Shown here: piece by piece, positions 1 to 64,000 of the stretch | Numbering within the stretch: the first letter of the stretch is position 1 | Layout of the letters: every line of letters begins with the position of its first letter | Assembly: GCA_038231275.1 (NCBI GenBank) | Contig: JBBRLQ010000003.1 | Span: 172,340 to 236,339 of the forward strand | Direction: 5' to 3' | DNA from: Polyangiales bacterium | GTDB lineage: Bacteria; Myxococcota_A; Polyangia; Polyangiales; Polyangiaceae | Length of the DNA stretch: 64,000 bases | The notes under the pieces: generated by a model | Databases searched by the model: none | The model's input: the letters and a program-made list of their open reading frames with translations, nothing else | What the model was told of the DNA's origin: nothing | Position numbers and translations under genes: made by a program

Positions 1-855
1 GGCTACACCCACCTCGCCGAGCGAATGCGCGAGCTCTTCGTCGCGAACGGGGTGCCGGTCGTCGTGGTGGAAGCGAACCGCGCGAAGGTCGACGCGCTCG
101 TGCGCGCGGAGGAGCCCGTGGTCCTCGCCTCGGGGCGTGACGCGGCGGATCTCGAGGCCGCGGGCGTCGCGCGCGCGAAGATGGTCGTCCTCGCGATGGA
201 GGAGATCGAGACTGCCGCCATCGTCGCTAGCCACGTCCGCCACCAGAACCGCGAGTGCGAGCTCCTCGTGCGCTGCTATGACGACGACGTCGGCGCGGTC
301 CTTGCGAAGACGTACGCCGCGCGCATCGTGTCGACGTCGCGCCTCGCCGCGCAGCACGTCGCCGCGCTCGCGCAGAAGAGCGGCACGACCTTTTGCGTCA
401 TCATCGGGGCCGAGAACCTGGGCCTGCGTCTCGCGCAGATCATGAAGGAGCGCGGCACCCGGTTCGTCGCCGTCGACGCGTCTCGCGCGAAGCTGGACGA
501 TCTCGCGGAGACCGATCCGGTGGTGTGCGGCTCACCGACCGATCCCGAGACGCTCGTGAAGGCGAAGGTCGCCGACTGTGACCTGGTCGTCCTCACCGGC
601 GACGATCTCGGCGCGAACATGGTCATCGCCGACCGCGTGCGCGACGTGAACACCCACTGCAAGATCGTCTGCCGCCTCTACCACGACGACTCGGCGGAGA
701 TGCTCACGCGCGCGCCGTTCTCGTGCGACGTGGTCTCGACGTCGAAGCACGCCGTGAAGATGCTCGCCGACGCCGGCGCGCTCCGGTCGGTCGGAATCGG
801 TCCTGCCGAAGCCAAGGCGACGCTGGCCGGCGCGGTGCGCAAGGCGTCGGCGTAA
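1..855 (+). CDS. TrkA-N/RCK NAD-binding domain protein (K+ channel/transporter regulatory type); 5' end lies outside window
   Basis: Reading frame open from nt 1 with no upstream stop. Translation shows RCK-N Rossmann-like segments (..FCVIIGAENLGLRLAQIMKERGTRFVAVD.., ..DCDLVVLTGDD..). GC-rich third positions. Confidence 0.6.
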   Translation, partial: GYTHLAERMRELFVANGVPVVVVEANRAKVDALVRAEEPVVLASGRDAADLEAAGVARAKMVVLAMEEIETAAIVASHVRHQNRECELLVRCYDDDVGAVLAKTYAARIVSTSRLAAQHVAALAQKSGTTFCVIIGAENLGLRLAQIMKERGTRFVAVDASRAKLDDLAETDPVVCGSPTDPETLVKAKVADCDLVVLTGDDLGANMVIADRVRDVNTHCKIVCRLYHDDSAEMLTRAPFSCDVVSTSKHAVKMLADAGALRSVGIGPAEAKATLAGAVRKASA

Positions 856-856
856 G

Positions 857-1210
857 TCAGGTCCGCATCGCGCGGCGATCGATCACGAGGAGCGCAAAGG
901 CGAAGGGCATCAGGAGAACGACGCCGAGCGACGTGACGTCGACGCGCGAGCCCTCGCTCCAGGCGTGCCAAGCGTCGGCGCCGTGGCTCACGAGCTGCTG
1001 GAGCACGAGCAGACCGAAGAGCGGAACGAAGGGCGGCGGCCGCGTCGCCATACCGAACGCGCACGCGAGGTTCAGCGCCACGAAGAGCGCGTGACGCCAC
1101 GGCGGTGACGACGGATCCATGTCGTGATCGAACGTCGCGACGAGGTGGTAGAGCGCCGCCGCACCGAAGATGGTTGCGAGTACCTTGAACGCGAAGCGTC
1201 GCCCCCTCAT
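857..1210 (-). CDS. small hydrophobic membrane protein (about 118 aa, roughly 3 predicted helices)
   Basis: ORF 857..1252, probable start at internal Met (MRGRRFAFKVLATIFGAAALY..). Its ATG overlaps the stop of the upstream ABC ATPase by 4 bp (ATGA coupling). Hydrophobic stretches; far too small for an ABC permease. Confidence 0.4.
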   Translation of the reverse strand: MRGRRFAFKVLATIFGAAALYHLVATFDHDMDPSSPPWRHALFVALNLACAFGMATRPPPFVPLFGLLVLQQLVSHGADAWHAWSEGSRVDVTSLGVVLLMPFAFALLVIDRRAMRT

Positions 1211-2658
1211 GCGGCCCCCGTCGCCTCGGCGAGGAGCGACGTCTCGGTCCATGCGCTCGTGGGCCGAGCTTCACCGAGCACGCCGCGGCGCATGACGGCG
1301 ATGCGATCGCACACGCCGAGGAGCTCGGGGAGGTGGCTCGAGACGACGAGGACCGCCTTGCCGCGCGCGGCGAGCGCGTCGATCAGCCGATAAATCTGGG
1401 CTTTGCTCGCGACGTCGATGCCGCGCGTCGGCTCGTCGAGGAGCCACACGTCGACGTCCTCGTGCAGCAGCCGCGCGAGGGCGACCTTCTGCTGGTTGCC
1501 GCCCGACAGCTCGAACGCCTTCGCGTCGGGGCCGGCGCACTTGATCGAGAGCTCCTTGATGCGCGTCTCCGCTGCGGAGCGCGTCCACGACGGCGTCACG
1601 ACGAAGCCGGGCAAGCGCGAGAGCGTCACGTTCTCGCCGATCGATCGCGCGAGGAGGATGCCCTCGCCCTTGCGATCCTCGCTCACGAGGCCCATCGAGC
1701 CGTGGGCCTTCACCGAACCACGTCGCACCGAATCGAGCCCGAAGATCGCGCGCAAGAGCTCCGTCCTCCCGGCGCCGACGAGGCCCGCCACGCCGAGCAC
1801 CTCGCCGCGACGCAAGGTCAAGCTCGCGCGCTCGGGTTTGATCGCGCCGGCCACGTCGCTCACCTCGAGCGCGACCTCGCCGGGCGTCGTCGTCGTCCGC
1901 GCGAAGAGCTGCTCGATCGCGCGCCCCGCCATTTTCTCGACCAGATCGTGCGCGCTCGTCCCCTCGATGTCGCCGCTGGCAACGGTGACGCCGTCACGCA
2001 TGACCGTCCAGCGGTTGGCCACCCGCGGCAGCTCTTCCAAAAAATGCGTCACGTAGAGGACGGTCGTCCCTGCTTCGGCGATGCGCTTCACGAGATCGAA
2101 CAGGCGCGTCGCGTCGTCCGCGGCGAGGCTGCTCGTTGGCTCATCGAGGATGAGGACACGGCACCCTTCGGCTCCTACGAGCGCGCGCGCGATCTCCACG
2201 AGCTGGCGATCGCCGCTCTTCAGGTCGGCCACCTTGTCGGTCGCCGTGAACCGCCCCTTGGCGCCGCCGAGGACCTTCGCGAGGGCGGCGTCGACCTTCG
2301 CGCGACCTTCCGCGCGGAGGAGCACGCCGCCGGTCGTGGTGGGCTCGACGCCGAGGAGGATGTTCTCTTCGACCGTGAGGTGCGCGCACAGGCTCAGCTC
2401 CTGGTAGACGACGCTCACACCCAGGTCGCGCGCCTCACGCGGCGAGCGCGGCGCGAACGGCGCGCCGTCGAGCCTGATTTCCCCGGCATCCGGAGCTTCG
2501 GCGCCGCCCAGCAGCTTCATGAGCGTGCTCTTCCCCGCGCCGTTCTCGCCGAGGACCGCGTGCACCTCTCCTGCGGCCACCGAGAGATCGACGCCCCCTA
2601 GCGCGCGCGTCGCGCCGAACGCCTTGGTGACGCCGCGGATCTCGAGCCGCGAAGTCAC
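1207..2658 (-). CDS. sugar-type ABC transporter ATP-binding protein with two fused NBDs (RbsA/MglA/XylG-like)
   Basis: Walker A GENGAGKST in NBD1; ABC signature-like LSGGNQQKVALARLL plus Walker B DVWLLDEPT in NBD2; a second signature-like DLKSGDRQLVEIARAL plus Walker B ILILDEPT in NBD1. 483 aa. 4-bp overlap with the upstream SBP gene. Confidence 0.85.
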   Translation of the reverse strand: MTSRLEIRGVTKAFGATRALGGVDLSVAAGEVHAVLGENGAGKSTLMKLLGGAEAPDAGEIRLDGAPFAPRSPREARDLGVSVVYQELSLCAHLTVEENILLGVEPTTTGGVLLRAEGRAKVDAALAKVLGGAKGRFTATDKVADLKSGDRQLVEIARALVGAEGCRVLILDEPTSSLAADDATRLFDLVKRIAEAGTTVLYVTHFLEELPRVANRWTVMRDGVTVASGDIEGTSAHDLVEKMAGRAIEQLFARTTTTPGEVALEVSDVAGAIKPERASLTLRRGEVLGVAGLVGAGRTELLRAIFGLDSVRRGSVKAHGSMGLVSEDRKGEGILLARSIGENVTLSRLPGFVVTPSWTRSAAETRIKELSIKCAGPDAKAFELSGGNQQKVALARLLHEDVDVWLLDEPTRGIDVASKAQIYRLIDALAARGKAVLVVSSHLPELLGVCDRIAVMRRGVLGEARPTSAWTETSLLAEATGAA

Positions 2659-3674
2659 TCGCCGAGCCAGGTCTTGAGATCGGGCGAGAGCAGCGCCTTC
2701 ATCTCCGCGCTCTCCATGTTGTCTTTCGTGACGAGCTTCGCGCCGGTGTCGACGCGCTTCTCGACCTTGTCGCCGCGGATGACGGCGGCCATCGTCTTGG
2801 TCGCGAGGTAGCCGATCTTGAACGGGTCCTGCAGGACGAGCCCGTCGATGTCCCCTTCCTTGAGCCCCTGCACGAGCTTCTCGGAGCTGTCGAAGCCGAC
2901 GAGGTGCACCTTCTTCGCGCGGCCCGTCTTGCGGAGCGCGAGGAGCATCCCGAAGGTCGTCGACTCGTTCGGCGTGAAGACGCCTTGCACGCCTTTTTGC
3001 GCGGACAGGAGGCTCTCGCTCGTCGAAAACGCCGTCTCGGTGGTGGCGCCGCCGTAGCGTGTGTCGCTCACGACCTTCACGTTCGGGTGCGCCTTCATCG
3101 CGTCGAGGAAGCCGTTTTCTCGATTGGTCGTGCTCGCCGAGCCCTCTTGGTAGCGGAGCATGAGGACGTCGCCCTTGTCGCCGACCGCTTTCGCGAGCGC
3201 CTCGCCGGCCATCTTTCCGGCCGCGAAGTTGTCGGTCGCGACGAAGCTCGTGTGCGCGTCGCCCTGGAGGTCCGAGTCGAACACGACCACCGGGATCTTC
3301 GATTCGGCGGCGGCCTTCACCGAGCCGACGAGGCCCTTGTCGCTGAGGGGCGCGAGCACGATGCCGTTCACCTTCTGCGCGGTGAAGCTCTGCACGACGT
3401 CGATCTGCGCCTTGAGATCGTCCTCTTTGAGCGGCCCCTTCCAGATGATCTCGACGTTCTCTTCCTTGCTCGCCTTCACCGCGCCGGCGTGCACGCTCTT
3501 CCAGAACTCGTGCGTCGTTCCCTTGGGGATGACCGCGATTTTGGGCATCGCCTTTGCGAAGGTCGCGGCGCCGCCGTCGCTAACTTCCTGGATGGCCGAC
3601 TTGTCTTTCGGACACGCGGTGAGGGCGGCGAGGGCGAGCGGCAGCGCGATGGCGGCGAGGAGGGACGAGCGCAT
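2655..3674 (-). CDS. periplasmic sugar-binding lipoprotein (PBP type I, RbsB-like substrate-binding protein)
   Basis: Signal peptide plus lipobox (LALAALTACPKD). Periplasmic-binding-protein fold motifs (KIAVIPKGTTHEFWKSVHAGA.., ..VATDNFAAGKMAGEAL..). Translationally coupled to the ABC ATPase. Confidence 0.85.
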   Translation of the reverse strand: MRSSLLAAIALPLALAALTACPKDKSAIQEVSDGGAATFAKAMPKIAVIPKGTTHEFWKSVHAGAVKASKEENVEIIWKGPLKEDDLKAQIDVVQSFTAQKVNGIVLAPLSDKGLVGSVKAAAESKIPVVVFDSDLQGDAHTSFVATDNFAAGKMAGEALAKAVGDKGDVLMLRYQEGSASTTNRENGFLDAMKAHPNVKVVSDTRYGGATTETAFSTSESLLSAQKGVQGVFTPNESTTFGMLLALRKTGRAKKVHLVGFDSSEKLVQGLKEGDIDGLVLQDPFKIGYLATKTMAAVIRGDKVEKRVDTGAKLVTKDNMESAEMKALLSPDLKTWLGE

Positions 3675-4050
3675 GTCTCGTTTGTATCGCGCATTTGGTC
3701 TACTGGGTCATCCCGTGACCGCCGACAAGACCTCCGAGCCGTCGCCCGCGCGGTCGAGGAGGACCTCCCGCACCAGCGGGACCTCCGGAACGAGCGGAGC
3801 CTCCGGCACCAGCGGGACCTCCGGAACGAGCGGAGCCTCCGGAACGAGCGGAACCACCGACGCTGGGGCCGGCGACAGCGGTTCGCCGACGGGCTTCTGC
3901 GACGTGAGCACGGCCATCCAACAAGAGCTCTACACGTTCGAGTACGCGAGCCTGACGAACCCTGTGCCATGCGTAAACAACGGAGCGTGCGCGGCGACGC
4001 AGTGTTGCTACCAGGCGGCGGCGGCACAGACCGCGTGCGTAGCGAAGTGA
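3672..4050 (+). CDS. small (TSG)n-repeat protein with Cys-rich C-terminus carrying a CCY..AAA motif; tentative
   Basis: ORF with GC-biased third positions. C-terminus (CVNNGACAATQCCYQAAAAQTAC) resembles the CCYRGDAAAT motif of the two Cys-rich paralogs at 15609..16746. No recognisable signal peptide from ATG 3672. Lies in the promoter gap of the SBP operon. Confidence 0.3.
3770..3855. repeat. tandem repeat (about 36-bp unit x2 plus partial) encoding (TSG)/(ASG) triplets
   Basis: caccagcgggacctccggaacgagcggagcctccgg repeated directly. Confidence 0.6.
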
Positions 4051-4069
4051 AGCGCCTCCACGCGCCGCT

Positions 4070-5722
4070 CTAGGTTCGCTTGATCGACGGCGGCGGGTAC
4101 TCCGGGGCTTCCGACATGATCTGCCGGTAAGCGAGCTGGTCGTCGTGCATGCGGAGCATGACGCGGTACTTCTGCTCGTAGTAGCTCGCCGCGTCGGGGT
4201 CGGGGCGTACCGTGCGGCCCGCGCGCGCCATCGCGCCCATCGCCGACAGGACGTCCTTGCGATCGCCGGACGCGACCGCACCGAGCATCGCCGCGCCGAG
4301 GAGCACCGCCTCCTGCTCTTCGGGGACGATGATGCGGCACCCCGTCGCGTCGGCGTGCGCCCGCAAGAAAATCGGGTTCTTCGCGTCGCCGCCGCACGCG
4401 ATGAGTGTCGTCGGCGCGTAGCCCTGCGCGCGCATCGCCTCGAGGATGTGGCGCGTGCCGAGCGCGATTCCTTGGATGGTTGCAAGATACACCAATGCTA
4501 GCGCGTCGTCGGTGTCCGACAGCTTGAGGCCGCTCACCATGCCGCGCAGCGTGGCGTCGGCGCGTGGCGAGCGGTTGCCGTGATGATCGGCCAGGACGTG
4601 CAGATCCTTGGTCAGCCCGAAGATCGGGCGACTCTTGGCGAGCGCGTCGAGGCGCTCCTTGAGGAGCGCGTACACGGTCGTCTCCTCGCGTTTCGCTTGC
4701 TCCACCAACGCCGCGCCGCGCGCGCTCGAATGAACGACCTGGTCGATGAGCGCGCCGGTCGCCGATTGCCCGCCCTCGGTGAGCCACAGGTCCGGCACCA
4801 TCGCCGAGAAGTACGGGCCCCACACGCCGGGGATCCACTTCGGCTCGCGCGAGACGGCCATGTGGCACGTCGAGGTCCCGCCGATGAGCGCGATGCGCGT
4901 CTCGAGCTCCGCGGCGTCGGGCGCGCCGATGCCGAGCATGCCAAGGCCGCCCGCGTGCGCGTCGATGATGGAGACGCCGACGGGAATCCCCGCGACGAGA
5001 CCCAGCTCCTTCGCCGCCGCCTCGGTGAGCGTCCCTTGCTTCTCGCCCATCGGCCGCACCGTCGCGCCGATCTTCGCCCAGCCGTCTTCCGCGAGCTCGC
5101 CGAGGCCGATCGACTCGAAGTACGCCGTGTCCCACCGCGCTTCTTTGCCGAGGTAGGTCCACTTGCACACCGTGGTGCAGAGCGAGCGCACGTCCACGCC
5201 CGTCGCGCGATACGCGAGAAAATCCGGCAAATCGAAGAATTTGCCCGCGCGCGCCCACGCCTCGGGGAGCTTCTCTTTCAGCCACGCGAGCTTCGGCGTC
5301 TCCATCTCGGGCGAGATGACGCCGCCGACGTACCGCAGGACGTCGTGCTTTCCGGCGTTGATGCGATCGGCCTGCGCCTGCGCGCGGTGGTCCATCCACA
5401 CGATCACGTTCTGCTCGTCGCTGCCGCTCGGGCTGACGGTGACCGGGCGATCGTCCTTGCCCAGCGCGACGAGGGAGCACGTCGCGTCGAAGCCAATGCC
5501 GCGCACCTCTTGGGGCTTCGCGCGCGCCTGGGCGAGGGCGTCTTTCACCGCGGCGGCGCACGCGGTCCAGATGTCGTCGCTCGACTGCTCGACGAAATCC
5601 TCCTGCAGTTTCCACGTGCGGATCGGGCACACGCCCATTCCGTGCATCTTCCCCGTTTCGTCGAAGAGTCCTGCGCGTGCGCTTCCGGTGCCGACGTCGA
5701 TGCCGAGATAAAGCTTGGTCAC
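4070..5722 (-). CDS. FGGY-family carbohydrate kinase (ribulokinase/pentulose kinase-like)
   Basis: 550 aa. N-terminal [16 protein letters not shown] actin-fold ATPase motif and FGGY C-terminal region (..[24 protein letters not shown]..). Confidence 0.85.
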
Positions 5723-5818
5723 GGAGCACCCCTCTCGGCGACGAGGCTACCGCGAACGGCCGGACGAAGGTTCGTCTTTGCGGGCGTCGTCACGACCTCC
5801 GTGCTACGCCGCCTCCCC

Positions 5819-6280
5819 ATGCGTACCCTCCTTTCGCTCTCTCTCGGGGCCTTGCTTCTCGTCGCGTCCGCGGGCGCGTGCTCATCGTCGTCGTCGTCCC
5901 CGGCGGCGCAGTGCAACACGAACCCGTACTCGTGCGCGGCAGGCACGACGTGCTGGCCCACCGATCAGAAGGCCGACTTCGCGTGCATCGCGAGCGGCGC
6001 TGGCCAAAAGGGAGACTCGTGCCTCAACACGCCGAACGCGGCGACGTGCGGGGACGGCATGCTCTGCTTGCAGCAGACGCAGACCGACGGCCACTGCGTG
6101 CCGTACTGCGACAGCACACACGGGTGCCCGACCGGGCAAGCGTGCACGCCGGCGCAGCTGATCGGGACGAGCCAAATCGCGCACGTCTGCTTCGGCGCCG
6201 GCGGCGGCACCACCGACGCGGGCTCGGGCGGCGACGCCGGGAGCGATACGGGTACGGCGAGCGACGCGGCCTCCGAGTAA
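5819..6280 (+). CDS. small secreted cysteine-rich lipoprotein (153 aa)
   Basis: Signal peptide plus lipobox (MRTLLSLSLGALLLVASAGAC); about 16 Cys in a patterned mature region; Gly/Ser/Asp-rich tail. Same strand as, and 206 bp upstream of, the giant lipoprotein gene. Confidence 0.5.
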   Translation: MRTLLSLSLGALLLVASAGACSSSSSSPAAQCNTNPYSCAAGTTCWPTDQKADFACIASGAGQKGDSCLNTPNAATCGDGMLCLQQTQTDGHCVPYCDSTHGCPTGQACTPAQLIGTSQIAHVCFGAGGGTTDAGSGGDAGSDTGTASDAASE

Positions 6281-6450
6281 AGGCTGGGCCGCGCCCGATT
6301 TCGTCCCTGCGCGCTCGCGTCGCCCGAGCTCGTCGCGATGGGCTCTGGTTCCAACGTCTCATTCGGGCTTCGACTCGAGCTCCTGAGCCACGGCCTATGA
6401 GGAGCCGCGTTACCGTCCGGTGACGGGCGCGCTACGTCACGGGAAACGTT

Positions 6451-6463
6451 CACGGTGACCGTG
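6451..6463. promoter_or_regulatory. 13-bp palindrome CACGGT-G-ACCGTG 24 bp upstream of the 6487 ATG, preceded by GGTGACGG / CGTCACGG repeats
   Basis: Read directly from sequence; candidate operator. Confidence 0.3.
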
Positions 6464-6486
6464 CATCTCCCGCTCCGTGGGCTACG

Positions 6487-9400
6487 GTGCCTCGCTCAAT
6501 GCATCGTCTTCTTCCGCTTGGACTCGTCCCCGCGTTCGTCGTCTCCTTCTTCTTCCTCGTCGCCGCTTGCAGCGGCAACGGCTCGAGCGGAGGGACCGTC
6601 GATGTCCCCGACGGAGGCGACGCCGGAGTCCCGCCCGACGGCGACGTCGACGCGTGCACTGGCGCCTGTCCGGGAGACGACGGCGGAACGAAGCCGCCCG
6701 AGGTCACATGCAAGATCTTGGCGCCGCTCGCCGCGGGCACGTGCGCGGTCACCGCGGGCAGCGCCGCGAAGTTGATCGTCGGCACGATCCTCACTTCGGC
6801 GCAGATCTTCCGCGGCGGCGCGGTGCTCGTCGACGACAAGGGAAGCATCGCGTGCGTCGGCTGCGACTGCGAGGCGAAGGCGCAAGGCGCGACGACGATC
6901 ACGTGCCCCGACGGCGTCGTCTCGGCGGCGCTCCTCAACACGCACGACCACATCACCTTCTCGCAGAACAACCCGTACACCGACACCGGCGAGCGCTACG
7001 AGCACCGCCACGACTGGCGCTCCGGCAAGAACGGACACAAGAAGCTCACGACGCCGGGCGGCGCGTCCGCCGATCAGGTCCGTTGGGCGGAGATCCGCTT
7101 CCTCATGAGCGGCGCGACGTCGACGGTCGGCTCCGGCAGCGTGGCCGGCCTCCTCCGCAACCTCGACAAATCGGCCGACGAGCTCGGGCTGAACCAGAAG
7201 CCCGTCGACTTCGAGACGTTCCCGCTCGGCGACTCGAACTCCACCCAGCTCGCCACCGGCTGCGCGTATCCGTCGATCCGCACGCCCGCGTCGATCGCAG
7301 GAGACGACGCGTTCTTGCCGCACGTCGCCGAGGGCATCAACGCCTTCGCGACGAACGAGTTCACGTGCCTCAGCACGACGACGGGCGGCGCGCAGGATCT
7401 CGTCCAGCCGAAGACGGCGATGATCCACTCCATCGGCCTCACCGCCGCCGACTACGCGGACATCGGTCAGAAGGGCGGCTCGATCATCTGGTCGCCGCGC
7501 TCCAACATCACGCTCTACGGCGACACCGCGGTCGTCACCGAAGCGGCGCGCCTCGGCGTTCGCATCGCGCTCGGCACCGACTGGATCGCCACCGGCTCGA
7601 TGAACATCGCGCGCGAGATCCGCTGCGCCGACGATTTCAACAAGACGTTCCTCGGCGGGTTCTTCTCCGACGTCGACCTGTGGAAGATGGTTACGGTCGA
7701 CGCGGCGCATGCGACGGCGACCGACGACGTGATCGGCGATCTCGCGGTCGGCAAGGTCGGCGACGTCTCGATCTTCGCAGGGAAGACGCACAAAGATCAT
7801 CGCGCGATCCTCGACGCCGCGCCGGCGGATGTCGTGCTCGTCATGCGCGCCGGTAAGGTGCTCTATGGCGACGACGATGTGGTCGTAGGCGCGGCGCCGG
7901 CCGCAGTGTGCGACGCGCTCGATGTGTGCGGCACGCCCAAGAAGATGTGCGTGCAGGACGAGTTCGGGAAGAACCTCGCGGCGGTGAAGGCGGCGGCGGG
8001 AGCCGCGATTTACCCGGCGTTCTTCTGCGGCACGCCGACGAACGAGCCTTCGTGCACGCCCAAGCGACCCACCTCGGTGTCCGGCTCCACCGTGTACACG
8101 GGCGTTCCTTCGGCGACCGACGCCGACGGCGACGGCCTCGCGGACGCCGCCGACAACTGCCCGAAGATCTTCAACCCGATCCGCCCGATGGACAGCGGAA
8201 AACAAGCCGATTTCGACGGCGACGGCACCGGCGACGCGTGCGACGTGTGCCCGCTCGACGCGAACTCGACGACCTGCAAGAAGTTCAACGGCAACGACAC
8301 CGACGGCGACGGCGTCGACAACGCGGCCGACAACTGCCCCACGGTGGCCAACGCCGATCAGGCCGACAAGGACGCGGACGGCAAGGGCGACGCGTGCGAC
8401 GCGTGCCCGGCCATCGCGAACCCCGGCGCGCTGGCGTGCCCCGCCACGATCTACGACATCAAGAAGGGGACCGTCGCGACGGGGACGTCGGTGTCGATCG
8501 CCAACACGATCGTCACCGGCAAGGCTGCGAGCGGCTTCTTCGTTCAAGCGAAGACGGGTGATCCCGGGTACGCAGGCACCGATTACTCCGGCATCTTCGT
8601 GTTCCAGAGCGCGAGCGCCGCGCAGGTAGGTGATCGCGTCACGATCACGAGCGCGACGGTGGCGACGTTCAACGGACAGATCGAGCTGACCGCGCCGGCG
8701 GTGACCGTGGTGACCTCCGCGAGCGAGGCGCCGCCCGACCCGGTGGTGGTGACCGCCGCCGACGTCGTGACGGCCGGACCGAAGGCGACCGCGCTCGAGG
8801 GCGTCGTCGTCCAGGTGAACGGCGCGACGGTGACCGACGTGGCGCCGCCGCCTGGTTCGGGCGACACCGCGCCGACGAACGAGTTCGTGCTCGATGCAGG
8901 CGTGCGCGTGAACGACTTCCTGTTCCTCGCGGCGCCGTTCCCCACCACGGGGACGCTATTTTCTTCGGTCGCCGGCGTCCTCGAGCTCAGAAACGGCAAT
9001 TCCAAGATCGAGCCGCGGAGCGCCGCGGATCTCGTCCTCGGCCCCGCGCAGCTGAGCGCGTTCAACGAGGCGTCGACGTTTGCGCGCGTCGGGCAGACCG
9101 GCGCGCCCACGTTGCCGACGCCGCTCACCGTCTCCCTCACGTCGGCGCCGACCGTCGACATGTTCGTCGCGATCGTGCCAAGCGACGCCGCGAGCCTCAC
9201 CATCGTCGGCGGTGGCGCGACGGTCACCGCCGGCCAGACGAGCGCGACGGTGCTCGTGAACGGCCTCGTGCAAGCGGCGTCGGTAACGTTGACGGCGACG
9301 CTCGGCGCGCAGACGCGGACCGCCACGGTGCGTGTCGTCGGCGCCGCGGAGGTGCCTTCGCTCACGTCGCTGACGCCGCCGAGCCTCGTCGTCGCGCCGG

Positions 9401-10188
9401 GCGGGACCACGACGTTCACCGTCGGTCTCGACCTGCCGGCGCCGGTCGGCGGGGTCACGATCGCCCTCTCCCTCGCGCCCGCGAACGCGGGGACGATCCC
9501 CGCGTCTGTGACGGTGGCCACCGATCAGACGAGCGCCACGTTCTCCTACGCCGACGCGAGCACGGTCACGAGCGCGACGGTAACCGCGACGCTCGGCGCG
9601 GCGACGTTGAACGCGACGATCACGCTGCAAGCGGCGGCGGGTGGCCTCGTCATCAACGAGGTCGACTACGACAACGTCGGCACGGACACCGCCGAGTTCG
9701 TGGAGATCTACAACGCGTCGTCCGCGCCGATCGATCTCACTGGATTTTCGCTGCTGCTCGTCAACGGCGCGAACAACGCGGTCTACCGCACCGTCGACCT
9801 CGGCCCCGCGGGGACGCTCGCCGCCGGTCAGTTCCTCGTCGTCGGCGCCACGAGCGTCGTCGCGGCGAGCGGCGCGCTCAAGATCGATCTCGGCGCCCTC
9901 ACCGACATCGTCCAGAACGGCGCGCCGGACGGCGTGGCCCTCGTCGATACGTCCACGAACAAGCTGGTCGATGCGCTGTCGTACGAAGGCTCCATCATCG
10001 CGGCGGTCATTCCGGGCGTCGGAACGGTGAGCCTCGTCGAAGGCACCGCGCTCGCCGCGACCGTCGCCGACTCGAACACGACGGCCGGCTCGCTCTGTCG
10101 CCTGCCGAACGGCGCGGACACCAACGACGCAAACACCGACTGGAAGCTCTCGTCGGCGGCGACGCCGGGCGCGGCGAACGTCAACTGA
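6487..10188 (+). CDS. large multidomain lipoprotein: metal-dependent amidohydrolase domain + thrombospondin type-3 (Ca-binding) repeats + Ig-like/low-complexity region + C-terminal lamin-tail domain (LTD)
   Basis: Signal peptide plus lipobox ([10 protein letters not shown]). Amidohydrolase HxH motif ([10 protein letters not shown]). TSP3 repeats ([20 protein letters not shown].., [38 protein letters not shown]). LTD-like C-terminus ([45 protein letters not shown]). Confidence 0.8.
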
Positions 10189-10209
10189 CGACGCCGCGCG
10201 CCCGCCGCC

Positions 10210-11763
10210 TCAGCCGAGGATGCGCACCTTGAAGCCGAGCTCCTGCGAGAGCGCGATCATTTCGCCGTAGACGTCTCCGTACGCGACGGCGACGTGGTTC
10301 GAGAGGTAGTGCGCCATGAGCGTCTCTTGCGAGATCCCCATGTCGGCGGCCATGAACGGCCATTCGCGCGTCGTGCCCTCCCACCACTGATCGCGGACGG
10401 CGGGGGGGAGTTTGACGACCTCGCCTTTGCCGACGTCCATCCAGAGCTCGCCCTTTTTGATGTAGGCGCGGGCCCAGGTCATGTTGCCGGGGAGGCTCTC
10501 GCCGGCGAGCGTGCCACCGGGCGTGGGGAAGTAGAGCGACGGTTGCCGGTAGGAGTGCGCGCCCTTCAAGGTCGACGGATCGTGGTTGAACGCGTAGGGG
10601 CCGCACGAGCCGCTGTTCAGGAGGACCCAGAGGAACCGTCCGTCGTGTTTGGCGCCCCAGCGGACGTCGTGGAACATGACGGCCTGGTGGAGCCCCTTCC
10701 TCTTGAGGAGGCGCTTCATCATCTCCATCGGCATCGCGTTGCCCTGATCGGCCTCGGTCGCCGTCGCGACCGTGTCGCCGTTCGACTCGGGGCGGCATGT
10801 GCCGTTGAGCAAGCCCTCGGCCAGATCGCTCGGCGGGCGGAGCGGGATGAGGCCGAGCTGGTATTGCCAGCCGAGGCAGTCGGCCTTGTATTCTGCAAGC
10901 AGGTCTATGACGACCAGGTAGTCACGGAGCTGTTCCTTCGTCGCCGCCTGATCGAAGTCGGCGTTGCCGTTCTCGCCCCAGTGAAATTGGAGGCCCGCCT
11001 TCACGCAGAATTCGAACGCGTCCTGGATGCGCTTGTCGGCGATGCGCTTGCCGCGGTCGATGATCCACGCCTGATCGATCTTGTGCTCGGTGAAGCCGTG
11101 CTTGTTGAGCAGGCGCGGCCCGAAGTACCCGTTGATCATCCCCATCGACGTGTCGCCGAGCATCATGAGGAGGACGCGGCGCTTCTTGATCTCGCCGGCG
11201 ACAGCGGCGGCGTGGGCGACGGCGCTCTCGGAGACGGGCGCGCTGTACCGCACCTGTTCTTCGCCGTAGCGAATCTGTCCGGAGGTGCACCACTCGTCGA
11301 GGCGCGCCATGAAGGTCGCGTCGGTCGTCCAGTCGGCGGCCTCGGTCCACGCGCGAGAGAACGGGCGATCGAGGCTCTCGAGGCACGCGCCGGTGTTGAG
11401 GAGGCCGACGAGGCCCGGCCAGCGTCCGCTGAAGTTGCTCGCGAGGAGCAGCGGGTTGTCCTTTCCGACGACGCCGTCGGTCGTGTGCGGGCCGTAGAAC
11501 CAGTGCACGCACACGCCGATCATCGGATCGTCGATGGGGCCGAGTTTGTCGATTGCCTCGTGGGGCTTCGAGAGGAAGCCGTCGACCTGGTACGGCTCGC
11601 GACCGAGCTTCTTCAGCGCGCGGACCAGCTGGCCTGTCGCTTCGATCATGTTCGGCGTCGCGAGCTCGTTGGGCTTGGCGCGCGCGTCCCCGGGCCAGAA
11701 AACGGCGATCTTCTTTGCCATGATGCGGGAGATGGTAAGCGCGAAGTCGGCCGGCGTCAGCAC
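10210..11763 (-). CDS. L-arabinose/L-fucose isomerase family protein (AraA/FucI-like)
   Basis: 517 aa. Family-like motifs (MLGDTSMGM similar to FGDNMR; C-terminal ..LMAHYLSNHVAVAYGDVYGEMIALSQELGFKV). Last gene of the minus-strand array. Confidence 0.6.
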   Translation of the reverse strand: MLTPADFALTISRIMAKKIAVFWPGDARAKPNELATPNMIEATGQLVRALKKLGREPYQVDGFLSKPHEAIDKLGPIDDPMIGVCVHWFYGPHTTDGVVGKDNPLLLASNFSGRWPGLVGLLNTGACLESLDRPFSRAWTEAADWTTDATFMARLDEWCTSGQIRYGEEQVRYSAPVSESAVAHAAAVAGEIKKRRVLLMMLGDTSMGMINGYFGPRLLNKHGFTEHKIDQAWIIDRGKRIADKRIQDAFEFCVKAGLQFHWGENGNADFDQAATKEQLRDYLVVIDLLAEYKADCLGWQYQLGLIPLRPPSDLAEGLLNGTCRPESNGDTVATATEADQGNAMPMEMMKRLLKRKGLHQAVMFHDVRWGAKHDGRFLWVLLNSGSCGPYAFNHDPSTLKGAHSYRQPSLYFPTPGGTLAGESLPGNMTWARAYIKKGELWMDVGKGEVVKLPPAVRDQWWEGTTREWPFMAADMGISQETLMAHYLSNHVAVAYGDVYGEMIALSQELGFKVRILG

Positions 11764-11778
11764 CGGGCGGAGGCCCGC

Positions 11779-13278
11779 TCAACCGTCTGTCTTGTAGGGG
11801 TTTGGACGCGGCTCGGGGGTCGTGGCCGGCGGCGGCGTCGGGGGCGCGACGGGCGGCGGCGTGGTCGCGGCGGATGGCGGCAGCGGCGGCGGCGTGCCGC
11901 GAGGGGGACGCGTTCGCGGGGGACCCGACGCGTGTGCCGGCGTGCTCGCGCTCGGCTCGGCCGCCGTGGCGGTGGTCGGGGGCACGGCCGCCCCACCGGA
12001 GCTCGCAGGTTCGGCGGCGCTGGCGGCGAGCGGCGGCGGCGCGACGGGCGCCGCGAGCGGCGTGGACGGGACGTCGGTGGTCGCGGGAGCCTCGCGTCTC
12101 TTCATTCGCGGAACGACGACGGCCGCCGCACCGCCCGCGACCACGAGCGCCGCCACGACGGCGATCGCGCCACGCCTGGACCGCGGCGGCGCTTGCCTCG
12201 GCGCGACCTGCTGCGCGGTGACGGGAGCGCCGGTCTTGGACGACGCCTCTTGCGCGTACACGAGCGTGGGCTTCGCGGCGGCCATTCGCGCCGACGGCGA
12301 CGGCGCGGCGAGCGTGGGCATCTCCCCGATCGCCTTTCCGTCGCGAGGCGTGAGGCCCGCCCTGCGCGCGTCGAGCGACTCGCCGAACGAAGACCGCACG
12401 AGCTGCGCCACCTCCCCGTGCGCCGCGAGCCCCACCGGCCGCGCCGCCGCGTAGAGCGCGTCGGCGAGCGCCTCCATCGTGGGGAAGCGATCGTCCGGCG
12501 ACTTGGCGAGCGCGCGCGCGACGATCGCGTCGAACGCGGTGCCGAGCGCCACGCGCTCCGACGAGACGGGCGGCGGCACGTAATAGAGGAGGCGCATGAG
12601 CGCTTCGGCCTCGTTTGCCGCCGCGAAGAGCTGCTTGCTCGCGAGCCCCTCCCAGAGCACGACGCCGAGCGCGAAGACGTCGGCGCGGCGGTCCACGCCC
12701 TTGCCTTGCAGGTACTCGGGCGCCATGTACCCGAGCTTCCCCTTCAGCATGTCGCCGGTGGATGCCATGCCGGTGTGCGCGACGCATTTGGCGATGCCGA
12801 AGTCGCTGACGCGCGAGACCCCGTCGACGCCGACGAGCACGTTCTGAGGAGAGACGTCGCGGTGCACGAGGCCGAGAGGGCGACCTTCGCGATCCTTCGC
12901 CTCGTGAGCGGCGTGCAGACCGCTCGCTGCGTCGAGCACGACGCGCAAGAAAATCGCCGGCGTGGGGCCCGCGTCGCCGACGGCGAGGAGCTCGGCGAGC
13001 GAGACGCCGTCGATGTACTCCATGACCATCGTGACGGACGCGCCGTCGAGCTCGACGTCCCGAACGGCGACCACGTTGGCATGGCGGATGAGCGCCGAGA
13101 CGTACGCTTCTTTGACGAACATGTCGCGGAACGACTTCTGCTCGAGCAAATGCGGATGCGGCCTCTTCAGCGCCACGAGCTGCTCGAAGCCGAGCGCGCC
13201 GCGGACGCGACCCACGTAGACCTGCGCCATCCCTCCCGACGCCAGCTTGCCGACGATCTCGTAGCGGGTCGCGGTCAC
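11779..13278 (-). CDS. Ser/Thr protein kinase (Hanks-type) with Pro/Ala-rich C-terminal tail and a single TM-like segment
   Basis: Kinase subdomains: GxGxxG (GKLASGGMAQVYVG), VALK, HRDVSPQNVL, DFG (SDFGIAK), APE (MAPEY). Probable GTG start at 13276..13278. Confidence 0.85.
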   Translation of the reverse strand: MTATRYEIVGKLASGGMAQVYVGRVRGALGFEQLVALKRPHPHLLEQKSFRDMFVKEAYVSALIRHANVVAVRDVELDGASVTMVMEYIDGVSLAELLAVGDAGPTPAIFLRVVLDAASGLHAAHEAKDREGRPLGLVHRDVSPQNVLVGVDGVSRVSDFGIAKCVAHTGMASTGDMLKGKLGYMAPEYLQGKGVDRRADVFALGVVLWEGLASKQLFAAANEAEALMRLLYYVPPPVSSERVALGTAFDAIVARALAKSPDDRFPTMEALADALYAAARPVGLAAHGEVAQLVRSSFGESLDARRAGLTPRDGKAIGEMPTLAAPSPSARMAAAKPTLVYAQEASSKTGAPVTAQQVAPRQAPPRSRRGAIAVVAALVVAGGAAAVVVPRMKRREAPATTDVPSTPLAAPVAPPPLAASAAEPASSGGAAVPPTTATAAEPSASTPAHASGPPRTRPPRGTPPPLPPSAATTPPPVAPPTPPPATTPEPRPNPYKTDG

Positions 13279-13291
13279 GGGGAGGCGCGCC

Positions 13292-14200
13292 TCACAAGGA
13301 TCCCCGTAGGCCGGCCACGGCACCCCCCGTCGTCGGGGAGAGGACGAACGCGGTCTCACCGGTCTTCCAGCGAACCGCGAACAGCGCGAGCGCGCCGGTG
13401 ACCACGGCGGCGGCGGCGGTGACTCCGAGGAGCACGTTCGTGCGCACCACCGCCGCCCGTCCGTCGTCGACGAGCCCCGCGCACCCGGTGTGCGCGGCCT
13501 GATCGCACCGGTCGGTCACGAAGACGTCGTGCTGCCGGATGGCGTCGGTCCCCGACCAGATCGTGACGCCGCCAACGACCGCGGTCACGCCGAGGCCGAC
13601 CCACACCCACGCAGGCGACAGGCCCCCCTCGGGCGCGCGGGGCGGCGGAGGCTTTGCAGGCTCTGCGGTCGGCAATACGATCTCCTCGAGGGCGCCAGCG
13701 CGGAGCTCGATGGGCCGCTCGATCGCGCGCGCACCGTCGCGAACGACCACGAGGTGCTTGCCCGCCGTGATCCACGAGATCACGTTGGGCGCCACCGCGC
13801 CGCCATCGATCGTCGCGCTGCACGTGCCGCAGGCGACGCGGACGCGGCCCACGCGACCTCCGAACTTCGCGCGGAGCTTGGCCGCGAGATCAACGGCGGC
13901 GCCCTCTCCGTTACGCGCCGCCGCGCGGGCCGTGAGGGTCATGCCGAGCGCGGCGTCGTCGGCGTGCAGCGCCGCCTCGAGCGCGGAGAGGAGCGCGACG
14001 TCGTTGGGCGCGATCTCGTCGGCGCGCGCGAACTCCTGGGCCGCGGTCGCGAAGTCTCCTCGCCGTTGCGCCTCGGCGCCGCGGTCGTACGCGTCGCTCG
14101 CCGCGCGAGAGCGCGCGGTGTCCTCCGCGCGGGCACGTGGAACGGCCGTGAATGCGGCGACGGCAAGCAGCAGACTCACGCACCGCGCGGCTCGGAACAC
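13292..14200 (-). CDS. secreted TPR-like / PEGA-like protein with C-terminal transmembrane segment
   Basis: Signal peptide (LLLAVAAFTAVPRARAED); helical TPR-like N-terminus; PEGA-like stretch (VRVACGTCSATIDGGAVAPNVISWITAGKHLVVV); TM near C-terminus. 13 bp upstream of the kinase gene. Confidence 0.55.
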   Translation of the reverse strand: MFRAARCVSLLLAVAAFTAVPRARAEDTARSRAASDAYDRGAEAQRRGDFATAAQEFARADEIAPNDVALLSALEAALHADDAALGMTLTARAAARNGEGAAVDLAAKLRAKFGGRVGRVRVACGTCSATIDGGAVAPNVISWITAGKHLVVVRDGARAIERPIELRAGALEEIVLPTAEPAKPPPPRAPEGGLSPAWVWVGLGVTAVVGGVTIWSGTDAIRQHDVFVTDRCDQAAHTGCAGLVDDGRAAVVRTNVLLGVTAAAAVVTGALALFAVRWKTGETAFVLSPTTGGAVAGLRGSL

Positions 14201-14219
14201 CGCCGAAGTATACCCCGCG

Positions 14220-15587
14220 TCAGGAGCGGTGTCCGGTCCCGTACTTGGCGAGCATTCGGCCGAGGTGCGTGCGATCGAGCCCGGCGATTCGTGCCGCCGC
14301 CGACTGGTTGCCGTGGGTTTGCGCGAGGAGCGCGCGCAGGTAGACGACGGTGAACCGCTCGATCATCGCATCCTTCAACGTCGCGTACGGCTGCGACATG
14401 TCGAGGAGCTCCGAGAAGACCATGTCGAGCTTGTCCGAGCGACGAGAGAGGACCTCGGGCAGCTCGCCGAGCGCCGCGTACGCGTACACGGCGTTCCGCA
14501 GCTCGCGGACGTTGCCGGGCCAAACGCGCGCGTGCAAGCGGGGCAGGACCTCGGGCGGCAGGCCGGTGAGCCCCGCCTCCTTCGCGAAGCGATTGGCCAA
14601 GACCTCCACGTCCTCGACGCGATCGCGCAGCGCGGGCACGTTGAGGCGGACGATCGCGAGGCGGTAGAAGAGATCCTCACGGTACTGACCGGCGCCGACC
14701 TCCGCGAGGAGATCGCGGTTGGTCGCCGCGACGACGCGCACGCGCACCTTGCGCACCGAGTCGCCGCCGACCGGGCGGATTTCGCCTTCCTCGAGCGCGC
14801 GGAGGAGCATCGGCTGCACGTCGAGCGGGAGCTCGCCGATCTCGTCGAGGAAGAGCGTGCCGCCGTCGGCCGACTCGAACGCGCCGCGCCGCGCCTCCGA
14901 GGCGCCGGTGAACGCCCCTTTTTTGTGGCCGAACAGCTCGCTGGCGATGAGCTCGCGCGAGAACGCGCCGCAGTTGACGGCGACGAACGGCGCCTTCGCG
15001 ACCTTGGAGCGCGCGTGGAGCGCGCGGGCGACCAGCTCCTTGCCGACGCCGGACTCCCCCTCGACCAGGATCGGCACGAGCGACCCTTCGAGCCGAATGA
15101 GCGCGGCGAACAGCCGCTGCATCGCCGGCGAGTGCCCGAGGATGCCCGCGTACTCGGTCACCGGGAACGGGATCTTCGCGTCCAGTCCTTCGGTGTCGGC
15201 GCCGATGAGGACGCTCGGGCGACCGACCGAGATGCGACTTCCCGGCGCCAGCACCATCCCCTCCACGCGCTGGCCGAGGTAGAACGTGCCGTTGCGGCTC
15301 CCCAGATCGCGGACGAGCACGCCTTCGGGCGCGAGCTCGAGCTCGAGGTGGCGGCGCGAGACCGTGGGATCCGCGATGACGATGTCACAGTCCGGCGCCG
15401 ATCCGATGACGCACTTGCCGCTCGTCAGGCGGAACGCCTTGGGCTCCGCCGCGGCGTCCACGCACCGCAGCACCACCCCGAGCGGGCCGTCCATCTTCGC
15501 CGCGCTTCGCGGCATCACGTCGGTCACCGCCACAGCCGCGCCCGGCGGATGGGGCGGCGGCGGCTCGTCGCGAGGCCTTCGGGTCAT
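14220..15587 (-). CDS. sigma-54-dependent transcriptional activator with N-terminal FHA domain (FHA-AAA+-HTH bacterial enhancer-binding protein)
   Basis: FHA core (IGSAPDCDIVIADPTVSRRHLELE..GSRNGTFY). AAA+ Walker A GESGVGKE, GAFTGA, ESELFGH. Sigma-54 contact motif matching consensus GAFTGA. Arg-finger region. C-terminal Fis-type HTH (AARIAGLDRTHLGRMLAKYG). Confidence 0.9.
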   Translation of the reverse strand: MTRRPRDEPPPPHPPGAAVAVTDVMPRSAAKMDGPLGVVLRCVDAAAEPKAFRLTSGKCVIGSAPDCDIVIADPTVSRRHLELELAPEGVLVRDLGSRNGTFYLGQRVEGMVLAPGSRISVGRPSVLIGADTEGLDAKIPFPVTEYAGILGHSPAMQRLFAALIRLEGSLVPILVEGESGVGKELVARALHARSKVAKAPFVAVNCGAFSRELIASELFGHKKGAFTGASEARRGAFESADGGTLFLDEIGELPLDVQPMLLRALEEGEIRPVGGDSVRKVRVRVVAATNRDLLAEVGAGQYREDLFYRLAIVRLNVPALRDRVEDVEVLANRFAKEAGLTGLPPEVLPRLHARVWPGNVRELRNAVYAYAALGELPEVLSRRSDKLDMVFSELLDMSQPYATLKDAMIERFTVVYLRALLAQTHGNQSAAARIAGLDRTHLGRMLAKYGTGHRS

Positions 15588-15608
15588 CTGCCAGAGTCTA
15601 CTTCATCG

Positions 15609-16178
15609 CTACCGGCAGACCGTGAACGGAGTAGGGGCGGAGGTGGTCGTCGCGCAGGTGACGCCGGCGTCGATGGCGGCGCACTCGTCGTAGCTCGCGC
15701 AGAGGATTACGCCGCCCGCGCCGTTGCAATCCTTGGGCGTCTTGCACACGGCGCTCGGCGGCTTGCTCTCGGAGGTCCAGCCCGAGAAACAGCACACCGA
15801 GCCCGCCCCGCAGTTGGCGGCGGACAGGCAGTCGTACACCGAGCACGTGAAAGCTCCGCTGCTGCACTCGAAGGTCGTCGCCGCCGCGTCGCCGCGATAG
15901 CAGCACGTCTTCGGGCTCGCGCACCCAGGGCACGGCGGCTGCGGGCCCGCGTCGATGTCGGCGTCAGTGACCGCGTCGCCGCCGGCATCGCCCGCGTCCG
16001 AACCGCGCGGGCCCGCGTCTCCCTGCGCGTCTACGACCGTCGAGTCGGACGGCGCGTCCGCCGCGGCGTCGGGGCTCGGCCCGAGGTTGAAGTCGACGCC
16101 GCATCCGGCGCACGTCGCAGCGGCGACAATCGCCACGAACGAGGAGACCGGCAAGAGGACCACGTCATTGGCAAACAT
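15609..16178 (-). CDS. secreted cysteine-rich protein, CCY-motif family, paralog 2 (189 aa)
   Basis: Start MFANDVVLLPVSSFVAIVAAATCAGC (signal plus lipobox-like). About 20 Cys; motif TCCYRGDAAATTFEC shared with the adjacent paralog. 14-bp overlap with the upstream paralog. Confidence 0.55.
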   Translation of the reverse strand: MFANDVVLLPVSSFVAIVAAATCAGCGVDFNLGPSPDAAADAPSDSTVVDAQGDAGPRGSDAGDAGGDAVTDADIDAGPQPPCPGCASPKTCCYRGDAAATTFECSSGAFTCSVYDCLSAANCGAGSVCCFSGWTSESKPPSAVCKTPKDCNGAGGVILCASYDECAAIDAGVTCATTTSAPTPFTVCR

Positions 16179-16746
16179 AGAAAGGCTCCCGTGGCTTCGT
16201 GCAGGTGATGAAGCTCGCGGACTTCGGACAGTCCTGGTCGAAGCTCTGGCAGAGGACTTGTCCGGTGACCCCGCCCTCGGTGCCGAGGCACGAGTCGACG
16301 GTCTCGCACGCCGCCAGGAATGCGAAGTTGGGCGAGAGGCTGGGCCGCTTGCAGCACACGCCGGGGTAACACTGGCTCGTGGCCGTGCAGCGGTAGTACT
16401 CGTCGCAGGAGACGGGCGCCGTGCACTCGAACGGCGTGGCGGCCGCGTCGCCGCGGTAGCAGCAGCCGGCGTCGCATGCTCTGCCGATGCAGATGAGGTC
16501 GCTCGCGGCGTCGCGTTCGTCGCCGGGCAGCGGCGCGCCGTCCTCACCGGCGGAGACGTCGGAGCCTGCGTCTGCGTGAGCGTCGGGGCGCGCGTCCGCT
16601 GCGCCGTCCTCGCCGCCATCGACACCGACCGTGTTCGCGTCCGGCGCGGGGTCGAACGACAACATGCACCCGACGCCCACCGTCGCGACCGCCACCATGA
16701 TGGTGACGGCGACGAGCACGCGGCGACGAGGACGAAAGCGCGCCAT
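16165..16746 (-). CDS. secreted cysteine-rich protein, CCY-motif family, paralog 1 (193 aa)
   Basis: Signal peptide plus lipobox (MARFRPRRRVLVAVTIMVAVATVGVGC). Motif GCCYRGDAAATPFEC; about 20 Cys; Asp/Gly-rich linker. Confidence 0.55.
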   Translation of the reverse strand: MARFRPRRRVLVAVTIMVAVATVGVGCMLSFDPAPDANTVGVDGGEDGAADARPDAHADAGSDVSAGEDGAPLPGDERDAASDLICIGRACDAGCCYRGDAAATPFECTAPVSCDEYYRCTATSQCYPGVCCKRPSLSPNFAFLAACETVDSCLGTEGGVTGQVLCQSFDQDCPKSASFITCTKPREPFYVCQ

Positions 16747-16795
16747 TATGGTGAGTCTAGCTCCAGCGGCTGCGCGCGACCTTCGGCATCTCGGT

Positions 16796-18619
16796 TCATT
16801 GGCCGACGAAGCTCCGGTAGAGGATCTTGGCGATCTGGGCGCGCGTGAGGCTCGCGTTCGGCCGGAACGTGCCGTCGCCGTAGCCGTCGATGAGCTGGTG
16901 CGAGTGCGCCGCCTCGACGTACCCGTAGAACGCGTTGTCGCGCGGCACGTCGGTGAACGTCGGCGTCTGCGGATCCTCGGGAGCCCAGCCTTTGCCGAGG
17001 ACGAACATCTTCACGGCTTGCCCGCGCGTCAGCGTGTTCTGCGGCCGGAAGGTGCCGTCCGAATACCCGCCGATGATCCCGTTCGCGGCCAGGGTCTCGA
17101 CGTACTGGAAGCGCGGGTCTCCGGTCGACACGTCCGAGAACGTCGCCCCGCTCGGGCTCGCGAGGGGCAACGTGCCGTAGCGATGACCGGACGCGGCGAT
17201 CGTGCCGTACGTGAGCGCGCGCCCCAGCGCGGTGGCGAGCTCGCCGCGCGTCGGCAGGTGGCCGGCGCCGAAGTTGCCGTCGGGCTGGCCGTCGAGAATT
17301 CCGTCGGCGGCGAGCCCTTCGACGAACGTGTACGCCCAGTCGTTGGGCGGCTCGTCGAGGAACTTCTGGCCACTCCAGAACTCATCGGGCACGCCACGCG
17401 ACGGATCGCCGGTGAGGCCGCGCAGCTTCTGCCAGACGTCGTCCCGCACGGCGCCCCCCGCCAGGCGCGTGCCGAAATGCTTGGGGCCCGGATCGTCGTC
17501 GATCGCGTCGTACCAAAGCGCCGCGTGGACCGACCACGCCCACGGGCTGTCGGTGTGGAACGCCTCGTACGACGCCTGCATCGCCGCGCGCATTTGGTCG
17601 GGCGTGCGCACGCAGTTGTGGAAGACGCCCATGTCGTCGGGGCACGGCTGCGACCAGCCGGTGGGGGGCGATTGCCAGCCGAACTCGGTGACCATCAGCT
17701 CGGTGCGCGTGCCGCTCACCTGCTGGAGGCGGTCACGCACGTGCGCGATGTCGTCCTTGACCCACTGCTTCCAGCCGCCGAAGCAGTCCACGCGATCGGG
17801 GGACGTCGCGTTCACGCAGGCCAGGTCGACCTTCGCGCCGTCGTACGGGTGCACCGCCATGAAGTCGAACGGCATGAACGCGGCGTTCTCGGCGCAGCCG
17901 TACAGGGCCGGCGCGGGCGCGACGCAACGGAACGCGCCCGACGTGAAGAACGGCTCGTACCAGCCTGTCTCGTCGCGCGCGTACGTGTTCGCGGTTCCCG
18001 CGGAGACGACCTTGATGTCGCTCCATCGCCCGCCGGCGAGCAGGTGCTCCTTCACGCGACGCGCGAGCCACGCGGTCATGTTGCCGCCCCATCGGCTGCC
18101 GTTGATTTCGTTGCCGGTCTCGATTGCGTCGGGGTGCGCGGCGTTCGACGCGAAGGCTTCCTGCAGGAGTGGGTCGAGACGGTTCTGCACGTAGTCCTGG
18201 ATGTCGGCGTCGGCGGCCGGGCAGGGGACGTGCTGGCCGGGCGGGCAATCGAGCGGCGCCTGGAGGACGACGACCACCTGGAGACCGTGGGCGTGCGCCT
18301 TCTCCACGAGCTGGCCGAGGAGCGCGTTCGAGAGACCGCCCCAGCCGGCCTCCACGCGAATCCATCCCACGCCGAGCCCCGTCGTGATCTCGCCGAAGAA
18401 CGCGTCGCCGTTCGCGTCGAGGCGGTGCGCGCCGGACTGGTAGATGCCGCCGGTGACGACGCCGAACCGCGTGCCCTCGGCGCCGGAGGCGTGGGCGTCG
18501 AGCGGCGTCGCGCCGACGGCGTTCCCTTCGCCCGGTCCTTGGCCTTCGCAGGCGGCGACGATCGCCAGCGCGACACAGGAGAGGGCTCGACCGAAAAGAC
18601 CACGATTCGGATTCGGCAT
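16796..18619 (-). CDS. secreted glycoside hydrolase (GH5-like/clan GH-A) with three C-terminal S-layer homology (SLH) domains
   Basis: Signal peptide plus lipobox (VALAIVAACEG). Clan-A catalytic motifs (IETGNEINGS; VTEFGWQ). Three SLH-like repeats (..DGYGDGTFRPNASLTRAQIAKILY). Start chosen at internal Met with signal peptide (18619). Confidence 0.75.
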   Translation of the reverse strand: MPNPNRGLFGRALSCVALAIVAACEGQGPGEGNAVGATPLDAHASGAEGTRFGVVTGGIYQSGAHRLDANGDAFFGEITTGLGVGWIRVEAGWGGLSNALLGQLVEKAHAHGLQVVVVLQAPLDCPPGQHVPCPAADADIQDYVQNRLDPLLQEAFASNAAHPDAIETGNEINGSRWGGNMTAWLARRVKEHLLAGGRWSDIKVVSAGTANTYARDETGWYEPFFTSGAFRCVAPAPALYGCAENAAFMPFDFMAVHPYDGAKVDLACVNATSPDRVDCFGGWKQWVKDDIAHVRDRLQQVSGTRTELMVTEFGWQSPPTGWSQPCPDDMGVFHNCVRTPDQMRAAMQASYEAFHTDSPWAWSVHAALWYDAIDDDPGPKHFGTRLAGGAVRDDVWQKLRGLTGDPSRGVPDEFWSGQKFLDEPPNDWAYTFVEGLAADGILDGQPDGNFGAGHLPTRGELATALGRALTYGTIAASGHRYGTLPLASPSGATFSDVSTGDPRFQYVETLAANGIIGGYSDGTFRPQNTLTRGQAVKMFVLGKGWAPEDPQTPTFTDVPRDNAFYGYVEAAHSHQLIDGYGDGTFRPNASLTRAQIAKILYRSFVGQ

Positions 18620-18669
18620 GCGCAGGGGCTCCTTGGAAGGGCGCGCTCGACGTCGCGCGGAGACACCTT

Positions 18670-18686
18670 CAGCAGCCGGCATGCCA
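18670..18686 (-). promoter_or_regulatory. candidate sigma-54 promoter (minus strand reads TGGCATGCCGGCTGCTG) upstream of the SLH-glycosidase gene
   Basis: Matches the TGGCAC-N5-TTGCW architecture, with GG and GC dinucleotides at the canonical spacing. About 40 nt upstream of the 18619 start. Confidence 0.4.
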
Positions 18687-18760
18687 CGACGCGTTCGTGG
18701 GAGAACGCAGCACACTTCAGGTTGCGCCGCGATCCGATTGCGGCATCCACCCCGACGATC

Positions 18761-18778
18761 TGCGGCATCGATGCCGCA
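18761..18778. promoter_or_regulatory. 18-bp perfect palindrome TGCGGCATC|GATGCCGCA, with an upstream half-site copy at 18738..18747; candidate enhancer/UAS between divergent sigma-54-like promoters
   Basis: Exact inverted repeat read from sequence. Lies between the promoter candidates at 18670..18686 and 18821..18836. Confidence 0.4.
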
Positions 18779-18820
18779 GACTCGAAATCGAAATCGTCTC
18801 TATTTTGCCTGAGGATCGCG

Positions 18821-18836
18821 TGGCGCGCGGTGTGCA
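18821..18836 (+). promoter_or_regulatory. candidate sigma-54 promoter TGGCGCGCGGTGTGCA upstream of the 18850 gene
   Basis: GG/GC elements at -24/-12-type spacing. The -12 GC is 14 nt before the ATG, implying a near-leaderless transcript if real. Confidence 0.35.
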
Positions 18837-18849
18837 GAAATGAACCGAA

Positions 18850-19761
18850 ATGCACCACCCCACTCGTCGAACCGCATCGGGTCCTCTGCTCCTCTCCTTC
18901 TTCTCGATCGCATGCGCGACCGGCGCCCCCGCGTGCTCGAGCGACGCCGCCGCGCCCGAGGCGCCGACCGAGCAAGCCCAGGCCTGGGGCACCCCGTGGA
19001 CGATGGACGGCGCGTTCGCCGACGAGCTCCGCGAGGTCACCGGGGACGATCCCGTCGGGCTCACCGCGTTCTGGCGCGGCACGAACGCGAGCGGCCGCTA
19101 CGACGGCGCGTACTTCCAGACGTGGCCCGGCGAGCGCATCCACGTCGGAGCGCTCGTCATCACCGGCTCGGGCAAGGCCGATGCGGGGCAGAACGATCTG
19201 AAGACGTTCCCGTTCCCCGACGGCGCCACCATCATCCCGTGTCTGCAATCGGTCGGCGGCATCCAGAGCGCGTACATGATCCGCACGAGCAACGGGATCG
19301 AAGCGCGCAAGCGCCTCGCGCAGTACGACGTCACCGGCTCGGAGCTCTTCGGGCACAGCGCCGGCGCGTGGGTCGCCGTCGTGATGGGCATCCTCGGTCG
19401 CGCGTCGCGCGTCGACGTGTACGGCGTCCCGTTCTTCTTCCCCATCCACGGCGAGCTCACGTGGGGGAGGACGACCATCGGCTTCCACACGCACGCGCAC
19501 GATCCGGTCGGCTTCGGGTTCGACGTGCCGGCGATGCTCGGTGCGATGGAGTACAACCAGATCCGGTACGGAGACGCGCAGCGCGAGCACGACACCTACC
19601 GCGATCCGGAGCCGGCCCAGACCCCGCTCACGGAAGACGAGTGGACGCGCGTTCGCGAGTACCTGGTCATCCGGCTGGAGATCGCGCTCGGGAAACTCCC
19701 CATCGACACGTGCTGGGGCAAGCCGTGCGTGGCCGATCACATGGGCGGTTCGGGCCTTTGA
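18850..19761 (+). CDS. secreted alpha/beta-hydrolase-like lipoprotein (GxSxG serine motif)
   Basis: Signal peptide plus lipobox (LLLSFFSIACATG). GHSAG nucleophile-elbow-like motif. Downstream His/Asp-rich region. Confidence 0.5.
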   Translation: MHHPTRRTASGPLLLSFFSIACATGAPACSSDAAAPEAPTEQAQAWGTPWTMDGAFADELREVTGDDPVGLTAFWRGTNASGRYDGAYFQTWPGERIHVGALVITGSGKADAGQNDLKTFPFPDGATIIPCLQSVGGIQSAYMIRTSNGIEARKRLAQYDVTGSELFGHSAGAWVAVVMGILGRASRVDVYGVPFFFPIHGELTWGRTTIGFHTHAHDPVGFGFDVPAMLGAMEYNQIRYGDAQREHDTYRDPEPAQTPLTEDEWTRVREYLVIRLEIALGKLPIDTCWGKPCVADHMGGSGL

Positions 19762-19837
19762 ATCGTCCGACGGCACCGCGAGCCGTGCCGCGTGATATCC
19801 AGCGGTGGCGGCGCCGGGTGTACGCGCCGGGTGAGGA

Positions 19838-21370
19838 ATGCCGATGGGGCCTGGTGCGTCGAGGGTTGGAGCAGGCGCGGCCGTCGTGCTCGCGGTGCTC
19901 GCGTCGTTACCCGTCGCGCGGGCGCAGGGAAATTACCGCGCGACGCCGACCGGCGGACGTTCTGCGCTCCTCGGGGACACCGGCATCGCGCTCGCCACCG
20001 ACGGCGCGTCGCCGTTCTTGAACCCCGCCACGATCGTCCGAATCCACGACGCGAGCCTCGCGTTCTCGGTGAGCTTCTTCTCGTTCACGAGCGCCACGTT
20101 CGCGGGGTGGCACCAGCCGGGCCCGGTCGACACCGGGCGCTTCGGTCCGCTCTCCGTCGACGCGTCGCGCGAGTCGACGAGCCGCTTCGACGCGATCCCG
20201 TCCACGCTCTGTCTATTTTTCACGGTCGCCGGCTGGGGCGATCCCAGCGACGCCAGCCTGGCGAAGGAGCCGCGCTTCTGGGCCGCGCCGCGCACCGGCC
20301 GACAGAAGCTCGCCGCGTGCCTCGGGACGACCGAGCAGCAGGAGCTCGATCTCCCCGCGGTGAACCTCCGCACGAGCGCGCCCGGCGGCATTTCGCACGC
20401 CGCGCAGTCGTTCCACCAGACGTTCCGCCGCGTCCACGTCGGCCCCAGCTACGGCATCGACGTGACCGACGCGCTCACGTTCGGCGTCTCGCTGCACGGC
20501 GTGATCACGTCGTACGCGTACCTCTGGTCGTCGAGCGCCATCACCAGCGACGCCTCCGGCGCCCCCGTCGCCACGAGCCTCGACGCGACGGGGAATGGGC
20601 GCTCGATCGATCTCGACGCGATCTTCGGCGCGACGTACCGCGCGGGGCGTCTCACCTTCGGCGCCTCGGCCAAGCCGCCCGCCCTCCATGCCGGCGGGAG
20701 CTACGACGCGAGCCTTCATCAGCAGGCGGGCGCCACCGGCCTCTCGAGCGCGCTGCTCACCACCGCGTCCGGGGATTTTCGTGCGCCGTCGCCCGGTCGC
20801 GTCGGCGTCGGCGTCGGCGCCGACCTCGGTCGCGCGAAGCTCGAGGTCGACGGGACCTACTTTTTTCCGCTCGATCGCGCGATGAGCGCGGATCTCCACG
20901 TCGACACCACCACGATCGCCAACGGCGTGGCGACGCCTTCGTCCAGCGACGCGGTGTACTCGGCGCGCGCGCGCCCGGTCGTCGACGGCGCGGCGGGCGT
21001 CGAATATTTCGTGTCGCCGACGTTGAGTGTCTTGGGCGGCGCGAGCTCCGACATCACGAGCGCGTCGGAGCTGAGCACGGCGTCGTCGGTCGGCGCGTTC
21101 CATCAAGCGCGCGTGAGCCGCGTCGGCGTGTCGGCGGGGCTCGGGTCGTACGGCTCCGGCGGCACGCTCCTCATCGGCGTGCGGCTGTCGACCGGGTGGG
21201 GCCAGGCGCTCGCCGTGAACCCGTACGTCGTTCCCAACGACTACGCCACCGTGGACACGCGCACGTACGGCGCGATGCTCGTCGTCGCGGGCTCCACGAG
21301 CTTCCGCGCCATCCGCGGCGTCGTCGACTCGGTCGGCGAGATCGTGAAGCCGAAGCGTGACGAGCCCTGA
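19838..21370 (+). CDS. secreted hypothetical protein (possible outer-membrane beta-barrel), 510 aa
   Basis: N-terminal signal peptide (AAVVLAVLASLPVARAQG). Alternating hydrophobic/polar Ser/Gly/Ala-rich composition throughout. Chosen over the overlapping alternative frame 19792..21360. Confidence 0.5.
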   Translation: MPMGPGASRVGAGAAVVLAVLASLPVARAQGNYRATPTGGRSALLGDTGIALATDGASPFLNPATIVRIHDASLAFSVSFFSFTSATFAGWHQPGPVDTGRFGPLSVDASRESTSRFDAIPSTLCLFFTVAGWGDPSDASLAKEPRFWAAPRTGRQKLAACLGTTEQQELDLPAVNLRTSAPGGISHAAQSFHQTFRRVHVGPSYGIDVTDALTFGVSLHGVITSYAYLWSSSAITSDASGAPVATSLDATGNGRSIDLDAIFGATYRAGRLTFGASAKPPALHAGGSYDASLHQQAGATGLSSALLTTASGDFRAPSPGRVGVGVGADLGRAKLEVDGTYFFPLDRAMSADLHVDTTTIANGVATPSSSDAVYSARARPVVDGAAGVEYFVSPTLSVLGGASSDITSASELSTASSVGAFHQARVSRVGVSAGLGSYGSGGTLLIGVRLSTGWGQALAVNPYVVPNDYATVDTRTYGAMLVVAGSTSFRAIRGVVDSVGEIVKPKRDEP

Positions 21371-21384
21371 CCGCGCGAGGCGAT

Positions 21385-22713
21385 CTACGGCAAGAACTCG
21401 CGCGTCAGGTTGCGGATCGACTCCGCGCCGCCGGTGACGACGACGTCGTCCTCGATGCGGACCCCGCCCATCTTGGCGAGCTCGTTCACGAGTGCCCAGT
21501 CGATCGCGCCCTCGTGCGGACCTTCTTTGAGCGGCGCGAGGAGCGCGTCGATGAAGTAGATCCCCGGCTCGATCGTGAAGACCTGCCCCTCGGCAATGAC
21601 CGACGTGTTGCGGAGGAACGGGTTCTCCGCCTTCGGCTTCACCAGCGCGCAGCCGACGTCGTGGCACTGGAGGCCGAGCGAGTGGCCGAGCCCGTGCGGG
21701 AAGAACGCGCGCGTGATCCCCGCGGAGACCGCCTCCTCCGCGCTCAAGGTCGTCACGCCCGCTTCGCGCAAGGTCGCGCCGACGTGGCGGTGCGCCTCCT
21801 CGTGGAGCGCCTCGTAGTTGTTTCCGACCGCGACGTCCGTGCACAGCTTCTTTTGGAACCGCTCGACGCCGTCGACGAGGCTCGCGAACGCGCTCGCCGC
21901 CGCGCCGGAGCCCTTCACGAAGGTGCGCGTGATGTCGGAGCAGTAGCCCTGGAACGTGGCGCCGGCGTCGAGGAGGAGCGCCTGTGAGCCGGGCGCGCCG
22001 GGGGAGTGGCGGCCGTACTTGATGTGGTGGAGCGTCGCGGCGTTCTCGCCGAGCGCGACGATGTTCTTGTACGGCGTCTCTGGATCGTCCTGTCCGGTCA
22101 CGCGCAAATAGAGGAGGTGTAGCTCGAGCTCGCTCGCGTCGCCCGCGCGGAATGCCCGCCCGACCGCGTCGTGTCCGCGCGCGGCGCGTCGGTTTGCCTC
22201 CTCGAGGCACATGATCTCGTACGGCGTCTTCGTCACGCGCAACTGATCGAGGCGCTCCACGAGCCCCTTCGGGTTCACGTCGGCCGCCGCGAAGCCCCAC
22301 GCCTCGCCGCGCAATCGCTCCTCGCCGACGAACGCCGCGCGCTTCTTCGGCAGGTGCTCGTCGGCCTCTTCCGGCGTCGTCACGTGCACGATGTCGAACG
22401 CGGGCAGCCAATGATCTGTCTCCGGCGTCGCCGGCTTCTCCCAGAAGCTTCCGTCGCGCAGCCACACGAGCTTCGGCTTCTTTCCGTTCGCGACGACGAG
22501 CGCGCACTCCGGCTCGTCGAGGGGGAGCCAGTGTTGGAAATGCGGCGTCGCGCGCAGCGGCCAGTACTGGTCGTCGAAGTCGCTGCGCTTCTTCAGCGCG
22601 CCGGAGTGAATGACGACGGCGTCGTACGCCGCGCCCACGAGCGCTTCCTCGTACTTGCCTTGCAGGTGGGCGACGTGGGCGATGTAAAGGCGCGCCAGCT
22701 TTTCGAGGTTCAC
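21385..22713 (-). CDS. Xaa-Pro dipeptidase / aminopeptidase P family (M24B metallopeptidase)
   Basis: 442 aa. M24 pita-bread metal-ligand motifs (LLLDAGATFQGYCSDITRT; FPHGLGHSLGLQCHD; VFTIEPGIY; GVRIEDDVVV). Confidence 0.85.
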   Translation of the reverse strand: MNLEKLARLYIAHVAHLQGKYEEALVGAAYDAVVIHSGALKKRSDFDDQYWPLRATPHFQHWLPLDEPECALVVANGKKPKLVWLRDGSFWEKPATPETDHWLPAFDIVHVTTPEEADEHLPKKRAAFVGEERLRGEAWGFAAADVNPKGLVERLDQLRVTKTPYEIMCLEEANRRAARGHDAVGRAFRAGDASELELHLLYLRVTGQDDPETPYKNIVALGENAATLHHIKYGRHSPGAPGSQALLLDAGATFQGYCSDITRTFVKGSGAAASAFASLVDGVERFQKKLCTDVAVGNNYEALHEEAHRHVGATLREAGVTTLSAEEAVSAGITRAFFPHGLGHSLGLQCHDVGCALVKPKAENPFLRNTSVIAEGQVFTIEPGIYFIDALLAPLKEGPHEGAIDWALVNELAKMGGVRIEDDVVVTGGAESIRNLTREFLP

Positions 22714-22779
22714 GCGGAGAGCCTAGTCCCCGCGGCCTTCTTCGCCAAGGCGGAGCGGGCCGCGCGTGTCCAATCCATC

Positions 22780-23382
22780 GTGAAAATAAGGCGATTGTTC
22801 GTCACAGTCCTCCTCGCGAACGCGACGATCGGAGCGACACCCGGGTCGCCGCCTTCGCCTCCGCCTTCGCCTCCGCCCTCGCCTCCCGCGGCCCCGGTCT
22901 TGGCCCCCAAGCTCAAGAATCAGGCGCTCCACAGCCCGATCCCCGGCGGCGTCCTCGGCGGCTGGAACGGCGACACCGGTCTCGACATCTCGGCGAGCTT
23001 CCGCACGGTCCACGCGATCGCAGCCGGCACGCTCGACTACTCGGAGACGGGACACACGGTGTGGACGCGCGGCAAGGACACGCCGAACAGCGTGCGCCTC
23101 GCCCTCGACGCGCCGATCGCCTGGAAAGATCGTCGAATCACGCATGTATATTACACGCATATGTCACGCCTCGAAACCGTGCAGCACGAAGGGGACACCC
23201 CGAGAAAGCACGTCGAGGCCGGCGAAAAGCTCGGAGTGTCAGGCATCGGCAACGGCGTGCCGCACCTCCACGTCGGGCTGCTCCTCGACGGCAACGTGGA
23301 GCAGGACTCGTGGGACACGCTCCTCGTCGAGGGGGACATCCGCAAGGTCTTCGGCGGCTACCGCAATGGCGAGCGGATCTGA
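22780..23382 (+). CDS. secreted M23 family (LytM-like) peptidase domain protein
   Basis: GTG start with signal peptide (VKIRRLFVTVLLANATIGA). (SPP)n linker. M23 motifs (HVYYTHMS..; GNGVPHLHVGL). Confidence 0.7.
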   Translation: MKIRRLFVTVLLANATIGATPGSPPSPPPSPPPSPPAAPVLAPKLKNQALHSPIPGGVLGGWNGDTGLDISASFRTVHAIAAGTLDYSETGHTVWTRGKDTPNSVRLALDAPIAWKDRRITHVYYTHMSRLETVQHEGDTPRKHVEAGEKLGVSGIGNGVPHLHVGLLLDGNVEQDSWDTLLVEGDIRKVFGGYRNGERI

Positions 23383-23451
23383 GCGCCCTGGGTGTGCCGC
23401 AACGTGTGCCATGGGAATCGTCGAAACCCCGAGAAAGTGCACGTGACGTCG

Positions 23452-23467
23452 CGGCACGGCCGTTGCT
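23452..23467 (+). promoter_or_regulatory. candidate sigma-54 promoter CGGCACGGCCGTTGCT upstream of the (SSG)n lipoprotein gene
   Basis: 15 of 16 matches to TGGCACG-N4-TTGCW. The -12 GC is 14 nt before the ATG at 23480. Confidence 0.45.
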
Positions 23468-23479
23468 GATGGACAGGGG

Positions 23480-24982
23480 ATGCGCCTCTCTCTCGTCGTC
23501 GCCCTGCTTCCTCTCCTGTCGGTCGCCGCGTGCGGCGGGCGCTTCCAAGCCATCGACGATGGGTCGAGCGGCAGCAGCGGGTCGAGCGGCAGCAGCGGGT
23601 CGAGCGGCAGCAGCGGGTCGAGCGGCAGCAGCGGGTCGAGCGGCAGCAGCGGATCGAGCGGCAGCAGCGGATCGAGCGGCAGCAGCGGATCGAGCGGGGA
23701 CGTGGGGGGCCTCACGCTGGGCTCGTACGATCTGACATTTTCTCTGGTGACGCAGGACACGCAAGGTGGCCTCTTTGGGCCGCCGCCGTCGATCAACCAC
23801 GCGTTCCGCGTGGATCTCGTAGAGAGCAAGGGGACCGTGCTCGGGCTGGTGACGCCACGATGGGGCGCGCCGTCGATCTACTCCGTGGCGATCGAGCCGA
23901 GCTCCGTGGTGCTGAGCGGCAAGGGGAAGTACAGCGAGAATTTTTCGACCGACACGTGGAGCACGATCACGATCTGGCGCGTCCACTCCGGCGGGCTTTC
24001 GGCGAGCTTCGACGCGACCGGCGTGGAGGACGCGAGCGGTGGCGACATCATCGCGCACGGCAACATCCGCGGGAGCGGCTTCCTTACCGTCGACGCGCTC
24101 GCGCCGGAGGTCCGCATCGGCGCGACGTCGCCCATGGGGCCCGAGGGCGCGCTCCTCCCCTGGGATCCGATCACGCTCACGTTCGCCGAGACGGTGTCGA
24201 GCGCCGGCGATCCGTTCGCCAGTTTCGCCATCACCTCGAACGGCGGCGCGCCCGTCGGTCTGAAGGTCGACGCTCCGGTGAACGCCCCGGCCCCGTTCGC
24301 CGGAGTCATCGCCGGCGCAGCGCGCCTCACGAGCTTCGCCCCGATCGGCGCCTCGACGGTCGCGTGGCCCAATGGCCTCGCCGATCCCGCCGGGCACGCG
24401 CTCGGCGCCGTGAAGCAGCCGCTTTCGTTCCTGCCGCTGCCGGTCTCCCTGAAGCAGCACACCTTCGACGGCGACGTCGTGACCGTCGGCACCTGGGGCT
24501 CCACGACGCTGCTCGGCGGGCTCGGCGGCCCCGACGCGTCGTGCGAGAGCGGCGGCTGCGCGCAGATCGGCTCCTTCCTCGATGGGTATTGCCAGGGGCA
24601 GACGCAGCGCCTCGGCGTCGCCGCGCGCCTCGATACGAGCGCGGCGACCGGCATCTCGATTCGCTACCGCGTCTTCGTCGAGGACAAGGGTAGCGGCGCG
24701 CCGTACATTCCTGCGGCATTCGCGGTGCAGACGGCGGCGCCGGGCTCGAACGTCCACACCGAAAGCGTCAACCCGACGCCTAGCGATTGGAAGAAGCTGG
24801 CCGCGCCGTGGAAGGGAATGGGCTGGGCGACCGACTGGACCACCATGAGCTTCGGCGTGCCCATCGCGAAGGAGACCGGCGTAGGCATCATCGCGGGCAG
24901 CGGCCCCAACTCGAGCCCGTGCGGCCTCGTCCCCGCGCCGTCGAACGTGATCGTCCTCGTCGACTCGATCTCCGCGAACTAG
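23480..24982 (+). CDS. lipoprotein with long (SSG)n linker and about 430-aa C-terminal domain of unknown function
   Basis: Signal peptide plus lipobox (LLPLLSVAACGG); (SSG)x~17 run; remaining sequence has no motif recognised by eye. Confidence 0.65.
   Translation: MRLSLVVALLPLLSVAACGGRFQAIDDGSSGSSGSSGSSGSSGSSGSSGSSGSSGSSGSSGSSGSSGSSGSSGDVGGLTLGSYDLTFSLVTQDTQGGLFGPPPSINHAFRVDLVESKGTVLGLVTPRWGAPSIYSVAIEPSSVVLSGKGKYSENFSTDTWSTITIWRVHSGGLSASFDATGVEDASGGDIIAHGNIRGSGFLTVDALAPEVRIGATSPMGPEGALLPWDPITLTFAETVSSAGDPFASFAITSNGGAPVGLKVDAPVNAPAPFAGVIAGAARLTSFAPIGASTVAWPNGLADPAGHALGAVKQPLSFLPLPVSLKQHTFDGDVVTVGTWGSTTLLGGLGGPDASCESGGCAQIGSFLDGYCQGQTQRLGVAARLDTSAATGISIRYRVFVEDKGSGAPYIPAAFAVQTAAPGSNVHTESVNPTPSDWKKLAAPWKGMGWATDWTTMSFGVPIAKETGVGIIAGSGPNSSPCGLVPAPSNVIVLVDSISAN
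23561..23696. repeat. 18-bp tandem DNA repeat (about 7.5 copies; GGGTCGAGCGGCAGCAGC with a G/A variant) encoding (SSG)n
   Basis: Near-perfect copies; two sub-variants (gggtcg.. x5 then ggatcg.. x3). Confidence 0.8.
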
Positions 24983-25022
24983 TGGAGCGGAGCGCAGCCG
25001 ACCGAAGCGACTCATGACGGAG

Positions 25023-25051
25023 AGGCCTGACCGGCTTTTTCGGTCAGGCCT
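25023..25051. terminator. 11-bp-stem hairpin (AGGCCTGACCG-gcttttt-CGGTCAGGCCT) between convergent genes; probable bidirectional terminator
   Basis: Perfect inverted repeat in the 82-bp convergent gap (24983..25064). Confidence 0.55.
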
Positions 25052-25064
25052 TGAGACGCGTCGA

Positions 25065-25655
25065 TCACACCGCGATGAGGTGGCCGGAGCGGCGCGCCTT
25101 GGTCGCGAGGTACGACGCGTTGTGGTGGCCGGCCGGCATCGCGTGCGGCACGCGCTCCGCGATCACGATCCCGCACGCCTCGAGCTGCCGGAGCTTGTCG
25201 GGGTTGTTGGTGAGCAGGCTCACCGAACGGACGCCGAGGATCCGCAGCATTCCTGCGGCCGGCGAGTAGTCGCGCTCGTCGTCCTTGAAGCCCAGCGCGA
25301 GGTTCGCGTCGACGGTGTCGAACCCTTGCTCCTGCAGCCGGTAGGCGCGCACCTTGTTGACGAGCCCGATGCCGCGCCCTTCTTGCCGCATGTAGAGCAG
25401 CACGCCGCGCGGCGCCGCGCCGATGCGCTCGAGCCCGCGTTCCAGTTGGTCGCGGCAGTCGCAGCGGAGCGACCCCATGACGTCGCCCGTCAAGCACTCC
25501 GAGTGCATGCGGGTCAGGACTCCCTCCTCGCCGAACACGTCGCCGTGCACGAGCGCGACGTGCTCCTTCTTGTCCTTCGCGTCGACGAAGACGTGGATAC
25601 GGAAGCGTCCGAAGCGGGTTGGCAGCTCGGCAATGCTCGCGAGGTCGATGGTCAT
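25065..25655 (-). CDS. ribA: GTP cyclohydrolase II (riboflavin biosynthesis)
   Basis: 196 aa. Zinc Cys cluster and catalytic motifs (HSECLTGDVMGSLRCDCRDQL; YMRQEGRGIGLVNKVRAY). Confidence 0.9.
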   Translation of the reverse strand: MTIDLASIAELPTRFGRFRIHVFVDAKDKKEHVALVHGDVFGEEGVLTRMHSECLTGDVMGSLRCDCRDQLERGLERIGAAPRGVLLYMRQEGRGIGLVNKVRAYRLQEQGFDTVDANLALGFKDDERDYSPAAGMLRILGVRSVSLLTNNPDKLRQLEACGIVIAERVPHAMPAGHHNASYLATKARRSGHLIAV

Positions 25656-25684
25656 GGGGTCTTTCGCTTCGGTCGGTTACGCGT

Positions 25685-26215
25685 TCACTTGGGGAGGAGG
25701 ACCGTGTCGACGACGTGGATGACGCCGTTGGTGCACTCGATGTCGGCCTTGGTGACCTTGGCGCCGTTGATCATGACGTTGCCGCCGCTGGCGTTGATGG
25801 TCACCTCGCCGCCCTGCACGGTCTTCGCGCTCTTCAGCGTGACGACGTCGGACGAGCCCACGTGTCCGGATACGACGTGGTACGTGAGCACAGCCTTCAG
25901 CTTGGCCTTGTTCTCCGGCTTGAGCAGGTCGTCGACGGTGCCGGCCGGGAGCTTGGCGAACGCCTCGTCGGTCGGCGCGAAGACGGTGAACGGACCGGGT
26001 CCTTTGAGCGTGTCGACGAGGTCGGCGGCCTTGAGCGCCGTCACGAGCGTCTTGAAGGAGCCGGCACCGACCGCGGTGTCGACGATGTCGCTCTTTGCGG
26101 TCGCGCTGGTGGGAGAGGCCATGCCGGGCTCGGCCGAGTTAGCCCCACCGCACGCCGCGAGCGCGAGCATGGACAGCGTGGAGGCGGCGAGGAGCGTTCG
26201 GAGCAAGGGATTCAT
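25685..26215 (-). CDS. fasciclin (FAS1) domain lipoprotein
   Basis: Signal peptide plus lipobox ([16 protein letters not shown]). FAS1 motifs ([11 protein letters not shown]..; VLTYHVV..; [14 protein letters not shown]). Confidence 0.8.
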
Positions 26216-26271
26216 CGTGGGGACCTCTTTCGGGTGGTTGGTGAGTTTCGAGTCCCCCATTGTTTAATGCT

Positions 26272-26304
26272 TGTCCAATTATTGTCAAGGATTGGTCTTA
26301 GACG
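26272..26304. promoter_or_regulatory. three tandem 11-bp direct repeats (TTGTCCAATTA TTGTCAAGGAT TGGTCTTAGAC); candidate CarH-type operator in the divergent promoter region
   Basis: Direct repeats at exact 11-bp phasing, 22-54 bp upstream of the GTG start of the MerR/B12 gene. Bottom strand reads TAATTGGACAA/ATCCTTGACAA, resembling the reported nAnnTnnACAn half-sites. Confidence 0.45.
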
Positions 26305-26325
26305 AAACCGTGCTAGTCTCTCCTT

Positions 26326-27252
26326 GTGCCTGCCCACGAATCCCGCGCGCGAGCGCGTAGCGCCGAGCCCGGGTACTCGATCCGCGTCGCCTCGCGTCTC
26401 ACGCAGATCGAGCCCGACACCCTCCGCATGTGGGAGCGCCGTTACGGCTTCCCGGTGCCAACGCGCACGGCGGGAGGAAGCCGCGTCTACACCGAGGCGG
26501 ACGTCCAGACGCTCCTCCTCGTGAAGCGCGCGATGAAGGCGGGCTACCGGCCCGGCGAGATCGTCGGCCGCCGCGCCGAAGAGATCGCGCAGATGATCGC
26601 GCGCAGCGGTCCGGTGGCGGAGGACGCGCCGGCGCAGCCCGCGTCGATGGACGCCGTCCTCACCGCGCTCGCGCGCGACGACGCGAGGCAGGTACGCCTC
26701 GAGATCAAGAACCTCGCGCTCGTGCTCGGCCCCAAGCGCTTCGTCACGGACCTCGCGTATCCGCTCGCGAAGAAGGTCGGCGAGCTGTGGCAAGCGGGGA
26801 AGCTGGAGGTGCGGCAAGAACACCTCCTCTCCGAGTCGCTCGCGACCCAGCTGCGCGTTCTCCTCTCCGCGTTCGAGGACGCGCAAGAGGGGCCGAACGT
26901 GGTCTTGACGACGCTCCCCGACGAGCCGCACGGCCTCGGCCTCACCATGATCGCGCTCTACTGCGCGATCCATCAGGTCGTGCCGCGCCTCCTCGGCGTG
27001 AACACGCCTCCCGAGCAGATCGTCGCGGCGGCGACGGCGCTCGACGTGTCGGCGGTCGGCCTCTCGGTGGTGCTCCCGCCCGATCCGGCGCGCGCGGCGA
27101 AGCAAATCCGCTGGATCGCCGGCGAGCTCCCGCGAAAGGTGCGCTTGTGGGTCGGCGGCATGGGCACGCCTGCCCTAGGCCTCAAGGGAGACTCGGTCGA
27201 CGTCGTGCAGACGTGGGCGCAGCTCGACGACGTGATCGCGGCGCTGCGCTGA
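26326..27252 (+). CDS. MerR-family HTH regulator fused to a cobalamin (B12)-binding domain (CarH/LitR-like light-responsive repressor candidate)
   Basis: N-terminal MerR HTH (YSIRVASRLTQIEPDTLRMWERRYGFP). C-terminal B12-binding Rossmann region with lower-axial-His motif E-P-H-G-L-G (ExHxxG) within VVLTTLPDEPHGLGLTMIAL. Confidence 0.8.
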   Translation: MPAHESRARARSAEPGYSIRVASRLTQIEPDTLRMWERRYGFPVPTRTAGGSRVYTEADVQTLLLVKRAMKAGYRPGEIVGRRAEEIAQMIARSGPVAEDAPAQPASMDAVLTALARDDARQVRLEIKNLALVLGPKRFVTDLAYPLAKKVGELWQAGKLEVRQEHLLSESLATQLRVLLSAFEDAQEGPNVVLTTLPDEPHGLGLTMIALYCAIHQVVPRLLGVNTPPEQIVAAATALDVSAVGLSVVLPPDPARAAKQIRWIAGELPRKVRLWVGGMGTPALGLKGDSVDVVQTWAQLDDVIAALR

Positions 27253-27276
27253 GAGCGCGGTCCGCCACGGCTCCCG

Positions 27277-28560
27277 CTACACCTTCCGCTTCGCCTCGCT
27301 CGGCACGTTCGGGTGCTGGAGGATCATGTTGCGGATGTGCACCTGCCGCTTCACGAGCGGCTGACGGAGCATGTGCGTGAGGATCGAAGGCGGCGTCGCC
27401 GGGAAGCGGGAGAACGCCTGGATGAGCACCACCGACGTGAAATTGCGCGCGCAGAAGAGCGCCGCCGTCTTCATGTTGATCGTCTGTCCGAGCAGGTGCG
27501 GCAGCACGCGACCCTCGGTGTTCCATATGATCTCGAATTTTTCCTCGGGCGTCGCGCGCGAGAACTTTCCCTTGAAGAGGCCCTTCGCGGTGGTGCGCGT
27601 CCGGTCGGTGACGTCGCGATCCATCGAAGCTTTGTAGATCTCGAGGAGCCGCTTCGGCGTCAAGATCTTCCGCACCAGCGCTTCTGTGACCTGGATGTTG
27701 CGGAGGAGCATGCGCTGCACGCGCGCGTCGTTCAGGATCGACACGCGCTCGCACAGCGCCGCGAGGCCGACGGGGTTGCGGTGGTGCGCGGCGATGAGGC
27801 GCGCGTGATCGAGGTTCGCGCGATCGTTCTCGAGGATCGCCTTGATGACGTGCGGATCGGGATCGAAGCACAGCGCGAACAGATTCGCGCCCGACTCGTT
27901 GCGCGCCGCGTGGATGCGCTGATCGGGCGACATCCTGTGGTACTTCGTCTCGAAGAGCTTCCGGTAGTTTTGGACCTCGTTCGGCTGCGCCTCGTTTGGA
28001 TCGGTGACGTCGCCCTCGGCCGGCACCAGCGACGCGTGCTTCTTCTCTTCGCCGTCGCCCTCGGGAGCGTCGGGATCTTCGGGGAGGTTCTCGAGGCTGT
28101 CGGGTCCTTCGGGGACCATCGCGCTCGCGTCGGCTGCGGTGTCCCAGTCGTCCTCCGAAGGGAGCTCGAGCTGCGAGTCGATCGGATCGTCCGCCCCCCC
28201 TTCGTCGAGCGGCTCGAGCATGACCGGCGGCGGCTCAGGCAGGTCTTCGGCGATCCATGAGACGGGCGGCGGTGGGATCTCTCCCGGCACTTCCTCGACG
28301 ATCTCGTGCGCGTGCGCCATTGGCTCGTCCGCGAGCAGCTCGTCGAGCTGGGGCACGCTCGGATCCTCGGCGACCTCGATCGCCCCGCGCTCGGTCAGGC
28401 GCGTCAGGATCTGATCCACCTGCGGCGCCGCGAGGCCCGTGAGATCGACGAGATCTCGCACCGAGAGCTGCCCGTTCACGCGGGAGAGCACGAACTTCTC
28501 GAGGCGCGACAGCGGGGGACCCGGCGCGTCGCCCTGGATCCGGCGCGGCGTCTTCTTCAT
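27277..28560 (-). CDS. hypothetical protein with acidic/Pro-rich central region (427 aa)
   Basis: Long ORF with coherent composition. N-terminal winged-helix-like segment; no catalytic motifs recognised. Confidence 0.5.
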   Translation of the reverse strand: MKKTPRRIQGDAPGPPLSRLEKFVLSRVNGQLSVRDLVDLTGLAAPQVDQILTRLTERGAIEVAEDPSVPQLDELLADEPMAHAHEIVEEVPGEIPPPPVSWIAEDLPEPPPVMLEPLDEGGADDPIDSQLELPSEDDWDTAADASAMVPEGPDSLENLPEDPDAPEGDGEEKKHASLVPAEGDVTDPNEAQPNEVQNYRKLFETKYHRMSPDQRIHAARNESGANLFALCFDPDPHVIKAILENDRANLDHARLIAAHHRNPVGLAALCERVSILNDARVQRMLLRNIQVTEALVRKILTPKRLLEIYKASMDRDVTDRTRTTAKGLFKGKFSRATPEEKFEIIWNTEGRVLPHLLGQTINMKTAALFCARNFTSVVLIQAFSRFPATPPSILTHMLRQPLVKRQVHIRNMILQHPNVPSEAKRKV

Positions 28561-28894
28561 CTCCAGCGTTCATCGTATCCGTCTCCGCGGGCTCGTCGGC
28601 GGACTGATTCTCGACGTGGGGACGATCCCGACATCCGAGCCGAAATCACGGCCTGGCGCGCCGGGCCAATTCACTGACCCACGGTCACCCAGTCGGCCTG
28701 CGGGCCGGGGAAACAAGCCGTACGCGCGGGCAGGGCGCGCGGATCAAAAAAAAACGACACGGGTGCATCCGTTCGTAGGGGCCCGCACGAAGTGCTCATC
28801 GGGTTGGCGATGGGATCCCGCGGCATGTGGCCCGGGATCGAACCGCTTCGAAGCGTGCGCGCGATCGCGGACGTGAACGAGGCCCTGCTTTGTC

Positions 28895-30421
28895 GTGGAG
28901 GACAACATGAAGAAGTCGATTGGCGTTTCGTTCGTGGCGCTTCTTGCAACGTTTGCGTTCGGGTGCAGCTCGCAGAGCGGACCGTCGTCCGATCCCTCGG
29001 GCAACGGAACCGGCGGGGGTGGCGGCGGCGGTGCGAGCAGCAGCGGCGGTGGCGGCGCGAGCAGCAGCGGCGGATCGGTGACCCCGCCCACCGGCGAGGT
29101 CGCGCGCATCCGCGTCGTGCACGCGTCCCCCGACGCACCGGCCGTCGACGTCTACGCGGTGGGCGTCGCGCAGCCGCTCCTCAAGGGCCTCTCCTACGGC
29201 GACACCTCCGCGTACCTCGACGTGCCGGCGGGCGCGTACCAAATCGAGCTGCGCGCCTCGCCGTCGACGGCGAACGATCTGCCGGTCTTCAGCGCGGGCC
29301 CGCTCGATCTGAAGAAGGGCACGATCTCGATGATCGCCGCGGCGGGCCTCGCGGGATCGAAGACCGCCACCGACAAGCTTCGCCTCCTCGCGTTCGACGA
29401 GATGCCGGCGGCGATCGGCCTCGGCAAGGCGCGCCTTCGCCTCGTGCACGCCTCACCCGATGCGCCGACGGTGGGGATCGACGTAGGGAACGACGATCCG
29501 ACGAAGCCCGAGCTCGCGAGCCTCGCGCGCTTCGCCGACCAGGGCGGCGTCGAGCTGCCGGCCGACACCGAGCTCCAGGTGGGCGTCGACGCGAGCGGCG
29601 CGCGTGTCACGGCGTTCAGCGTGCCGAAGCTCCCCAACGGGCAGGCGTTCACGGTCTTCGCGACCGGGCTCGTCGCGAAATCCGCGCGTGACGCCGCCGG
29701 TTTCGCCCTGCTCGTCGTCGGGCCCAACGGCACCGTGGGCTTCCTCAAGCAGAACCCGATCGTCTATGCCCTCCACGCGGGCGTCGACGCGCCGGCGGTC
29801 GACGTGTGCGCAGGCGGCGCGCGCGTCATCGACAACCTCGCGTTCGGCAAGATCGCAGGGCCGCTGCAGGTCCCGGTCGGCGATCTAGCGCTCTCCATCT
29901 TCGCGCACGCGGACGGCACGGGATGCCCGTCGACGCCTGCCGCGGCGAGCGCGAAGCTCGCAGGTCTCGCGGCCGGCGAGCGCTACCTCGGCATCGCCAC
30001 CGGTTACCTCGCGCCTCCCTCCGGCGGTCAGCCGTTCGGCCTCCTCGCGTTCTCCGACGGCTTCGCCGCCGACGCGGCCTCCACGCGCGCGCGCGTCGTT
30101 CACGCGTCGCCCAACGCGCCGACGGTCGACGTCGGTCCTGTCGCGAGCGGCACCGTGACGCCTGCAGTCCGCGCCCTCGCGTTCGGCAAGGCGAGCGACT
30201 CCGCGGGGCTCGCGCTTCCGCCTCCGCTCCTCGACATCGGCATCACGCCCGCCGACGAGAACACGACGATCGTCGGCAATTATGGCGTTCCTACGCCTGC
30301 CGGCACCCGCGCGTTCGTGATCGCGATGGGCGCCCTCGGCCACTCGACGCGCCCGCTGCGCCTCGCCGTGATCGACACCGCGCCGACGCCGTGGACCGTC
30401 AGCCACATCTTCACGCACTGA
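28895..30421 (+). CDS. DUF4397 domain lipoprotein (repeated ..R(I/L)VHASPDAP.VDV.. modules)
   Basis: Signal peptide plus lipobox (LLATFAFGCSS); Gly-rich linker; four copies of the VHASP(D/N)AP motif. Confidence 0.7.
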   Translation: MEDNMKKSIGVSFVALLATFAFGCSSQSGPSSDPSGNGTGGGGGGGASSSGGGGASSSGGSVTPPTGEVARIRVVHASPDAPAVDVYAVGVAQPLLKGLSYGDTSAYLDVPAGAYQIELRASPSTANDLPVFSAGPLDLKKGTISMIAAAGLAGSKTATDKLRLLAFDEMPAAIGLGKARLRLVHASPDAPTVGIDVGNDDPTKPELASLARFADQGGVELPADTELQVGVDASGARVTAFSVPKLPNGQAFTVFATGLVAKSARDAAGFALLVVGPNGTVGFLKQNPIVYALHAGVDAPAVDVCAGGARVIDNLAFGKIAGPLQVPVGDLALSIFAHADGTGCPSTPAAASAKLAGLAAGERYLGIATGYLAPPSGGQPFGLLAFSDGFAADAASTRARVVHASPNAPTVDVGPVASGTVTPAVRALAFGKASDSAGLALPPPLLDIGITPADENTTIVGNYGVPTPAGTRAFVIAMGALGHSTRPLRLAVIDTAPTPWTVSHIFTH

Positions 30422-30455
30422 TCGGTCGCCGTAAAAATCCGGGCGGCGCCCGCAG

Positions 30456-32222
30456 CTACTTGCGGGCCGCGCGGCGGAAGACGACGGTGCGCCTCTGTTC
30501 CTTGGGCACCGTCGGAGGCTGAACGCTGGAGAGGACGGCGCGCTCGCCGGGTTTGAGCTCCACCACGCGGGGCTCCCCGGCGAGCTGCCATTCGTCGCCG
30601 TCCGAGTAGGGGAAAACCCACGGCGCCTTGGGGCCGAGCCCGACGGCTACGACGGCGTCGTCCCCGCCGCGTCCCGTGACGCTGACGCCGCTCTGCTCTT
30701 CGGCCACGCCGGCGAGCGTCGTGGGCTCGAAGCCGTCGCCCTGAAGGCGGCGCGCGAGGATGAGGAGCGCGACGAGGCTCTTGACGAGCTCGGGCTCCTT
30801 CACCTCGGCGAAGACCGTGAGCCAGAAGGGGAGGGGCGCCTGCGCGAGGCCGACCGAGCCGAGCGCGCCGGTCTGGCGCCATGTCTGCGGACGGAGCTGC
30901 GCGCAGAGCGTCTCGAGTGCGCCGCTGTCCGGCTTGGGGTGGCAGAAATACGGCACGTCCCCGCGTCGATCGGCGACGAACGAGCCGCCCTGGAGGATCG
31001 ACACGGCGACGAGGCGCGGATCGCCGCCGGCCTTCGATTCGGTCTCGGTGCCTTGCAGCGCGACGTCGGCGTCGCTCACGGCGCTCCCGCGAAGCGTCTG
31101 CACCGCGTCCCACGCGAGATCCTCGGCGGCGACCCACGCGGTGAACGGCGAGAAAATCGCGCCCCTCTGCACCCGCTCCTTCAGGCCGAGCAGACCCGCG
31201 ATGCGCGCCGCCTGCGTGCGCGCGACGGTGACGTGACCCTTGCCCTGCCGCCAGAGCGTGACGAGCCGCGCCGACGCCGAGCACCACGCGATCCCGCCTT
31301 TTTCCCCTACGATCGGGCGCGCTCCGCCGGCCAGGCGCACCGTGAGCGTGTCCGCCTCGTCGCGGCTCCACGCGAGAAAGCAGCTCTCGCCGCCGCCGTC
31401 GATGAGCGCGAACGAGCGCTCCGCGGGGAGTGTCGCCACCGGCACGAGCCCGGTCACGCGCAGGGGCGCGAGCTTCTCGTCCTTGTCCAGCGCCGCCGGA
31501 TCGACCGGCGCCGCGGGCAGCTTCTTCTCCGCGAGCCACGCGTCCAGCTGCTCGGCCGCGCAGTCTTCCGTGCGCTGCGAGAGGGTCGCCGGTCGTGGCT
31601 CGACGGCGCCGAGACCGTCGAGGTTGCCGACGAGCTTGCCTTCGACGCGGAGCAGCCTCACCGCGCCGTCGCCGCGAACGCTGACTTTTTCGGGTGTGCA
31701 CGCGCAAAATCCAACCGAGCGCGCGCCGGACAGCGTCTCGCCGCCGTGCTCGACCTCCAGCTTTCCGTCGCCGTCCGCGGGCGTCACCGCCACGTAGCAT
31801 CCCGGCTCGACCGATTCGTCGAGCCGCCCTTCGCCGGTCGCGGCCGGCGCGAAGCCGCGCGGGGCGAACGTCGCCGTCGGTCCCTCCAGCGCGCGCTCGA
31901 TCGCCGCGGCGTGCGCGTATCGACCCCAGCCGAGGTACCCCACGAGGGCGACGGCGCCGGCCACCGCGGCACCGATCGCGAGCCGCTTGCGGAGCTCCTT
32001 GGACGCCACCGCGGCCGCGCCGTGCCCCTCCACCTGCTTCTTCTTCATCGCCTCGGTCACCTCGCGCCGCGCGCGCTCGTGCTCGGGGTGATGGCCGCCC
32101 AGGACGGAAAGCGCGCGCTCGACCTCTGCCAGGTCGTCCTTTTTGGGCTTGGAGGGGGGCTCCGGCGCGGTGATCTCCGCCTTCTTGGGCGGTCGCCGGT
32201 CGGGCGACTTGGGCTTCGTCAC
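30456..32222 (-). CDS. hypothetical membrane-anchored protein (588 aa)
   Basis: Basic/Pro-rich N-terminus, one TM (LAIGAAVAGAVALVGYLGW), large C-terminal domain with no recognised motif. Divergent from the 32296 gene. Confidence 0.5.
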   Translation of the reverse strand: MTKPKSPDRRPPKKAEITAPEPPSKPKKDDLAEVERALSVLGGHHPEHERARREVTEAMKKKQVEGHGAAAVASKELRKRLAIGAAVAGAVALVGYLGWGRYAHAAAIERALEGPTATFAPRGFAPAATGEGRLDESVEPGCYVAVTPADGDGKLEVEHGGETLSGARSVGFCACTPEKVSVRGDGAVRLLRVEGKLVGNLDGLGAVEPRPATLSQRTEDCAAEQLDAWLAEKKLPAAPVDPAALDKDEKLAPLRVTGLVPVATLPAERSFALIDGGGESCFLAWSRDEADTLTVRLAGGARPIVGEKGGIAWCSASARLVTLWRQGKGHVTVARTQAARIAGLLGLKERVQRGAIFSPFTAWVAAEDLAWDAVQTLRGSAVSDADVALQGTETESKAGGDPRLVAVSILQGGSFVADRRGDVPYFCHPKPDSGALETLCAQLRPQTWRQTGALGSVGLAQAPLPFWLTVFAEVKEPELVKSLVALLILARRLQGDGFEPTTLAGVAEEQSGVSVTGRGGDDAVVAVGLGPKAPWVFPYSDGDEWQLAGEPRVVELKPGERAVLSSVQPPTVPKEQRRTVVFRRAARK

Positions 32223-32295
32223 AGCCGATCAGCCTACATCACCTGTCGACGGTTTGGCGGGCGGGCCCTCCTTCATAGACAATGGGGGGCCGCAG

Positions 32296-34824
32296 ATGGC
32301 GAACGTTCCCGCCGACCCCAAGCTCAGCGCCGACGATCCGACGGAGTCGCTCACCACGACGACCGCCGGCGACGTCGACCGCATCGCGCGCGATTCGCTA
32401 CGCGCGTGGGCCAAGCGGACGATGGGGGCCCCGCGTCGCCTCGACAAGATGGTGTCGCTGGTGCGGCAGGACGAGCAGGACTTCGTCCGCATCGCGACCG
32501 AGATCCACAGGCGCGAAATCGTCGAGCAACGCGGCCCCGCGCCGCCCGACGTGCAGCGGCGACCCCCGGCGCCGATCTTCTTCGATCTGCGAACCGTCGA
32601 TCCGTGGTCGATTTCGCCCGAGGAGCTGCGCTCGTCCACCGAGAAGGTCGACACGTGCAGCGCGTGCGGAGGTCGAGGCTCGACGTCGTGCCCGACCTGT
32701 GGCGGCAGCGGTCGCTCTCCGTGCGCGGCGTGCGGCGGCTCGGGTCGCGCGCAGAACGGCGCGGCGTGCCCTACGTGCGCAGGCGCAGGCGCGATCGGGT
32801 GCGGCCCGTGCGGCACTGGCGGCGTCGTGGGCTGCGCGGGCTGCGCCGGTCAGGGCATGCAGCTCGTGTGGCTCACCTACAACCAAGACGCGCGGCTCGA
32901 CGTTCGCGTCGCGCCCGAGGGGAAGATCACGGAGCTCTACCCTCAGCTCGCCGAACAGAAGATTCTCACGCGCACGGACCTGTCCCCGTTCGTCGTGTAC
33001 GGCGCGACGCTCTCGAGCGGCCTCGTCACGAGCGGCGCGCTGGCGCTCGAAGAGCACGAGCGCCTCCAGCGCCTGCGCCCGCAGATCGACAAGCGCCTCG
33101 AGCGGGTGAGCCAGCAGCAGTACGTCCGCTTCGGCGCGGTGCGCCGCGAGCTCGCGTACGAGATGGCCGGGAAGCGTGGCAAGCTGGTCCTGTCGGGCGC
33201 GCGCTGCGCCGTCGAGGTCGGCCCCGACACGCTGACGCCGGTGCGCGCGCGCGTCGCGATTTGGGCGGCGGGGGCCGGCGTCTGGGCGCTCCTCCTCGGC
33301 GCGTCCTATTTCGCGCTCCGCGGATCGACTGTCTATTTCCGCGCGTCGAACCTGATGCTCGGCGTCTTCTTCTTCGCCGCGTTCGTGGGTCTGGTCGGCG
33401 CGACCGGCGCGCTCCTCCGCATGCTCGGCGTCGGCTTCAAGCTGCAGCGCCCGATGCCGCTCGAGCTCGCGTATCCGCTCGTCCTGATCGCCGCGCTGGT
33501 TGGAATCATGTCCGTGAAGGCGGCGTCGCGACCCAGCGTCGTCGAAGCGCAGGCCCAGATCACCGCCGGAAACGTCGCGCGCGCCGCGATCGTGGTCGAC
33601 GCGCTCGAATCGGTGGGCACCGATCCGGCCGAGGTCTCGGCGTTGCGCGACGATCTCGCCATCCTCGAAGCGCAGCGCCTGAACGGGGACGAGCGGGTCG
33701 CGCGGCTCGACGAGATCGCCGCGCAAGGGGGCACCCGCGCCGCCGACGCCGCGAAGCTCGCGCGCGAGGATAAGCTCAAGCGGGTCCGCGCGCTCGTCGC
33801 CGCCAAGAAGCTGACCGAGGCGCTCGATCTCGCCGAGCACATCTTCGTCGGCGCCGATCGCGAGCTGCCGGAGGTCCTCGAGGTGCGCGCCGCCGTCTTC
33901 GACGCCGAGTACGCGCAATGCGCCGCCGACCCGTGTCGCTTCATCGCCGCGCGAAAATCCGAGCGCGCCGCGACCAGCCCCGAGCGCGCCGCCCGCGCCC
34001 GTGATCTGCGCGTCAAGCTGCTCGACGCCGTCACCATCGACGATCGTCCCACCGAGTCCACCGTCGCGCGCCTCCGTCGTGCGCGCACCCTCGATGCCGC
34101 GTCGCAAGCGCTCGCGGGCGTGGCCGGCGACGATCGCGAGCTCGTCGACAAGGCCCGCGACGCGCAAAAATGGGCGCAAAAGGCCCGGGAATCGGTGCCG
34201 CTGCTCGGCGCGACGCGTGAGGTGGCCGAAGAGGTCCTCGGCAAGATCGAGGAGGAGGACGGCAAGCTGCGCACCGTCATCGAAGGCGTCGCGGTGTACC
34301 TCTCGATCGATCGCAAGACCGAGACGATCGGCGGCGTCTACATCGTCGGCGAGTCGAAGGACACGCGCCAGCAAGGGCTCAAGATCGACTACCTCCCGTC
34401 GCTGCTCCTCGCGAAGGCGGTTGGTCACCCCGCGCAGGTCCTCGCGCCGCCCAAGCCCGTCGCGACCACCGCGAAGGAGCCCGCCGTCACGCAGACGGCG
34501 TGGAGCGAGGCCGGCGTCCCCGTCGCCGCGCGCTGGCGGGACGGCGTCTTCGTCGAGCTGCGCGTCGGCGACGCCAACCCGGGTGGCACGCCTCCTCCGC
34601 CGCGCACTGCGGGGTTCGGGCGCGGCGCGCTCCTTCGCTTCACGGCGTTTCCTGGTGGCCTCATCACCGTCGACGGCGTCGCCTACGGCCGCGACTCGGC
34701 GGGGCCCCTCCGCGTGCGCGCCGGCAAGCACGAGGTGAAGGTCAAAAATCGTTTCCTCGGCGACTTCGTCCACCCCATCGACGTCAAGGACGGGCAGAAC
34801 GACGAGATCGTGCTCGTCTGGTGA
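32296..34824 (+). CDS. large membrane protein with six DnaJ-type CxxCxGxG zinc-finger repeats, multiple TM segments and C-terminal PEGA-like domain
   Basis: CSACGGRG/CPTCGGSG/CAACGGSG/CPTCAGAG/CGPCGTGG/CAGCAGQG. Several TM helices. C-terminus ITVDGVAYGRDSAGPLRVRAGKHEVKVKN (PEGA-like). Confidence 0.6.
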   Translation: MANVPADPKLSADDPTESLTTTTAGDVDRIARDSLRAWAKRTMGAPRRLDKMVSLVRQDEQDFVRIATEIHRREIVEQRGPAPPDVQRRPPAPIFFDLRTVDPWSISPEELRSSTEKVDTCSACGGRGSTSCPTCGGSGRSPCAACGGSGRAQNGAACPTCAGAGAIGCGPCGTGGVVGCAGCAGQGMQLVWLTYNQDARLDVRVAPEGKITELYPQLAEQKILTRTDLSPFVVYGATLSSGLVTSGALALEEHERLQRLRPQIDKRLERVSQQQYVRFGAVRRELAYEMAGKRGKLVLSGARCAVEVGPDTLTPVRARVAIWAAGAGVWALLLGASYFALRGSTVYFRASNLMLGVFFFAAFVGLVGATGALLRMLGVGFKLQRPMPLELAYPLVLIAALVGIMSVKAASRPSVVEAQAQITAGNVARAAIVVDALESVGTDPAEVSALRDDLAILEAQRLNGDERVARLDEIAAQGGTRAADAAKLAREDKLKRVRALVAAKKLTEALDLAEHIFVGADRELPEVLEVRAAVFDAEYAQCAADPCRFIAARKSERAATSPERAARARDLRVKLLDAVTIDDRPTESTVARLRRARTLDAASQALAGVAGDDRELVDKARDAQKWAQKARESVPLLGATREVAEEVLGKIEEEDGKLRTVIEGVAVYLSIDRKTETIGGVYIVGESKDTRQQGLKIDYLPSLLLAKAVGHPAQVLAPPKPVATTAKEPAVTQTAWSEAGVPVAARWRDGVFVELRVGDANPGGTPPPPRTAGFGRGALLRFTAFPGGLITVDGVAYGRDSAGPLRVRAGKHEVKVKNRFLGDFVHPIDVKDGQNDEIVLVW

Positions 34825-34845
34825 CGCCGTGCTAGCGAGGCGCTC

Positions 34846-35562
34846 ATGAAGAAGATCACGATGGGCGGGCTCGATGCCGTGCTCGCCGGCGGCACCGATC
34901 GCCAAGGGGGCGGAGACGGCCCGCTGCTCGTGCTCCTCCACGGCTTCGGCGCTCCGGGGGACGATCTCGTCTCGCTCCATCGCGTCATCGACGCGCCGTC
35001 TGGCACCCGCTTCCTCTTCCCGGTCGCGCCCGTAACGCTGCCTCCGCACTACGGCGCCGGTCGCGCCTGGTGGCACATCGACATGGTCGCCCTCGACCGC
35101 GCCGTGCGCGAGGGAAGGTCGCGGGACCTCTCTCGCGACGTCCCCGACGGGCTCGCCGACGCGCGCGCGAAGCTCGTCGCGATGCTCGACGAGGCAAAGG
35201 TGATCCTGTCGCCGTCCGCGATCGTGCTCGGCGGATTTTCCCAAGGCGCGATGCTCTCGTGCGACGTCGCGCTCCACTCCGACATGCCGCTCGCCGGTCT
35301 GGTGCTGCTATCGGGCACGTTGCTCGCGGAAGCGGAGTGGACCTCGCGGATGCCTTCGCGCAAGGGATTGCCGGTGCTCCAGTCGCACGGCCGTCAGGAT
35401 CCGATGCTTCCGTTCGACATGGCGGAGCGCTTGCGTGATCTCTTGAAGGAGGCCGGGCTCGCCGTCACGTTCGTCCCGTTCAACGGCGGTCACAGTATCC
35501 CGCCCGCCGCTCTCGACGGCTTGCGCCCGTTCCTCGCGAGCGCGTTCAGCCGTACTGGTTGA
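34846..35562 (+). CDS. phospholipase/carboxylesterase family alpha/beta hydrolase
   Basis: 238 aa. LLHGFGA, nucleophile elbow GFSQGA, Asp/His downstream (..GGHSIP). Confidence 0.85.
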   Translation: MKKITMGGLDAVLAGGTDRQGGGDGPLLVLLHGFGAPGDDLVSLHRVIDAPSGTRFLFPVAPVTLPPHYGAGRAWWHIDMVALDRAVREGRSRDLSRDVPDGLADARAKLVAMLDEAKVILSPSAIVLGGFSQGAMLSCDVALHSDMPLAGLVLLSGTLLAEAEWTSRMPSRKGLPVLQSHGRQDPMLPFDMAERLRDLLKEAGLAVTFVPFNGGHSIPPAALDGLRPFLASAFSRTG

Positions 35563-36478
35563 CGCGGTTTCTTCCGCCGCGCTTCGCCGCGTAGAGCGCC
35601 TCGTCGGCGGCGGCGACGAGCTGCACCGACGACTCGGCCGCGAACTCCGGCATCCCGGCCACCCCGAGGCTCACCGTCACGCCGACGCGTGTGCCGGCGG
35701 CGTCGAGCGGGGACGCCGCGACGTGCCCGCGGATGCGCTCGGCGAGGACGCACGCCTGATCGCGCGAGACGCCGCGGCAAATCACGGCGAACTCCTCTCC
35801 TCCGTACCGCGCTAACACGTCCTCTGCTCGAAGCGTGCGGGCAACGATCTGCGTGAGCGTGACGAGCACCGCGTCGCCCGCGAGGTGCCCGAGCGTGTCG
35901 TTGACGCGCTTGAAGTGATCGACGTCGAGCATCACGAGCGACAAGTTCGTGCGGTGTCGCCGCGCGTACGCGAGCTCGGTGTCGAGTCGGGTGAGGAAGT
36001 ATTTCTTGTTGAAGATGCCGGTGAGGCCGTCCCGGAGCGCGGCGTCGTACATCTGCTTCTGGAAGTTTTCTTCGAGCTCGTCGTGCAGCGTGAACTTGAC
36101 CAGCGTGTTCGGCCCGAGCTGGATCTTGTCCTCGGCGCGGAGCGCGTGGGTCATGGTGCGCTCGCCGTTGACGAGCATCCCGTTCGCGCTCTTCAAGTCC
36201 TCGATGATCCACTCGCCGCCCGGCGCGCTCCACAGGCGCGCGTGCCGACGAGAGACGCCGTCGTCGTCGAAGCGAATCGTGGAGGAAGGCGAGCGCCCCA
36301 AGATGAGCTCGCCTTCCTCCAAGCGAAACGTCTCGCCGACGTTCGCGCCGATGAGCACGATCAGGTACGGCGTCAGCTTGCGCGCCCGCGCTTTCTCCGC
36401 GCTGCCGATGGACGAGATCCTCGTGATCGAGGTCGCTTCCTCTTGCTCGTCGTCGGGATTCCGCGGTGGCGGGGACAT
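35546..36478 (-). CDS. FHA domain-GGDEF diguanylate cyclase
   Basis: FHA (LGRSPSSTIRFDDDGVSRRHARL). GGDEF domain with RYGGEEF active site and DxLTG/KRVND motifs. Confidence 0.9.
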   Translation of the reverse strand: MSPPPRNPDDEQEEATSITRISSIGSAEKARARKLTPYLIVLIGANVGETFRLEEGELILGRSPSSTIRFDDDGVSRRHARLWSAPGGEWIIEDLKSANGMLVNGERTMTHALRAEDKIQLGPNTLVKFTLHDELEENFQKQMYDAALRDGLTGIFNKKYFLTRLDTELAYARRHRTNLSLVMLDVDHFKRVNDTLGHLAGDAVLVTLTQIVARTLRAEDVLARYGGEEFAVICRGVSRDQACVLAERIRGHVAASPLDAAGTRVGVTVSLGVAGMPEFAAESSVQLVAAADEALYAAKRGGRNRVNQYG

Positions 36479-36549
36479 GCGTGTTACCGTGATCGTCGCA
36501 CCCTGCCCTCCACACGGTCAAGGGCGGGTCCGGCCAGGAGAAATGCGTC

Positions 36550-37329
36550 GTGTGTGAGCTCCTCGGAATGGAGTGCAACGTCCCAACCGACATCGTCTTT
36601 TCGTTCTCGGGGCTCGCCCTTCGCGGCGGCCGTAAAGGGCCACACGGCGACGGCTGGGGTCTGTGCCTCTACGAAGGTCAGGCCGTTCGCGCCTTCCTCG
36701 AGCCGGCCGCCGCCGCCGCCTCGCCGCTCGCGACGTTCCTCCGGCAAAACCCCATCAAGACGCTCCTCGCGGTCGCGCACGTGCGGAAGAAGACGCGCGG
36801 AAAGGTGTCGCTGGCGAACACTCATCCGTTCGTCCGTGAGCTGTGGGGGCGGACGTTCGTCTTTGCCCACAATGGCACCGTGAAGGAGGCGCGCCGGCAC
36901 CCGCTCGGGCGTTTCCGGCCGATCGGCGAGACCGACAGCGAGCACGCGTTCTGCGTGATCATGGACGCGCTCGCGCGCGCGTTCCCGCGGTATCCACGCG
37001 TAAAGCGAGACCTATGGGAGGCGGTCGCAGAGGTCGGAGGTCGACTGGGTAAGGACGGGACCTTCAACTTCCTGCTGGGCGACGGCACGCACCTCTTCGC
37101 GCGCTGCGCGACGAAGCTCCACTACATCGTGCGCAAGGCGCCGTTCAAGCACGCGACCTTGGCGGACGACGATCTGGTCGTGGACTTCTCCGCCGTCACG
37201 ACGCCGCGCGATCGCGTCGCGGTCGTCGCCACGATGCCGCTGACGCGCGACGAGGTGTGGACGCAGGGCAAGCCCGGTCACATGTGGGTCTTCGATCACG
37301 GCGCATTACGTGCGACGCTGCGGTCGTGA
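36550..37329 (+). CDS. class II glutamine amidotransferase domain protein (YafJ-type, N-terminal Cys nucleophile)
   Basis: Begins MCELLG (Cys2 nucleophile); ..HVRKKTRGKVSLANTHPF.. typical of GATase-2 family. Confidence 0.8.
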   Translation: MCELLGMECNVPTDIVFSFSGLALRGGRKGPHGDGWGLCLYEGQAVRAFLEPAAAAASPLATFLRQNPIKTLLAVAHVRKKTRGKVSLANTHPFVRELWGRTFVFAHNGTVKEARRHPLGRFRPIGETDSEHAFCVIMDALARAFPRYPRVKRDLWEAVAEVGGRLGKDGTFNFLLGDGTHLFARCATKLHYIVRKAPFKHATLADDDLVVDFSAVTTPRDRVAVVATMPLTRDEVWTQGKPGHMWVFDHGALRATLRS

Positions 37330-38101
37330 GGCCTGTCCGTATCTTTTTCGCGGCCGCGACGTCTATGATCGGTACACGGTCTTGAACGACGACTCGCCCA
37401 TCCACCGGCTTCTTGCGAACCGCGATCTGTTCGTCGTGTTCCAGCCGATCGTCGACATTCGCACGCACGCGACGTTCGCGTACGAGGCGCTGGTGCGCAC
37501 CAAATCGAAGGACTTCGACGGTCCGCCGGCGATGTTCAACGCGGCGGTGCAGGGCGACTGCGCGGGGCGGCTCGGACGGCTGATTCGCGAGGTGGCGGTC
37601 GAGGGGTGCTCGACGCATCCGCTCTTCTTGAACGTGCACCCGAGCGAGCTGAACGAGCACTACATCGTGCAGCCCGACGATCCGATCTTCCAGCACTCGG
37701 AAGAGGTGTTCCTGGAGATCACCGAGGCAGTGCCGCTCAGCCACTTCCGGCTCTGCCAGAACGTGCTCCACGAGGTGCGCGGGCGCGGGGTCTATCTGGT
37801 CGTCGACGATCTCGGCGCCGGCTACTCCAACCTGAAGTACATCGCCGATCTCCACCCGCGCATCGTGAAGCTCGATCGCGGCCTCATCGCCGGCTTGTCG
37901 CTTCACTCGCGGCTCTTCAAGCTCGTGAAATCGATCGTCGTTCTGTGCCGCGATCTGGGCGCGCAGGTCGTCGCCGAAGGCATCGAGACGCGCCAAGAGC
38001 TCGAGGCCGCGCGCGAAGCCGGGGCGCACTATGCGCAGGGCTACCTGTTGGCGCGGCCTGCGTTTCCGATGCCGCAGGCGGTTTGGCCGGACGGGCTCTA
38101 G
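37310..38101 (+). CDS. EAL domain c-di-GMP phosphodiesterase (stand-alone EAL)
   Basis: FQPIVD, YEALVR, NVHPSEL, VDDLGAGYS, KLD, EGIET motifs. 20-bp overlap with the GATase gene; true start may be a downstream GTG/TTG. Confidence 0.8.
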   Translation: MRRCGREACPYLFRGRDVYDRYTVLNDDSPIHRLLANRDLFVVFQPIVDIRTHATFAYEALVRTKSKDFDGPPAMFNAAVQGDCAGRLGRLIREVAVEGCSTHPLFLNVHPSELNEHYIVQPDDPIFQHSEEVFLEITEAVPLSHFRLCQNVLHEVRGRGVYLVVDDLGAGYSNLKYIADLHPRIVKLDRGLIAGLSLHSRLFKLVKSIVVLCRDLGAQVVAEGIETRQELEAAREAGAHYAQGYLLARPAFPMPQAVWPDGL

Positions 38102-38192
38102 AACGCATTCCATAACCCGCCGCGTCTCGTAAGCGATCTCGCCATGCGACGCGGAACGCCTTGATGCGCACGAGTGAGGCGCGACGTCGAGA

Positions 38193-39356
38193 TCAGAGCG
38201 TCAGAATCCACGCCTTGAGCGCCTCCACCCCCGCGTCGTCGACGAGGTGGGTCACGAGCGGCGGCATCTGGATGAGTTGTGCGTCGTCGCGCGTCGAAGC
38301 GCGGATGACGACGGCGCTGCGACCGGGATCGCCCGCGGCAATTCGAAGCACGGTACCGCCATCGGCAGGCTGCCAGGTGGACCCCCAGTTGACCGCGGTC
38401 TTGTACGTGTCGGTCGCGCTCGGGCTGGCGAGGCCGCCCACGTTCAATCGAAAGTACATGTACGTGAAGTTGGCGACGGATTGCGGTGAAGCGTTGTGGC
38501 ACGCCGTGCCGCAGTTGGCGTGGAGCCACACGAGCGCCGCCTTCGTCACGACGTCCCCCGGCACGGTCAGAGGAGCGGTAGGGGCCTTCGTCACCAAATC
38601 GCGAAGGACCAGCTCGTCCATCGTCAGCCCCGTCGCGTCCGGCCCGGCGAGGCTCATCGCCTCGAAGCCGAGGACGTTGTCGATCCGGCCCGAATGGCAG
38701 ACGTTGCACGCGCTCGCCGGCGGGATCTCGTAGGTGCCGCCGTCGACGTGCCGTTGTCCGTTGACGAGCTCGGTGGCGTGCGTCTCGCCGTCCAACCATT
38801 GAAACGTCCGCATCGACCACGTGCCATCGTCCCTTTTTTGCAGCATCCGGGTTTCGATGCGCTGCCCACCGACGACGAACTCTTTCCAAAGAGTCGTCCC
38901 CTTTGGAAAGACCCACTCGTCCATGTCGGACGTGTCGATCTTCGTCGCGGGCGGTAGGCGGATCCACCGCGATTTGACCGCCCCATCGCTCCAGAAGGCG
39001 TACGAGGGTTTGTACGCGACGACGTCGGGGGCGATCGTCTTCGCGAGAATGTCACGGTAAAGACCCGTGCACTCGAGCTCCGTGCTCACCCCGCCATCGG
39101 GACAGGCGCGGGCGGCGTCGTCGGCGTCGGCGTGCGACTCGTCCCCAACGTCTTCGGCGTCGACGCCCGCTTCGGTCGCGCCAACGTCCGAAGCCGCGTC
39201 CTGCCCAGCGTCCGTCGATGCACCGCCGCTCGTCCCCGTGCATTGAACGAGGGCGGCGACCGCGAGAAGACCCGCGATCGCCGCCTCGATCGAACGAATG
39301 TGCGTCCGTGACGCCACGCGACGATCGCCGTTCAGTTCGCCGTGATGACCCCGCAC
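38193..39356 (-). CDS. secreted lipoprotein with CxxCH heme-binding motif (possible Planctomycete-type cytochrome-c-like domain)
   Basis: Lipobox-like LLAVAALVQCTG. Canonical CNVCH plus a CGTACH variant. C-terminal ..LIQMPPLVTHL... Start may be downstream of 39356. Chosen over the overlapping frame 38098..38967. Confidence 0.5.
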   Translation of the reverse strand: MRGHHGELNGDRRVASRTHIRSIEAAIAGLLAVAALVQCTGTSGGASTDAGQDAASDVGATEAGVDAEDVGDESHADADDAARACPDGGVSTELECTGLYRDILAKTIAPDVVAYKPSYAFWSDGAVKSRWIRLPPATKIDTSDMDEWVFPKGTTLWKEFVVGGQRIETRMLQKRDDGTWSMRTFQWLDGETHATELVNGQRHVDGGTYEIPPASACNVCHSGRIDNVLGFEAMSLAGPDATGLTMDELVLRDLVTKAPTAPLTVPGDVVTKAALVWLHANCGTACHNASPQSVANFTYMYFRLNVGGLASPSATDTYKTAVNWGSTWQPADGGTVLRIAAGDPGRSAVVIRASTRDDAQLIQMPPLVTHLVDDAGVEALKAWILTL

Positions 39357-40045
39357 CCGCTGATGGGCGGGGGGAGTGGCGTGCCCGCTTCGCTCAGCTC
39401 CGGACCGCCGTCAGGAAGCAGCACGGGAGCGCCGTGAATGGCGAGGACGCGCCCGACGACCCCGGGGCCGCCATCGGCGGCAACGTCCAGTGTGAGCGCG
39501 GGCGTTCCGGTTTTGGTCGACACGTTGTGCCCGACCCCCGCGTCGTCGACCGGCGTGTTGGCGAACTCCGCGTTGCGGTTCGTCGTGTCGAGATTGAAGT
39601 GCGCGCCCGGCGCGCCGACTGCGCAGGACGTGCCGACGTGGATGTGCGTCCCGCGTGCGCCCGGCACGGCGTTCGTCACGTCGATCGTGAGCGCGAGGCC
39701 GCCATTGACCTCCACCAACTTCGCGGTTCCGGTGGCCGTCCCGTTGGCGCCGTACGGCGCGATCGTGATGCTCGCCTTGCGCCCCGCGTCGCCGCTGGAG
39801 CCAGAGCTCCCGCTGGAGCCAGAGCTCCCGCTGCTGCCGCTCGACCCGGAGCTCCCGCTGGAGCCAGAGCTGCCGCTGGAGCCAGAGCTGCCGCTGGAGC
39901 CAGAGCTGCCGCTCGATCCGGAGCTACCGCTCGATCCGGAGCTGCCGCTCGACGATGCCGGCGACGACGAATCCGAGCACGCGTAGATACCCCCCGTCGC
40001 AAAGATGAAAGCCCCAACGAGACCGATGGTCCGAGTTCGCTTCAT
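39332..40045 (-). CDS. Cu/Zn superoxide dismutase-like (SodC family) lipoprotein with (SSG)n linker
   Basis: Good RBS (GGAGGAAACCAATG). Signal plus lipobox (FIFATGGIYACSD). (SSG)x~17. SodC-like motifs THIHVGTSC, GAHFN, ISGCGVI; some Zn-ligand positions not obvious. Confidence 0.65.
   Translation of the reverse strand: MKRTRTIGLVGAFIFATGGIYACSDSSSPASSSGSSGSSGSSGSSGSSGSSGSSGSSGSSGSSGSSGSSGSSGSSGSSGSSGSSGDAGRKASITIAPYGANGTATGTAKLVEVNGGLALTIDVTNAVPGARGTHIHVGTSCAVGAPGAHFNLDTTNRNAEFANTPVDDAGVGHNVSTKTGTPALTLDVAADGGPGVVGRVLAIHGAPVLLPDGGPELSEAGTPLPPPISGCGVITAN
39790..39950. repeat. about 21/18-bp tandem DNA repeat (GCTGGAGCCAGAGCTSCCGCT-like) encoding (SSG)n on the minus strand
   Basis: At least 7 near-identical units read directly. 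Confidence 0.8.
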
Positions 40046-40217
40046 TGGTTTCCTCCCAAGGTGAGTCCAGAAAGGGTACGCGACGCGATCTCGACGGCAA
40101 GGACTTGCGAAGGAAAAGAGCCGGTGGGGAAACGGCGATCCGGGGCAGCAACGATCTAGGTCGCCCGCAAAAGCGCGGGGTTGGCGCGTTGGCAACGCCT
40201 CGCACGACGGCACCGGC

Positions 40218-41351
40218 TCAAGGATTGGGGCCGAAGGCGATCGACGCAATTCCGTTCGGATCGACGAGGCCGTCGAACACCATCGTCCACTCGCGGCTGT
40301 TGGTCGAACGGTAAACTTTGCTGTTCCACACGAGCGAGAGATACACGCCGTGGCCGTACGTCAAATCGCCGTGCGGAGCCGTCGGCGCGACCTGATCGGT
40401 CCACGTCTGTCCGTCGGGGGAGGTCAAGACGTGCCCCAACCCGACGGCCGTGAAGTGCCCCTGCGCATGGACGAGGCTTGCCGCCTGCGCTCCGAGTGCA
40501 TGATTGGAGGTCCATGTTGCGCCGCCGTCGGTCGAACGCACGCTCTCGGTGCCCGACGGCAGCAGGCCGACGAAGACGCCGTTGCCATAGACGAATTGGG
40601 TTCCCCACGTAGTGCCCGCGGGCACGATCGGAGCTCCCGTCGAGGGGAGCCACGTCTTGCCGTCGTTCGCGTGGAAGATCTCGCCGGCGTCGTTCACGAC
40701 CACGTAGGCGTCGATGCCGTTGACCTTGCCGTACGCGAGAGCATTGCGCGAGTGGTGTGCCGTCGTGTAATCGGCGCGCGGCGGGTGCTGTGTCCAGCTC
40801 GCGAGATCATTCGTCGTGGTCGCGAGCCACCCGTACCCGCCCGAGGAGACGTACTGTCCTTGCGCATACACCATCGACGCGAGCCACTGGCCGTCGTGCT
40901 TCCACTCCGTCCACGTCTTGCCGTCGGGTGATGACGCGATCTTCGCGGCGAACGCGATGAACTGATTGTTCAGCCACACGGTCGTTCGAATGCCGGTTGC
41001 GTCGCCCGCCGCCGCGTCAGGCGCGATGTCGGTCGCGTCGTCGACCCACGTGAGGCCATCGTCGAGCGAACGGACATGCCGGAGAGAGTTGCCGACTGCC
41101 GCAAAGATGCCGGCGCGGTCCCGCGGATCGCCCGGCGCGCTCGCGTCACCTCCGTCGCCCGGCGCGATTGCGTCACCTCCGTCGCTCGGCGACGCGTCCA
41201 CGAGGACCGACGCCTCGACGGCGCCGTCTGCGTTGCCGCTGCCTCCCGCGTCATCGATGGGTGCCGACGGAGACGAAGGGGTGGCCGGGTCGCCGCACGC
41301 GCAGAAGACGGCGAACAGACCCGCGCACGTGAGAGAGGCAAGAGCCTTCAT
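40218..41351 (-). CDS. BNR/Asp-box repeat beta-propeller lipoprotein (sialidase-fold-like)
   Basis: Signal plus lipobox (LTCAGLFAVFCACGD). Repeated S-x-D-G-x-TW motifs (SPDGKTW, NDGKTW, STDGGATW, SPDGQTW). Start at internal Met 41351. Confidence 0.6.
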   Translation of the reverse strand: MKALASLTCAGLFAVFCACGDPATPSSPSAPIDDAGGSGNADGAVEASVLVDASPSDGGDAIAPGDGGDASAPGDPRDRAGIFAAVGNSLRHVRSLDDGLTWVDDATDIAPDAAAGDATGIRTTVWLNNQFIAFAAKIASSPDGKTWTEWKHDGQWLASMVYAQGQYVSSGGYGWLATTTNDLASWTQHPPRADYTTAHHSRNALAYGKVNGIDAYVVVNDAGEIFHANDGKTWLPSTGAPIVPAGTTWGTQFVYGNGVFVGLLPSGTESVRSTDGGATWTSNHALGAQAASLVHAQGHFTAVGLGHVLTSPDGQTWTDQVAPTAPHGDLTYGHGVYLSLVWNSKVYRSTNSREWTMVFDGLVDPNGIASIAFGPNP

Positions 41352-41439
41352 CGCGCTCAGCAAAGCACACGGATCTCGAAAACCAAGCGTCGGACCCGCA
41401 GAAAAATAAATTGAGCCGATTGCCTGCGCACGAGGCCTC

Positions 41440-43209
41440 TTGTTTTGCGTAAGGCTCATGATTGCGAAGTTTCCCAAGAGCGCACTGCTCGCCTTTGCGA
41501 CGGTGCTTGCCGCGTGCACGGGGGTCATCGGCGACGGGGTCGACCCGGGCCCGACCGTGGATGGCCCGTCCGCGCCGACGCCGCCGCCGGCGCCCGCGGT
41601 TGGGTCCACGCGCGTCCTTCGCCGGCTCTCGAAGGCCGAGTACACGAGCTCGATCCGTGCCCTCATCACTCTCGTCGCTCCGTCCGAAGCGGAGGCGCTG
41701 CAGAAAGCGCTCGCACCGACCCTGGACCGCTTCCCCGACGACCTGCTCGTCGCCGCGACACACGAGCGGCGCGGCGGCTACCACCGACTCGATCAGAACG
41801 TCCAGCAGACGCATGCGGACATCGCCTATGCGGTAGCGAACGAAATCGGCAAACAGCTCACGAGCTCGCCCGCGCGCCTCCAGGTCGTGATCGGTGACTG
41901 CATCACGGGACCGGATCCCGAGGGATGCGTGGCGGCCTTCCTCCGCCGGTTCGGGGAGCACGTGCTCCGCCGGCCCTTGACCGACGCGGACGTCACGTTC
42001 TACGAGACGCCGCTCTCGGGCGGGCCCGCTTCTCCCGAGGCGCTCGCCGACGTCATCGCGCTCCTCTTCGCGGCGCCGGACGTGCTGTACCTGATCGAGC
42101 GAGAGGGCGGAGATGGGACCGTGCGGAAGCTTTCGCCGTACGAGCTCGCGAACCGGCTCGCGTTTCACTTCTCCGAGACGCTCCCGGACGAGGAGCTCTT
42201 CGCGCTGGCGCGGAGCGGTGAGCTCGCGAAGGAGGATGTCTACGCGAAGCAGGTCGATCGGCTCGCACAGGGCCCACGTGCTCGCGCGATCATGGACGAG
42301 TTTTTCCACGAGTGGCTTCGCCTCGACGAGCTCGAGCGCCTCGACTCTCGCCTCGGGGATCGCGTGTTCGACGCGTTCGTCGGCACCGATACCCCGACGG
42401 CGGAGCTTCGCGGCAACATGTTCGCGGACGTCCTCGATGCTGCTGCATGGGTGACCGCGCACGGCGGCACGCTCCGCGATCTCCTCCAGAATCGGCAGTC
42501 GTTCGCGCGAACGCCGGACGTGGCGAAGCTCTACGGCGTTCCGGTATGGGACGGCGTGAGTGAGCCGCCGACGTTCATCGAGCCGAGTCGCGCAGGCCTC
42601 ATCACGCGAGCGGCATTTCTCGCGACCGCCTCGGGCAATACGCGGCCCGTCATCAAAGGTGTTCGGATTCGGATGGGCCTTCTCTGCGACAATCTCCCTC
42701 CGCCTCCTCCGAACGCTGCGGGCGCGCATATCGATCTAAGTCCCACGCAAACGACCCGGCAGGTCGTCGAGCAGCTGACGGAGTCGCAAGGGAGCTCGTG
42801 TCCGACGTGCCACGCCACGTTGATCAACCCGCTCGGCTTTGCGACGGAGAACTTCGATGCTTTGGGACGGTTTCGCTCCGTCCAGCGTCTGTTCGATCGG
42901 TTCGGTAACGAGGTCGCGGAGCGTGATGTCATGACGGCGGCCGTGTCGCGGGTCACGCCTTCGGATGTACGGGTGGCGCAGGATGCGTCCGATCTCGTGC
43001 GCTATCTCGTCGAGAGCAAAAAGGTCGCGCCTTGCTTTGCGAGGAACCTCTTCCGCTTCGCGATGGCGCGGAACGAGAGCGACACCGACGATGCCGCGCT
43101 CCTCAAGGCGCTGGGTGACGACGCCGAGCAAAAGCCGCTCGCCGATGTCTTCAAATCGATCGCGCTTCGTCCGGAGTTCAAGTCTCGAGTGGTGAAGGAG
43201 GGAATGTGA
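41440..43209 (+). CDS. DUF1592/DUF1588/DUF1587/DUF1585/DUF1595-family (Planctomycete PSD-type) secreted protein
   Basis: Lipoprotein signal (LLAFATVLAACTG); about 590 aa. Typical partner of DUF1552, with 4-bp overlap to the next gene. Family assignment by architecture and pairing, not alignment. Confidence 0.6.
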   Translation: MFCVRLMIAKFPKSALLAFATVLAACTGVIGDGVDPGPTVDGPSAPTPPPAPAVGSTRVLRRLSKAEYTSSIRALITLVAPSEAEALQKALAPTLDRFPDDLLVAATHERRGGYHRLDQNVQQTHADIAYAVANEIGKQLTSSPARLQVVIGDCITGPDPEGCVAAFLRRFGEHVLRRPLTDADVTFYETPLSGGPASPEALADVIALLFAAPDVLYLIEREGGDGTVRKLSPYELANRLAFHFSETLPDEELFALARSGELAKEDVYAKQVDRLAQGPRARAIMDEFFHEWLRLDELERLDSRLGDRVFDAFVGTDTPTAELRGNMFADVLDAAAWVTAHGGTLRDLLQNRQSFARTPDVAKLYGVPVWDGVSEPPTFIEPSRAGLITRAAFLATASGNTRPVIKGVRIRMGLLCDNLPPPPPNAAGAHIDLSPTQTTRQVVEQLTESQGSSCPTCHATLINPLGFATENFDALGRFRSVQRLFDRFGNEVAERDVMTAAVSRVTPSDVRVAQDASDLVRYLVESKKVAPCFARNLFRFAMARNESDTDDAALLKALGDDAEQKPLADVFKSIALRPEFKSRVVKEGM

Positions 43210-44735
43210 AGCTCTCACGCCGTCAGGTCCTGAGGGGTGCATTCGGCGCGACGTTGGCGCTGCCCTTTCTCCCGTCTCTCTTCGGGAACGAGAAAGAGGC
43301 GCGGGCGGCTTACAGCACGCGCAAGTTCTTCGTGAGCATGCAGACCGAGCATGGCGGGGCATGGGGGAAGAACATGTTCCCCGCCGACACGACGCTCACG
43401 AGCAAGCTGACCTACGCTGGCCACGAGATCCGCAGCGGTACGCTCGTTGGCGCGAAGGGGGACGGCAAGAACACGCTCTGTCCGATCCTCGGCGCGAACG
43501 CCACCACATTGACCGATACGCTGATTGGCAAATTGAACGTCATCCGCGGGCTCGACTGCCAGATGAACGTCGGCCACAACAGCGGGGTCGCGCTCGGGAA
43601 CTACGGTCGCAATGACAAGGATGCCGACCACGGCATGCTTCCAGACGAGCCGTATATCCCGACGATCGATCAGCTCATGGCGTGGTCGCCGAACTTTTAC
43701 TCCGATCTGTCGTCGATTCGTGAACGCTCGCTCGTCGCGGCGCCTGGCGCATCCTGGAACTACTCCAATCCGCAGGCGCGCTCCGGCCCCGTCCAGGCGA
43801 CGGGGTCCACGTTCGACAGCGAGGAGCTCTTCAAACGCATCTTCGTCTCCAACGAGCCGACGGGCCGGAAGCCGATCGCAGACTTGGTCCTCGCGGACTA
43901 CAAGCGCATGCGGGGCTCGTCGGGCCTATCGAAGGAGGATCAACGCAGGCTCGACGATCACGTCCAGCGCGTGACGGAGCTCCAGCGCCGACTCAGCGTC
44001 CGCGCAAGCTGTGGCGCCGTCAAAACGCCCACCGGCAAATCGCTCGACTACATGAACCAGCCTACCTACTTGGTAGATGCCAATCTCCAGAGCACCGCGT
44101 GGGAGCTCTTGAATGACGTCCTCGTCGCGGCGTTCATGTGCGGCACGTCACGGATCGCCGTCCTGCGTCCGGGCGACGAGAACAACGTGTTCTTCTCGAG
44201 CTACGCGGGGTCCTGGCATCAGGACGTGGCTCACCAGGCGCACCTCCCCGACGGGATCAAGCAAGGAATGCTCGCGAGCGCGCTCCAGAAATTTTTCGAG
44301 AGCGTGTTCGTGGACCTGGCGGCGAAGCTCGATGCCGTCGACGACGGTTCGGGAGGTCGCACCCTCCTCGACAACTCCCTCATGATGTGGTCGCAGGAAG
44401 CCGGCGCGTACACGCACGAGCCCGTGTCGCTGCCGGTCGTGACCGCAGGCAGCGCGGGAGGCTTCCTCAACACGGGGCTCTACTGCGACTACCGCAACCT
44501 CTTTCGCCAGATCAATTCCGGCGGGTTCCAGGGTTCCACGGAGGTCACGCACGCGGGTCTCCTCCAGGGCCAGTGGCTCGGTACGGTGTGTCAAGCGATG
44601 GGGCTCGAGCGAAGCGAGTACGAGACGACCCCGCACGGTGGCTACGGCCTCGAGAACCTCGAGGCTGTGAGAGCCAGCGCCTACCCGGACTCGGTCTTCG
44701 CGGCCCGCAACGACCTTCTTCCGTTCCTCAAATGA
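43206..44735 (+). CDS. DUF1552 family protein with twin-arginine (Tat) signal
   Basis: N-terminal MKLSRRQVLRGAFGATLALPFLP (SRRxVLRG Tat motif). 509 aa. Overlaps neighbours on both sides by 4 bp. Confidence 0.75.
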   Translation: MKLSRRQVLRGAFGATLALPFLPSLFGNEKEARAAYSTRKFFVSMQTEHGGAWGKNMFPADTTLTSKLTYAGHEIRSGTLVGAKGDGKNTLCPILGANATTLTDTLIGKLNVIRGLDCQMNVGHNSGVALGNYGRNDKDADHGMLPDEPYIPTIDQLMAWSPNFYSDLSSIRERSLVAAPGASWNYSNPQARSGPVQATGSTFDSEELFKRIFVSNEPTGRKPIADLVLADYKRMRGSSGLSKEDQRRLDDHVQRVTELQRRLSVRASCGAVKTPTGKSLDYMNQPTYLVDANLQSTAWELLNDVLVAAFMCGTSRIAVLRPGDENNVFFSSYAGSWHQDVAHQAHLPDGIKQGMLASALQKFFESVFVDLAAKLDAVDDGSGGRTLLDNSLMMWSQEAGAYTHEPVSLPVVTAGSAGGFLNTGLYCDYRNLFRQINSGGFQGSTEVTHAGLLQGQWLGTVCQAMGLERSEYETTPHGGYGLENLEAVRASAYPDSVFAARNDLLPFLK

Positions 44736-45871
44736 AGGCGCTGCTCCCAGCTTCCGTCCTGTTGCTCGTGCTCGTGCCCCTGGCGTGCTCCCCGGCGAGC
44801 CCGGGAGACCCCGCCACGAACGCGACGCCCCCGCCCGCACCGTCGGCAACGGCGCAGGATGCGTCGCCTCCTCCCGACGCCGCCATCGACGACGGCGGCA
44901 TCATCGGCGACGGAGGTGCGCTGCGACTCACCTGTCCCAAGAAAGCCCCGTTCGACACGACCATCCCCGGTCTGCTCGAGCAGTGCACCAAGCGTGTTCT
45001 CATCGCTGCTCTCGATGGTGCGAAGCTTTCGCTGTCGAGCAACGACGGTGCAACGTGGACCGACCCCGTTTCGCTCGACCCCGCGATGGTCGACCCGCAC
45101 GTGTTCAACTTCGCGACCGGCAACGGGCTCGTCGTCGCGATGACACGCGGCGGACTTTACACGAGCACGGACGCCAAGACGTGGACGCTGGCCCCGTCGA
45201 CGGCGCCTGCAGCGTACAACTACTCGGGGTTCGTCCTCTTCGCCGACGGCCGGTTTGCTTCGAGTGGCAACGGCGGCTCGTTCGGCTCCGACGATGGAAT
45301 CAGTTGGATGGGGTACGGAGCGAGAGAGAAGTATCCCTCGGGCGCCACCGCAGGGGTCGAGACCTTCGGAATGGGGTTCTTCGCCGGGCAATGGATCCTC
45401 GCGGGTCGCGAGCGCGACACCAACGTCGCCCTCTACCGCACGTCGAGCGACGGACTCGGCTGGAGCGTGGACAAGAACGTCGGGACGGCTCCACGACAGG
45501 GAGCCTATGGCTCGGTCAACGTGGTGCAGGACCAGGTCTTCGTCGTCGGCGCCGGCATCGTTGCACGAACTACGGATGGCTCGCTGTGGTCCGAGAGCGC
45601 CAACACCACGGTCAATTTCGCCGTCTCGGACGGCAAGCGGAGCGTTGGGTTCGCGGCGAGCCAAACCTTCACCTCCACAGACGGGATCACCTGGACGAAG
45701 CTCGGTGACGCACCGACCCTCTACAACGCCATCTTCGTCGAAGGCACGTGGTTCGGGTTGGATGAGAGATCCTGGTACACGTCGCCCGACGCCGTGAAGT
45801 GGACTGCGGTTCTCACGCCGCCAACGAGCAACTATGTTGCCACCCTCGGTTACGCGCGCATCCTGAAGTAA
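44732..45871 (+). CDS. BNR/Asp-box repeat beta-propeller lipoprotein, paralog of 40218..41351
   Basis: Signal plus lipobox (LLLVLVPLACSPAS). Motifs SNDGATW, STDAKTW, SDDGISW, SSDGLGW, TTDGSLW, STDGITW. Confidence 0.65.
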   Translation: MKALLPASVLLLVLVPLACSPASPGDPATNATPPPAPSATAQDASPPPDAAIDDGGIIGDGGALRLTCPKKAPFDTTIPGLLEQCTKRVLIAALDGAKLSLSSNDGATWTDPVSLDPAMVDPHVFNFATGNGLVVAMTRGGLYTSTDAKTWTLAPSTAPAAYNYSGFVLFADGRFASSGNGGSFGSDDGISWMGYGAREKYPSGATAGVETFGMGFFAGQWILAGRERDTNVALYRTSSDGLGWSVDKNVGTAPRQGAYGSVNVVQDQVFVVGAGIVARTTDGSLWSESANTTVNFAVSDGKRSVGFAASQTFTSTDGITWTKLGDAPTLYNAIFVEGTWFGLDERSWYTSPDAVKWTAVLTPPTSNYVATLGYARILK

Positions 45872-45912
45872 GAGGCTCGTCTCCCCTGAAGAAAATCCCC
45901 TGAAGAAAACCA

Positions 45913-45944
45913 AAAGGCGGTCTCCTTTCGGAGACCGCCTTTTG
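45913..45944. terminator. rho-independent bidirectional terminator (AAAAGGCGGTCTCC-tttc-GGAGACCGCCTTTT)
   Basis: 14-bp perfect stem, 4-nt loop, flanked by an A-run and a T-run, 42 bp after the TAA of the BNR gene. Also a 13-bp direct repeat CCCCTGAAGAAAA x2 at 45883..45909. Confidence 0.75.
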
Positions 45945-45952
45945 CGTTTCGG

Positions 45953-46036
45953 GCGCAGGCGAAGGAGTCGAACCTTCTCGAGTCATCGAACACCCTGGAG
46001 GGCGGCTCCCCCGAGCCCTTTCCGTCGATGCCTGCG
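45953..46036 (-). ncRNA. tRNA-like element: canonical T-arm (GAAGG-TTCGACT-CCTTC) plus perfect 7-bp acceptor helix (CGCAGGC/GCCTGCG); 5' half is non-canonical. Possible tRNA pseudogene or att-site remnant
   Basis: Folded by hand on the minus strand. T-loop fits TΨCRANN, and a discriminator plus CC follows. D and anticodon arms could not be fitted (A at position 8, no 7-nt anticodon loop found). Confidence 0.3.
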
Positions 46037-46156
46037 TGCTTCACCCATAAGCATCGCGCGTGCCGCGGGCAAATTACGCGCAAGTGCGCGAGGTGACGTA
46101 GCGGCGCCGACGGCCCAGCGCCAGGGTTTTGTCGTCGTGCGTCGACGCGCCGTGGA

Positions 46157-46708
46157 TCAGTTGGTGTCTTTGGCCTGGAACTCGGTGTCGACGGTGATGT
46201 CGGGCTTCACCGCCACGCCGAGGTACGACGGGGTCTTGATGCCGTAGTCGTTGATGTTGAGGGCGACGTTGCCCTTCACGGAGAACGTGTCGCCGTCCAG
46301 CTTCGCGGAGTAGTGGACGGTGACGTCCTTGGTCACGCCGTGGATCGTCATCGTCCCCTTCGCGTCGCCCGACGACTCCTTGCCGGCCGCGGGGAACTTC
46401 AGGCTCGCCCGAGGGACCTTCAGCGTCGCGGTGGGGTACGTGTCGGCTTCGAGGTAGTTCCGCGTGTGCTTGTCGCGGAGCCCGATGCCGGTCGAGATCG
46501 CCCCGAGCTTCACGACGACGGAGACGGTCGTGCCGTCGTCGGTCACGTCGACCTCGCTCGTGGTGCCGTTGATCGCGAGGCCGGCGGGGCCGGAGGCGTG
46601 GAACGCCCCCTTCGCGTTGCCCGTCTTGGCGAGCTTCGCGTCGGCGACGCCGGGGATTGCGAGCGCGAGCGCCAGGGTTGCGAACGCGAGAATGCTTCGT
46701 GCCTTCAT
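46157..46708 (-). CDS. YceI-like periplasmic protein
   Basis: Signal peptide (ILAFATLALALAIPGVADA); YceI-like beta-barrel sequence pattern; start at internal Met 46708. Confidence 0.75.
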   Translation of the reverse strand: MKARSILAFATLALALAIPGVADAKLAKTGNAKGAFHASGPAGLAINGTTSEVDVTDDGTTVSVVVKLGAISTGIGLRDKHTRNYLEADTYPTATLKVPRASLKFPAAGKESSGDAKGTMTIHGVTKDVTVHYSAKLDGDTFSVKGNVALNINDYGIKTPSYLGVAVKPDITVDTEFQAKDTN

Positions 46709-47205
46709 TTGTGCTCCTTCAGCCACTGATTGAGAAACTCTGCGCTCTTGTCCCATCCCGAACGGAGGCTCTTCTCGAACGCCGACTCGAGGATGCCGCC
46801 GATGGCGAAGACCTTCGCCTCGAATTGAAAGTCCGAGACGCGACGAACCTTGCCTTCGCCGGCCGGCTCCGCCTTGATCGTTCCCTTCGTCGTCACCTTG
46901 TCGGCGAGGGAGCTCGGCGTCGTCTTCCACGTGACGACCTTGGTGGCCTTGTCGAACGTCGCGTCCTCCACGTACGAGAACGACGAGCCGAGCGCCTTGG
47001 CGACCGGCCCCGGGGCGTCCATCTTCGGCGTCACCTTCACGCGGCGGACGATCTCCTTGTCGCCGTCCTTGAAGTCCAAGACCTCGTAGTGCGGGAACTG
47101 GAGGCCGTCGCGGAAGAGCGCTTCGTTGAAGGTCTTGTCGAAGAAGATCTTCCAGAAGGTCGCCTCGTCGCAGTGAATCTCGTGTGAAAGGGAGAAGCTT
47201 TTCAT
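46705..47205 (-). CDS. hypothetical protein (SRPBCC/DUF2505-like?), 166 aa, translationally coupled to the YceI-like gene
   Basis: ATGA overlap with the downstream gene. Only the last 166 codons of the long ORF 46705..48474 are taken as real (the rest is Arg-rich antisense of the phosphoesterase gene). Confidence 0.5.
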   Translation of the reverse strand: MKSFSLSHEIHCDEATFWKIFFDKTFNEALFRDGLQFPHYEVLDFKDGDKEIVRRVKVTPKMDAPGPVAKALGSSFSYVEDATFDKATKVVTWKTTPSSLADKVTTKGTIKAEPAGEGKVRRVSDFQFEAKVFAIGGILESAFEKSLRSGWDKSAEFLNQWLKEHK

Positions 47206-47271
47206 GTGAAACGAGCCTAGCGCGGGGAAGCGCGCGGCAAAAGCCGACGTTTTCACCTGCGAGGTGACCCG

Positions 47272-48438
47272 ATGTTCCCCCCGCTCGCCGCCGACACGAC
47301 CTTGCACATCTTCTTGGTACTGCTGACCGTCGGAATTGTTTCGCTGCGCCTGCTGATTCCTGCGTGGTGGCGTATTGCGCCCGTGCGGTGGGGGGCGGCG
47401 GCCGCGGCGTGTGCGATCGGCGTCGGCTTCGCGATGTGGGTCGGAGGACCGAAGATCGGCGCGTACGGCGTCTCGTACTGGGGCGTCGTGCTGGCGTGGG
47501 GTCTCATGACGCTCCTCGCGCCGGCGGTCCTCACGCTGCCCGTCGTCGCCGTTGCGTGGAAGGCAGCGAGCCGCGATCGGCAGCTCCCGCGGCGCAAGGT
47601 GCTTCAGGCCGGCGTCGCGATGGTGCCGGCGGCGGCGATCGGGGCCAGCGGCGACGGGCTCGTCTCCGCGCGGGCGCCGACCAAGGTGGTTCCCATCCCG
47701 ATGCGCTTTCCCGATCTGCCCAACGACCTCGAGGGGCTGCGCATTCTTCAGCTGAGCGATCTGCACCTCGGCGCGTGCCTTCAGCTCGCCGATTTCGAGC
47801 GCTTCCTGGAGCGCGCCGCTGCCGCGAAGCCGGATCTCGTCCTGTTCACGGGCGACGTCGCCGACGACGTGCGCCAAATCACGCCCGCGCTCGAGCTCGC
47901 GTACGGTCTGCGGCCGCGCTTCGGCGTCTTCGCGTCGCTGGGTAACCACGAGTACCTGCACGACATCCGCGTGACGCGACCGCTCTACGAAAAATCGAGG
48001 GTGCCGTTGCTCGTCGACGAAGGGCAGGCGATCCGCGTCGGGACGTCCACGCTCTGGCTCGCGGGCGCCGACGAGCCGTCGGGCCATCCCGGGACGTTCG
48101 AGGCGCCGGGCGCGCGCTTCGACGACGGCGTGCGTGCGTGCCTGGAGCGATCGCCGAAGGACGCCTTCAAGGTGCTCATGTGCCACCGCCCCGAAGGATT
48201 TCCCGTCGCGGCTCGCGAAGGGTTCGACCTCACGCTCTCGGGGCACACGCACGGCGGACAGGTCGGGCTCTTCGGCCGGAGCGTGCTCGCGTCGTCCGAA
48301 CGGCACCCCTATTGGTGGGGTACCTACGCCCGCGGCGCGGGACGTCTCTATACGACGAGCGGTTTCGGGCACTGGTTTCCGTTTCGGCTGGGCTGCCCTG
48401 CGGAAGCCCCGTTGATCGTCCTCGGACGAGGCCAATGA
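47272..48438 (+). CDS. membrane-anchored metallophosphoesterase (calcineurin-like)
   Basis: N-terminal TM helices. Motifs LSDLHLG, GDVAD, GNHE, GHTHGGQ. Confidence 0.85.
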   Translation: MFPPLAADTTLHIFLVLLTVGIVSLRLLIPAWWRIAPVRWGAAAAACAIGVGFAMWVGGPKIGAYGVSYWGVVLAWGLMTLLAPAVLTLPVVAVAWKAASRDRQLPRRKVLQAGVAMVPAAAIGASGDGLVSARAPTKVVPIPMRFPDLPNDLEGLRILQLSDLHLGACLQLADFERFLERAAAAKPDLVLFTGDVADDVRQITPALELAYGLRPRFGVFASLGNHEYLHDIRVTRPLYEKSRVPLLVDEGQAIRVGTSTLWLAGADEPSGHPGTFEAPGARFDDGVRACLERSPKDAFKVLMCHRPEGFPVAAREGFDLTLSGHTHGGQVGLFGRSVLASSERHPYWWGTYARGAGRLYTTSGFGHWFPFRLGCPAEAPLIVLGRGQ

Positions 48439-48484
48439 GGCCCCACCGTTCGACGGGGACCCGGGCCCCTTCATTCACGCGAAA

Positions 48485-49645
48485 TCAGGCGGCAAGTCGG
48501 TCGGGCAGCTTGAACTCGGCGGTGGCTCCGGCGAGGCCCACCTCGACCACGCGGTCCCAGTAGCGCGTGCCCGTCGTCAACGCCGTGCGATCGACGCCGG
48601 GTACCCGATCGCGCAGTGTCTCTGCCGCGCCGATGACGCGCTTGAGGAGGGGGACGGTCAATCGCCAGCGCGTGCGCTCGACGCCGAGCTGATCGGCCAG
48701 CTCGTCGCCGAGCAGCTCGCGGCAGACCGCCTTCGAGAACTCGACGCGCCTCTCGAGCATGGCGCGCTCACGCGGCGATCGCGCGAGGGAGAGCGGCGTC
48801 TCGATCAGCGTGCGCGTGAGCTCGCGTCCGTCGGCGTCGGCGGGCGCGGTCGTGGCGCGGATCAGATCGGCGAGCCTTCGACCCTCGGCCTCGCCGGCCG
48901 GAAGAATCTCCGGATCGACACCCATGAGGAGCCCCGTCGTGCGCCACAGCTGCGTGTACGCCTCCGCGTCCTCCGCCGAGACGCGCACGCCGAGCGTGCG
49001 GAGGCCCTCGAGGAGCACCATCGAGAAGAGGAGCGTTGTCGCCGCCATGTCGTGCTGGTTGATGGGCTGGCCCCACGCGCCCGTGTCCCACTTGCCGCTC
49101 GCGAGGAGCATTTGGCGGACCTGCGCGTGCATGAGGCGAACGCGAAGCGTGATCTGGTAGCCGTCGGCGCCGGGGCGCATGCCGCCCGGACGGCAGACGG
49201 CCTGCACGAAGCGCGCGGTCTCGTTGAGCCTTCGCGGCGCTTGCTCGCGCATTCGTCCGGAGAAGACGAGCGGCTTGTTCCCGCCCGGCGACGCGTACCC
49301 GTGCGGCAGCGACGAGAGCCCGAGGACGAGGCCGCCCAGGAGCCCAGCGCGCATCAGCACGCGACCGCCGCGATCGAGCGTGGGATAGTCGACCCACGGC
49401 GGCACGCGCTCGGTCTCCGCGAAAAGCGCGCGCATCTCCTCCGGCGCGCCTGAGACGTTCGCGATGCCCCGCGCCGCCGCATCGGTGAACGTGGCCCAGC
49501 CGCGCCCCGGCGGCATCGCGGCGATGCACTTCACCACCGCGTCGGCCGGCTCGTCCACGCGGAGGAGCCACGGCCCGAGGCGGTCCACGCGGTCGCCGAA
49601 GCGAATTCGCGCCTGATTCAGCTGGACAAAGCGTGTAGGATACAT
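48485..49645 (-). CDS. MpaB/DUF2236-family oxygenase-like protein
   Basis: 386 aa. Pattern ..GLLGGLVLGLSSLPHGY.. and conserved Arg/His-rich mid-region typical of DUF2236; by-eye assignment only. Confidence 0.5.
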   Translation of the reverse strand: MYPTRFVQLNQARIRFGDRVDRLGPWLLRVDEPADAVVKCIAAMPPGRGWATFTDAAARGIANVSGAPEEMRALFAETERVPPWVDYPTLDRGGRVLMRAGLLGGLVLGLSSLPHGYASPGGNKPLVFSGRMREQAPRRLNETARFVQAVCRPGGMRPGADGYQITLRVRLMHAQVRQMLLASGKWDTGAWGQPINQHDMAATTLLFSMVLLEGLRTLGVRVSAEDAEAYTQLWRTTGLLMGVDPEILPAGEAEGRRLADLIRATTAPADADGRELTRTLIETPLSLARSPRERAMLERRVEFSKAVCRELLGDELADQLGVERTRWRLTVPLLKRVIGAAETLRDRVPGVDRTALTTGTRYWDRVVEVGLAGATAEFKLPDRLAA

Positions 49646-49658
49646 TAATTGGCGGAGA

Positions 49659-50195
49659 TCAACCGAAGAGCGTCTCCTGGACGTCGGCCAGGATCTCTTG
49701 GGACTCTTCGGGCGTCAGGGCAAGGGCTGCCGCGAGCGCGTCGATGCCTGCGGCCTCCGCATGGGCCACGTGATCGTCGACGAACGCGACCGCCGCGGCG
49801 AGCCGGATCGCGAACGAGCGCGCCTCTGGCGAGCGCGGCCGAAGCCGATGGGCCACCGCGTCGAGGCGCGCCTTCCACCCTTCCTTGGCGAGGACCGCGT
49901 TGAGCTCGCCGAGGAGCTTCCCGATCTTCACGGGCTGCGAGCGCGCGCCGGTCAGATCGATCATCGCCTCACAGCTCGCCGCGAGCTGGCCGAGCTCGGC
50001 GTCCGACACGTTGCCGTCGACCGCGGCCATGAGGAACATCGCCTCGATCGTGGCCTCGAGCTCGCCGGCGAGCGCGCGCTGATCGTCGCGCATGCTCTTT
50101 GGATCCGACTGGCTCAGCGCGTAGGCGTCGACGACGTCACGCGACGAAAGACCTTGAGCCAGCTTGTCGATGCGATCGCCGAGGATCATGGGCAC
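49659..50195 (-). CDS. TerB-like (tellurite-resistance TerB/DUF533-type) helical protein
   Basis: 178 aa, all-helical. ..LMAAVDGNVSDAELGQL.. resembles the TerB metal-binding helix pair. Confidence 0.45.
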   Translation of the reverse strand: MPMILGDRIDKLAQGLSSRDVVDAYALSQSDPKSMRDDQRALAGELEATIEAMFLMAAVDGNVSDAELGQLAASCEAMIDLTGARSQPVKIGKLLGELNAVLAKEGWKARLDAVAHRLRPRSPEARSFAIRLAAAVAFVDDHVAHAEAAGIDALAAALALTPEESQEILADVQETLFG

Positions 50196-50215
50196 AAAGT
50201 AGCAGCTTCCGAACG

Positions 50216-50632
50216 TCAGAGCTTGGTCTTGGCCGCCGACAGGACCGCCTTGAATTCGGCGGGCGTCACCGGCACGACCGACAGGCGCGACTTCTTCACG
50301 AGCGCCATCTTCACGAGCTCCGCGTCCTTCTTGATCGCGGCGAGCGTGACCGGCTCCTTCAGCGGCGCGACCGGTTCGAGATCGACGGCGCTCCAGTCTT
50401 CGTCGGTCGTCGGGTCTTGGTAGGCCTCACGCTTCACGCGCGCGACGCCGACGATCTCTTTGCCCTCGTTCGAGTGATAGAAGAGGACGGTGTCGCCGGC
50501 CTTCATCGCGCGCAGGTTGTTCCGCGCCTCGAAGCTACGGATGCCGTCCCAAGTGGTGCGCTTGTCCTTCACGAGCTGCGCGAAGGGGTATTTGTAGGGC
50601 TCGCTCTTGACGAGCCAATAGGCCGGTTTCAT
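50216..50632 (-). CDS. EVE (PUA-like) domain protein
   Basis: 138 aa. MKPAYWLVKSEPYKY..WDGIRSFEARNNLRAMKAGDTVLFYHS.. matches the EVE-domain pattern. Confidence 0.8.
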   Translation of the reverse strand: MKPAYWLVKSEPYKYPFAQLVKDKRTTWDGIRSFEARNNLRAMKAGDTVLFYHSNEGKEIVGVARVKREAYQDPTTDEDWSAVDLEPVAPLKEPVTLAAIKKDAELVKMALVKKSRLSVVPVTPAEFKAVLSAAKTKL

Positions 50633-50703
50633 TGGTCTCTTTGTACATCAACCGCGCGGGAAGAAACATCCGTCCTGGGCGTAATACTGGGCAACCCTTT
50701 CCC

Positions 50704-51438
50704 ATGCATAACCCGGCTTCACCCCCACCTTTCCCTGCTTCGGATAACTCGTCGAAATCAGAGGGCGGCGGCTTCGATCTCGCCGCTTCTCCCCGGCCGC
50801 GGGCCGACTCGCATGTCCGCGTGCGCCCCGCCGCCACCGGCTTCGGCGCGATCGCCCGCGGGCAAATCGGACCCCGCCGCCGCGAGCGCCAGACGCGCGC
50901 GCCGTCGTGCATCGAGGACATCGCGCGCGAGCACCACGCGCTCGCGGACGCGCTCCGCCGGTTCGATCTCGACGCGATGGACCTCCCGCGCGATCCGTCG
51001 GCGCACGCCGCGGCGCAGTCGATGACCGAGCGCCTCGCCGATCTCGGAGAGCTTCGCAGCACGCTCGGCTCCGTCTACCTCGACGCGACCGATCCGCGCA
51101 TGCAGGAGATCCTCCAGAGCGACTCGCCGCTCAGCGAGTATCTGCGCGGCATCTACAGCTGGTGCGGCGGCGTCCTCCGCGCGTTCGACGAGCTCGCGCG
51201 CGGCCTCCGCACGTTGCATCCGGACTGGTCGCTCCTGCGCAGCCGCCTCGACGACGCGCGCGCGTTCTACCTCGAGGAGCTCGAAGGCCAGATCCCGCTC
51301 GAGATCGCGCGCCTGCGCGTTCACTTCCCGGCGCTCTCCGCGGCGAGGGATCCGCTCTCGGAGCTCGACGGACACCTGGAGGAGCTCTTTTGGGCCGCCG
51401 GCCACTTCGCGCGAAGCCTCGAGAAGCGCTTCGGCTAG
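50704..51438 (+). CDS. hypothetical helical protein (244 aa)
   Basis: Start at internal Met (MHNPASPPPF..). Downstream portion has coherent helical composition. Confidence 0.45.
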   Translation: MHNPASPPPFPASDNSSKSEGGGFDLAASPRPRADSHVRVRPAATGFGAIARGQIGPRRRERQTRAPSCIEDIAREHHALADALRRFDLDAMDLPRDPSAHAAAQSMTERLADLGELRSTLGSVYLDATDPRMQEILQSDSPLSEYLRGIYSWCGGVLRAFDELARGLRTLHPDWSLLRSRLDDARAFYLEELEGQIPLEIARLRVHFPALSAARDPLSELDGHLEELFWAAGHFARSLEKRFG

Positions 51439-51448
51439 ACAGAGCCTC

Positions 51449-54445
51449 TCACGGCGCGCGTGTGACGCGGCTGTCGATGTCGGCGAGCCACGTGTCGACG
51501 GCGGCCAGGCGCTCTTTGAACCACGCGGGGCCGTCGAAGGTCGCGCGCGCGTCCTTGGCGAGCTTGCGGGCGCGGTCCTTCTCTTTGCCGCTCGCCCACA
51601 AGGCCTGTGCCAGCGCGAAGCGTGCGTCGGCGAGATCCTTCGGGTCGACGTGGTGCGTCTCGCGGATTTTGACCGCGTGCTCGAGCGGCTCGAGCGCCGA
51701 CGCGGTCGGGCCGATTCGCAGGCGCGCCCTCCCGATGCCCGAGAGGATGCGCGCGGCCGCCGGTGAGTCGGGCCCTTGCGCCTTGTCGACGATCTCGAGC
51801 GCCTGCAGATCCTGGGCGAGGGCCTCCTTGGCCTTGCCGACGGCGAACAGCGCCTCGCCGACGCGGAAGAGCGTCATCCCGTAGTCCTGGTGGTCTTTGC
51901 CGAGGACCCTCTCCACGATCGCGAGCGCCTCGTGGTGGTGCGCCGCCGCCGAATCCGCGCGCCCACGCGCGAGCTCCGCCTCGCCGAGATCGTTCAAGAC
52001 CGCCGCGTAGTCGGGCGTGTCCTTCCGGTTCGCCTTCTCGAGCGTGGTCTTCGCCCGCGTGAGCAGCTGCACCGCTTCTTCGGCCTTTCCCATCGACACG
52101 AGGACCGTCCCCATCGTGTCGAGCGGCGGCACGGTCTCCGGATGATCGCCTCCGGCGGTCTTCTCCGCGAGCTCCAGCGCGCGCCGCAGGTCCTTCAGCG
52201 CCTCGTCGTAGCGACCGATGCTGAGGAGCTCGTTCCCCATGTTGTTGAGGTAGAGCGACAGCTGCGGGTGATTTCCGCCGAGGGCGCGCTCGGCGATGTC
52301 GAGCGCCTGCTTGTCGAGATCGTAGGCGTCCTCGAGTCGGCCCTGGTCGAAGTACACCGACGCGACGCCGTCCATCGCGTGCGCGACCTTGACGTGATCG
52401 GGTCCCAGCACCTTCTTGTAGATCGCGATCGCCCGATCGAGCGCAGCGAGCGACTCGTCGTTCTTCCCCTGACGCCACGAGATGATGCTGAAGGACTCGA
52501 GGCGATCGGCCTCCAGCTCGTCGTTGCCGCCGAGGCGCTGGATCGCCAGCTCCGCGTAGCGCGCCCACTGCCGCGCGTCCTCGTAGCGCGCCTCCTTGTC
52601 GCCGATGAAATAAACGAGATCGATGAACGCGCGCGCCGCCACCGCGTCGTGTCCCGCCGCGAGCGCCGCCTCCGCCCCTTGACGGAGCGAGCGTTCGGCG
52701 CGGCGCGTGTCGTCGAGGCGTCCCGAGACGCGCCCGTCGAGCGCCAAGGCCTCGGCCTCCAGCGGCAGGTACGCGAGGTCGCGCGCCTCGGCGACGACCG
52801 GCTCCACGAGCAGGCGCGCCTCGTCGTATTTTCCCGCGTCGTCGAGGGCCTTGGCGCGCGCCAGGTGGATACGTGCATTTTGCACACGATCGGCCTTTGC
52901 CGGATCGGAGGGCGGGCGGACGCCGGCCTTCAGGGCGACGACGTTCGAGCAGTCGGACAGGCTCGGCAGGGCGAGGGACGCTTCGAGCGCGCGCGCGACG
53001 ACGTCCCCGTCGGCCTCGGCGAAGAGCTTGGTCAGCGCTCCGAGCTGGCGAAGATGCGCGTCGAGGCACTCCACACGGCGGTCGAGCATCTCTTCGCTCT
53101 GCTCGCCGCGAACACGCGTCGCGACGCAGGCCTCGGTGCGCGTCGCGACCCAGCCGGCCGTGTACGCGTCGAGCGTCTTCTCGGTCCCGCGCCACGCGTC
53201 GGCGGCGTACGCGCGGCCGCTCTTGTCGAACGCCGAGCGGATTTGCGCGCGCCGTGGAGCGTCCCAGACTCCGGTGAGCTTTTGCTCGGCGCCCGTGCAC
53301 AGCTGCGGCTCCCGCCTCGCGCCGCGGTACCCGAGGACGGCGGCGAGCACGATGCCGAGCACGCCGATCAGCGCGATCACGCGGCGCCGCATCTGGTAGC
53401 GCCGCGGCTGCACGGCGAAGAGGAGCTCGTCGATCGACGCGTACCGCTCGCTCGGATCGGGCCGGAGGCCGCGCAAGAGCGCCGTTCGCACGCGCGCGGG
53501 GACCTCGGTGTCCTTCGGCGCTTCGCGCACACGGCCTTTCGCCGTCTCGCGCACGAGCTCTTCGAAGTCATGCGCGTCGAACGGACGCTGGTCGTAGAGC
53601 CCCTCGTAGAGCGAGACGCAGAAGCTGTACTGATCGGTGAGGACGTTCGCCGGCTTTCCGTCGAGTTGCTCGGGCGACATGTACGCGGGGGTGCCTGCGA
53701 TCGCGCCGGCCTCGGTGAGCGCCTCGTCCGTCTTCCCGTGCTGGCCGCGGAGGCGCGTCAGCTGCAGACTCGTGGAGTCGAGCGTTCGCTCCACTGGACG
53801 CGCGAGACCGAAGTCGGTGACGAGGACGCGGCCGTCGGACCCCACCATGACGTTTTCGGGCTTGAAATCCCGGTGAACGAGCCCCGCGGCGTGCGCGGCG
53901 GCGAGGCCGTGGCCGGCCTTCGTGTACACCTCGAGCACCTCGCGCCAGCTGCGCGGCGACGCCTCGAGCCACTTGCCGAGGCTCTGCCCCTGCACGAACT
54001 CCATCGCGACGAAGACCTGGCCGTCGGCCGTCGAGCCCGCGTCGTACACGCTCACGACGTTGGGATGCGACAGCTTCGCCATCGACTGCGCTTCGCGGAG
54101 CAGCCGCTTGCCGAGCTCGCCCACCGACGTGGTCGCCGCGGTCGTGACGTCGCGGCGGAGGAGCTTGACGGCGATCTTCCGATCGAGCTCCGGATCGTAG
54201 GCCGCGTACACGACGCCCATGCCGCCCGCGCCGACGACGTCGAGGATCACGTAGCGTCCGATCGCGTTGCCGCGCGTCAGCTGGCTCGGCGCGTCGTCGT
54301 CGGGCGGCATGGCGCGCGCGAGCTCGGACACCAGCTCGCGGCACGCGTCGCATCCCGCCACGTGGCTCCTGGCCGTCGCGTCCTCGTCCGGGGTCAGCCG
54401 CCCCTCGAGAAAGTCGGCGATTTGCCCTTCGTCGAGGCAGTCCAC
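51449..54445 (-). CDS. Ser/Thr protein kinase with N-terminal zf-HC2 (anti-sigma ZAS-like HxxxCxxC) motif and C-terminal TPR array
   Basis: SHVAGCDACREL (H-x3-C-x2-C). Kinase motifs GAGGMGVVY, VAVK-like AVKLL, HRDFKPENVM, DFGLAR, SPEQ. One TM; at least 10 TPR-like repeats. Confidence 0.9.
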   Translation of the reverse strand: MDCLDEGQIADFLEGRLTPDEDATARSHVAGCDACRELVSELARAMPPDDDAPSQLTRGNAIGRYVILDVVGAGGMGVVYAAYDPELDRKIAVKLLRRDVTTAATTSVGELGKRLLREAQSMAKLSHPNVVSVYDAGSTADGQVFVAMEFVQGQSLGKWLEASPRSWREVLEVYTKAGHGLAAAHAAGLVHRDFKPENVMVGSDGRVLVTDFGLARPVERTLDSTSLQLTRLRGQHGKTDEALTEAGAIAGTPAYMSPEQLDGKPANVLTDQYSFCVSLYEGLYDQRPFDAHDFEELVRETAKGRVREAPKDTEVPARVRTALLRGLRPDPSERYASIDELLFAVQPRRYQMRRRVIALIGVLGIVLAAVLGYRGARREPQLCTGAEQKLTGVWDAPRRAQIRSAFDKSGRAYAADAWRGTEKTLDAYTAGWVATRTEACVATRVRGEQSEEMLDRRVECLDAHLRQLGALTKLFAEADGDVVARALEASLALPSLSDCSNVVALKAGVRPPSDPAKADRVQNARIHLARAKALDDAGKYDEARLLVEPVVAEARDLAYLPLEAEALALDGRVSGRLDDTRRAERSLRQGAEAALAAGHDAVAARAFIDLVYFIGDKEARYEDARQWARYAELAIQRLGGNDELEADRLESFSIISWRQGKNDESLAALDRAIAIYKKVLGPDHVKVAHAMDGVASVYFDQGRLEDAYDLDKQALDIAERALGGNHPQLSLYLNNMGNELLSIGRYDEALKDLRRALELAEKTAGGDHPETVPPLDTMGTVLVSMGKAEEAVQLLTRAKTTLEKANRKDTPDYAAVLNDLGEAELARGRADSAAAHHHEALAIVERVLGKDHQDYGMTLFRVGEALFAVGKAKEALAQDLQALEIVDKAQGPDSPAAARILSGIGRARLRIGPTASALEPLEHAVKIRETHHVDPKDLADARFALAQALWASGKEKDRARKLAKDARATFDGPAWFKERLAAVDTWLADIDSRVTRAP

Positions 54446-54477
54446 CCCGAGATGCTACTCTCGGAACGGGACGAAGG

Positions 54478-55275
54478 ATGGCAGAACCCGATCTGAGCGC
54501 GATCCTGGAGAAGTGCGCGGCGGCGTGGCCGGGCATCAAGGTAAGCCGAGACGAGCTCGTCGCGCACGTGGCCCGCGTGTCACCGAGCGGCTTCGACGGC
54601 CTCCACGTCGAGGACCTCTACCTCGCGTGCGCGTGCGCGAAAAAGGACGACCGCGCGATCCTCGCCTTCGAATCGAAATACCTCCACGAGGTGCCGAGCT
54701 ACGTGGGGCAGATCGATCGCTCGGCGCCGTTCATCGACGAGGTCGGCCAGCAGCTCCGCGAGAAGCTCTTCGTGACGACCGGCGAGGACGGTCGCCTAAA
54801 AATTTGCGAGTACACCGGGCGCGGGCCGCTCGGCGCGTGGGTCCGGGTCGTGTGCGTGCGGCTGGCCTTGAACCTGCGCCGGCGGCCGAAGAACACCGTC
54901 GAGACCGACGGAGAGCGCGCCCCCGTGCTTCGGTCAGCGGCCCCCGATCCCGAGGTCGATTTCCTCAAGTCCAAGTACAAAGAGGAGTTTCGGGAGGCGT
55001 TCCAGGCGACCCTCACCGATCTGTCGAGCGACGAGCGCGCCGTCCTCAAGATGCACTACATCGACGGCCTCAACATCGACCAGATCGGGACGGCCTACCG
55101 TGTGCATCGTGCGACGGTGGCCCGTTGGCTCGCGCACTCGCGCGAGAAGATCATGGAGGAGACGAAGAAGCGGCTGGAGCAGCGACTCAAGATGCAGGCG
55201 GCGGAAGTCGACAGCGTGATCGGCCTCGTCCGCAGCCAGCTCGACGTGTCGATCTACAAATTTCTGAAGAGCTGA
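54478..55275 (+). CDS. sigma-70 family (ECF-like) RNA polymerase sigma factor
   Basis: Region 4 HTH (LSSDERAVLKMHYIDGLNIDQIGTAYRVHRATVARWLAHSRE); region-2-like N-terminus. Divergent from the zf-HC2 kinase. Confidence 0.7.
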   Translation: MAEPDLSAILEKCAAAWPGIKVSRDELVAHVARVSPSGFDGLHVEDLYLACACAKKDDRAILAFESKYLHEVPSYVGQIDRSAPFIDEVGQQLREKLFVTTGEDGRLKICEYTGRGPLGAWVRVVCVRLALNLRRRPKNTVETDGERAPVLRSAAPDPEVDFLKSKYKEEFREAFQATLTDLSSDERAVLKMHYIDGLNIDQIGTAYRVHRATVARWLAHSREKIMEETKKRLEQRLKMQAAEVDSVIGLVRSQLDVSIYKFLKS

Positions 55276-55455
55276 CGAACCTCGAGACCGGGCATCCCGT
55301 CCCGCGCGGCGTGCGCGCACGGGATGATCCGTCGCATGGTTCGGTCGCTCGAGGTGCCGCTCGAGCTGCAAAACGCTAGACTGAGCGCCTTCCTCGTTGG
55401 GCATGGGAACTGCTGTGCCTGACGACGCCGGTGCGCGACGATCGGCGGAGGCGTC

Positions 55456-56757
55456 ATGCAAAAGCTCAACATCACCGCATTCGCCACCCTCCTGCTCGCC
55501 GTCGCGGCGTGCGGTCGAACGGGGCTCCTCGAAGACGGTGAAGGCGGAGGGATCGGAGGCGGCAGCTCGGGGACCGGAGGCGACGACGGTGGGCGCACCG
55601 ACGCCGCGGACGGGAGCACCGAACCCGACGCGCTCGACCCCGACGCCGATCCTCCGACGGTCCACATCGGCGGCAAGTCGGTGCCCAACGTGCAGCAGAT
55701 CGTCGCGGGCGAGTCGCACGCGTGCTTGCGCGACAAGAAGAGCCGGGTCTTTTGTTGGGGCGTGAACGAGCAAGGGCAGCTCGGGAACGGCACGACGAAT
55801 GAAGCCTCCACAGCGGTGCGCGTCGAAGGGCTGCCGGAGATCGTTCGTCTCGCCTCCGGACAGCACCACGTCTGCGCTCTCGGCGTCGATCAGACCGTGT
55901 GGTGCTGGGGCGAGGACATCGACGGCCAGCTCGGCAACGGGAAGCGCCTCCCCCTCGTCGCCACGCCGCAGCGGGTCACCGGCATCGTCTCGCCGCCGGT
56001 CGCGATTGCGGCGAATGGCTGGCACACGTGCGTGCTGGACGCGGCGGGGACGCTCTCGTGCTGGGGCCGCAATACGAGCGGCGAGTGCGGGGTGCTCGGA
56101 TCCGATCGCTTCTTGACGCCGGTCCCCGTGCCGGCCTTCGGCGAAGGCCTCACCGCGCTCGCGCTCGGGACGTGGCATACGTGCGTCGTCCTCGCCGACA
56201 CGAGCGTTCGCTGCGTCGGCCGCAACGCGGACGGTCAGCTCGGGATGGGTGGAACCGGCCCGTTCGAGACGCTGCCGCAGACCGCGCGCGACCTGTCGGG
56301 CGCGTCCGCGCTCATGGCGGGCGACGACCATACCTGCGCCATCCTCCGCAACGGCAACATGATGTGCTGGGGCGACGGCTTTCTCGGCGAGCTCGGCAAC
56401 GGCACCGGCCAGGGCAACTCGACGCCCACGCCGCTGCCCAACATCAAGGGCGCGATCCACGCCGCCGGCGGCCTCGAGCACACGTGCGCGGTGCTCGGCA
56501 ACGGCGTCGCGCGATGCTGGGGCAAGGGTCTGCAAGGCCAGCTCGGAAACAGCGACACGCCGCTCATGTCGTCACTACCCATGGACGTGCGCGGCATTCA
56601 CGACGCCGTGCAGGTCGCGGCGGGCTCGTCGTTCTCGTGCATCGCGCACGCGGACCACGGAGCGGCGTGCTGGGGAGCGAGCGCCAACGGAGAGCTGGGG
56701 CATGGCCTGGGCGACGACGAGTTCCAGACCACACCGGTCGAAGTGCAGGGCCTCTAG
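55456..56757 (+). CDS. RCC1-repeat (beta-propeller) lipoprotein
   Basis: Signal plus lipobox (LLLAVAACGRTG). Seven or more RCC1-like repeats (..HACLRDKKSRVFCWGVNEQGQLGNG.., ..HTCVLDAAGTLSCWGRNTSGECG..). Confidence 0.85.
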   Translation: MQKLNITAFATLLLAVAACGRTGLLEDGEGGGIGGGSSGTGGDDGGRTDAADGSTEPDALDPDADPPTVHIGGKSVPNVQQIVAGESHACLRDKKSRVFCWGVNEQGQLGNGTTNEASTAVRVEGLPEIVRLASGQHHVCALGVDQTVWCWGEDIDGQLGNGKRLPLVATPQRVTGIVSPPVAIAANGWHTCVLDAAGTLSCWGRNTSGECGVLGSDRFLTPVPVPAFGEGLTALALGTWHTCVVLADTSVRCVGRNADGQLGMGGTGPFETLPQTARDLSGASALMAGDDHTCAILRNGNMMCWGDGFLGELGNGTGQGNSTPTPLPNIKGAIHAAGGLEHTCAVLGNGVARCWGKGLQGQLGNSDTPLMSSLPMDVRGIHDAVQVAAGSSFSCIAHADHGAACWGASANGELGHGLGDDEFQTTPVEVQGL

Positions 56758-56815
56758 ACGCCCTCTAGACGCCCTCTGATTCAAGGTCTCGGCGGCGCTC
56801 CCGTTCAGCGGGATC

Positions 56816-57124
56816 GTGGACTTCGCGCACTTCCTCGCCGACGCAGTGGCCCGCCAGACGGCGCCGACGCCCTTCGCGGACGCGGTCGCGGCCTTCGAGC
56901 AAGGGCTCATGCGCGCGGCGGCGCAGGTGGCACGGAGCGAGGTTCCAGTGTGGGCGCGCATCCTCCAGGTCTTCCCGGATTGCTCCGAGCGTGACCTTCG
57001 CGCCGCGTTTCGTCGTCGCGCGTTCGAGACGCACCCGGATCGCCCGGGTGGCTCGCAGGCGGCGTTCCTCGAAGCGCAGCGGGCGCTGACGATGGGCCTC
57101 GCCGTCCTCGCGCGACGCACCTGA
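56816..57124 (+). CDS. small J-domain (DnaJ-like) protein
   Basis: HPD tripeptide in J-domain helix context (AFRRRAFETHPDRPGGSQAAFLEAQRA). Short ORF; start may be an upstream GTG. Confidence 0.45.
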   Translation: MDFAHFLADAVARQTAPTPFADAVAAFEQGLMRAAAQVARSEVPVWARILQVFPDCSERDLRAAFRRRAFETHPDRPGGSQAAFLEAQRALTMGLAVLARRT

Positions 57125-57137
57125 TACGCTCCGTCGC

Positions 57138-58328
57138 GTGAGCCATCGCGTCAGCCATCGAGCTGCTTTCCGGCGCTTTCTCGCGGCCGATCCCGAGCGC
57201 GTGCACTTCGCCGCGCACAGCCATCATCTTTGGCCCGACGTCAGCTTCGACGCGCAGATGCAGGCGTGGCTCGACGCCGCCGCATTGGCCGATCGCAAGT
57301 GGGACAAGATCTTCGGCGAGATCGTGCCGCGCGCGCAGGCGAGGATCGCGCGCCTCCTCGGGCTGCCGAACGGAGAGTCGCTCGGCTTCGCGCCCAACGT
57401 CCACGAGCTGATGATGCGCGTGGTGTCGTGCGTGAGACGACCCGAGCCAGGGCGACCGCTCCGCGTGCTATCCACCGACGCCGAGTTCCATTCCTTCGCC
57501 CGGCAGAGCGCGCGCCTCGAGGAGGACGGTGAGATGGCGGTCACGCGCGTCGCGGCCGAGCCGTTCGATACGTTCACCGAGCGCTTCGCGGCGGCGGCGG
57601 CGTCCGGCGAGTGGGATCTCGTCTACCTCTCCCATGTCTTCTTCAGCTCCGGCTACGTCGTCCCCGATCTGGCGCGCATCGTGGGCGCGGTGACGTCGAA
57701 AGAGACGTTCATCGTGGTCGACGGGTACCACTCGTTCGCCGCGATGCCGGTGGATCTCTCGGCGATCGCGGCGCGCGTCTTCTTCGTCGCCGGCGGATAC
57801 AAATACGCGATGGGCGGCGAGGGCTGTTGCTTCATTCACGCGCCGCCGAGCTACGGCGAGCGGCCGCGCGACACCGGTTGGTTCGCGGCGTTCGGCGCGC
57901 TCGAGAAGCAGCAGACGAAAGGGACCGTCCCCTACGCGTCGGGCGGCGCGCGATTCATGGGGGCGACGTTCGATCCCACGTCGATCTATCGCCTCGACGC
58001 CGTGCTCGGCTGGCTCGAGGAGGTCGGCCTCACGCCTGCGTCGATCCACGCACACGCGCACGCAATGCAAGAGGTCTTCGTGCGCGAGATCGGCAAGTCC
58101 CCGTGCGCGCTCGACGCCTCGCAGCTCGTGCTGTCGCTCCGCGAGCCGAACCGCGGACAGTTCCTCACGTTCAAGACGCCGCGCGCCGGCGAGCTCCACG
58201 CGCGTCTCCTCGCCGCCAACGTCGTGACCGACGTGCGCGCCGATCGCCTTCGCTTCGGCTTCGGCGTCTACCACGACGAGGCGGACGTCGTTCACGGCGC
58301 GGCCCGCGTCCTCGCCGCGCTCGCCTGA
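57138..58328 (+). CDS. PLP-dependent class-V aminotransferase-fold enzyme (kynureninase-like)
   Basis: 396 aa. ..GGYKYAMGGEGCCF.. lysine-containing region typical of the fold-type I class V / kynureninase family. Confidence 0.65.
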   Translation: MSHRVSHRAAFRRFLAADPERVHFAAHSHHLWPDVSFDAQMQAWLDAAALADRKWDKIFGEIVPRAQARIARLLGLPNGESLGFAPNVHELMMRVVSCVRRPEPGRPLRVLSTDAEFHSFARQSARLEEDGEMAVTRVAAEPFDTFTERFAAAAASGEWDLVYLSHVFFSSGYVVPDLARIVGAVTSKETFIVVDGYHSFAAMPVDLSAIAARVFFVAGGYKYAMGGEGCCFIHAPPSYGERPRDTGWFAAFGALEKQQTKGTVPYASGGARFMGATFDPTSIYRLDAVLGWLEEVGLTPASIHAHAHAMQEVFVREIGKSPCALDASQLVLSLREPNRGQFLTFKTPRAGELHARLLAANVVTDVRADRLRFGFGVYHDEADVVHGAARVLAALA

Positions 58329-58488
58329 CGCGCACGCCTCGTACGTCGCGGCGCCCGGTTTCTCCCCAGGGAAATCGCGCCCGACGCGTTCCATGAGGAG
58401 AAGGGGAACTCCGGGCAGCCGTCCGTGTCACGACGACGACGCCGGACGGAATCCCAGATCGACCCCGCGCGTAGGACGTAGGTAGAAC

Positions 58489-60651
58489 ATGCCGGCTCTC
58501 GCTTGGAAGATTTCCACGTTCGCGGCGCTCGGGGCCGCTGCCTACTTCGCCCTCCATCCCGTCCGCGGGTCGGCCAACACCGCCGGAAAGGCCGCCTTCG
58601 CGGGAGCGCCGTCGACGACGTCCGCGCCGGGCTCGTTGTTCGGCTGGTTTGGCGGGAGCCCCGCTTCTGCCGCGGCGCAGGCGCCGGCCGGATCGCCGGA
58701 GAAGCTCCTCGCGCAGCTCCGCGCGGCACACAACGCCACGGTCATCTGCGACACGCTTCGCTCGCTCGGGCCGGTGGCCGACGAAGAGGCGACGTCGGCG
58801 ATCGCGGACGTCGCGCAAAAAGGGCGCATCGGAGCGCGCGAGTGCGCGGTCACGACGCTCGGGGGCATCCGCCTCGCGGCGGCGCGCAGCTGGCTCGCCG
58901 AGCTCGTCTCCGACAAGGACGCGTCGATCCGCCGTGCCGCGGTCGAGGCCCTGGCCGCGCGTCCCGACGATCCCGAGGCGCGAAGCATCGTCCTCACCGT
59001 CGCGACGACGGCCGAGCCGGAGCTCAAGATGGCCGCCACGCTCGCGCTCGGGAACGCGCACGCGACCGAGGCGACGCCGCTCCTCCTCGCGGCGATGGAT
59101 AACGCGGATCTGGGGACGCAGCGTCAGATCGTGGCCGCGCTCGGCGCGACCGGCGATGCCGGCGCCGTGGAGGCTCTCGCCAAGATCTCGCGCGAGGGGT
59201 CGACCGGCGTCCGGACCGAGGCGCTCACGGCGCTCGGAAAGATCGGCGGCCCGCAAGCGGTCACGTTGCTCTCGGCGGCGCTGCTCGATGCGTCGGGCGC
59301 CGACGTGCGCTCCGCGGCGACGGCGCTGGCCGAAATGGACGATCCGGGGGCAAAAAAGGCTCTCCTCACGGCCGCAGAGTCCGATCGCCGCGACGTCTCC
59401 GGAGCCGCGATGGACGCGCTCGCCGACGTGGACGGCGACGACGTGCGCGCGCTCATGTTGAAGAAGCTCGGCCCGGGCTCGCCCGACGCCCATGCCGCGG
59501 CCGCGCGCTATTTCCGGTCGCACCCCGACGAGGCGGTCGTCGCCGATCTCTCGTCGATGGCGCGTCACGGCGGGCGAGAGGCGAGCGCCGAGGCCTTGAC
59601 CGCGCTGGCGGCGATCGGTGGCAAAGACGCGCTCGCGGCGATCACCGAGCTCGCCTCCGAGCCAGGGACGTCGCAAAACGGCGCGCTCTCGCAGCTCGCG
59701 TCGATGCCGGGCGGTCGCGAAGGCGCGCGAAAAATCGCGCTGTCGCTCCTTCGCAGTGGCGGGCCGGCAGCGCACACCGCGGTGTCGCTGCTCTCCGAGG
59801 ACGCCTCTCCCGAAGGCCGGCAGGCGTTGCTGGACGCCGCGCGCGCCGGCGACGGGACGAGCGCCGAGGCGATGAGCGCGCTCGCGCGGCGCGGCGATCC
59901 GGCGTCGGTGAAGGCGCTCTCCGATCTCGCGCAGACCGGAAAAGATGCGCGCACGAAGGCCGAGGCGTTGTCGGCGCTCGGTCAGTCCGGCGATCCGCAG
60001 GTCGCCGGGACGCTGACGCGCGCGCTCAAGGACTCCGATCCGCAGGTGCGCCGCGCGGCGATGGATGGCCTCTCGACGATCGGTGGGCCCGAGGCCGAGA
60101 AGGCCGTCCTCGACGCGACCTCGAGCAACGATCACGATCTTCGCACCGCGGCGGTCCACGCGCTCGGGCGCAACGCGTCGTCGCCGGCGGCGGCCGCGCG
60201 CCTCGAGAAGCTGGCGGCCGACCCCGATCGCGAGGTCGCGAACGCCGCGTTTTGGGGCCTCGCGTCGACGTCCCCCGACAAGGCCGCGAAGATCGCCGAG
60301 GGACAGATGAAGAGCGCGGACGTCGACGTGCGGAGGTCCACCATGCAGGTCTGCCACATGCTCGAGCCCGAGCGCGCGCGCGAGCTCTTGCTCGGCGGAC
60401 TCGCGGACGCCGATCCGACCGTGGCGGTCACCGCCGCGCACAACCTCACGCAGATCGGCGACACGGCGTCTCAGAACGCGCTCGCGGCCCTGCTCACGAG
60501 GGACGACGCGAACCCGCAAGTGCGCCGCGCGGCGGCGGATGCCCTCGGCGAAATCGGCGGAGAGACTGCGCGACGCTTCGCGGATCTCATCGCGCAGCAC
60601 GGCAGCGCGGGGCGCGGAGACGGCGCGGTCATCATCGACCGAGAGGAGTAG
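58489..60651 (+). CDS. HEAT/PBS-lyase-like repeat protein (720 aa)
   Basis: N-terminal TM/signal; about 15 repeats of the ..DxDxxVRxxAxxALGxIG.. pattern. Confidence 0.8.
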   Translation: MPALAWKISTFAALGAAAYFALHPVRGSANTAGKAAFAGAPSTTSAPGSLFGWFGGSPASAAAQAPAGSPEKLLAQLRAAHNATVICDTLRSLGPVADEEATSAIADVAQKGRIGARECAVTTLGGIRLAAARSWLAELVSDKDASIRRAAVEALAARPDDPEARSIVLTVATTAEPELKMAATLALGNAHATEATPLLLAAMDNADLGTQRQIVAALGATGDAGAVEALAKISREGSTGVRTEALTALGKIGGPQAVTLLSAALLDASGADVRSAATALAEMDDPGAKKALLTAAESDRRDVSGAAMDALADVDGDDVRALMLKKLGPGSPDAHAAAARYFRSHPDEAVVADLSSMARHGGREASAEALTALAAIGGKDALAAITELASEPGTSQNGALSQLASMPGGREGARKIALSLLRSGGPAAHTAVSLLSEDASPEGRQALLDAARAGDGTSAEAMSALARRGDPASVKALSDLAQTGKDARTKAEALSALGQSGDPQVAGTLTRALKDSDPQVRRAAMDGLSTIGGPEAEKAVLDATSSNDHDLRTAAVHALGRNASSPAAAARLEKLAADPDREVANAAFWGLASTSPDKAAKIAEGQMKSADVDVRRSTMQVCHMLEPERARELLLGGLADADPTVAVTAAHNLTQIGDTASQNALAALLTRDDANPQVRRAAADALGEIGGETARRFADLIAQHGSAGRGDGAVIIDREE

Positions 60652-60702
60652 CGCGTCGTCGTCGCGGAGGCGTGGGAGCCTCCGCGACGTAACGCTGCAA
60701 CG

Positions 60703-61281
60703 TCACTTCGCCGAGAAGGTCACATGGAACGCGCTGGTGGTGCCGTTCTTCTTGCCGAGCGCGATGGGGCGCTCGACGCCGTGCACTGCGTCGATGGCGC
60801 CGATGACCTGCGCGTAGCTCGCGGCGTCGTCGGTGTGGAGGACGAGGCGATCGAGCTCGCGATCCGACGCGTCCTTGTGCTTGCCCCACTCTTTCCACTC
60901 CTTCGCGATTTCGTCGGTGAGACCGGGGAAGCGGACGAACTTCGCCTTGCCGACCGTGTCGACGAGATCCTTGCGCGGGATCTCCGTGCGTGCGAGCTCG
61001 CGGCCGCCTTCGCTCCAAAAGAGCGTGAATTTGTCCGGATCGCGCATCTCGACGTGGAGGAACCGCGGCGGCGCGCACTCCGCGCCTTCGCACGGCGGCG
61101 CAGTATCGCTCCCCGGCACCTGCGCGTTCGCCTCGACGCGGCTCATGTGGACCCACACCGCCGTGATGAGCAAGAACGAGATCGTCACCATCAGCAAATC
61201 GATCATCGGGATCATGTTGATCTCCGTGTCGAGCGCTTTCCTGCCGCCTTTACCGCCCGATACCGCGACCGCTCCAGCCAT
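60703..61281 (-). CDS. exbD: ExbD/TolR biopolymer transport protein
   Basis: EINMIPMIDLLMVTISFLLI TM segment plus periplasmic domain; start at internal Met. Confidence 0.75.
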   Translation of the reverse strand: MAGAVAVSGGKGGRKALDTEINMIPMIDLLMVTISFLLITAVWVHMSRVEANAQVPGSDTAPPCEGAECAPPRFLHVEMRDPDKFTLFWSEGGRELARTEIPRKDLVDTVGKAKFVRFPGLTDEIAKEWKEWGKHKDASDRELDRLVLHTDDAASYAQVIGAIDAVHGVERPIALGKKNGTTSAFHVTFSAK

Positions 61282-61398
61282 GATCACACCTCCACGGCGA
61301 TGGACACGCGCCTCGTCCGTAGGCATGGGCCTCGCCAGGGAAAATCGCCCGTTCGGCGATCACGGGAACTTTCGGCGTCGGGCCGTGTCGAGCTTCGG

Positions 61399-62481
61399 AT
61401 GGACCCCTCGTTCCGGCCGTCGCTTCATGACCGCCTGCGCGACTCGGGGGCCGAGGGGCACCTGGCGTCGCTGGCGCTTCACGCGGCGCTCCTCTTCATG
61501 TTCGCGACGGCGATGGCGTCGATGGGCGAGGAAGACCGCGAGGAGGTCGAGCGAGACCGGATCGCGACCATGCGCGCGTACCTCGACGCGCCGTCGTCGC
61601 CCGAGCCGGATCGCGAGATGCCGATGGACGACATGACCAAGGGAAAACCCGGTGTCGGCGATCCTCGCAAGCCGCCGGGGCGCGACGGGTGGGGAAACAA
61701 AGGGGAGATGGGCAAGCGCGAGGCCTCTACGCAAGGTCACTGGAGCGCGAAGGGCAGCGCGTCGAAAGAGTCGGCGACGTTGGCCCGCGAGCGCGCGCGC
61801 GAAGAAGCGGCGACGTTCGGCATCATCGGCATCCTCGCCGCCCGCGACGTACCCGACAGCAACGCGCCCGTCGCGCCGTGGGGCTCGGTCTTGAACGGCG
61901 CCGACGCCGAGAGCCACATCGGCAACGACTGGGCACCGACGATCGACGACGCGTTCGGTGACGGCCTCGGCCTGTCGGGCGGCGGCGAAGGCGGAGGCGG
62001 GCGCGGCGAAGGGATCGGGCTCGGCAACATCGGCACGATCGGTCACTGCCGCGGGCCCAGCGGGTGCGGCAACGGCGTCGGCACGGGACGCCTCGGCGGC
62101 GAGCACGTGACGAAGTCGCCGTCGATCCGCTGCGGGAGGACGGACCCCGTCACGCACGAGCACCTCGGCGGCTGCACGACGACGGTCAACGGACGCATGC
62201 CGCCCGAAACAATCCAGCGCATCGTTCGGCAGAATTTTGGCCGATTCCGCATGTGCTACGAGCCGGCGCTCCACGCGTCGCCGCAGCTGACGGGGCGCGT
62301 GAGCGTCAAGTTCGTGATCGACCGCTCGGGCGCCGTCGCGGTCGCGCAAGACGCGGGCAGCGATCTCCCGAACGCCGACGTCGTCGCGTGCACGGTGAAG
62401 GCGTTCGCCGGCCTCTCGTTCCCGGAGCCGGAGGGCGGGATCGTCACGGTGGTCTACCCGCTCGTGTTCTCGCCCGAGTGA
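61399..62481 (+). CDS. TonB-like energy-transducer candidate (N-terminal TM anchor, Pro/Gly-rich spacer, conserved C-terminal domain, myxobacterial type)
   Basis: TM (LASLALHAALLFMFATAMA); Gly/Pro/charged low-complexity middle; C-terminus ..RIVRQNFGRFRMCYE..GRVSVKFVIDRSGAV..VVYPLVF. Divergent from exbD. Confidence 0.45.
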   Translation: MDPSFRPSLHDRLRDSGAEGHLASLALHAALLFMFATAMASMGEEDREEVERDRIATMRAYLDAPSSPEPDREMPMDDMTKGKPGVGDPRKPPGRDGWGNKGEMGKREASTQGHWSAKGSASKESATLARERAREEAATFGIIGILAARDVPDSNAPVAPWGSVLNGADAESHIGNDWAPTIDDAFGDGLGLSGGGEGGGGRGEGIGLGNIGTIGHCRGPSGCGNGVGTGRLGGEHVTKSPSIRCGRTDPVTHEHLGGCTTTVNGRMPPETIQRIVRQNFGRFRMCYEPALHASPQLTGRVSVKFVIDRSGAVAVAQDAGSDLPNADVVACTVKAFAGLSFPEPEGGIVTVVYPLVFSPE

Positions 62482-62514
62482 CGAGACGAGACGAGACGCG
62501 ACGCGACGCGACGA
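62481..62514. repeat. pentanucleotide microsatellite (ACGAG)3(ACGCG)3ACGA in the convergent gap
   Basis: Read directly. Confidence 0.7.
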
Positions 62515-63078
62515 TCAGCCGTATGCGCGCAGCATCGCGAAGACGAGCACGCCGGTGACCGACACGTAGAGCCACACCGGCAGCGTGAAGCGCGAGATCT
62601 TCTTGTGTTGCGGGAAACGCCCCGAGAGCGAAAAGAAGAAGCTCGAGAAGATGAGCGGCAGGACGACGGCCGACAAGAGCACGTGCGAAATCAAGACGAA
62701 GAAGTAGAGCGGGCGTAGGGCGCCCGTGCCTTGGAACTTCGAGTCGCCGTGCACCGAGTGGTAGACGATGTACGAGACGAGGAAGAGCGCCGAGGAACCC
62801 AGCGCGACCAGCATGCGACGCGCGTGCTCTGCGATCTTTCGTTGCTTGATGCTGACAAGCGCGAGGACGAGGAACACAGCGCTCGTCCCGTTGAAGAACG
62901 CGTTCAGCACGGGGAGGGCAGAGACCCACGCGGGGGCCGACGTCGCGCGGCCGTGGCCGTAGATGACGGCGACGAGGAGCGCCAGCGCCGCGAGGCTCAC
63001 GCCAAGGATGACGGTGACGGCTCGCTTCGGGCTCACGCCCTTCAGCGCGGCGAGCTGGACGGGATTTTGCGGCGACAT
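62515..63078 (-). CDS. DUF420 family membrane protein
   Basis: 187 aa, 4-5 TM helices; pattern ..LNAFFNGTSAVFLVLALVSIK.. and ..HVLLSAVVLPLI.. typical of DUF420. Confidence 0.7.
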   Translation of the reverse strand: MSPQNPVQLAALKGVSPKRAVTVILGVSLAALALLVAVIYGHGRATSAPAWVSALPVLNAFFNGTSAVFLVLALVSIKQRKIAEHARRMLVALGSSALFLVSYIVYHSVHGDSKFQGTGALRPLYFFVLISHVLLSAVVLPLIFSSFFFSLSGRFPQHKKISRFTLPVWLYVSVTGVLVFAMLRAYG

Positions 63079-63161
63079 CCTGGGGTTCTCTAGGGAAAGA
63101 AGGGTGCGGGCACAAGCCCCGCCGGTGACGACGCCCCGGATCTGGCGCTAGAGTCCGGCCC

Positions 63162-64000
63162 ATGAGCGAGCCGGCCTCGGTAAAAAGCGCGCACGTCGAC
63201 ACATTCGCGCGGGACCGCCTGCCTCCTCCCGAGCAGTCGCCCGACCTCGATCTGTCGAAGTGTCCGTCGTACCCGCCGCGCATGAACGCGGCGACCGAGC
63301 TCCTCCGGGGAGCCCTCACGCGCGGCTGGGGAGACCGCGTCGCGTTTCGTCACGAGGGAACCGCGATGACCTACGCCGAGCTCGACGCGCGCGCATGCCG
63401 CGTCGCGCGCGTGCTCGTCCGAGACCACGGGCTCGTTCCCGGCGGGCGTGTTCTTCTTCGCGCGCCCAACAACCCGGCGCTGGTCGTCGCGTGGTTCGCG
63501 GTGCTCAAGGCCGGCGGGATCGTCGTCGCCACGATGCCGATGCTGCGATCTCGCGAGCTCGCGTACATCGTCCAAAAGGCGCAGGTGCCGCTCGCGCTCT
63601 GCGACCCTGCGCTTGCCTCCGAGATGGAGCACGCCAAGTGCCCCAACCTGCTCTTGACCGATGCGCTCGAAGCGAGCGCCGCCGCCGAGCCCGCCACCTT
63701 CGACGACGTCGACACCGCCGCCGACGACATCGCGCTCATCGCGTTCACCTCTGGAACTACGGGCCTCGCGAAGGGGGCGATGCACGTCCACCGCGATTTG
63801 ATCGTGGTCGCCGATCTCTTCCTGCCGGAAATCCTGAAGCCGACCGCGGACGACGTCTTCTGCGGCTCGCCTCCGATCGCCTTCACGTTCGGCCTCGGCG
63901 CGCTTCTGCTCTTCCCGATGCGCGTCGGCGCATGCACCGTCCTCGTGGAGCGACCGACGCCCGACGCACTGCTCGTCGCCATCCAGAAAGATCGCGCGAC
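63162..64000 (+). CDS. AMP-dependent synthetase/ligase (acyl/aryl-CoA ligase); 3' end outside window
   Basis: Not in the ORF track because there is no stop before the window end. ATG 63162. AMP-binding motif TSGTTGLAKGAMH. Confidence 0.8.
   Translation, partial: MSEPASVKSAHVDTFARDRLPPPEQSPDLDLSKCPSYPPRMNAATELLRGALTRGWGDRVAFRHEGTAMTYAELDARACRVARVLVRDHGLVPGGRVLLRAPNNPALVVAWFAVLKAGGIVVATMPMLRSRELAYIVQKAQVPLALCDPALASEMEHAKCPNLLLTDALEASAAAEPATFDDVDTAADDIALIAFTSGTTGLAKGAMHVHRDLIVVADLFLPEILKPTADDVFCGSPPIAFTFGLGALLLFPMRVGACTVLVERPTPDALLVAIQKDRA

Follow-up and report, generated by a model that had tools for sequence, protein, structure and literature searches.

To our knowledge, amidohydrolases of the deaminase clade are cytoplasmic salvage or catabolic enzymes, and the characterized cog0402-type members that we know of are soluble, cytoplasmic proteins of ~400–480 aa. 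Among the exported endonucleases of the ExeM/NucH type, the functional roles of the domains of ExeM have been described (PMC6085458). TraB, a surface protein of myxobacteria, contains thrombospondin type-3 (TSP3) repeats (PMC6372800). In the literature on the lamin-tail domain (LTD) and amidohydrolases, the Sorangium secretome, and myxobacterial TSP3 repeats, we found no paper linking an LTD with an amidohydrolase, no description of the protein family reported here, and no experimentally characterized member.

A full-length gene conserved across Polyangia

The window analyzed here is a 64,000-nucleotide stretch of contig JBBRLQ010000003.1 from a Polyangiales bacterium (assembly GCA_038231275.1). 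Among its ORFs, 6487..10188 on the forward strand encodes 1233 aa from a GTG start, confirming the initial annotation. An alternative ATG start at 6499 gives a product of 1229 aa, and the database protein P0001 (1229 aa), which is 100% identical to the ORF product, begins at this codon. The domain architecture of the protein recurs in more than 120 full-length homologues, at 52–79% identity over 94–100% of the length. The family is encoded in several hundred Polyangia genomes, with members in Sorangium, Chondromyces, Byssovorax, Kofleriaceae, Haliangiales, and Sandaracinaceae, and is present in complete Sorangium and Chondromyces genomes. The protein therefore does not stand alone: its architecture is canonical for a very large uncharacterized family across the class Polyangia. 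The combination of catalytic, TSP3, and LTD modules had been called unusual in the initial annotation, which holds with respect to the literature only; in nature, it is standard across Polyangia. No paralogue of the gene was found within the window.

Long spurious ORFs do arise in this 70% GC DNA, and one of them, an antisense ORF of 683 aa (6496..8547), lies over the same gene. That 6487..10188 is itself a spurious ORF, or an artefact of assembly or annotation joining separate genes, has next to no probability in our judgment, since the homologues keep the domain order, including those on the finished 11–15 Mb chromosomes of Sorangium and Chondromyces, the sequence is evenly conserved along its whole length, and AF2 models are confident for both halves of the protein. 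The homologue set thus refutes an artefact and excludes the assembly fusion against which the initial annotation had cautioned. We conclude that 6487..10188 is a genuine gene for a large lipoprotein, predicted to be exported, with what its residues indicate to be an intact deaminase-type metal-hydrolase head.

Lipoprotein signal and catalytic head

The first 28 residues (6487..6570; all features of the protein lie on the forward strand) read as a type II (lipoprotein) signal peptide, with the basic n-region, hydrophobic h-region, and Cys-ending lipobox (L-V-A-A-C28) of bacterial SPase II substrates. The Cys28 column is kept in 109 of the 120 aligned homologues, which makes the previously suggested exported lipoprotein plausible. 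The signal is followed by a flexible, acidic Gly/Asp/Pro-rich tether (aa 29–70; 6571..6696; AF2 pLDDT <50 in model residues 1–38). At 42 aa, this tether is shorter than in most homologues, where the mean linker of the family is 106 aa.

The catalytic head (aa 71–530; 6697..8076), delimited with Pfam, AF2, and Foldseek, consists of an amidohydrolase (β/α)8 barrel, a small β-sandwich, and a Cys-rich C-terminal extension (aa 475–530), and contains 16 Cys. In the Pfam search, Amidohydro_1, TSP_3, and LTD all exceeded their thresholds, in agreement with the domains named in the initial annotation. Amidohydro_1 (PF01979) covered aa 305–458 (E 6.8e-8, 32.6 bits against a cut-off of 25), and the homologues carry the same call. 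In the AF2 model of the head (pLDDT 87.9, pTM 0.89), the HxH pair H153/H155, H279, H314, and D365 are located at strand ends, corresponding to HxH at β1, His at β5, His at β6, and Asp at β8. Together with E282, these metal/catalytic residues are invariant or nearly so among the homologues. Further invariant positions of the head include E169, R170, Y171, E172, R174, W177, R178, H184, R204, R224, D227, D249, and W366. The HxH signature had been recognized from the beginning, but the HxxE motif (H279-V-A-E282), which is found in 120 of 120 homologues and places the head in the deaminase/dechlorinase clade, had been overlooked. Structure prediction of the amidohydrolase subfamily by AF2 and Foldseek likewise points to this clade (cog0402).

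No invariant Lys that could be carbamylated was detected within aa 156–278 in the homologue alignment, and we therefore rejected binuclear, carbamylated-Lys chemistry. HxxE after β5 combined with the lack of a carbamylated Lys is typical of the deaminase-type subgroup, for which the residue pattern predicts a mononuclear site. Pseudoenzymes typically lose catalytic or metal residues; the catalytic residues of the head are invariant, and a pseudoenzyme was also rejected.

Foldseek search of the head against the PDB retrieved adenosine/MTA deaminases, AtzA, TrzN, and guanine deaminase with E values down to 6.6e-20, and profile search reached 4dyk/4gbd at E 1.7e-16. Overall, the best matches in both sequence and structure were cog0402-type deaminases and dechlorinases, for which the set compared comprised the P. 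aeruginosa PA3170 MTA/adenosine deaminase (4dyk/4gbd), Tm0936, guanine deaminase, isocytosine deaminase Vcz, AtzA, and TrzN. The head has in common with these enzymes the barrel plus small β-sandwich as well as PGLINTHxH, HxxE after β5, His at β6, xPxSN at β7, and GTD at β8. On the other hand, identity to the closest solved relatives (MTA/adenosine deaminases, guanine deaminases, AtzA/TrzN) is 14–19%, and sequence alignment to characterized enzymes extends over no more than the C-terminal half of the barrel; the specificity-determining region, aa 156–278, is unaligned and family-specific. None of the NCBIfam equivalogs (guanine, 8-oxoguanine, MTA/SAH, 5'-deoxyadenosine, and aminofutalosine deaminases, chlorohydrolases, HutF, and HutI) passed its cut-off; the best scores missed roughly tenfold (54.2 against 540 for TRZ/ATZ and 43.6 against 375 for guanine deaminase), and the rest were lower. 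For these reasons, no substrate is readable from homology.

The head might have another amidohydrolase chemistry, that of an exported peptidase, amidase, or deacylase (analogous to the Cc2672 Lys/Arg carboxypeptidase, prolidase-like Sgx enzymes, or ochratoxinase) or of a polysaccharide or peptidoglycan deacetylase, with prey or matrix polymers as its targets. The Foldseek matches include Cc2672 (3mtw, E 1.7e-14) and the Xaa-Pro dipeptidase 2qs8, several enzymes of this type carry signal peptides, and the exported proteins of predatory and cellulolytic myxobacteria include many that hydrolyze polymers. Moreover, aa 156–278 could make a new specificity, and five invariant Arg residues in the head (R170, R174, R178, R204, and R224) would suit a carboxylate or phosphate. 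Such a chemistry is nonetheless unlikely in our view, because the peptidase-type matches rank below ~37 cog0402-type matches with lower TM-scores (0.39–0.43), sequence profiles reach the peptidase group only marginally (E 0.004), and the head combines an invariant, deaminase-typical HxxE with the lack of an invariant Lys for a carbamylated binuclear center.

A calcium-binding, multidomain stalk

The TSP3 calcium-binding region (aa 540–650; 8104..8436) was identified by Pfam TSP_3 (4 stretches, E 7.5e-15, 54.8 bits against a cut-off of 25) and by profile comparison of the family with the type-3 repeats of COMP (3fby) and thrombospondin-2 (1yo8; E 1e-28 to 1e-29). The two repeats with paired Cys reported initially proved to be two complete long repeats, which hold four Asp-rich calcium-binding motifs (aa 544–558, 575–588, 603–618, and 625–640) and 8 Cys within aa 558–651. 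They are followed by a five-stranded OB-fold β-barrel (aa ~655–748; 8449..8730) and a second β-rich domain (aa ~749–852; 8731..9042), the latter delimited by AF2 secondary structure and with no Pfam match even at E ≤10. A stretch covering most of the OB fold and the first part of the second domain (aa 676–784) matches the N-terminal 112 positions of the ExeM/NucH NCBIfam model at E 8.4e-10. Two Ig-like β-sandwich domains (aa ~853–957 and 958–1047; 9043..9627) are modeled in the Thr/Ala/Val-rich region. The protein ends with an LTD carrying a conserved C-terminal extension (aa 1048–1233; 9628..10188 including the stop codon), and Pfam LTD matches aa 1049–1167 well above its cut-off (E 5.5e-16, 59.3 bits against 34.3). 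The initial annotation had correctly seen the TSP3, Ig-like, and LTD parts, but it missed the OB module related to the ExeM/NucH accessory region. Searches of the OB/β and Ig segments alone against Pfam, NCBIfam, and PDB sequences gave nothing but the ExeM/NucH match, the OB region had no tblastn match among plasmids, and Foldseek of the stalk against the PDB gave only generic tandem-Ig matches.

With more than half of the protein non-catalytic and a stalk resembling beads-on-a-string S-layer, intimin, and invasin proteins, the product could be mainly an adhesin or matrix protein, whose TSP3, Ig-like, and LTD domains give calcium-dependent cell-cell or cell-matrix cohesion while the head is a binding module or a minor enzyme. 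The TSP3 repeats match the model of the MtsC cohesion protein at E 8e-18, and TraB also has such repeats (PMC6372800). However, the MtsC equivalog score is 64.5 bits against a cut-off of 350 and comes from the TSP3 part only, and the LTD forms the very C-terminus ('...TPGAANVN'), which carries neither a MYXO-CTERM nor a hydrophobic tag. Furthermore, all six catalytic/metal residues are kept across the family, and the head is the best-conserved part of the protein. A mainly adhesive role is thus improbable.

Genomic context

A small Cys-rich lipoprotein ORF (5819..6280) does lie upstream, as annotated initially, but it is not a partner, because tblastn found it in none of the 83 homologous loci. 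The queries at these loci also included further neighbors from the window (an FGGY kinase, a fucose-isomerase-like protein, and a Ser/Thr kinase), as well as the Sorangium and P0004 neighbors. They revealed only genus-level synteny, so that a conserved operon partner was rejected; the kinase matches were scattered and look like generic paralogues. No nuclease, transporter, or purine catabolism gene was a conserved neighbor at the homologous loci, and the neighborhood therefore gives no support for a nucleic-acid link. The upstream gene of the Chondromyces homologue is conserved between Sorangium and Chondromyces, and the small lipoprotein is unrelated to it.

The palindrome CACGGT-G-ACCGTG is present at 6451..6463, but its proposed role as an operator is not credible: the window contains 172 perfect inverted repeats with 6-bp arms and 0–3 nt spacers, which puts it at chance level, and the motif is found upstream of no homologue. 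No sigma-70-like promoter was found for the gene, and terminator-like matches were at background level. The gene is probably stand-alone and monocistronic.

Discussion

We propose, with middling confidence in the explanation as a whole, that the protein is a surface-tethered hydrolytic deaminase on a long calcium-binding, ExeM/NucH-like stalk, acting on an extracellular amino-heterocycle, for which a purine base or nucleoside is the leading guess. The cell-surface or matrix-anchored hydrolase of the initial annotation remains the best reading of the protein. The N-terminal lipid would most likely anchor the protein in the outer membrane and keep the head membrane-proximal. This head would be an active, disulfide-stabilized, mononuclear-metal amidohydrolase of the deaminase/dechlorinase clade, in which H153, H155, H279, and D365 may hold one Zn or Fe ion that activates water, and E282 and H314 may shuttle protons. 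The presumed outcome is hydrolytic displacement of an amino or other leaving group from an amidine-like or heteroaromatic carbon, with release of ammonia. Beyond the head, calcium-loaded TSP3 repeats, the OB and β domains, two Ig-like spacers, and the distal LTD could form a rigid 'beads-on-a-string' stalk, which may dock the enzyme to a polymer outside the cell (matrix material or extracellular nucleic acid). Small amino-heterocycles, possibly purine bases or nucleosides from nucleic-acid turnover, would then be processed at the cell surface for nitrogen scavenging or detoxification. Against this proposal, the stalk domains are all net acidic across the family (OB −2.6, LTD −15), which speaks against simple electrostatic DNA binding, and OB and LTD folds can bind sugars or proteins too.

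A bolder possibility is that the OB, β, and LTD modules engage extracellular nucleic acid and the amidohydrolase-fold head deaminates bases, at the cell surface, while they are still part of the polymer or of nascent oligonucleotides. We regard this as very improbable. The polynucleotide deaminases that we know of (APOBEC, ADAR, TadA, and DddA) use the cytidine-deaminase fold; if true, this possibility would provide a polynucleotide-acting deaminase outside that fold, retained throughout an entire class of bacteria with social and predatory lifestyles.

The surface-tethered deaminase that we favor, if true, would be lipid-anchored, disulfide-rich, and calcium-dependent on an OB/LTD stalk, and would point to an unrecognized step outside the cell, whether in the scavenging of nitrogen or nucleobases, the inactivation of toxins or antibiotics, or the biology of the matrix. 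The Polyangia that carry the family are of importance for natural products and for the turnover of soil carbon. With its intact active site, confident models, and culturable hosts, the family is a clean target for enzymology, and it would offer a way into the function of LTD and TSP3 modules in bacteria.

Database orthologues from Sorangium spp., Chondromyces crocatus/apiculatus, and Polyangia MAGs belong to the same family and have the same architecture, under the annotations 'lamin tail domain-containing protein' or 'DUF4215 domain-containing protein'. The present copy differs from them in its short tether and in the absence of the DUF4215 Cys-rich repeat, which Pfam finds in most homologues. 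Unlike cog0402-type enzymes, the protein is Cys-rich, predicted to be exported and lipidated, and fused to a ~700-aa stalk. With thrombospondin/COMP, MtsC, and TraB, it shares the calcium-binding, disulfide-paired DxDxDGxxDxxDNCP...GDACDxCP repeats, but it has only two long repeats and lacks the TSP C-terminal lectin-like domain, the OmpA domain, and the MYXO-CTERM tag. Like Shewanella ExeM and Aeromonas NucH, it is a calcium-associated, multidomain protein of predicted export with an LTD and an OB-type accessory region, and its LTD weakly matches that of ExeM. In contrast to these endonucleases, it has no EEP nuclease domain (no Pfam match at E ≤1); only positions 5–116 of the 546-position ExeM/NucH model match, with a score of 38 against a cut-off of 300. 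Its catalytic module is instead an amidohydrolase, and its domains run in the opposite order, the LTD being located at the C-terminus rather than at the N-terminus as in ExeM.

Gene structure, export signal and domain composition

The gene at 6487..10188 (+) is an ORF of 1233 aa that starts with GTG, whereas the identical database protein has 1229 aa and starts at the in-frame ATG 6499. Its N-terminus, up to residue 28, reads as a textbook lipoprotein signal, and the lipobox Cys was kept in 109/120 aligned homologues. By these signals the product is a predicted exported lipoprotein, in agreement with the export proposed in the initial annotation. When only Pfam families above the curated cut-offs were counted, LTD (aa 1049-1167, E 5.5e-16), TSP_3 (four stretches, E 7.5e-15) and Amidohydro_1 (aa 305-458, E 6.8e-8) were all retained, so that the three domains named at the outset were recovered; the HxH amidohydrolase signature described with them was located at H153/H155. 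Pfam search and sequence inspection of the protein found no EEP nuclease domain, TSP C-terminal domain or MYXO-CTERM tag. The head (catalytic part) contains 16 Cys and the TSP3 region 8, most of them invariant, which fits a disulfide-stabilised extracytoplasmic enzyme.

The GC content of the whole window is about 70%, which accounts for long antisense ORFs in the region. One of these, 6496..8547 (-) (683 aa), and an alternative-frame ORF, 6477..7856 (+) (459 aa), overlap the gene; both translate into sequences rich in Arg, Ala and Gly, as is usual for spurious ORFs at 70% GC. Within the coding sequence, at 8936..8955 (+), a hairpin and the T-rich run after it resemble a terminator. This is probably due to chance, because the region holds 3 terminator-like sites, as many as shuffled sequence would give (2.4 +/- 1.6).

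The catalytic head resembles deaminase-type amidohydrolases

The head spans aa ~71-530. Its AF2 model, built with 43 sequences, was confident (pLDDT 87.9, pTM 0.89), with disorder in only the first 38 residues, a Gly/Asp/Pro-rich tether. In a Foldseek search against PDB, the top 37 matches all belonged to the deaminase/dechlorinase amidohydrolase clade or its close relatives (E 6.6e-20 to 7.3e-15; query-normalised TM-scores 0.47-0.54; identity 13-19%). They included the adenosine/MTA deaminases 4dzh, 4f0r, 4gbd and 4dyk, as well as AtzA, TrzN, the amidohydrolase AHS, isocytosine deaminase and guanine deaminases. The best sequence-profile matches in PDB were the P. aeruginosa PA3170-type enzymes 4dyk/4gbd (E 1.7e-16). 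The top NCBIfam matches were TRZ/ATZ hydrolase and guanine deaminase, every score being about tenfold under the equivalog cut-off.

The catalytic signature is complete and comprises PGLINT-H153-D-H155, the HxxE motif of deaminase-type members (H279-V-A-E282), H314, W335-S-P-R-S-N340, which aligns with 'HCPESN' of 4dyk, and G-T-D365-W. Alignments of 34, 43 and 120 sequences showed these residues to be invariant or conserved at 90% or more, and the protein has an intact amidohydrolase active site of the deaminase type. That the protein is primarily an adhesin is improbable given the invariance of its catalytic residues. The same alignments contained no invariant Lys between beta1 and beta5, so a binuclear centre with a carbamylated Lys is unlikely.

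In the deaminase/dechlorinase clade, the beta1-beta5 segment carries the specificity loops. Here this segment (aa 156-278) aligned with no solved enzyme and holds a family-specific invariant set of charged and aromatic residues (E169, R170, Y171, E172, R174, W177, R178, H184, R204, R224, N225, D227, D249). The class of chemistry can therefore be inferred, but not the substrate. The divergent specificity region, with its several invariant Arg residues, would also suit an exported peptidase, amidase or deacetylase, but such chemistry is unlikely in view of the HxxE motif, the order of the structural matches and the lack of an invariant Lys. The protein is a member of the amidohydrolase superfamily, and its motifs and fold place it in the deaminase-type clade.

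The family is widespread and conserved over its whole length

A search of 5.8 billion proteins found more than 120 full-length homologues (52-79% identity, 94-100% coverage) with an identical Pfam set, and finished Sorangium and Chondromyces chromosomes encode such homologues. This excludes a fusion artefact of assembly, a concern of the initial annotation, and leaves practically no chance that the ORF is an artefact of any kind. When one genome of each GTDB species was scanned, at least 568 confirmed matching stretches were obtained, an upper bound on the genes sampled because two peptide patterns were used. Among the best 80 of these, the named hosts were all Polyangia or Myxococcota (Sorangium, Byssovorax, Polyangiaceae, Kofleriaceae, Haliangiales, Sandaracinaceae). 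The catalytic domain alone matched 733 clusters (50% identity) at E<=1e-30. Length variants carry extra N-terminal DUF4215 repeats, fn3 arrays or a PQQ-like propeller and retain the Amidohydro-TSP3-...-LTD core. Conservation was even over the full protein length in 120 aligned homologues; throughout a bacterial class, purifying selection acts on the family's entire length.

Our literature search found no publication linking LTD with an amidohydrolase in bacteria, and no functional description of the family. The combination, initially regarded as unusual, is so only relative to publications, since in nature homologues are widespread, length variants keep the core and conservation is even. The homologues carry no annotation beyond 'lamin tail domain-containing protein' or 'DUF4215 domain-containing protein'; as orthologues are already in databases under these generic names, the sequence family is not new.

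The gene behaves as a stand-alone unit

The gene is flanked by sugar-utilisation genes on the opposite strand, namely an ABC ATPase (1207..2658, -), a periplasmic sugar-binding protein (2655..3674, -), an FGGY carbohydrate kinase (4070..5722, -) and a fucose-isomerase-like protein (10210..11763, -); downstream lies a Ser/Thr protein kinase (11779..13359, -) whose C-terminal tail is long and rich in Pro/Ala. Two plus-strand lipoprotein genes, 5819..6280 and the gene studied here, appear inside or beside this sugar catabolic cluster. The former encodes a predicted lipoprotein of 153 aa (lipobox ...SAGA-C) whose mature part is Cys-rich and whose Gly/Asp/Ser tail is acidic; it had no Pfam or NCBIfam match. 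It adjoined a homologue in 0/83 homologous loci and is therefore probably a small exported protein that is lineage-specific and unrelated. The sugar genes likewise adjoined none of the 83. The Ser/Thr kinase was a partial exception, with scattered weak matches (28-36% identity) within a few kb in about 10/83 loci; these are probably generic myxobacterial kinase paralogues, not a conserved partner. With no conserved neighbours in the 83 loci, the gene behaves as a stand-alone unit.

Local synteny around the homologues was found only between Sorangium and Chondromyces (complete-genome loci L002, L003, L013, L016, L017, L020, L021, L023, L024 and L027), and the window lacks it. In Chondromyces crocatus and on all finished Sorangium chromosomes, the orthologue is located about 70-105 kb from chromosome coordinate 1. 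In these genera it is preceded by a conserved protein of 430-450 aa, which has no Pfam match and is 44% identical between them.

The palindrome CACGGT-G-ACCGTG (6451..6463), previously suggested as an operator, lost this standing: it is one of 172 perfect inverted repeats with 6-bp arms and 0-3 nt spacers in the window, and was found upstream of none of the homologues. No sigma-70-like promoter was detected, and no paralogue within the window.

Proposed function and comparison with known proteins

In the proposed mechanism, H153, H155, H279 and D365 would bind one metal ion, which would activate water, and E282 and H314 would relay protons, so that an amidine-like or heteroaromatic carbon would lose an amino group, halide or similar leaving group. 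The short tether would keep the enzyme near the membrane while the C-terminal stalk reaches outward and docks on a polymer. This general picture, in which an active hydrolase of the deaminase clade is exported and carried on a docking stalk, is likely. Our leading guess for the substrate is purine bases or nucleosides that extracellular nucleic acid yields at the surface, because adenosine/MTA and guanine deaminases are the closest relatives of solved structure and extracellular nucleases share the accessory modules. A nucleobase or nucleoside as the substrate class is a tentative assignment, and we regard the statement combining it with the general picture as evenly balanced. That the head is an amidohydrolase-fold deaminase acting on polynucleotides is very doubtful.

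The stalk spans aa 540-1233. Its AF2 model (pLDDT 88.9, pTM 0.51) showed confident domains in a loose arrangement, and the stalk comprises calcium-binding repeats followed by OB (five-stranded beta-barrel), Ig-like and LTD domains. All stalk domains are acidic family-wide (net charge of OB -2.6, of LTD -15); direct electrostatic binding of DNA is therefore not favoured, unless Ca2+ or Mg2+ bridges the two. What is new is the apparent exported, lipid-anchored TSP3-OB-Ig-LTD architecture around a deaminase-clade head. The family is well defined and conserved widely, an unknown that lends itself to experiment, and the evidence so far demands no new biology.

Membership of any characterised equivalog, ExeM/NucH, MtsC or the thrombospondins was rejected. 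In Shewanella ExeM, nuclease activity needs the OB-type region and is enhanced by LTD (PMC6085458), and proteins combining LTD with a nuclease recur in DNA-degrading bacteria (PMC8289736). In our protein, aa 676-784 matched the first 112 positions of the NCBIfam ExeM/NucH extracellular endonuclease model (E 8.4e-10); the OB-type region is thus common to both, whereas the EEP nuclease domain is missing here. Similarly, the family profile of the TSP3 repeats matched the type-3 repeats of COMP and thrombospondin-2 (E 1e-28 to 1e-29), but the protein shares these repeats with thrombospondins and not their C-terminal domain.

Follow-up and report, generated by a model that had tools for sequence, protein, structure and literature searches.

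A probable strain-specific island encoding an FHA-sigma54 activator, a Hanks-type kinase and a TPR/PEGA-like membrane protein in a Polyangiaceae-type genome

In myxobacteria, Hanks kinases number in the hundreds and sigma54 activators in the dozens, and Ser/Thr kinases with fused extracytoplasmic PEGA domains are common in Myxococcota. To our knowledge, a route from kinase signals to sigma54 promoters has never been shown biochemically for sigma54 activators that carry an FHA domain (FHA-bEBPs). Jelsbak, Givskov and Kaiser (2005, PNAS 102:3010) reportedly described FHA-domain EBPs in Myxococcus xanthus and proposed their coupling to Ser/Thr kinases. Their study appears as a citation in PMC11980068 and PMC4320627, and the reference list of PMC6213207 covers the mycobacterial kinase/FHA-reader pairs PknB/PknG-GarA and PknH-EmbR. 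The link between FHA-EBPs and Ser/Thr kinases is not new as a concept, having been proposed earlier for Myxococcus. Here we describe a locus in a 64-kb stretch of DNA (the window) from a Polyangiaceae-type (Myxococcota) genome, in which such a pair is accompanied by a third conserved protein.

Gene array, island boundaries and cargo

As originally predicted, seven coding sequences lie on the minus strand with gaps of -14 to 49 nt (in order 49, -14, 21, 19 (or 40), 13 and 15 (or 57) nt). The GC3 frame plot, the ORF list and the NCBI calls of the source genome agree on them at the same coordinates, the last giving the same proteins of 607, 193, 189, 455, 295, 499 and 517 aa by exact-sequence look-up. 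No terminator-like site was found on the minus strand within the array. Because tight co-directional spacing is ordinary operon geometry, this layout is not statistically remarkable by itself. Pfam searches upheld the domain calls, with matches to SLH (three), FHA, Sigma54_activat and HTH_8, Pkinase and Fucose_iso_C, the last for an isomerase-family protein.

Comparison with a close relative (L090 among the loci fetched for this analysis) delimited an indel. The relative lacks the entire segment 11763-19877, about 8.1 kb, which holds six of the seven array genes (kinase, TPR/PEGA-like protein, FHA-bEBP, CCY1, CCY2 and SLH protein) and a divergent gene of 303 aa. Its flanks have 83-88% nucleotide identity by blastn: L090 2451-5933 aligns to window 23386-19878 (83%), and L090 5992-7564 next aligns directly to window 11762-10192 (88%). 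Neither a tRNA nor a flanking direct repeat of more than 8 nt was found at the island ends. We read the locus as a lineage- or strain-specific island of about 8.1 kb that combines a conserved signalling core with non-conserved envelope and secreted cargo.

Within the cargo, the lipoprotein-like SLH protein (607 aa; 16796-18619, minus strand) has three C-terminal SLH repeats, recovered as three stretches matching PF00395 (E 1.1e-35) and related to S-layer SLH domains in the PDB (E 5e-6 to 8e-5). The first ~440 aa may form a hydrolase of clan GH-A (TIM-barrel). The sole profile match there, Glyco_hydro_cc, is sub-threshold (E 0.005; 16.9 bits, where 21 is the cut-off), a PDB search with the region gave no sequence match, and a single-sequence AF2 model of the protein was unusable (pLDDT 36.6). 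In the translation, GNEIN, HPY and VTEFGW follow one another in the order and spacing expected of GH-A enzymes, which carry an Asn-Glu acid/base after strand 4 and a Glu nucleophile after strand 7; the strands cannot be placed here without a fold. The call of a GH5-like enzyme is weakly supported, by the sub-threshold Pfam match and these motifs.

The two Cys-rich genes encode CCY1 (193 aa, 17 Cys; 16165-16746, minus strand), with an N-terminal hydrophobic signal or anchor, an acidic D/A/G-rich linker and a Cys-rich C-terminal domain, and CCY2 (189 aa, 18 Cys; 15609-16178, minus strand), whose start overlaps the CCY1 stop by 14 nt. They are paralogs, as had been proposed (BLASTP E 2e-16, 41% identity, CCYRGDAAAT common to both), and 15 of the 17-18 Cys of each lie in columns identical in both. 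CCY1 and CCY2 are orphans: a search of 1.84 billion representative proteins found no homologue of either. The divergent gene (18850-19761, plus strand), which is supported by GC3 and matches an NCBI call, encodes a putative exported protein of 303 aa with a GHSAG (GxSxG-type) motif in its translation and no Pfam or PDB match. Both this gene and the promoter and palindrome region beside it belong to the island and had been missed before.

The conserved trio

The conserved core consists of the FHA-bEBP, a protein of ~300 aa with signal peptide, TPR, beta-sandwich and two TM segments, and the membrane Hanks kinase. All three are present with each of the three nearest bEBP homologues looked up (64% identical), in the same order in L006 and L007 and permuted in L008; L005 has a partial trio, and the census comprises five loci only. 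A profile of the TPR-like family also gave weaker matches adjoining FHA-bEBPs in L010, L013 and L077. Because bEBP, TPR-like protein and kinase recur together across loci, the idea of a sensor, kinase and reader acting as a set is supported. Conservation of the neighbourhood holds for these three genes and not for the SLH, CCY and isomerase genes. The SLH and Cys-rich genes are not among the trio's conserved partners: none turned up in the 90 fetched loci (L089 and L090 by gene tables and blastn). No phosphatase partner of the trio was seen.

The activator (455 aa; 14220-15587, minus strand) has, by Pfam, an FHA domain at residues 60-122, an AAA+ domain at 149-315 and HTH_8 at 416-449. The AAA+ domain matches the full length of the Sigma54_activat profile (E 6e-65), with GESGVGKE, LFLDEIGE and GAFTGA in the translation, and the Fis-type HTH passes marginally (22.6 bits where 22 is required; E 8.5e-5). 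Partial matches to the NCBIfam equivalogs NtrC, ZraR and AtoC score far under their cut-offs (NtrC 299.5 against 558.6). The FHA profile PF00498 reaches 64.3 bits against a cut-off of 20.7, and Yop-YscD_cpl 68.1 bits. In an alignment of 119 family sequences, examined for the canonical phosphate-binding residues of FHA domains (G-R, S-x-x-H and N-G), S77, R78, H80, S97, N99 and G100 are invariant. The arginine of the FHA GR motif is S63 here, and among the residues tabulated for the 119 sequences this position is Ser in 84, Ala in 27, Gly in 4 and never Arg; the other FHA protein in the window (FHA-GGDEF, 35546-36478) retains GR. Of the claim that this domain reads phospho-Thr made by a Hanks kinase, the FHA fold assignment stands, but the canonical phosphate-binding Arg is missing throughout the family, and simple phospho-Thr reading is therefore not assured. 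Judging from these alignments, phospho-Thr binding may be non-canonical or absent.

The kinase (499 aa; 11779-13278, minus strand, start 13278) is of the Hanks Ser/Thr type (Pkinase E 1.7e-29), with VALK, HRDVSPQN, SDFG and MAPE in its translation. Its kinase domain is followed by one TM segment (~369-393) and an outside tail of 104 aa, rich in Pro/Ala/Thr and ending in NPYKTDG. All five kinases paired with an accessory protein have such an extracytoplasmic Pro-rich tail with a C-terminal NPY, of the form NPY[KHGR]xx, an ending that none of the 17 other kinases with a complete C-terminus in the fetched loci shows.

The accessory membrane protein (295-302 aa; 13292-14200, minus strand; ORF start 14200, annotated start 14179) comprises a signal peptide, a TPR-like domain of ~5 helices, a PEGA-like beta-sandwich with seven strands as predicted by AF2, a linker and a 2-TM hairpin. 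Its TPR part has the helix-turn-helix repeat fold and resembles the peptide-binding TPR domains of Sec72, FKBP38, Sgt2, HOP and YfgM. The TPR/PEGA-like description stands in part: over the TPR and beta-domain, the family profile aligns (i-E 8e-6) to an L004 protein that Pfam annotates as TPR/PEGA/TonB, and weakly to further repeats of that protein (i-E 0.13 to 0.69), but Pfam PEGA (PF08308) itself gave no match even at E<=10. In L011, L013, L017 and L066, kinases near bEBP genes have a PEGA-like segment fused at the C-terminus (the bEBP match spans the FHA region only in L011 and L013), and because of these fusions a Rosetta-stone argument links the PEGA-like ectodomain to the kinase.

As a tentative proposal, possible rather than probable, the 2-TM protein with its TPR and PEGA-like domains, the Hanks kinase with its NPY tail and the FHA-bEBP that lacks the Arg might form a distinct, undescribed three-component family of Polyangia. 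The periplasmic TPR would clamp the C-terminal NPY peptide of the kinase and gate its activity, comparable to Hsp70/Hsp90 EEVD in TPR clamps, and the non-canonical FHA would couple to sigma54 transcription of fast-evolving, strain-specific envelope proteins that include the orphan Cys-rich proteins.

Promoter-region elements and competing explanations

Upstream of the SLH gene lies a sigma54-type -24/-12 motif, TGGCATgccggCTGCT (18671-18686, minus strand), with GG and GC intact and two mismatches; it ends 51 nt upstream of the SLH ATG and is followed by a GGAG ribosome-binding site before the gene. A perfect 22-nt palindrome with arms TCTGCGGCATC and GATGCCGCAGA (18759-18780, no strand assigned), a candidate enhancer (UAS) for the island bEBP, is the longest perfect one in the 64 kb; arms of at least 11 nt are expected 0.19 times per window, and no other such palindrome was found. 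A third copy of the half-site, GATGCCGCA (18739-18747, minus strand), lies 22 nt away from the palindrome's half-site on the same strand. Exact copies of this 9-mer occur four times in the window, three of them at 18739-18778. Palindrome and half-site stand 53-94 nt upstream of TGGCATgccggCTGCT. On the other strand, a second sigma54-like motif, TGGCGCgcggtGTGCA (18821-18836, plus strand), faces the 303-aa gene and ends 13 nt before its ATG; as a promoter it is doubtful because a near-leaderless mRNA would be implied. No comparable cis-elements were found at related loci. The sigma54-type motif, palindrome and third half-site are consistent with local control by the bEBP.

In the mechanism that we propose, with moderate confidence, the TPR and PEGA-like beta-sandwich would be periplasmic, held to the membrane by the 2-TM hairpin, and the accessory protein would act in trans as sensory or regulatory ectodomain of the single-pass kinase, possibly by clamping its conserved C-terminal NPY peptide. 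From known FHA and bEBP biology, the activated kinase would autophosphorylate and/or phosphorylate the bEBP, whose FHA domain would dock on the phospho-site and free AAA+ oligomerisation. The motif positions suggest that the bEBP would then bind the 22-bp palindrome and extra half-site at 18739-18780 and activate the sigma54-type promoter at 18686-18671. The SLH-hydrolase, CCY1 and CCY2 genes would be transcribed from this promoter, and read-through would probably extend to those of the bEBP, accessory protein and kinase, giving positive feedback; the divergent 303-aa gene may be driven as well. If the sigma54 promoter is the sole promoter, bEBP expression faces a bootstrapping problem.

There is a real, if minor, chance that the trio instead controls distant sigma54 promoters, with the adjacency of the SLH, CCY and 303-aa genes incidental, the sigma54-like motifs due to chance and the palindrome another factor's operator; the palindrome could serve a different regulator. 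Myxobacterial bEBPs such as the Nla proteins control dispersed regulons, and the cargo genes are not conserved beside the trio elsewhere. Moreover, strict sigma54-like matches number 8 in the window against 7.0 expected (13 against 14.2 in another count); their frequency is that of chance, and therefore only their position is suggestive. That position, however, speaks for local control: two of the eight strict sites lie in one intergenic region of 230 nt, each in the correct orientation towards its gene, one on either side of the single perfect palindrome in the window whose arms reach at least 11 nt; the spacing of ~75-110 nt is typical of an enhancer. Trio and cargo also lie within one indel.

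A functional operon of all seven genes, in which sugar freed by the SLH hydrolase would be sensed through the kinase pathway and metabolised by the isomerase, is distinctly unlikely. The isomerase gene (10210-11721, minus strand) neighbours the island and lies outside it; its ORF extends over 10210-11763, with the conserved ATG at 11721 as the likely true start and a GTG at 11763 created at the island junction. The protein belongs to the L-fucose-isomerase superfamily (Fucose_iso_C, PF02952, E 4.5e-15, 56 bits against a cut-off of 29.3); it does not reach the level of a FucI/L-arabinose isomerase equivalog, with 24 and 14.7 bits for NCBIfam FucI models whose cut-offs are 775 and 850, and no PDB sequence relative was found. 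Relatives are named 'L-fucose isomerase-like' (JGI) or 'fucose isomerase' (NCBI). All seven genes are co-directional, 15-57 nt separate the kinase stop from the isomerase start with no terminator-like site between, and the window also encodes a sugar ABC transporter and an FGGY kinase at a distance of 4.5-9 kb. The isomerase has other neighbours, however, in every relative examined (L001, L003, L004 and L090): in the first three the genes beside it are for ABC transporters or an FGGY kinase, never those of the trio, sugar ABC-transporter genes being near in three of the four, and in L090, which lacks the island, its upstream neighbour is the orthologue of the window gene 19838-21370. It is also conserved at 78-94% identity across Polyangia, against 64% for the nearest bEBP homologue and none for CCY. 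The single seven-gene unit of the original prediction is thus not borne out; the isomerase is an unrelated conserved neighbour, not part of the signalling system, and may be co-transcribed with the island by read-through.

A role of the island in anti-phage defence, as a system of the PD-T4-6 or Stk2 kinase type, is extremely improbable. In its favour are the strain-variable nature of the island and PADLOC matches of the kinase to PD-T4-6 models (best E 5.6e-63) and of the bEBP to RtcR-type AAA models. These models, however, cover the generic Hanks kinase and the bEBP AAA+ core, the other island proteins match no defence model, and no nuclease, other effector-type protein or mobile-element gene was seen. 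PD-T4-6 is listed as a single-protein system, and the partners of the kinase in its conserved trio are an activator of transcription and a TPR protein of the periplasm.

Relation to known systems

The proposed local system reveals no new principle of gene regulation. Its value is that of a small test case: input, kinase and reader lie within 8 kb together with the cargo and a candidate promoter and enhancer. It offers two concrete hooks, the NPY peptide conserved at the kinase C-terminus, which is paired with a periplasmic TPR, and the loss of the canonical FHA arginine across 119 sequences. A conserved signalling cassette that travels with non-conserved secreted genes also bears on strain-level envelope diversity.

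The window bEBP shares with the NtrC-family activators NtrC, ZraR and AtoC a central AAA+ domain and HTH output, and would likewise activate a -24/-12 promoter from an upstream enhancer, but the system has neither receiver domain nor histidine kinase. Like PknB/PknG-GarA and PknH-EmbR, it pairs a Hanks kinase with an FHA effector of the kind that docks on phospho-Thr, and EmbR is also a transcription regulator; the window locus is known from sequence alone, and its output is a sigma54 AAA+ activator rather than an OmpR/BTAD-type or metabolic regulator. PEGA-fused kinases (L011, L013, L017 and L066) similarly combine a single-pass kinase and an outside PEGA-type beta-sandwich beside bEBP genes, FHA-containing in L011 and L013. 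In the window, by contrast, the PEGA-like domain resides on a separate TPR membrane protein (domain fission), and the kinase ectodomain is an unstructured Pro-rich tail. The M. xanthus FHA-EBPs likewise have an N-terminal FHA, an AAA+ domain with GAFTGA and a Fis-type HTH, and a Hanks kinase encoded nearby is presumed to provide the input instead of a histidine kinase. Compared with these, the window adds a third conserved component, the TPR and PEGA-like 2-TM protein; its kinase ectodomain is Pro-rich and ends in NPY, its bEBP family has an FHA without the canonical GR arginine, and its island holds a candidate target promoter and enhancer.

Gene models of the array and the boundary of the island

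At the ~70% G+C of the window, long spurious ORFs are common. A plot of third-codon-position G+C singled out one frame per segment and exactly seven consecutive minus-strand CDSs (10210-18619), encoding an SLH protein, two Cys-rich secreted paralogs (CCY1 and CCY2), an FHA-containing sigma54 enhancer-binding protein (bEBP), a TPR/PEGA-like accessory protein with two TM helices, a Hanks kinase and an isomerase-like protein. An exact-sequence look-up found the same proteins (607, 193, 189, 455, 295, 499 and 517 aa) in the NCBI annotation of the source genome; plot and gene calls thus agree with the predicted seven co-directional minus-strand CDSs with gaps of -14 to 49 nt. Successive gaps are 49, -14, 21, 19-40, 13 and 15-57 nt, a 1.8-kb Logan contig from the same organism placed the kinase start at GTG 13278, and a search of the minus strand across the array turned up no hairpin resembling a terminator.

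Comparison with L090 (GCA_025359105.1), a locus from a close relative whose isomerase shares a 90%-identity cluster with that of the window, divides the array. L090 matches window 23386-19878 at 83% and then runs straight on to window 11762-10192 at 88%, a jump that marks window 11763-19877 as an ~8.1-kb indel. This island contains the genes for the kinase, accessory protein, bEBP, CCY2, CCY1 and SLH protein and, in divergent orientation, a 303-aa gene (18850-19761), but not the isomerase gene: L090 homology restarts 15 nt past the kinase stop. As GTG 11763 arises at the island junction, the conserved ATG 11721 is the likelier isomerase start. No flanking repeat >8 nt, compositional break or mobility gene sets the island apart; a search in and around it gave no tRNA and no Rfam family, and a PDB sequence search with the 303-aa protein returned nothing. 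PADLOC matches to anti-phage defence systems (PD-T4-6, RtcR-type AAA) were rejected as generic kinase and AAA+ domains.

The isomerase is conserved at 78-94% identity among Polyangia, with Polyangium spumosum, Minicystis and Sandaracinaceae MAGs among those compared. Its neighbours in three fetched loci (L001, L003 and L004) are sugar ABC-transporter and FGGY-kinase genes, never the kinase, accessory protein and bEBP; in the window, genes for an FGGY protein (4070-5722), a sugar-binding protein (2655-3674) and an ABC ATPase (1207-2658) likewise lie within a few kb. The AraA/FucI-like assignment held at the level of the domain (Fucose_iso_C, 56 bits versus a cut-off of 29.3) but not at that of the FucI equivalog, far below which the protein scores, and a PDB sequence search with it found nothing. 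With the isomerase outside the ~8.1-kb indel and among different neighbours in L001, L003 and L004, the reading of the seven genes as one functional unit is unsupported. Overall, the array is a composite, in which a conserved trio (bEBP, accessory protein and kinase) and non-conserved secreted or envelope cargo share one strain-specific island, adjacent to an unrelated conserved isomerase.

A second variable segment flanks the conserved isomerase (window 6487-10188, plus strand, versus L090 7522-8799). Downstream of the isomerase the window encodes a 1233-aa exported amidohydrolase/TSP3/lamin-tail protein, L090 has a 425-aa gene instead, and homology is back at window 6240.

A conserved trio of bEBP, accessory protein and kinase

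The nearest homologues of the window bEBP are only 64% identical. All three that were looked up (loci L006, L007 and L008) belong to a trio. The order is bEBP, 297-aa protein and kinase in L006, the same with a ~300-aa protein in L007, and accessory protein, kinase and bEBP in L008; the short contig L005 carries the accessory protein and kinase. These ~300-aa proteins are homologous to the window accessory protein (31-40% identity) and the family shares the segments C-x2-C, SPAWFW...WSGIDT and RTN..LG. Weaker relatives, recovered by a family-profile search, adjoin FHA-bEBPs in L010, L013 and L077. The SLH, CCY, 303-aa and isomerase proteins are all absent from L005-L008, L010, L013 and L077. 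Neighbourhood conservation therefore applies to the trio (L006, L007 and L008, and L005 in part) but not to the SLH, CCY and isomerase genes, and the proposed logic of sensor, kinase and reader is supported for the three genes that recur together in L006-L008. A genome-contig search with the TPR-like protein gave one distant locus, and a metagenome search with the bEBP gave mostly generic AAA+ bEBPs of 40-50% identity, FHA being present in only ~12.

The kinase has intact catalytic motifs, one TM helix (residues 369-393) and an outside tail of 104 Pro/Ala/Thr-rich residues, ending in the peptide ...PEPRPNPYKTDG. An NPY[K/H/G/R]xx end after a Pro-rich tail was present in 5/5 accessory-partnered kinases of the fetched loci, versus 0/17 other complete kinase C-termini. 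In four metagenomic contigs (L011, L013, L017 and L066), a PEGA-like segment (for example, ...PGKHTVLLVNPQLG...) is fused to the outer C-terminus of kinases near bEBP genes; only in L011 and L013 did the bEBP match cover the FHA region. These PEGA-like fusions and the separate accessory protein stand in a fusion/fission relationship; together with the NPY ends, they make two further links between accessory protein and kinase. The PEGA-like kinase ends near bEBP genes also indicate that the association of PEGA, kinase and bEBP is wider than the trio family. Searches of open-access text brought up no account of a trio in which an NPY-tailed kinase is joined by a membrane partner of TPR/PEGA-like type.

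The island-less relative has a further FHA-bEBP (L090 15593-16942, minus strand) beside the gene for an FGE-sulfatase-domain protein and genes for 470-, 265- and 194-aa proteins without Pfam match. The visible 17.5 kb has no kinase or TPR-like gene; not every FHA-bEBP is kinase-linked. Elsewhere in the window (51449-54445, minus strand), a Hanks kinase of 998 aa, whose N-terminus is zf-HC2 anti-sigma-like and which has many TPR repeats, is encoded divergently from a Sigma70_r4_2 (ECF-like) protein (54478-55275, plus strand), possibly as a kinase/anti-sigma hybrid paired with a sigma factor.

Cargo proteins and candidate cis-elements

The SLH protein had been predicted to be a GH5-like hydrolase with SLH anchors. 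Its anchors are clear, with three C-terminal SLH repeats (Pfam, E 1e-35), but its N-terminal ~440 residues gave only a sub-threshold Glyco_hydro_cc match (Pfam, E 0.005). Its translation contains the motif series GNEIN, HPY and VTEFGW, of the kind found in clan GH-A enzymes. As a PDB sequence search with the hydrolase domain returned nothing and a single-sequence AF2 model of the N-terminal domain, built without an alignment, had no usable fold, "GH5-like" is a lead only. The genome is that of a diderm myxobacterium, and the protein that bears the three SLH repeats (16796-17290, minus strand) is a putative lipoprotein; as a rule, pyruvylated cell-wall polymers are needed for SLH anchoring.

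CCY1 and CCY2 are paralogs, as predicted (E 2e-16, 41% identity, 15 aligned Cys, CCYRGDAAAT in both), each with an acidic linker behind a hydrophobic N-terminal segment. A two-sequence profile matched CCY1 and CCY2 alone among 1.84 billion representative proteins, making them orphans, and found nothing in the PDB. In both paralogs (15609-16746, minus strand), the most conserved stretch, CCYRGDAAAT, includes an RGD tripeptide. A gene at L008 3995-5020 (minus strand), divergent from the trio there, encodes a 341-aa lipoprotein of CCY architecture: its signal contains Cys, and a long acidic D/S/G/A linker leads to a C-terminal domain rich in Cys (22 Cys). Comparison with CCY by hhalign gave no homology (probability 0.8%); it may represent analogous cargo, or a type of protein that is simply common in Polyangia.

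The SLH and 303-aa genes are separated by 230 nt. On the minus strand, a sigma54-type motif, TGGCATgccggCTGCT (18686-18671), has its end 51 nt upstream of the ATG of the SLH gene, with a GGAG site after it. On the plus strand, a second sigma54-like motif (18821-18836) lies so close upstream of the 303-aa gene (13 nt from its end to the ATG) that the mRNA would be nearly leaderless. Between them lies the longest perfect palindrome of the window, TCTGCGGCATC-GATGCCGCAGA (18759-18780; 0.19 palindromes with arms of at least 11 nt are expected per window), and a third half-site is 22 nt from it. The 64 kb have four exact copies of the half-site GATGCCGCA, three of them in this region. With 8 strict matches in the window versus 7.0 expected, the sigma54-like motif alone is not significant. 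The location of two of the eight, correctly oriented, inside one 230-nt region is suggestive. By a rough, post hoc estimate, the probability that both arose by chance is ~2e-4. The candidate enhancer is positioned 53-94 nt upstream of the -24/-12 element, a layout matching the classical bEBP arrangement. No elements in common emerged when related loci were searched for sigma54 motifs and palindromes, as expected if DNA-binding specificities differ. Local sigma54 control of the cargo genes is plausible.

The window's best sigma54-like match, CGGCACggccgTTGCT (23452-23467, plus strand, 1 mismatch), precedes a gene for a 500-aa collagen-repeat protein (23480-24982), with 12 nt between the end of the motif and the gene start. 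At 26326-27252 (plus strand), a MerR-HTH and B12-binding protein has the architecture of CarH/LitR-type light-responsive regulators; its gene adjoins fasciclin and GTP cyclohydrolase II genes.

The FHA domain and likeness to known systems

Pfam domains confirmed both the FHA-sigma54 activator (FHA, Sigma54_activat with GAFTGA at E 6e-65, and HTH_8) and the Ser/Thr kinase, whose catalytic motifs are intact. In well-studied FHA domains, the arginine of the G-R motif contacts the phosphate. At this position the window bEBP has Ser63, and the residues tabulated for 119 aligned family members are Ser (84), Ala (27) and Gly (4), with no Arg among them; S77, R78, H80, S97, N99 and G100 are invariant in the alignment. 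As this family lacks the G-R arginine, its phospho-Thr recognition may be non-canonical.

G-R is kept in the other FHA protein of the window, an FHA-GGDEF protein (35546-36478, minus strand), which is a second FHA-coupled output (c-di-GMP). Next to its gene, in a neighbourhood that includes 37310-38101 (plus strand), are a GATase gene and one for a stand-alone EAL protein.

In 2005, Jelsbak, Givskov and Kaiser reportedly described FHA-containing enhancer-binding proteins of M. xanthus and proposed Ser/Thr kinases as their input. The FHA-GGDEF protein is similar to DgcB, an FHA-regulated diguanylate cyclase from Bdellovibrio. Pairs of kinase and FHA reader are well studied in mycobacteria (see the references of PMC6213207).

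Follow-up and report, generated by a model that had tools for sequence, protein, structure and literature searches.

Tandem paralogous genes for putative lineage-restricted, cysteine-rich envelope lipoproteins in a member of the Polyangiales

Envelope lipoproteins of Myxococcus xanthus that carry low-complexity tethers are made with a type II-like signal peptide and a +1 Cys, and sorting in this organism depends on residues close to that cysteine, as Lys at +2 directs a lipoprotein to the inner membrane and Ala at +7 directs it to the matrix (PMC3222651). Lipoprotein toxins are reported to be delivered by myxobacteria through outer-membrane exchange (PMC5562445), and Cys-rich extracytoplasmic modules occur in the same phylum in the Myxococcus cysteine-rich repeat proteins (TIGR02232-type; TraA stalk, PMC3325183). 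Further afield, inhibitor cystine knots, in which six Cys with short loops between them are knotted I-IV, II-V and III-VI, and conotoxins of framework VI/VII carry variable loops upon a fixed Cys scaffold of the order C-C-CC-C-C, and disintegrins (PF00200) are Cys-rich exported proteins with a Cys-bounded RGD loop. Here, we describe two adjacent genes, A and B, that resemble several of these systems in part and lie within a 64,000-nucleotide stretch of DNA from a Polyangiales bacterium, called the window. We consider it somewhat better than an even bet that A and B are genuine genes, coupled in translation and duplicated in tandem, for lineage-restricted cell-envelope lipoproteins.

Table 1. 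Features of the A/B locus, in window coordinates
Feature	Position	Strand	Description
SLH gene (P0005)	16796..18619	-	607-aa lipoprotein; glycosidase-like (beta/alpha)8 domain and three SLH domains
Gene A (P0001)	16165..16746	-	193 aa; signal peptide and lipobox, acidic linker, 16-Cys domain
Signal peptide of A	16666..16746	-	Residues 1-27, MARFRPRRRVLVAVTIMVAVATVGVGC; lipobox Cys27; meets PS51257-type pattern
Linker of A	16492..16665	-	Residues 28-85; acidic, Asp/Ala/Gly/Pro-rich, low-complexity
16-Cys domain of A	16168..16491	-	Residues 86-193; alignment A1; profile hit of 203 bits within window
Conserved block of A	16423..16464	-	CCYRGDAAATPFEC; most conserved segment
A/B overlap	16165..16178	-	14 bp, ATGTTTGCCAATGA, from B start to A stop; read off sequence
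Gene B (P0002)	15609..16178	-	189 aa; architecture as in A; ATG within 3′ end of A
Hydrophobic N terminus of B	16101..16178	-	Residues 1-26, MFANDVVLLPVSSFVAIVAAATCAGC; Cys26 aligns with Cys27 of A
16-Cys domain of B	15612..15932	-	Residues 83-189; alignment A1; profile hit of 187 bits within window
Conserved block of B	15864..15905	-	CCYRGDAAATTFEC
Activator	14220..15587	-	Enhancer-binding protein with FHA, sigma54-interaction (GAFTGA) and HTH_8 domains; ATG at 15587, 21 nt after B
Candidate sigma54 -24/-12 element	18671..18686	-	TGGCATgccggCTGCT; about 52 nt upstream of SLH ATG; putative operon promoter
Perfect 22-bp palindrome	18759..18780		TCTGCGGCATC/GATGCCGCAGA; possible binding site for the activator, about 85 bp upstream of the -24 GG

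Inspection of the minus strand confirmed two tandem open reading frames of roughly 190 codons that overlap by 14 bp and lie directly upstream of an FHA-sigma54 activator, as the initial annotation had reported (Table 1). A Shine-Dalgarno sequence, GGGAG, is found 7 nt ahead of the ATG of B, and the overlap may couple translation of B to that of A. The GC content by codon position marked both frames as coding, with third-position values (GC3) of 0.87 for A and 0.90 for B; neighboring genes that encode Pfam domains gave 0.88 to 0.92, and an overlapping plus-strand open reading frame gave 0.69. Moreover, products stored in a protein collection drawn from NCBI and Logan match A and B exactly, and both were called as genes on an assembly of a Logan read set, which showed 100% identity to the window. 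The read set SRR19962015 derives from the source strain. BLASTP aligned A to B with an E value of 2e-16 and 33% identity over the full length, and identity was 37 to 40% over the Cys domain. Different codons are used at 16 of the 42 identical residues of that domain, and the most conserved blocks of the two genes differ by three synonymous changes and one nonsynonymous change, which together argue for selection at the protein level and not for recent gene conversion. The initial description of small, Cys-rich and exported tandem paralogs was supported. We conclude that A and B are real genes, paralogous and of a common general kind.

Each product has a three-part architecture of a hydrophobic N terminus, a linker, and a Cys-rich domain. 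The PROSITE PS51257-type rule for lipoproteins asks for Lys or Arg in the n-region, a hydrophobic h-region, and the lipobox [LIVMFWSTAG](2)-[LIVMFYSTAGCQ]-[AGS]-C with its cysteine at residue 15 to 35. The N terminus of A, with three K/R among its first 7 residues and a maximum 12-aa hydropathy of 2.99, satisfied the rule at Cys27. The N terminus of B reached a hydropathy of 2.52 and places Cys26 in the sequence TCAGC, but its n-region has no K/R, a second Cys occupies position -3, and the strict lipobox rule fails. Thus, of the two lipoprotein or secretory frames initially annotated, A is supported as a lipoprotein and B is only plausible as one. A carries Met at +2 and Pro at +7, and B carries Gly and Leu at these positions; lacking the +2 Lys retention signal of the inner membrane, both proteins would probably be sent to the outer membrane. 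A, and plausibly B, resemble the M. xanthus lipoproteins in signal peptide type, +1 Cys, absence of a +2 Lys, and a flexible low-complexity segment followed by a globular domain, but they differ in that the globular domain has no relative in the libraries searched and the signal peptide of B is atypical. The linkers of A and B align just loosely, and neither protein ends in a hydrophobic tail or MYXO-CTERM tag (A ends in FYVCQ and B in FTVCR). Similar lipoprotein-like N termini are encoded elsewhere in the window, at 2655..3674, 5819..6280, 16796..18619 and 18850..19761, and by eye in the genes starting at 23480 and 55456.

The C-terminal domain of about 110 residues contains 16 Cys in each protein (14% of its residues), 14 of which occupy identical alignment columns, with the other 2 displaced by 1 to 2 residues. 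The shared Cys spacing and the CCYRGDAAAT block of the initial annotation were found in both proteins, the block extending to CCYRGDAAAT(P/T)FEC with 13 of 14 positions identical, a conservation drawn from two sequences that would look the same under limited divergence time. The overall dN/dS of about 0.7 to 0.8 indicates weak constraint on most non-Cys residues. The order C-C-CC-C-C, read from sequence alone, occurs twice in the domain, such that either half can be written as C-x(2-5)-C-x(3-5)-CC-x(11-14)-C-x(5-6)-C, an order shared with the inhibitor cystine knots and framework VI/VII conotoxins. Internal duplication of a 6-Cys unit was suggested by this spacing and was not supported by hhalign (probability 4%). 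A further, tentative resemblance is to colipase-fold proteins (prokineticin/MIT1 and Dickkopf Cys-2), whose opening spacing of C-x5-C-x4-CC also opens the stretch of the last 10 Cys in the A/B domain, and CGAGSVCC of B resembles the CGAGTCC of prokineticin; the later Cys spacings differ, however, A and B have no CxC, and neither a Pfam model nor a PDB chain of the colipase fold (prokineticin, Dickkopf, colipase) matched at E<=10. An AlphaFold model was unusable (pLDDT 53), and fold searches returned only noise.

Within the conserved block, an 11-residue loop bounded by CC and C carries the RGD tripeptide, which is unchanged in both paralogs despite synonymous changes. The six-frame translation of the window contains 112 RGD occurrences, a number at which chance alone should place the tripeptide in a few percent of such domains, and neither the disintegrin model (PF00200) nor another RGD-family model matched A or B in Pfam at E<=10. 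The initial annotation was right to leave the relevance of the tripeptide open.

Searches for relatives were uniformly negative. No model in Pfam (E<=1 for full proteins and E<=10 for subdomains), NCBIfam (E<=1), PADLOC, or PHROGs matched A or B, including hevein/chitin-binding type 1 (PF00187) in Pfam at E<=10 and TIGR02232 in NCBIfam or Pfam at E<=1. PDB sequences gave no credible match at E<=10; the one to an HIV-protease "covalent dimer" was an artifact, being the sum of two domain hits with E values of 13 to 15 each. When 5.8 billion proteins were searched by word index, first using A by itself and then an A+B profile (E<=10), and 1.84 billion representatives were searched exhaustively by profile, only A and B were retrieved. 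Scans of genome, metagenome, and viral contigs for back-translated patterns likewise returned A and B or nothing, and tblastn against a plasmid collection found no relative. It is notable that among about 15 billion proteins no homolog was found beyond the pair, and the simplest explanation is fast drift outside the Cys scaffold combined with a poorly sampled lineage. Since every search, profile searches included, retrieved only A and B, the term "family" was an overstatement: the conserved Cys pattern is shared by the two paralogs and by no protein found outside the pair.

A third, truncated member had also been proposed, for a small open reading frame at 3672..4050 whose ATG in fact lies at 3673 and whose product ends in QCCYQAAAAQTACVAK. 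This proposal was not upheld. The frame encodes no hydrophobic N terminus or signal peptide and was missing from the A1, A3, and A4 profile matches when profiles of the whole domain and of either half were run against the six-frame translation of the window (E<20-100). By tblastn it gave just a 19-residue match (E of 0.13 to 0.43); an 18/36-bp DNA repeat makes up half of the frame, and the call stored for 3673..4050 corresponds to an antisense open reading frame. We rejected it as a relative of A and B, the leftover likeness being at the level of a motif, CCY followed by an Ala run.

The four same-strand genes at the locus are closely spaced, with gaps of 49 nt between the SLH gene and A, -14 nt (the overlap) between A and B, and 21 nt between B and the activator. 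The start chosen for the SLH gene yields the product stored in the collection, in which Pfam recognized the SLH domains (E=1e-35), and an AF2 model with a core pLDDT of 70 to 90 matched GH30, GH113, GH53, and GH5 enzymes in Foldseek (E of approximately 3e-5). The activator contains the Pfam domains FHA, Sigma54_activat, and HTH_8, with GAFTGA seen in its translation, and a Ser/Thr kinase is encoded two genes downstream. Terminator-like sites were absent from 13000..19200 and RNA families from 13000..19500. Upstream of the SLH gene, a sigma54-like element, TGGCAT-N5-CTGCT, has the correct spacing and two mismatches; 13 such matches were found across the window and 14.2 were expected by chance, so that it is only the position of the element that is suggestive. 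A third half-site of the palindrome lies at 18739..18747. No sigma54 promoter with two or fewer mismatches was found immediately ahead of A or the activator, nor did the 49-nt gap before A contain a GG-N10-GC element. From this arrangement, the four genes are probably cotranscribed and may be under sigma54 control.

At the homologous loci compared, neither flanking gene brings A and B with it. The closest homolog of the SLH gene (63% identity) has an alpha/beta hydrolase gene after it and not A or B, and DNA similarity between the two loci ends where the SLH gene ends. Relatives of the FHA activator (the best at 47% identity, in Myxococcota MAGs) adjoin a Ser/Thr kinase gene, with no A/B-like or comparable Cys-rich open reading frame nearby. 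We conclude that, as judged by gene order at these loci, neither neighbor has A and B as a conserved partner.

The best reading of A and B is that they encode lineage-restricted, disulfide-knotted envelope lipoproteins. The products would be exported through the N-terminal signal peptide, lipidated on Cys27 in A and Cys26 in B, and probably carried to the outer membrane, neither having a +2 Lys. There, an acidic, disordered tether of about 55 residues would hold out a compact domain of about 110 residues locked by eight disulfides, in which the Cys framework and one loop are kept and the remainder drifts almost freely. Conservation restricted to a Cys framework and a single loop is what a binding module framed by disulfides would show, and the domain may present one functional loop to an extracytoplasmic ligand, although a dN/dS near 0.75 would also fit weak overall constraint. 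Expression, probably together with the SLH glycosidase-like lipoprotein and the activator from the candidate sigma54 promoter with its upstream palindrome, would be switched on by a route from Ser/Thr kinase to FHA activator to sigma54, as part of an envelope or matrix-remodeling program.

An alternative is that A and B inhibit or modulate extracytoplasmic hydrolases, such as the adjacent SLH glycosidase or foreign proteases and glycosidases, with the rigid disulfide framework putting the conserved loop into the enzyme active site. A conserved scaffold with a single conserved loop, as in A and B, is typical of small Cys-rich inhibitors. Moreover, the genes adjoin that of a glycosidase-like lipoprotein, and a divergently transcribed lipoprotein gene encodes a GHSAG serine-hydrolase-like motif. 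Pfam, NCBIfam, and PDB, however, contain no inhibitor family that matched, and the lack of an A/B partner beside the nearest glycosidase homolog makes an obligate enzyme-inhibitor pair unlikely. On balance, we think inhibition an unlikely role.

A second alternative makes A and B rapidly evolving lipoproteins that act on other cells like effectors or toxins, delivered by outer-membrane vesicles or by the outer-membrane exchange that is reported to carry lipoprotein toxins in myxobacteria (PMC5562445). An arms race would accord with the tandem duplication, the almost neutral evolution of non-Cys positions, and the absence of homologs. Against an antagonistic role, A and B contain no toxin domain, have no link to the SitA families or match in PADLOC, PHROGs, Pfam, or NCBIfam, and are accompanied by no separate immunity-like gene, being paralogs of one another. 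We regard this alternative as rather improbable. Less probable again is that A and B represent an unseen eight-disulfide fold in which YRGDAAAT is a recognition loop, serving either in a disintegrin-like adhesin or ligand mimic or in an extracytoplasmic partner of the kinase/FHA-activator/sigma54 circuit.

It is very improbable that A and B are nonfunctional, whether as frames left open by chance in GC-rich DNA or as pseudogenes in decay. DNA of 70% GC often contains long open frames, and the missing homologs and a dN/dS of about 0.75 would fit. Nevertheless, GC3 values of 0.87 to 0.90 were confined to the A/B frames, the Shine-Dalgarno sequence of B is well placed, and both copies keep 16 Cys, the signal-peptide architecture, and the 13/14-identical block despite many synonymous changes; retention of 16/16 Cys by chance at about 40% identity has a likelihood of approximately 0.4^16, or about 4e-7. 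Equally hard to credit is a Cys-rich domain that binds a metal or cofactor instead of forming disulfides, with A possibly exported by Tat. The 14% Cys content would suit metal binding, and the n-region of A, RPRRRVLV, is weakly twin-arginine-like, but its TIGR01409 score of 12.5 bits (E=0.15) falls below the curated 16.7-bit cutoff for the RRxFLK-type signal, and B had no match and has no Arg in its n-region. Moreover, neither models nor motifs of the iron-sulfur or metallothionein type (CxxC or CxxCxxC) were found, and an even number of Cys in an exported protein favors disulfides. The least probable reading is that the RGD is functional and makes A and B disintegrin-like adhesins or ligand mimics that bind an RGD receptor, of the integrin type or another, on eukaryotic prey or partners: disintegrins do present RGD in a manner comparable to the invariant, Cys-flanked loop of both paralogs, but the tripeptide can be expected by chance in some such domains, no disintegrin or other model matched, the Cys spacing differs from that of disintegrins, and the setting is a bacterial lipoprotein of an apparently environmental Myxococcota-like bacterium with no known integrin-bearing host.

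If the favored reading of A and B as envelope lipoproteins is correct, they add one more lineage-specific, Cys-rich pair to the uncharacterized surface proteome of Myxococcota-like bacteria, which is a useful annotation and no surprise. Were they instead the extracytoplasmic partner of the kinase/FHA-activator circuit, the operon would encode a switch together with its own surface ligand. The pair would carry greater weight if a new disulfide-rich fold, specific binding by the loop, and demonstrable control by sigma54, FHA activator, and kinase all held; the locus would then offer a compact and testable instance of kinase-gated surface-protein expression.

Two overlapping minus-strand open reading frames (ORFs), A and B, encode a pair of cysteine-rich proteins and are followed downstream by the gene for an FHA-sigma54 enhancer-binding protein, here called the activator. 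The G+C content was ~70% across the whole window, and the GC3 values of A and B were 0.87 and 0.90, compared with 0.88 to 0.92 for neighbors with Pfam domains and 0.69 for an overlapping plus-strand ORF (15955..16848). Codon-position G+C thus indicates that the frames of A and B are coding, rather than the wrong frame or strand, and argues against the alternative that the two ORFs are not genes. The ATG of B lies inside the 3′ end of A, within a 14-bp overlap (ATGTTTGCCAATGA), and GGGAG is found 7 nt upstream of it; a rival GTG start one base past the stop codon of A was without a comparable ribosome-binding site. The ATG start gives the 189-aa product stored from both NCBI and Logan and agrees with the Logan gene call. 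Moreover, a 3,220-bp Logan contig (run SRR19962015) was 100% identical to window positions 15287 to 18506, and thus neither the overlap nor the frames are an assembly error.

Features of the A/B locus, in order of transcription
Feature	Product	Position	Strand
P0005	607-aa lipoprotein; N-terminal glycosidase-like domain, three C-terminal SLH domains	16796..18619	-
A (P0001)	ORF, 193 aa	16165..16746	-
B (P0002)	ORF, 189 aa	15609..16178	-
Activator	Enhancer-binding protein; FHA, sigma54-interaction (with GAFTGA) and HTH_8 domains	14220..15587	-
Exported protein	302 aa, no family	13292..14200	-
Kinase	Ser/Thr protein kinase	11779..13359	-

BLASTP aligned A and B over their full length (E=2e-16), with 37 to 40% identity over the C-terminal ~110 residues. 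Each domain contained 16 cysteines, 14 of which fell in the same alignment columns while the other two were offset by one or two residues; by our own arithmetic, the odds of all 16 surviving at ~40% identity are of the order of 0.4^16. The initial annotation had described tandem, overlapping paralogues, and the overlap, the BLASTP match, and the shared cysteine framework bear this out. The longest identical run was CCYRGDAAAT, followed by (P/T)FEC, a block that differed in DNA by three synonymous changes (TAC/TAT, and GCC/GCG twice). Different codons were used at 16 of the 42 identical domain residues, indicating that identity was kept at the protein level and not by recent gene conversion. 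Nei-Gojobori analysis gave a pS of 0.53, a pN of 0.46, and a dN/dS of ~0.75, and sequence outside the cysteines and the block loop is weakly constrained. A fixed scaffold with one invariant loop and drift elsewhere is the pattern that would be expected of a disulfide-framed binding module. A division of the first 12 cysteines into two C-C-CC-C-C units was rejected, as profile-profile comparison of the halves aligned the CC only (probability 4%).

The N terminus of A (MARFRPRRRVLVAVTIMVAVATVGVGC) conformed to the PROSITE PS51257-type lipoprotein rule with a predicted lipidated cysteine at residue 27, and a Tat signal model scored 12.5 bits, under its 16.7-bit cutoff. In the N terminus of B (MFANDVVLLPVSSFVAIVAAATCAGC), one segment is strongly hydrophobic, and Cys26 aligned with Cys27 of A. 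B failed the strict rule, having an n-region without Lys or Arg and a Cys at −3, and its export is therefore less certain, though plausible. In both proteins an Asp-, Ala-, Gly-, and Pro-rich linker of ~55 residues precedes the cysteine domain. In M. xanthus, Lys at +2 directs inner-membrane retention and Ala at +7 directs lipoproteins to the matrix (PMC3222651). Neither signal was present in A (Met/Pro at +2/+7) or B (Gly/Leu), and by the M. xanthus rules, applied here to a different species, the default location of both would be the outer membrane.

Searches for relatives returned only the pair. Pfam and NCBIfam gave nothing above noise, PADLOC and PHROGs gave no match, and PDB sequences gave nothing real. 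A word-indexed search of 5.8 billion proteins returned A alone when queried with A, and A and B alone when queried with an A+B profile at E≤10, as did a profile search run exhaustively with HMMER over 1.84 billion cluster representatives (~15 billion proteins). No relative was found when species-representative genomes, JGI metagenomes, and viral contigs were scanned for DNA patterns, or when plasmids were searched with tblastn. Against so large a database, reaching an E-value of 0.001 takes an estimated 45 to 50 bits, such that relatives keeping just the cysteine pattern may escape and same-genome paralogues are visible only above that threshold. The cysteine family put forward initially does not extend past the pair: the pattern is conserved between A and B, but nothing further appeared in any search. 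Window proteins located in the collection were each singletons at 90% identity and about half of the neighbors tested had no Pfam domain; orphan status is not unusual in this genome.

The activator and P0005 had relatives elsewhere. The top relatives of the activator shared at most 47% identity with it; they came from Myxococcota metagenome-assembled genomes and genomes of Kofleriaceae, Nannocystis, and Sandaracinaceae, and none of their loci contained an A/B-like gene. A Ser/Thr kinase gene adjoined the activator relative in several, including the nearest (L002, 6970..9152; L004, 7170..9305; L015, 5669..10988; divergent in L002 and L004), which supports a kinase-FHA-activator pairing conserved independently of A and B. 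The only close homologue of P0005 among 5.8 billion proteins was P0008, on a Logan contig (63% identity), where an alpha/beta hydrolase gene follows and DNA similarity to the window stops with the SLH gene. As these relatives occur without them, A and B look like a lineage-specific addition to the locus. The modeled N-terminal domain of P0005 (core pLDDT, 70 to 90) matched clan GH-A (beta/alpha)8 glycosidases GH30, GH113, GH53, and GH5 (E ~3e-5); this glycosidase-like domain, fused to three S-layer-homology domains, belongs to no Pfam family.

P0005 and A are separated by 49 nt, A and B by −14 nt, B and the activator by 21 nt, and the activator and the next gene by 19 nt; no terminator-like site was found in 13000..19200. 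The 230-bp divergent intergenic region 5′ of P0005 (18620..18849) contains a GG-N10-GC element (TGGCATgccggCTGCT, 18686..18671, minus strand) ~52 nt before the P0005 ATG, itself preceded by GGAG. A perfect 22-bp palindrome (TCTGCGGCATC/GATGCCGCAGA, 18759..18780) lies ~85 bp further upstream, and a third half-site (18739..18747) is found at a distance of 22 bp. A second GG-N10-GC element (18821..18836, plus strand) faces the divergent gene, though just 13 nt separate it from the ATG of that gene; the two sigma54-like elements flank the palindrome. Across the window, sigma54-like matches occurred at chance frequency (13 found versus 14.2 expected), but two fell within this 230-bp promoter region, for which we calculate an expectation of ~0.05 matches. 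Two such elements beside a palindrome, together with an activator gene, are suggestive but not proof. The region is a candidate enhancer at which the activator, whose gene lies 3 kb downstream, would act. The divergent gene (18850..19761, plus strand) encodes a 303-aa lipoprotein of no Pfam or NCBIfam family, in which a GHSAG motif suggests a serine hydrolase or lipase.

The initial annotation had also proposed a truncated third member, a plus-strand ORF at 3673..4050 (ATG at 3673, previously given as 3672) ending QCCYQAAAAQTACVAK. This proposal was not supported. The ORF lacked a hydrophobic N terminus (maximum hydropathy 0.73, versus 2.5 to 3.0 in A and B), and neither whole- nor half-domain profiles run against the window matched its frame, even at E<20-100. 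Its codon-position G+C was 0.52/0.71/0.79, whereas an antisense 69-aa ORF sharing its third positions (3708..3917, minus strand) had genome-typical values of 0.84/0.49/0.86; the antisense product is stored from an NCBI source and neither of two plus-strand forms tested is in the protein collection. An 18/36-bp tandem repeat (3763..3859) accounts for the N-terminal half of the ORF; this repeat reads (TSG)n on the plus strand and a Pro-rich PEVPLV repeat on the minus strand and lies in a 395-bp gap (3675..4069) between sugar-binding-protein-like and sugar-kinase-like genes. tblastn gave a 19-residue match (E 0.13-0.43) in a register different from the one first noted. CCY occurred just four times in the six-frame translation, and in A, B, and this ORF an Ala run comes after it, a curious motif-level coincidence observed post hoc. 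The ORF is not counted as a member here, although it could conceivably be a decayed fragment.

Other lipoprotein-like genes were found on the plus strand. A small ORF at 5819..6280 (MRTLLSLSLGALLLVASAGAC...; ~13 Cys; GC3 0.91) has an Asp/Ala/Gly/Ser-rich C-terminal tail, is unrelated to A/B by profile search, and is, exactly as delimited, not in the protein collection. Two large genes show unusual combinations of domains: one (6487..10188) joins amidohydrolase, thrombospondin type 3 repeat, and lamin-tail domains, and the other (23480..24982) has a collagen-like Gly-Ser-Ser repeat.

On balance, A and B are best read as true genes, duplicated in tandem and coupled in translation, whose products are exported and probably anchored by lipid. 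In each product, a compact eight-disulfide domain would be borne on a flexible acidic tether. Genomic context suggests that they may be coexpressed with the putatively wall-anchored, glycosidase-like P0005 under a kinase/FHA-activator/sigma54 switch. Less probably, they could be hydrolase inhibitors, effectors or toxins, RGD adhesins, or metal binders. The RGD loop is reminiscent of disintegrins, and the second half of the domain is similar to the beginning of colipase-fold proteins (prokineticin, Dickkopf); neither resemblance was supported by a profile or solved-structure sequence, even at E≤10. Nothing found here suggests a new mechanism. The initial annotation is thus confirmed for the pair and partly supported in its interpretation, but not for the third ORF. 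We conclude that the cysteine-rich domain is previously undescribed while its host protein is of a very common kind, the myxobacterial-type envelope lipoprotein, and that the lack of any relatives, along with the sigma54/FHA setting, makes A and B a reasonable, though not urgent, target for follow-up.
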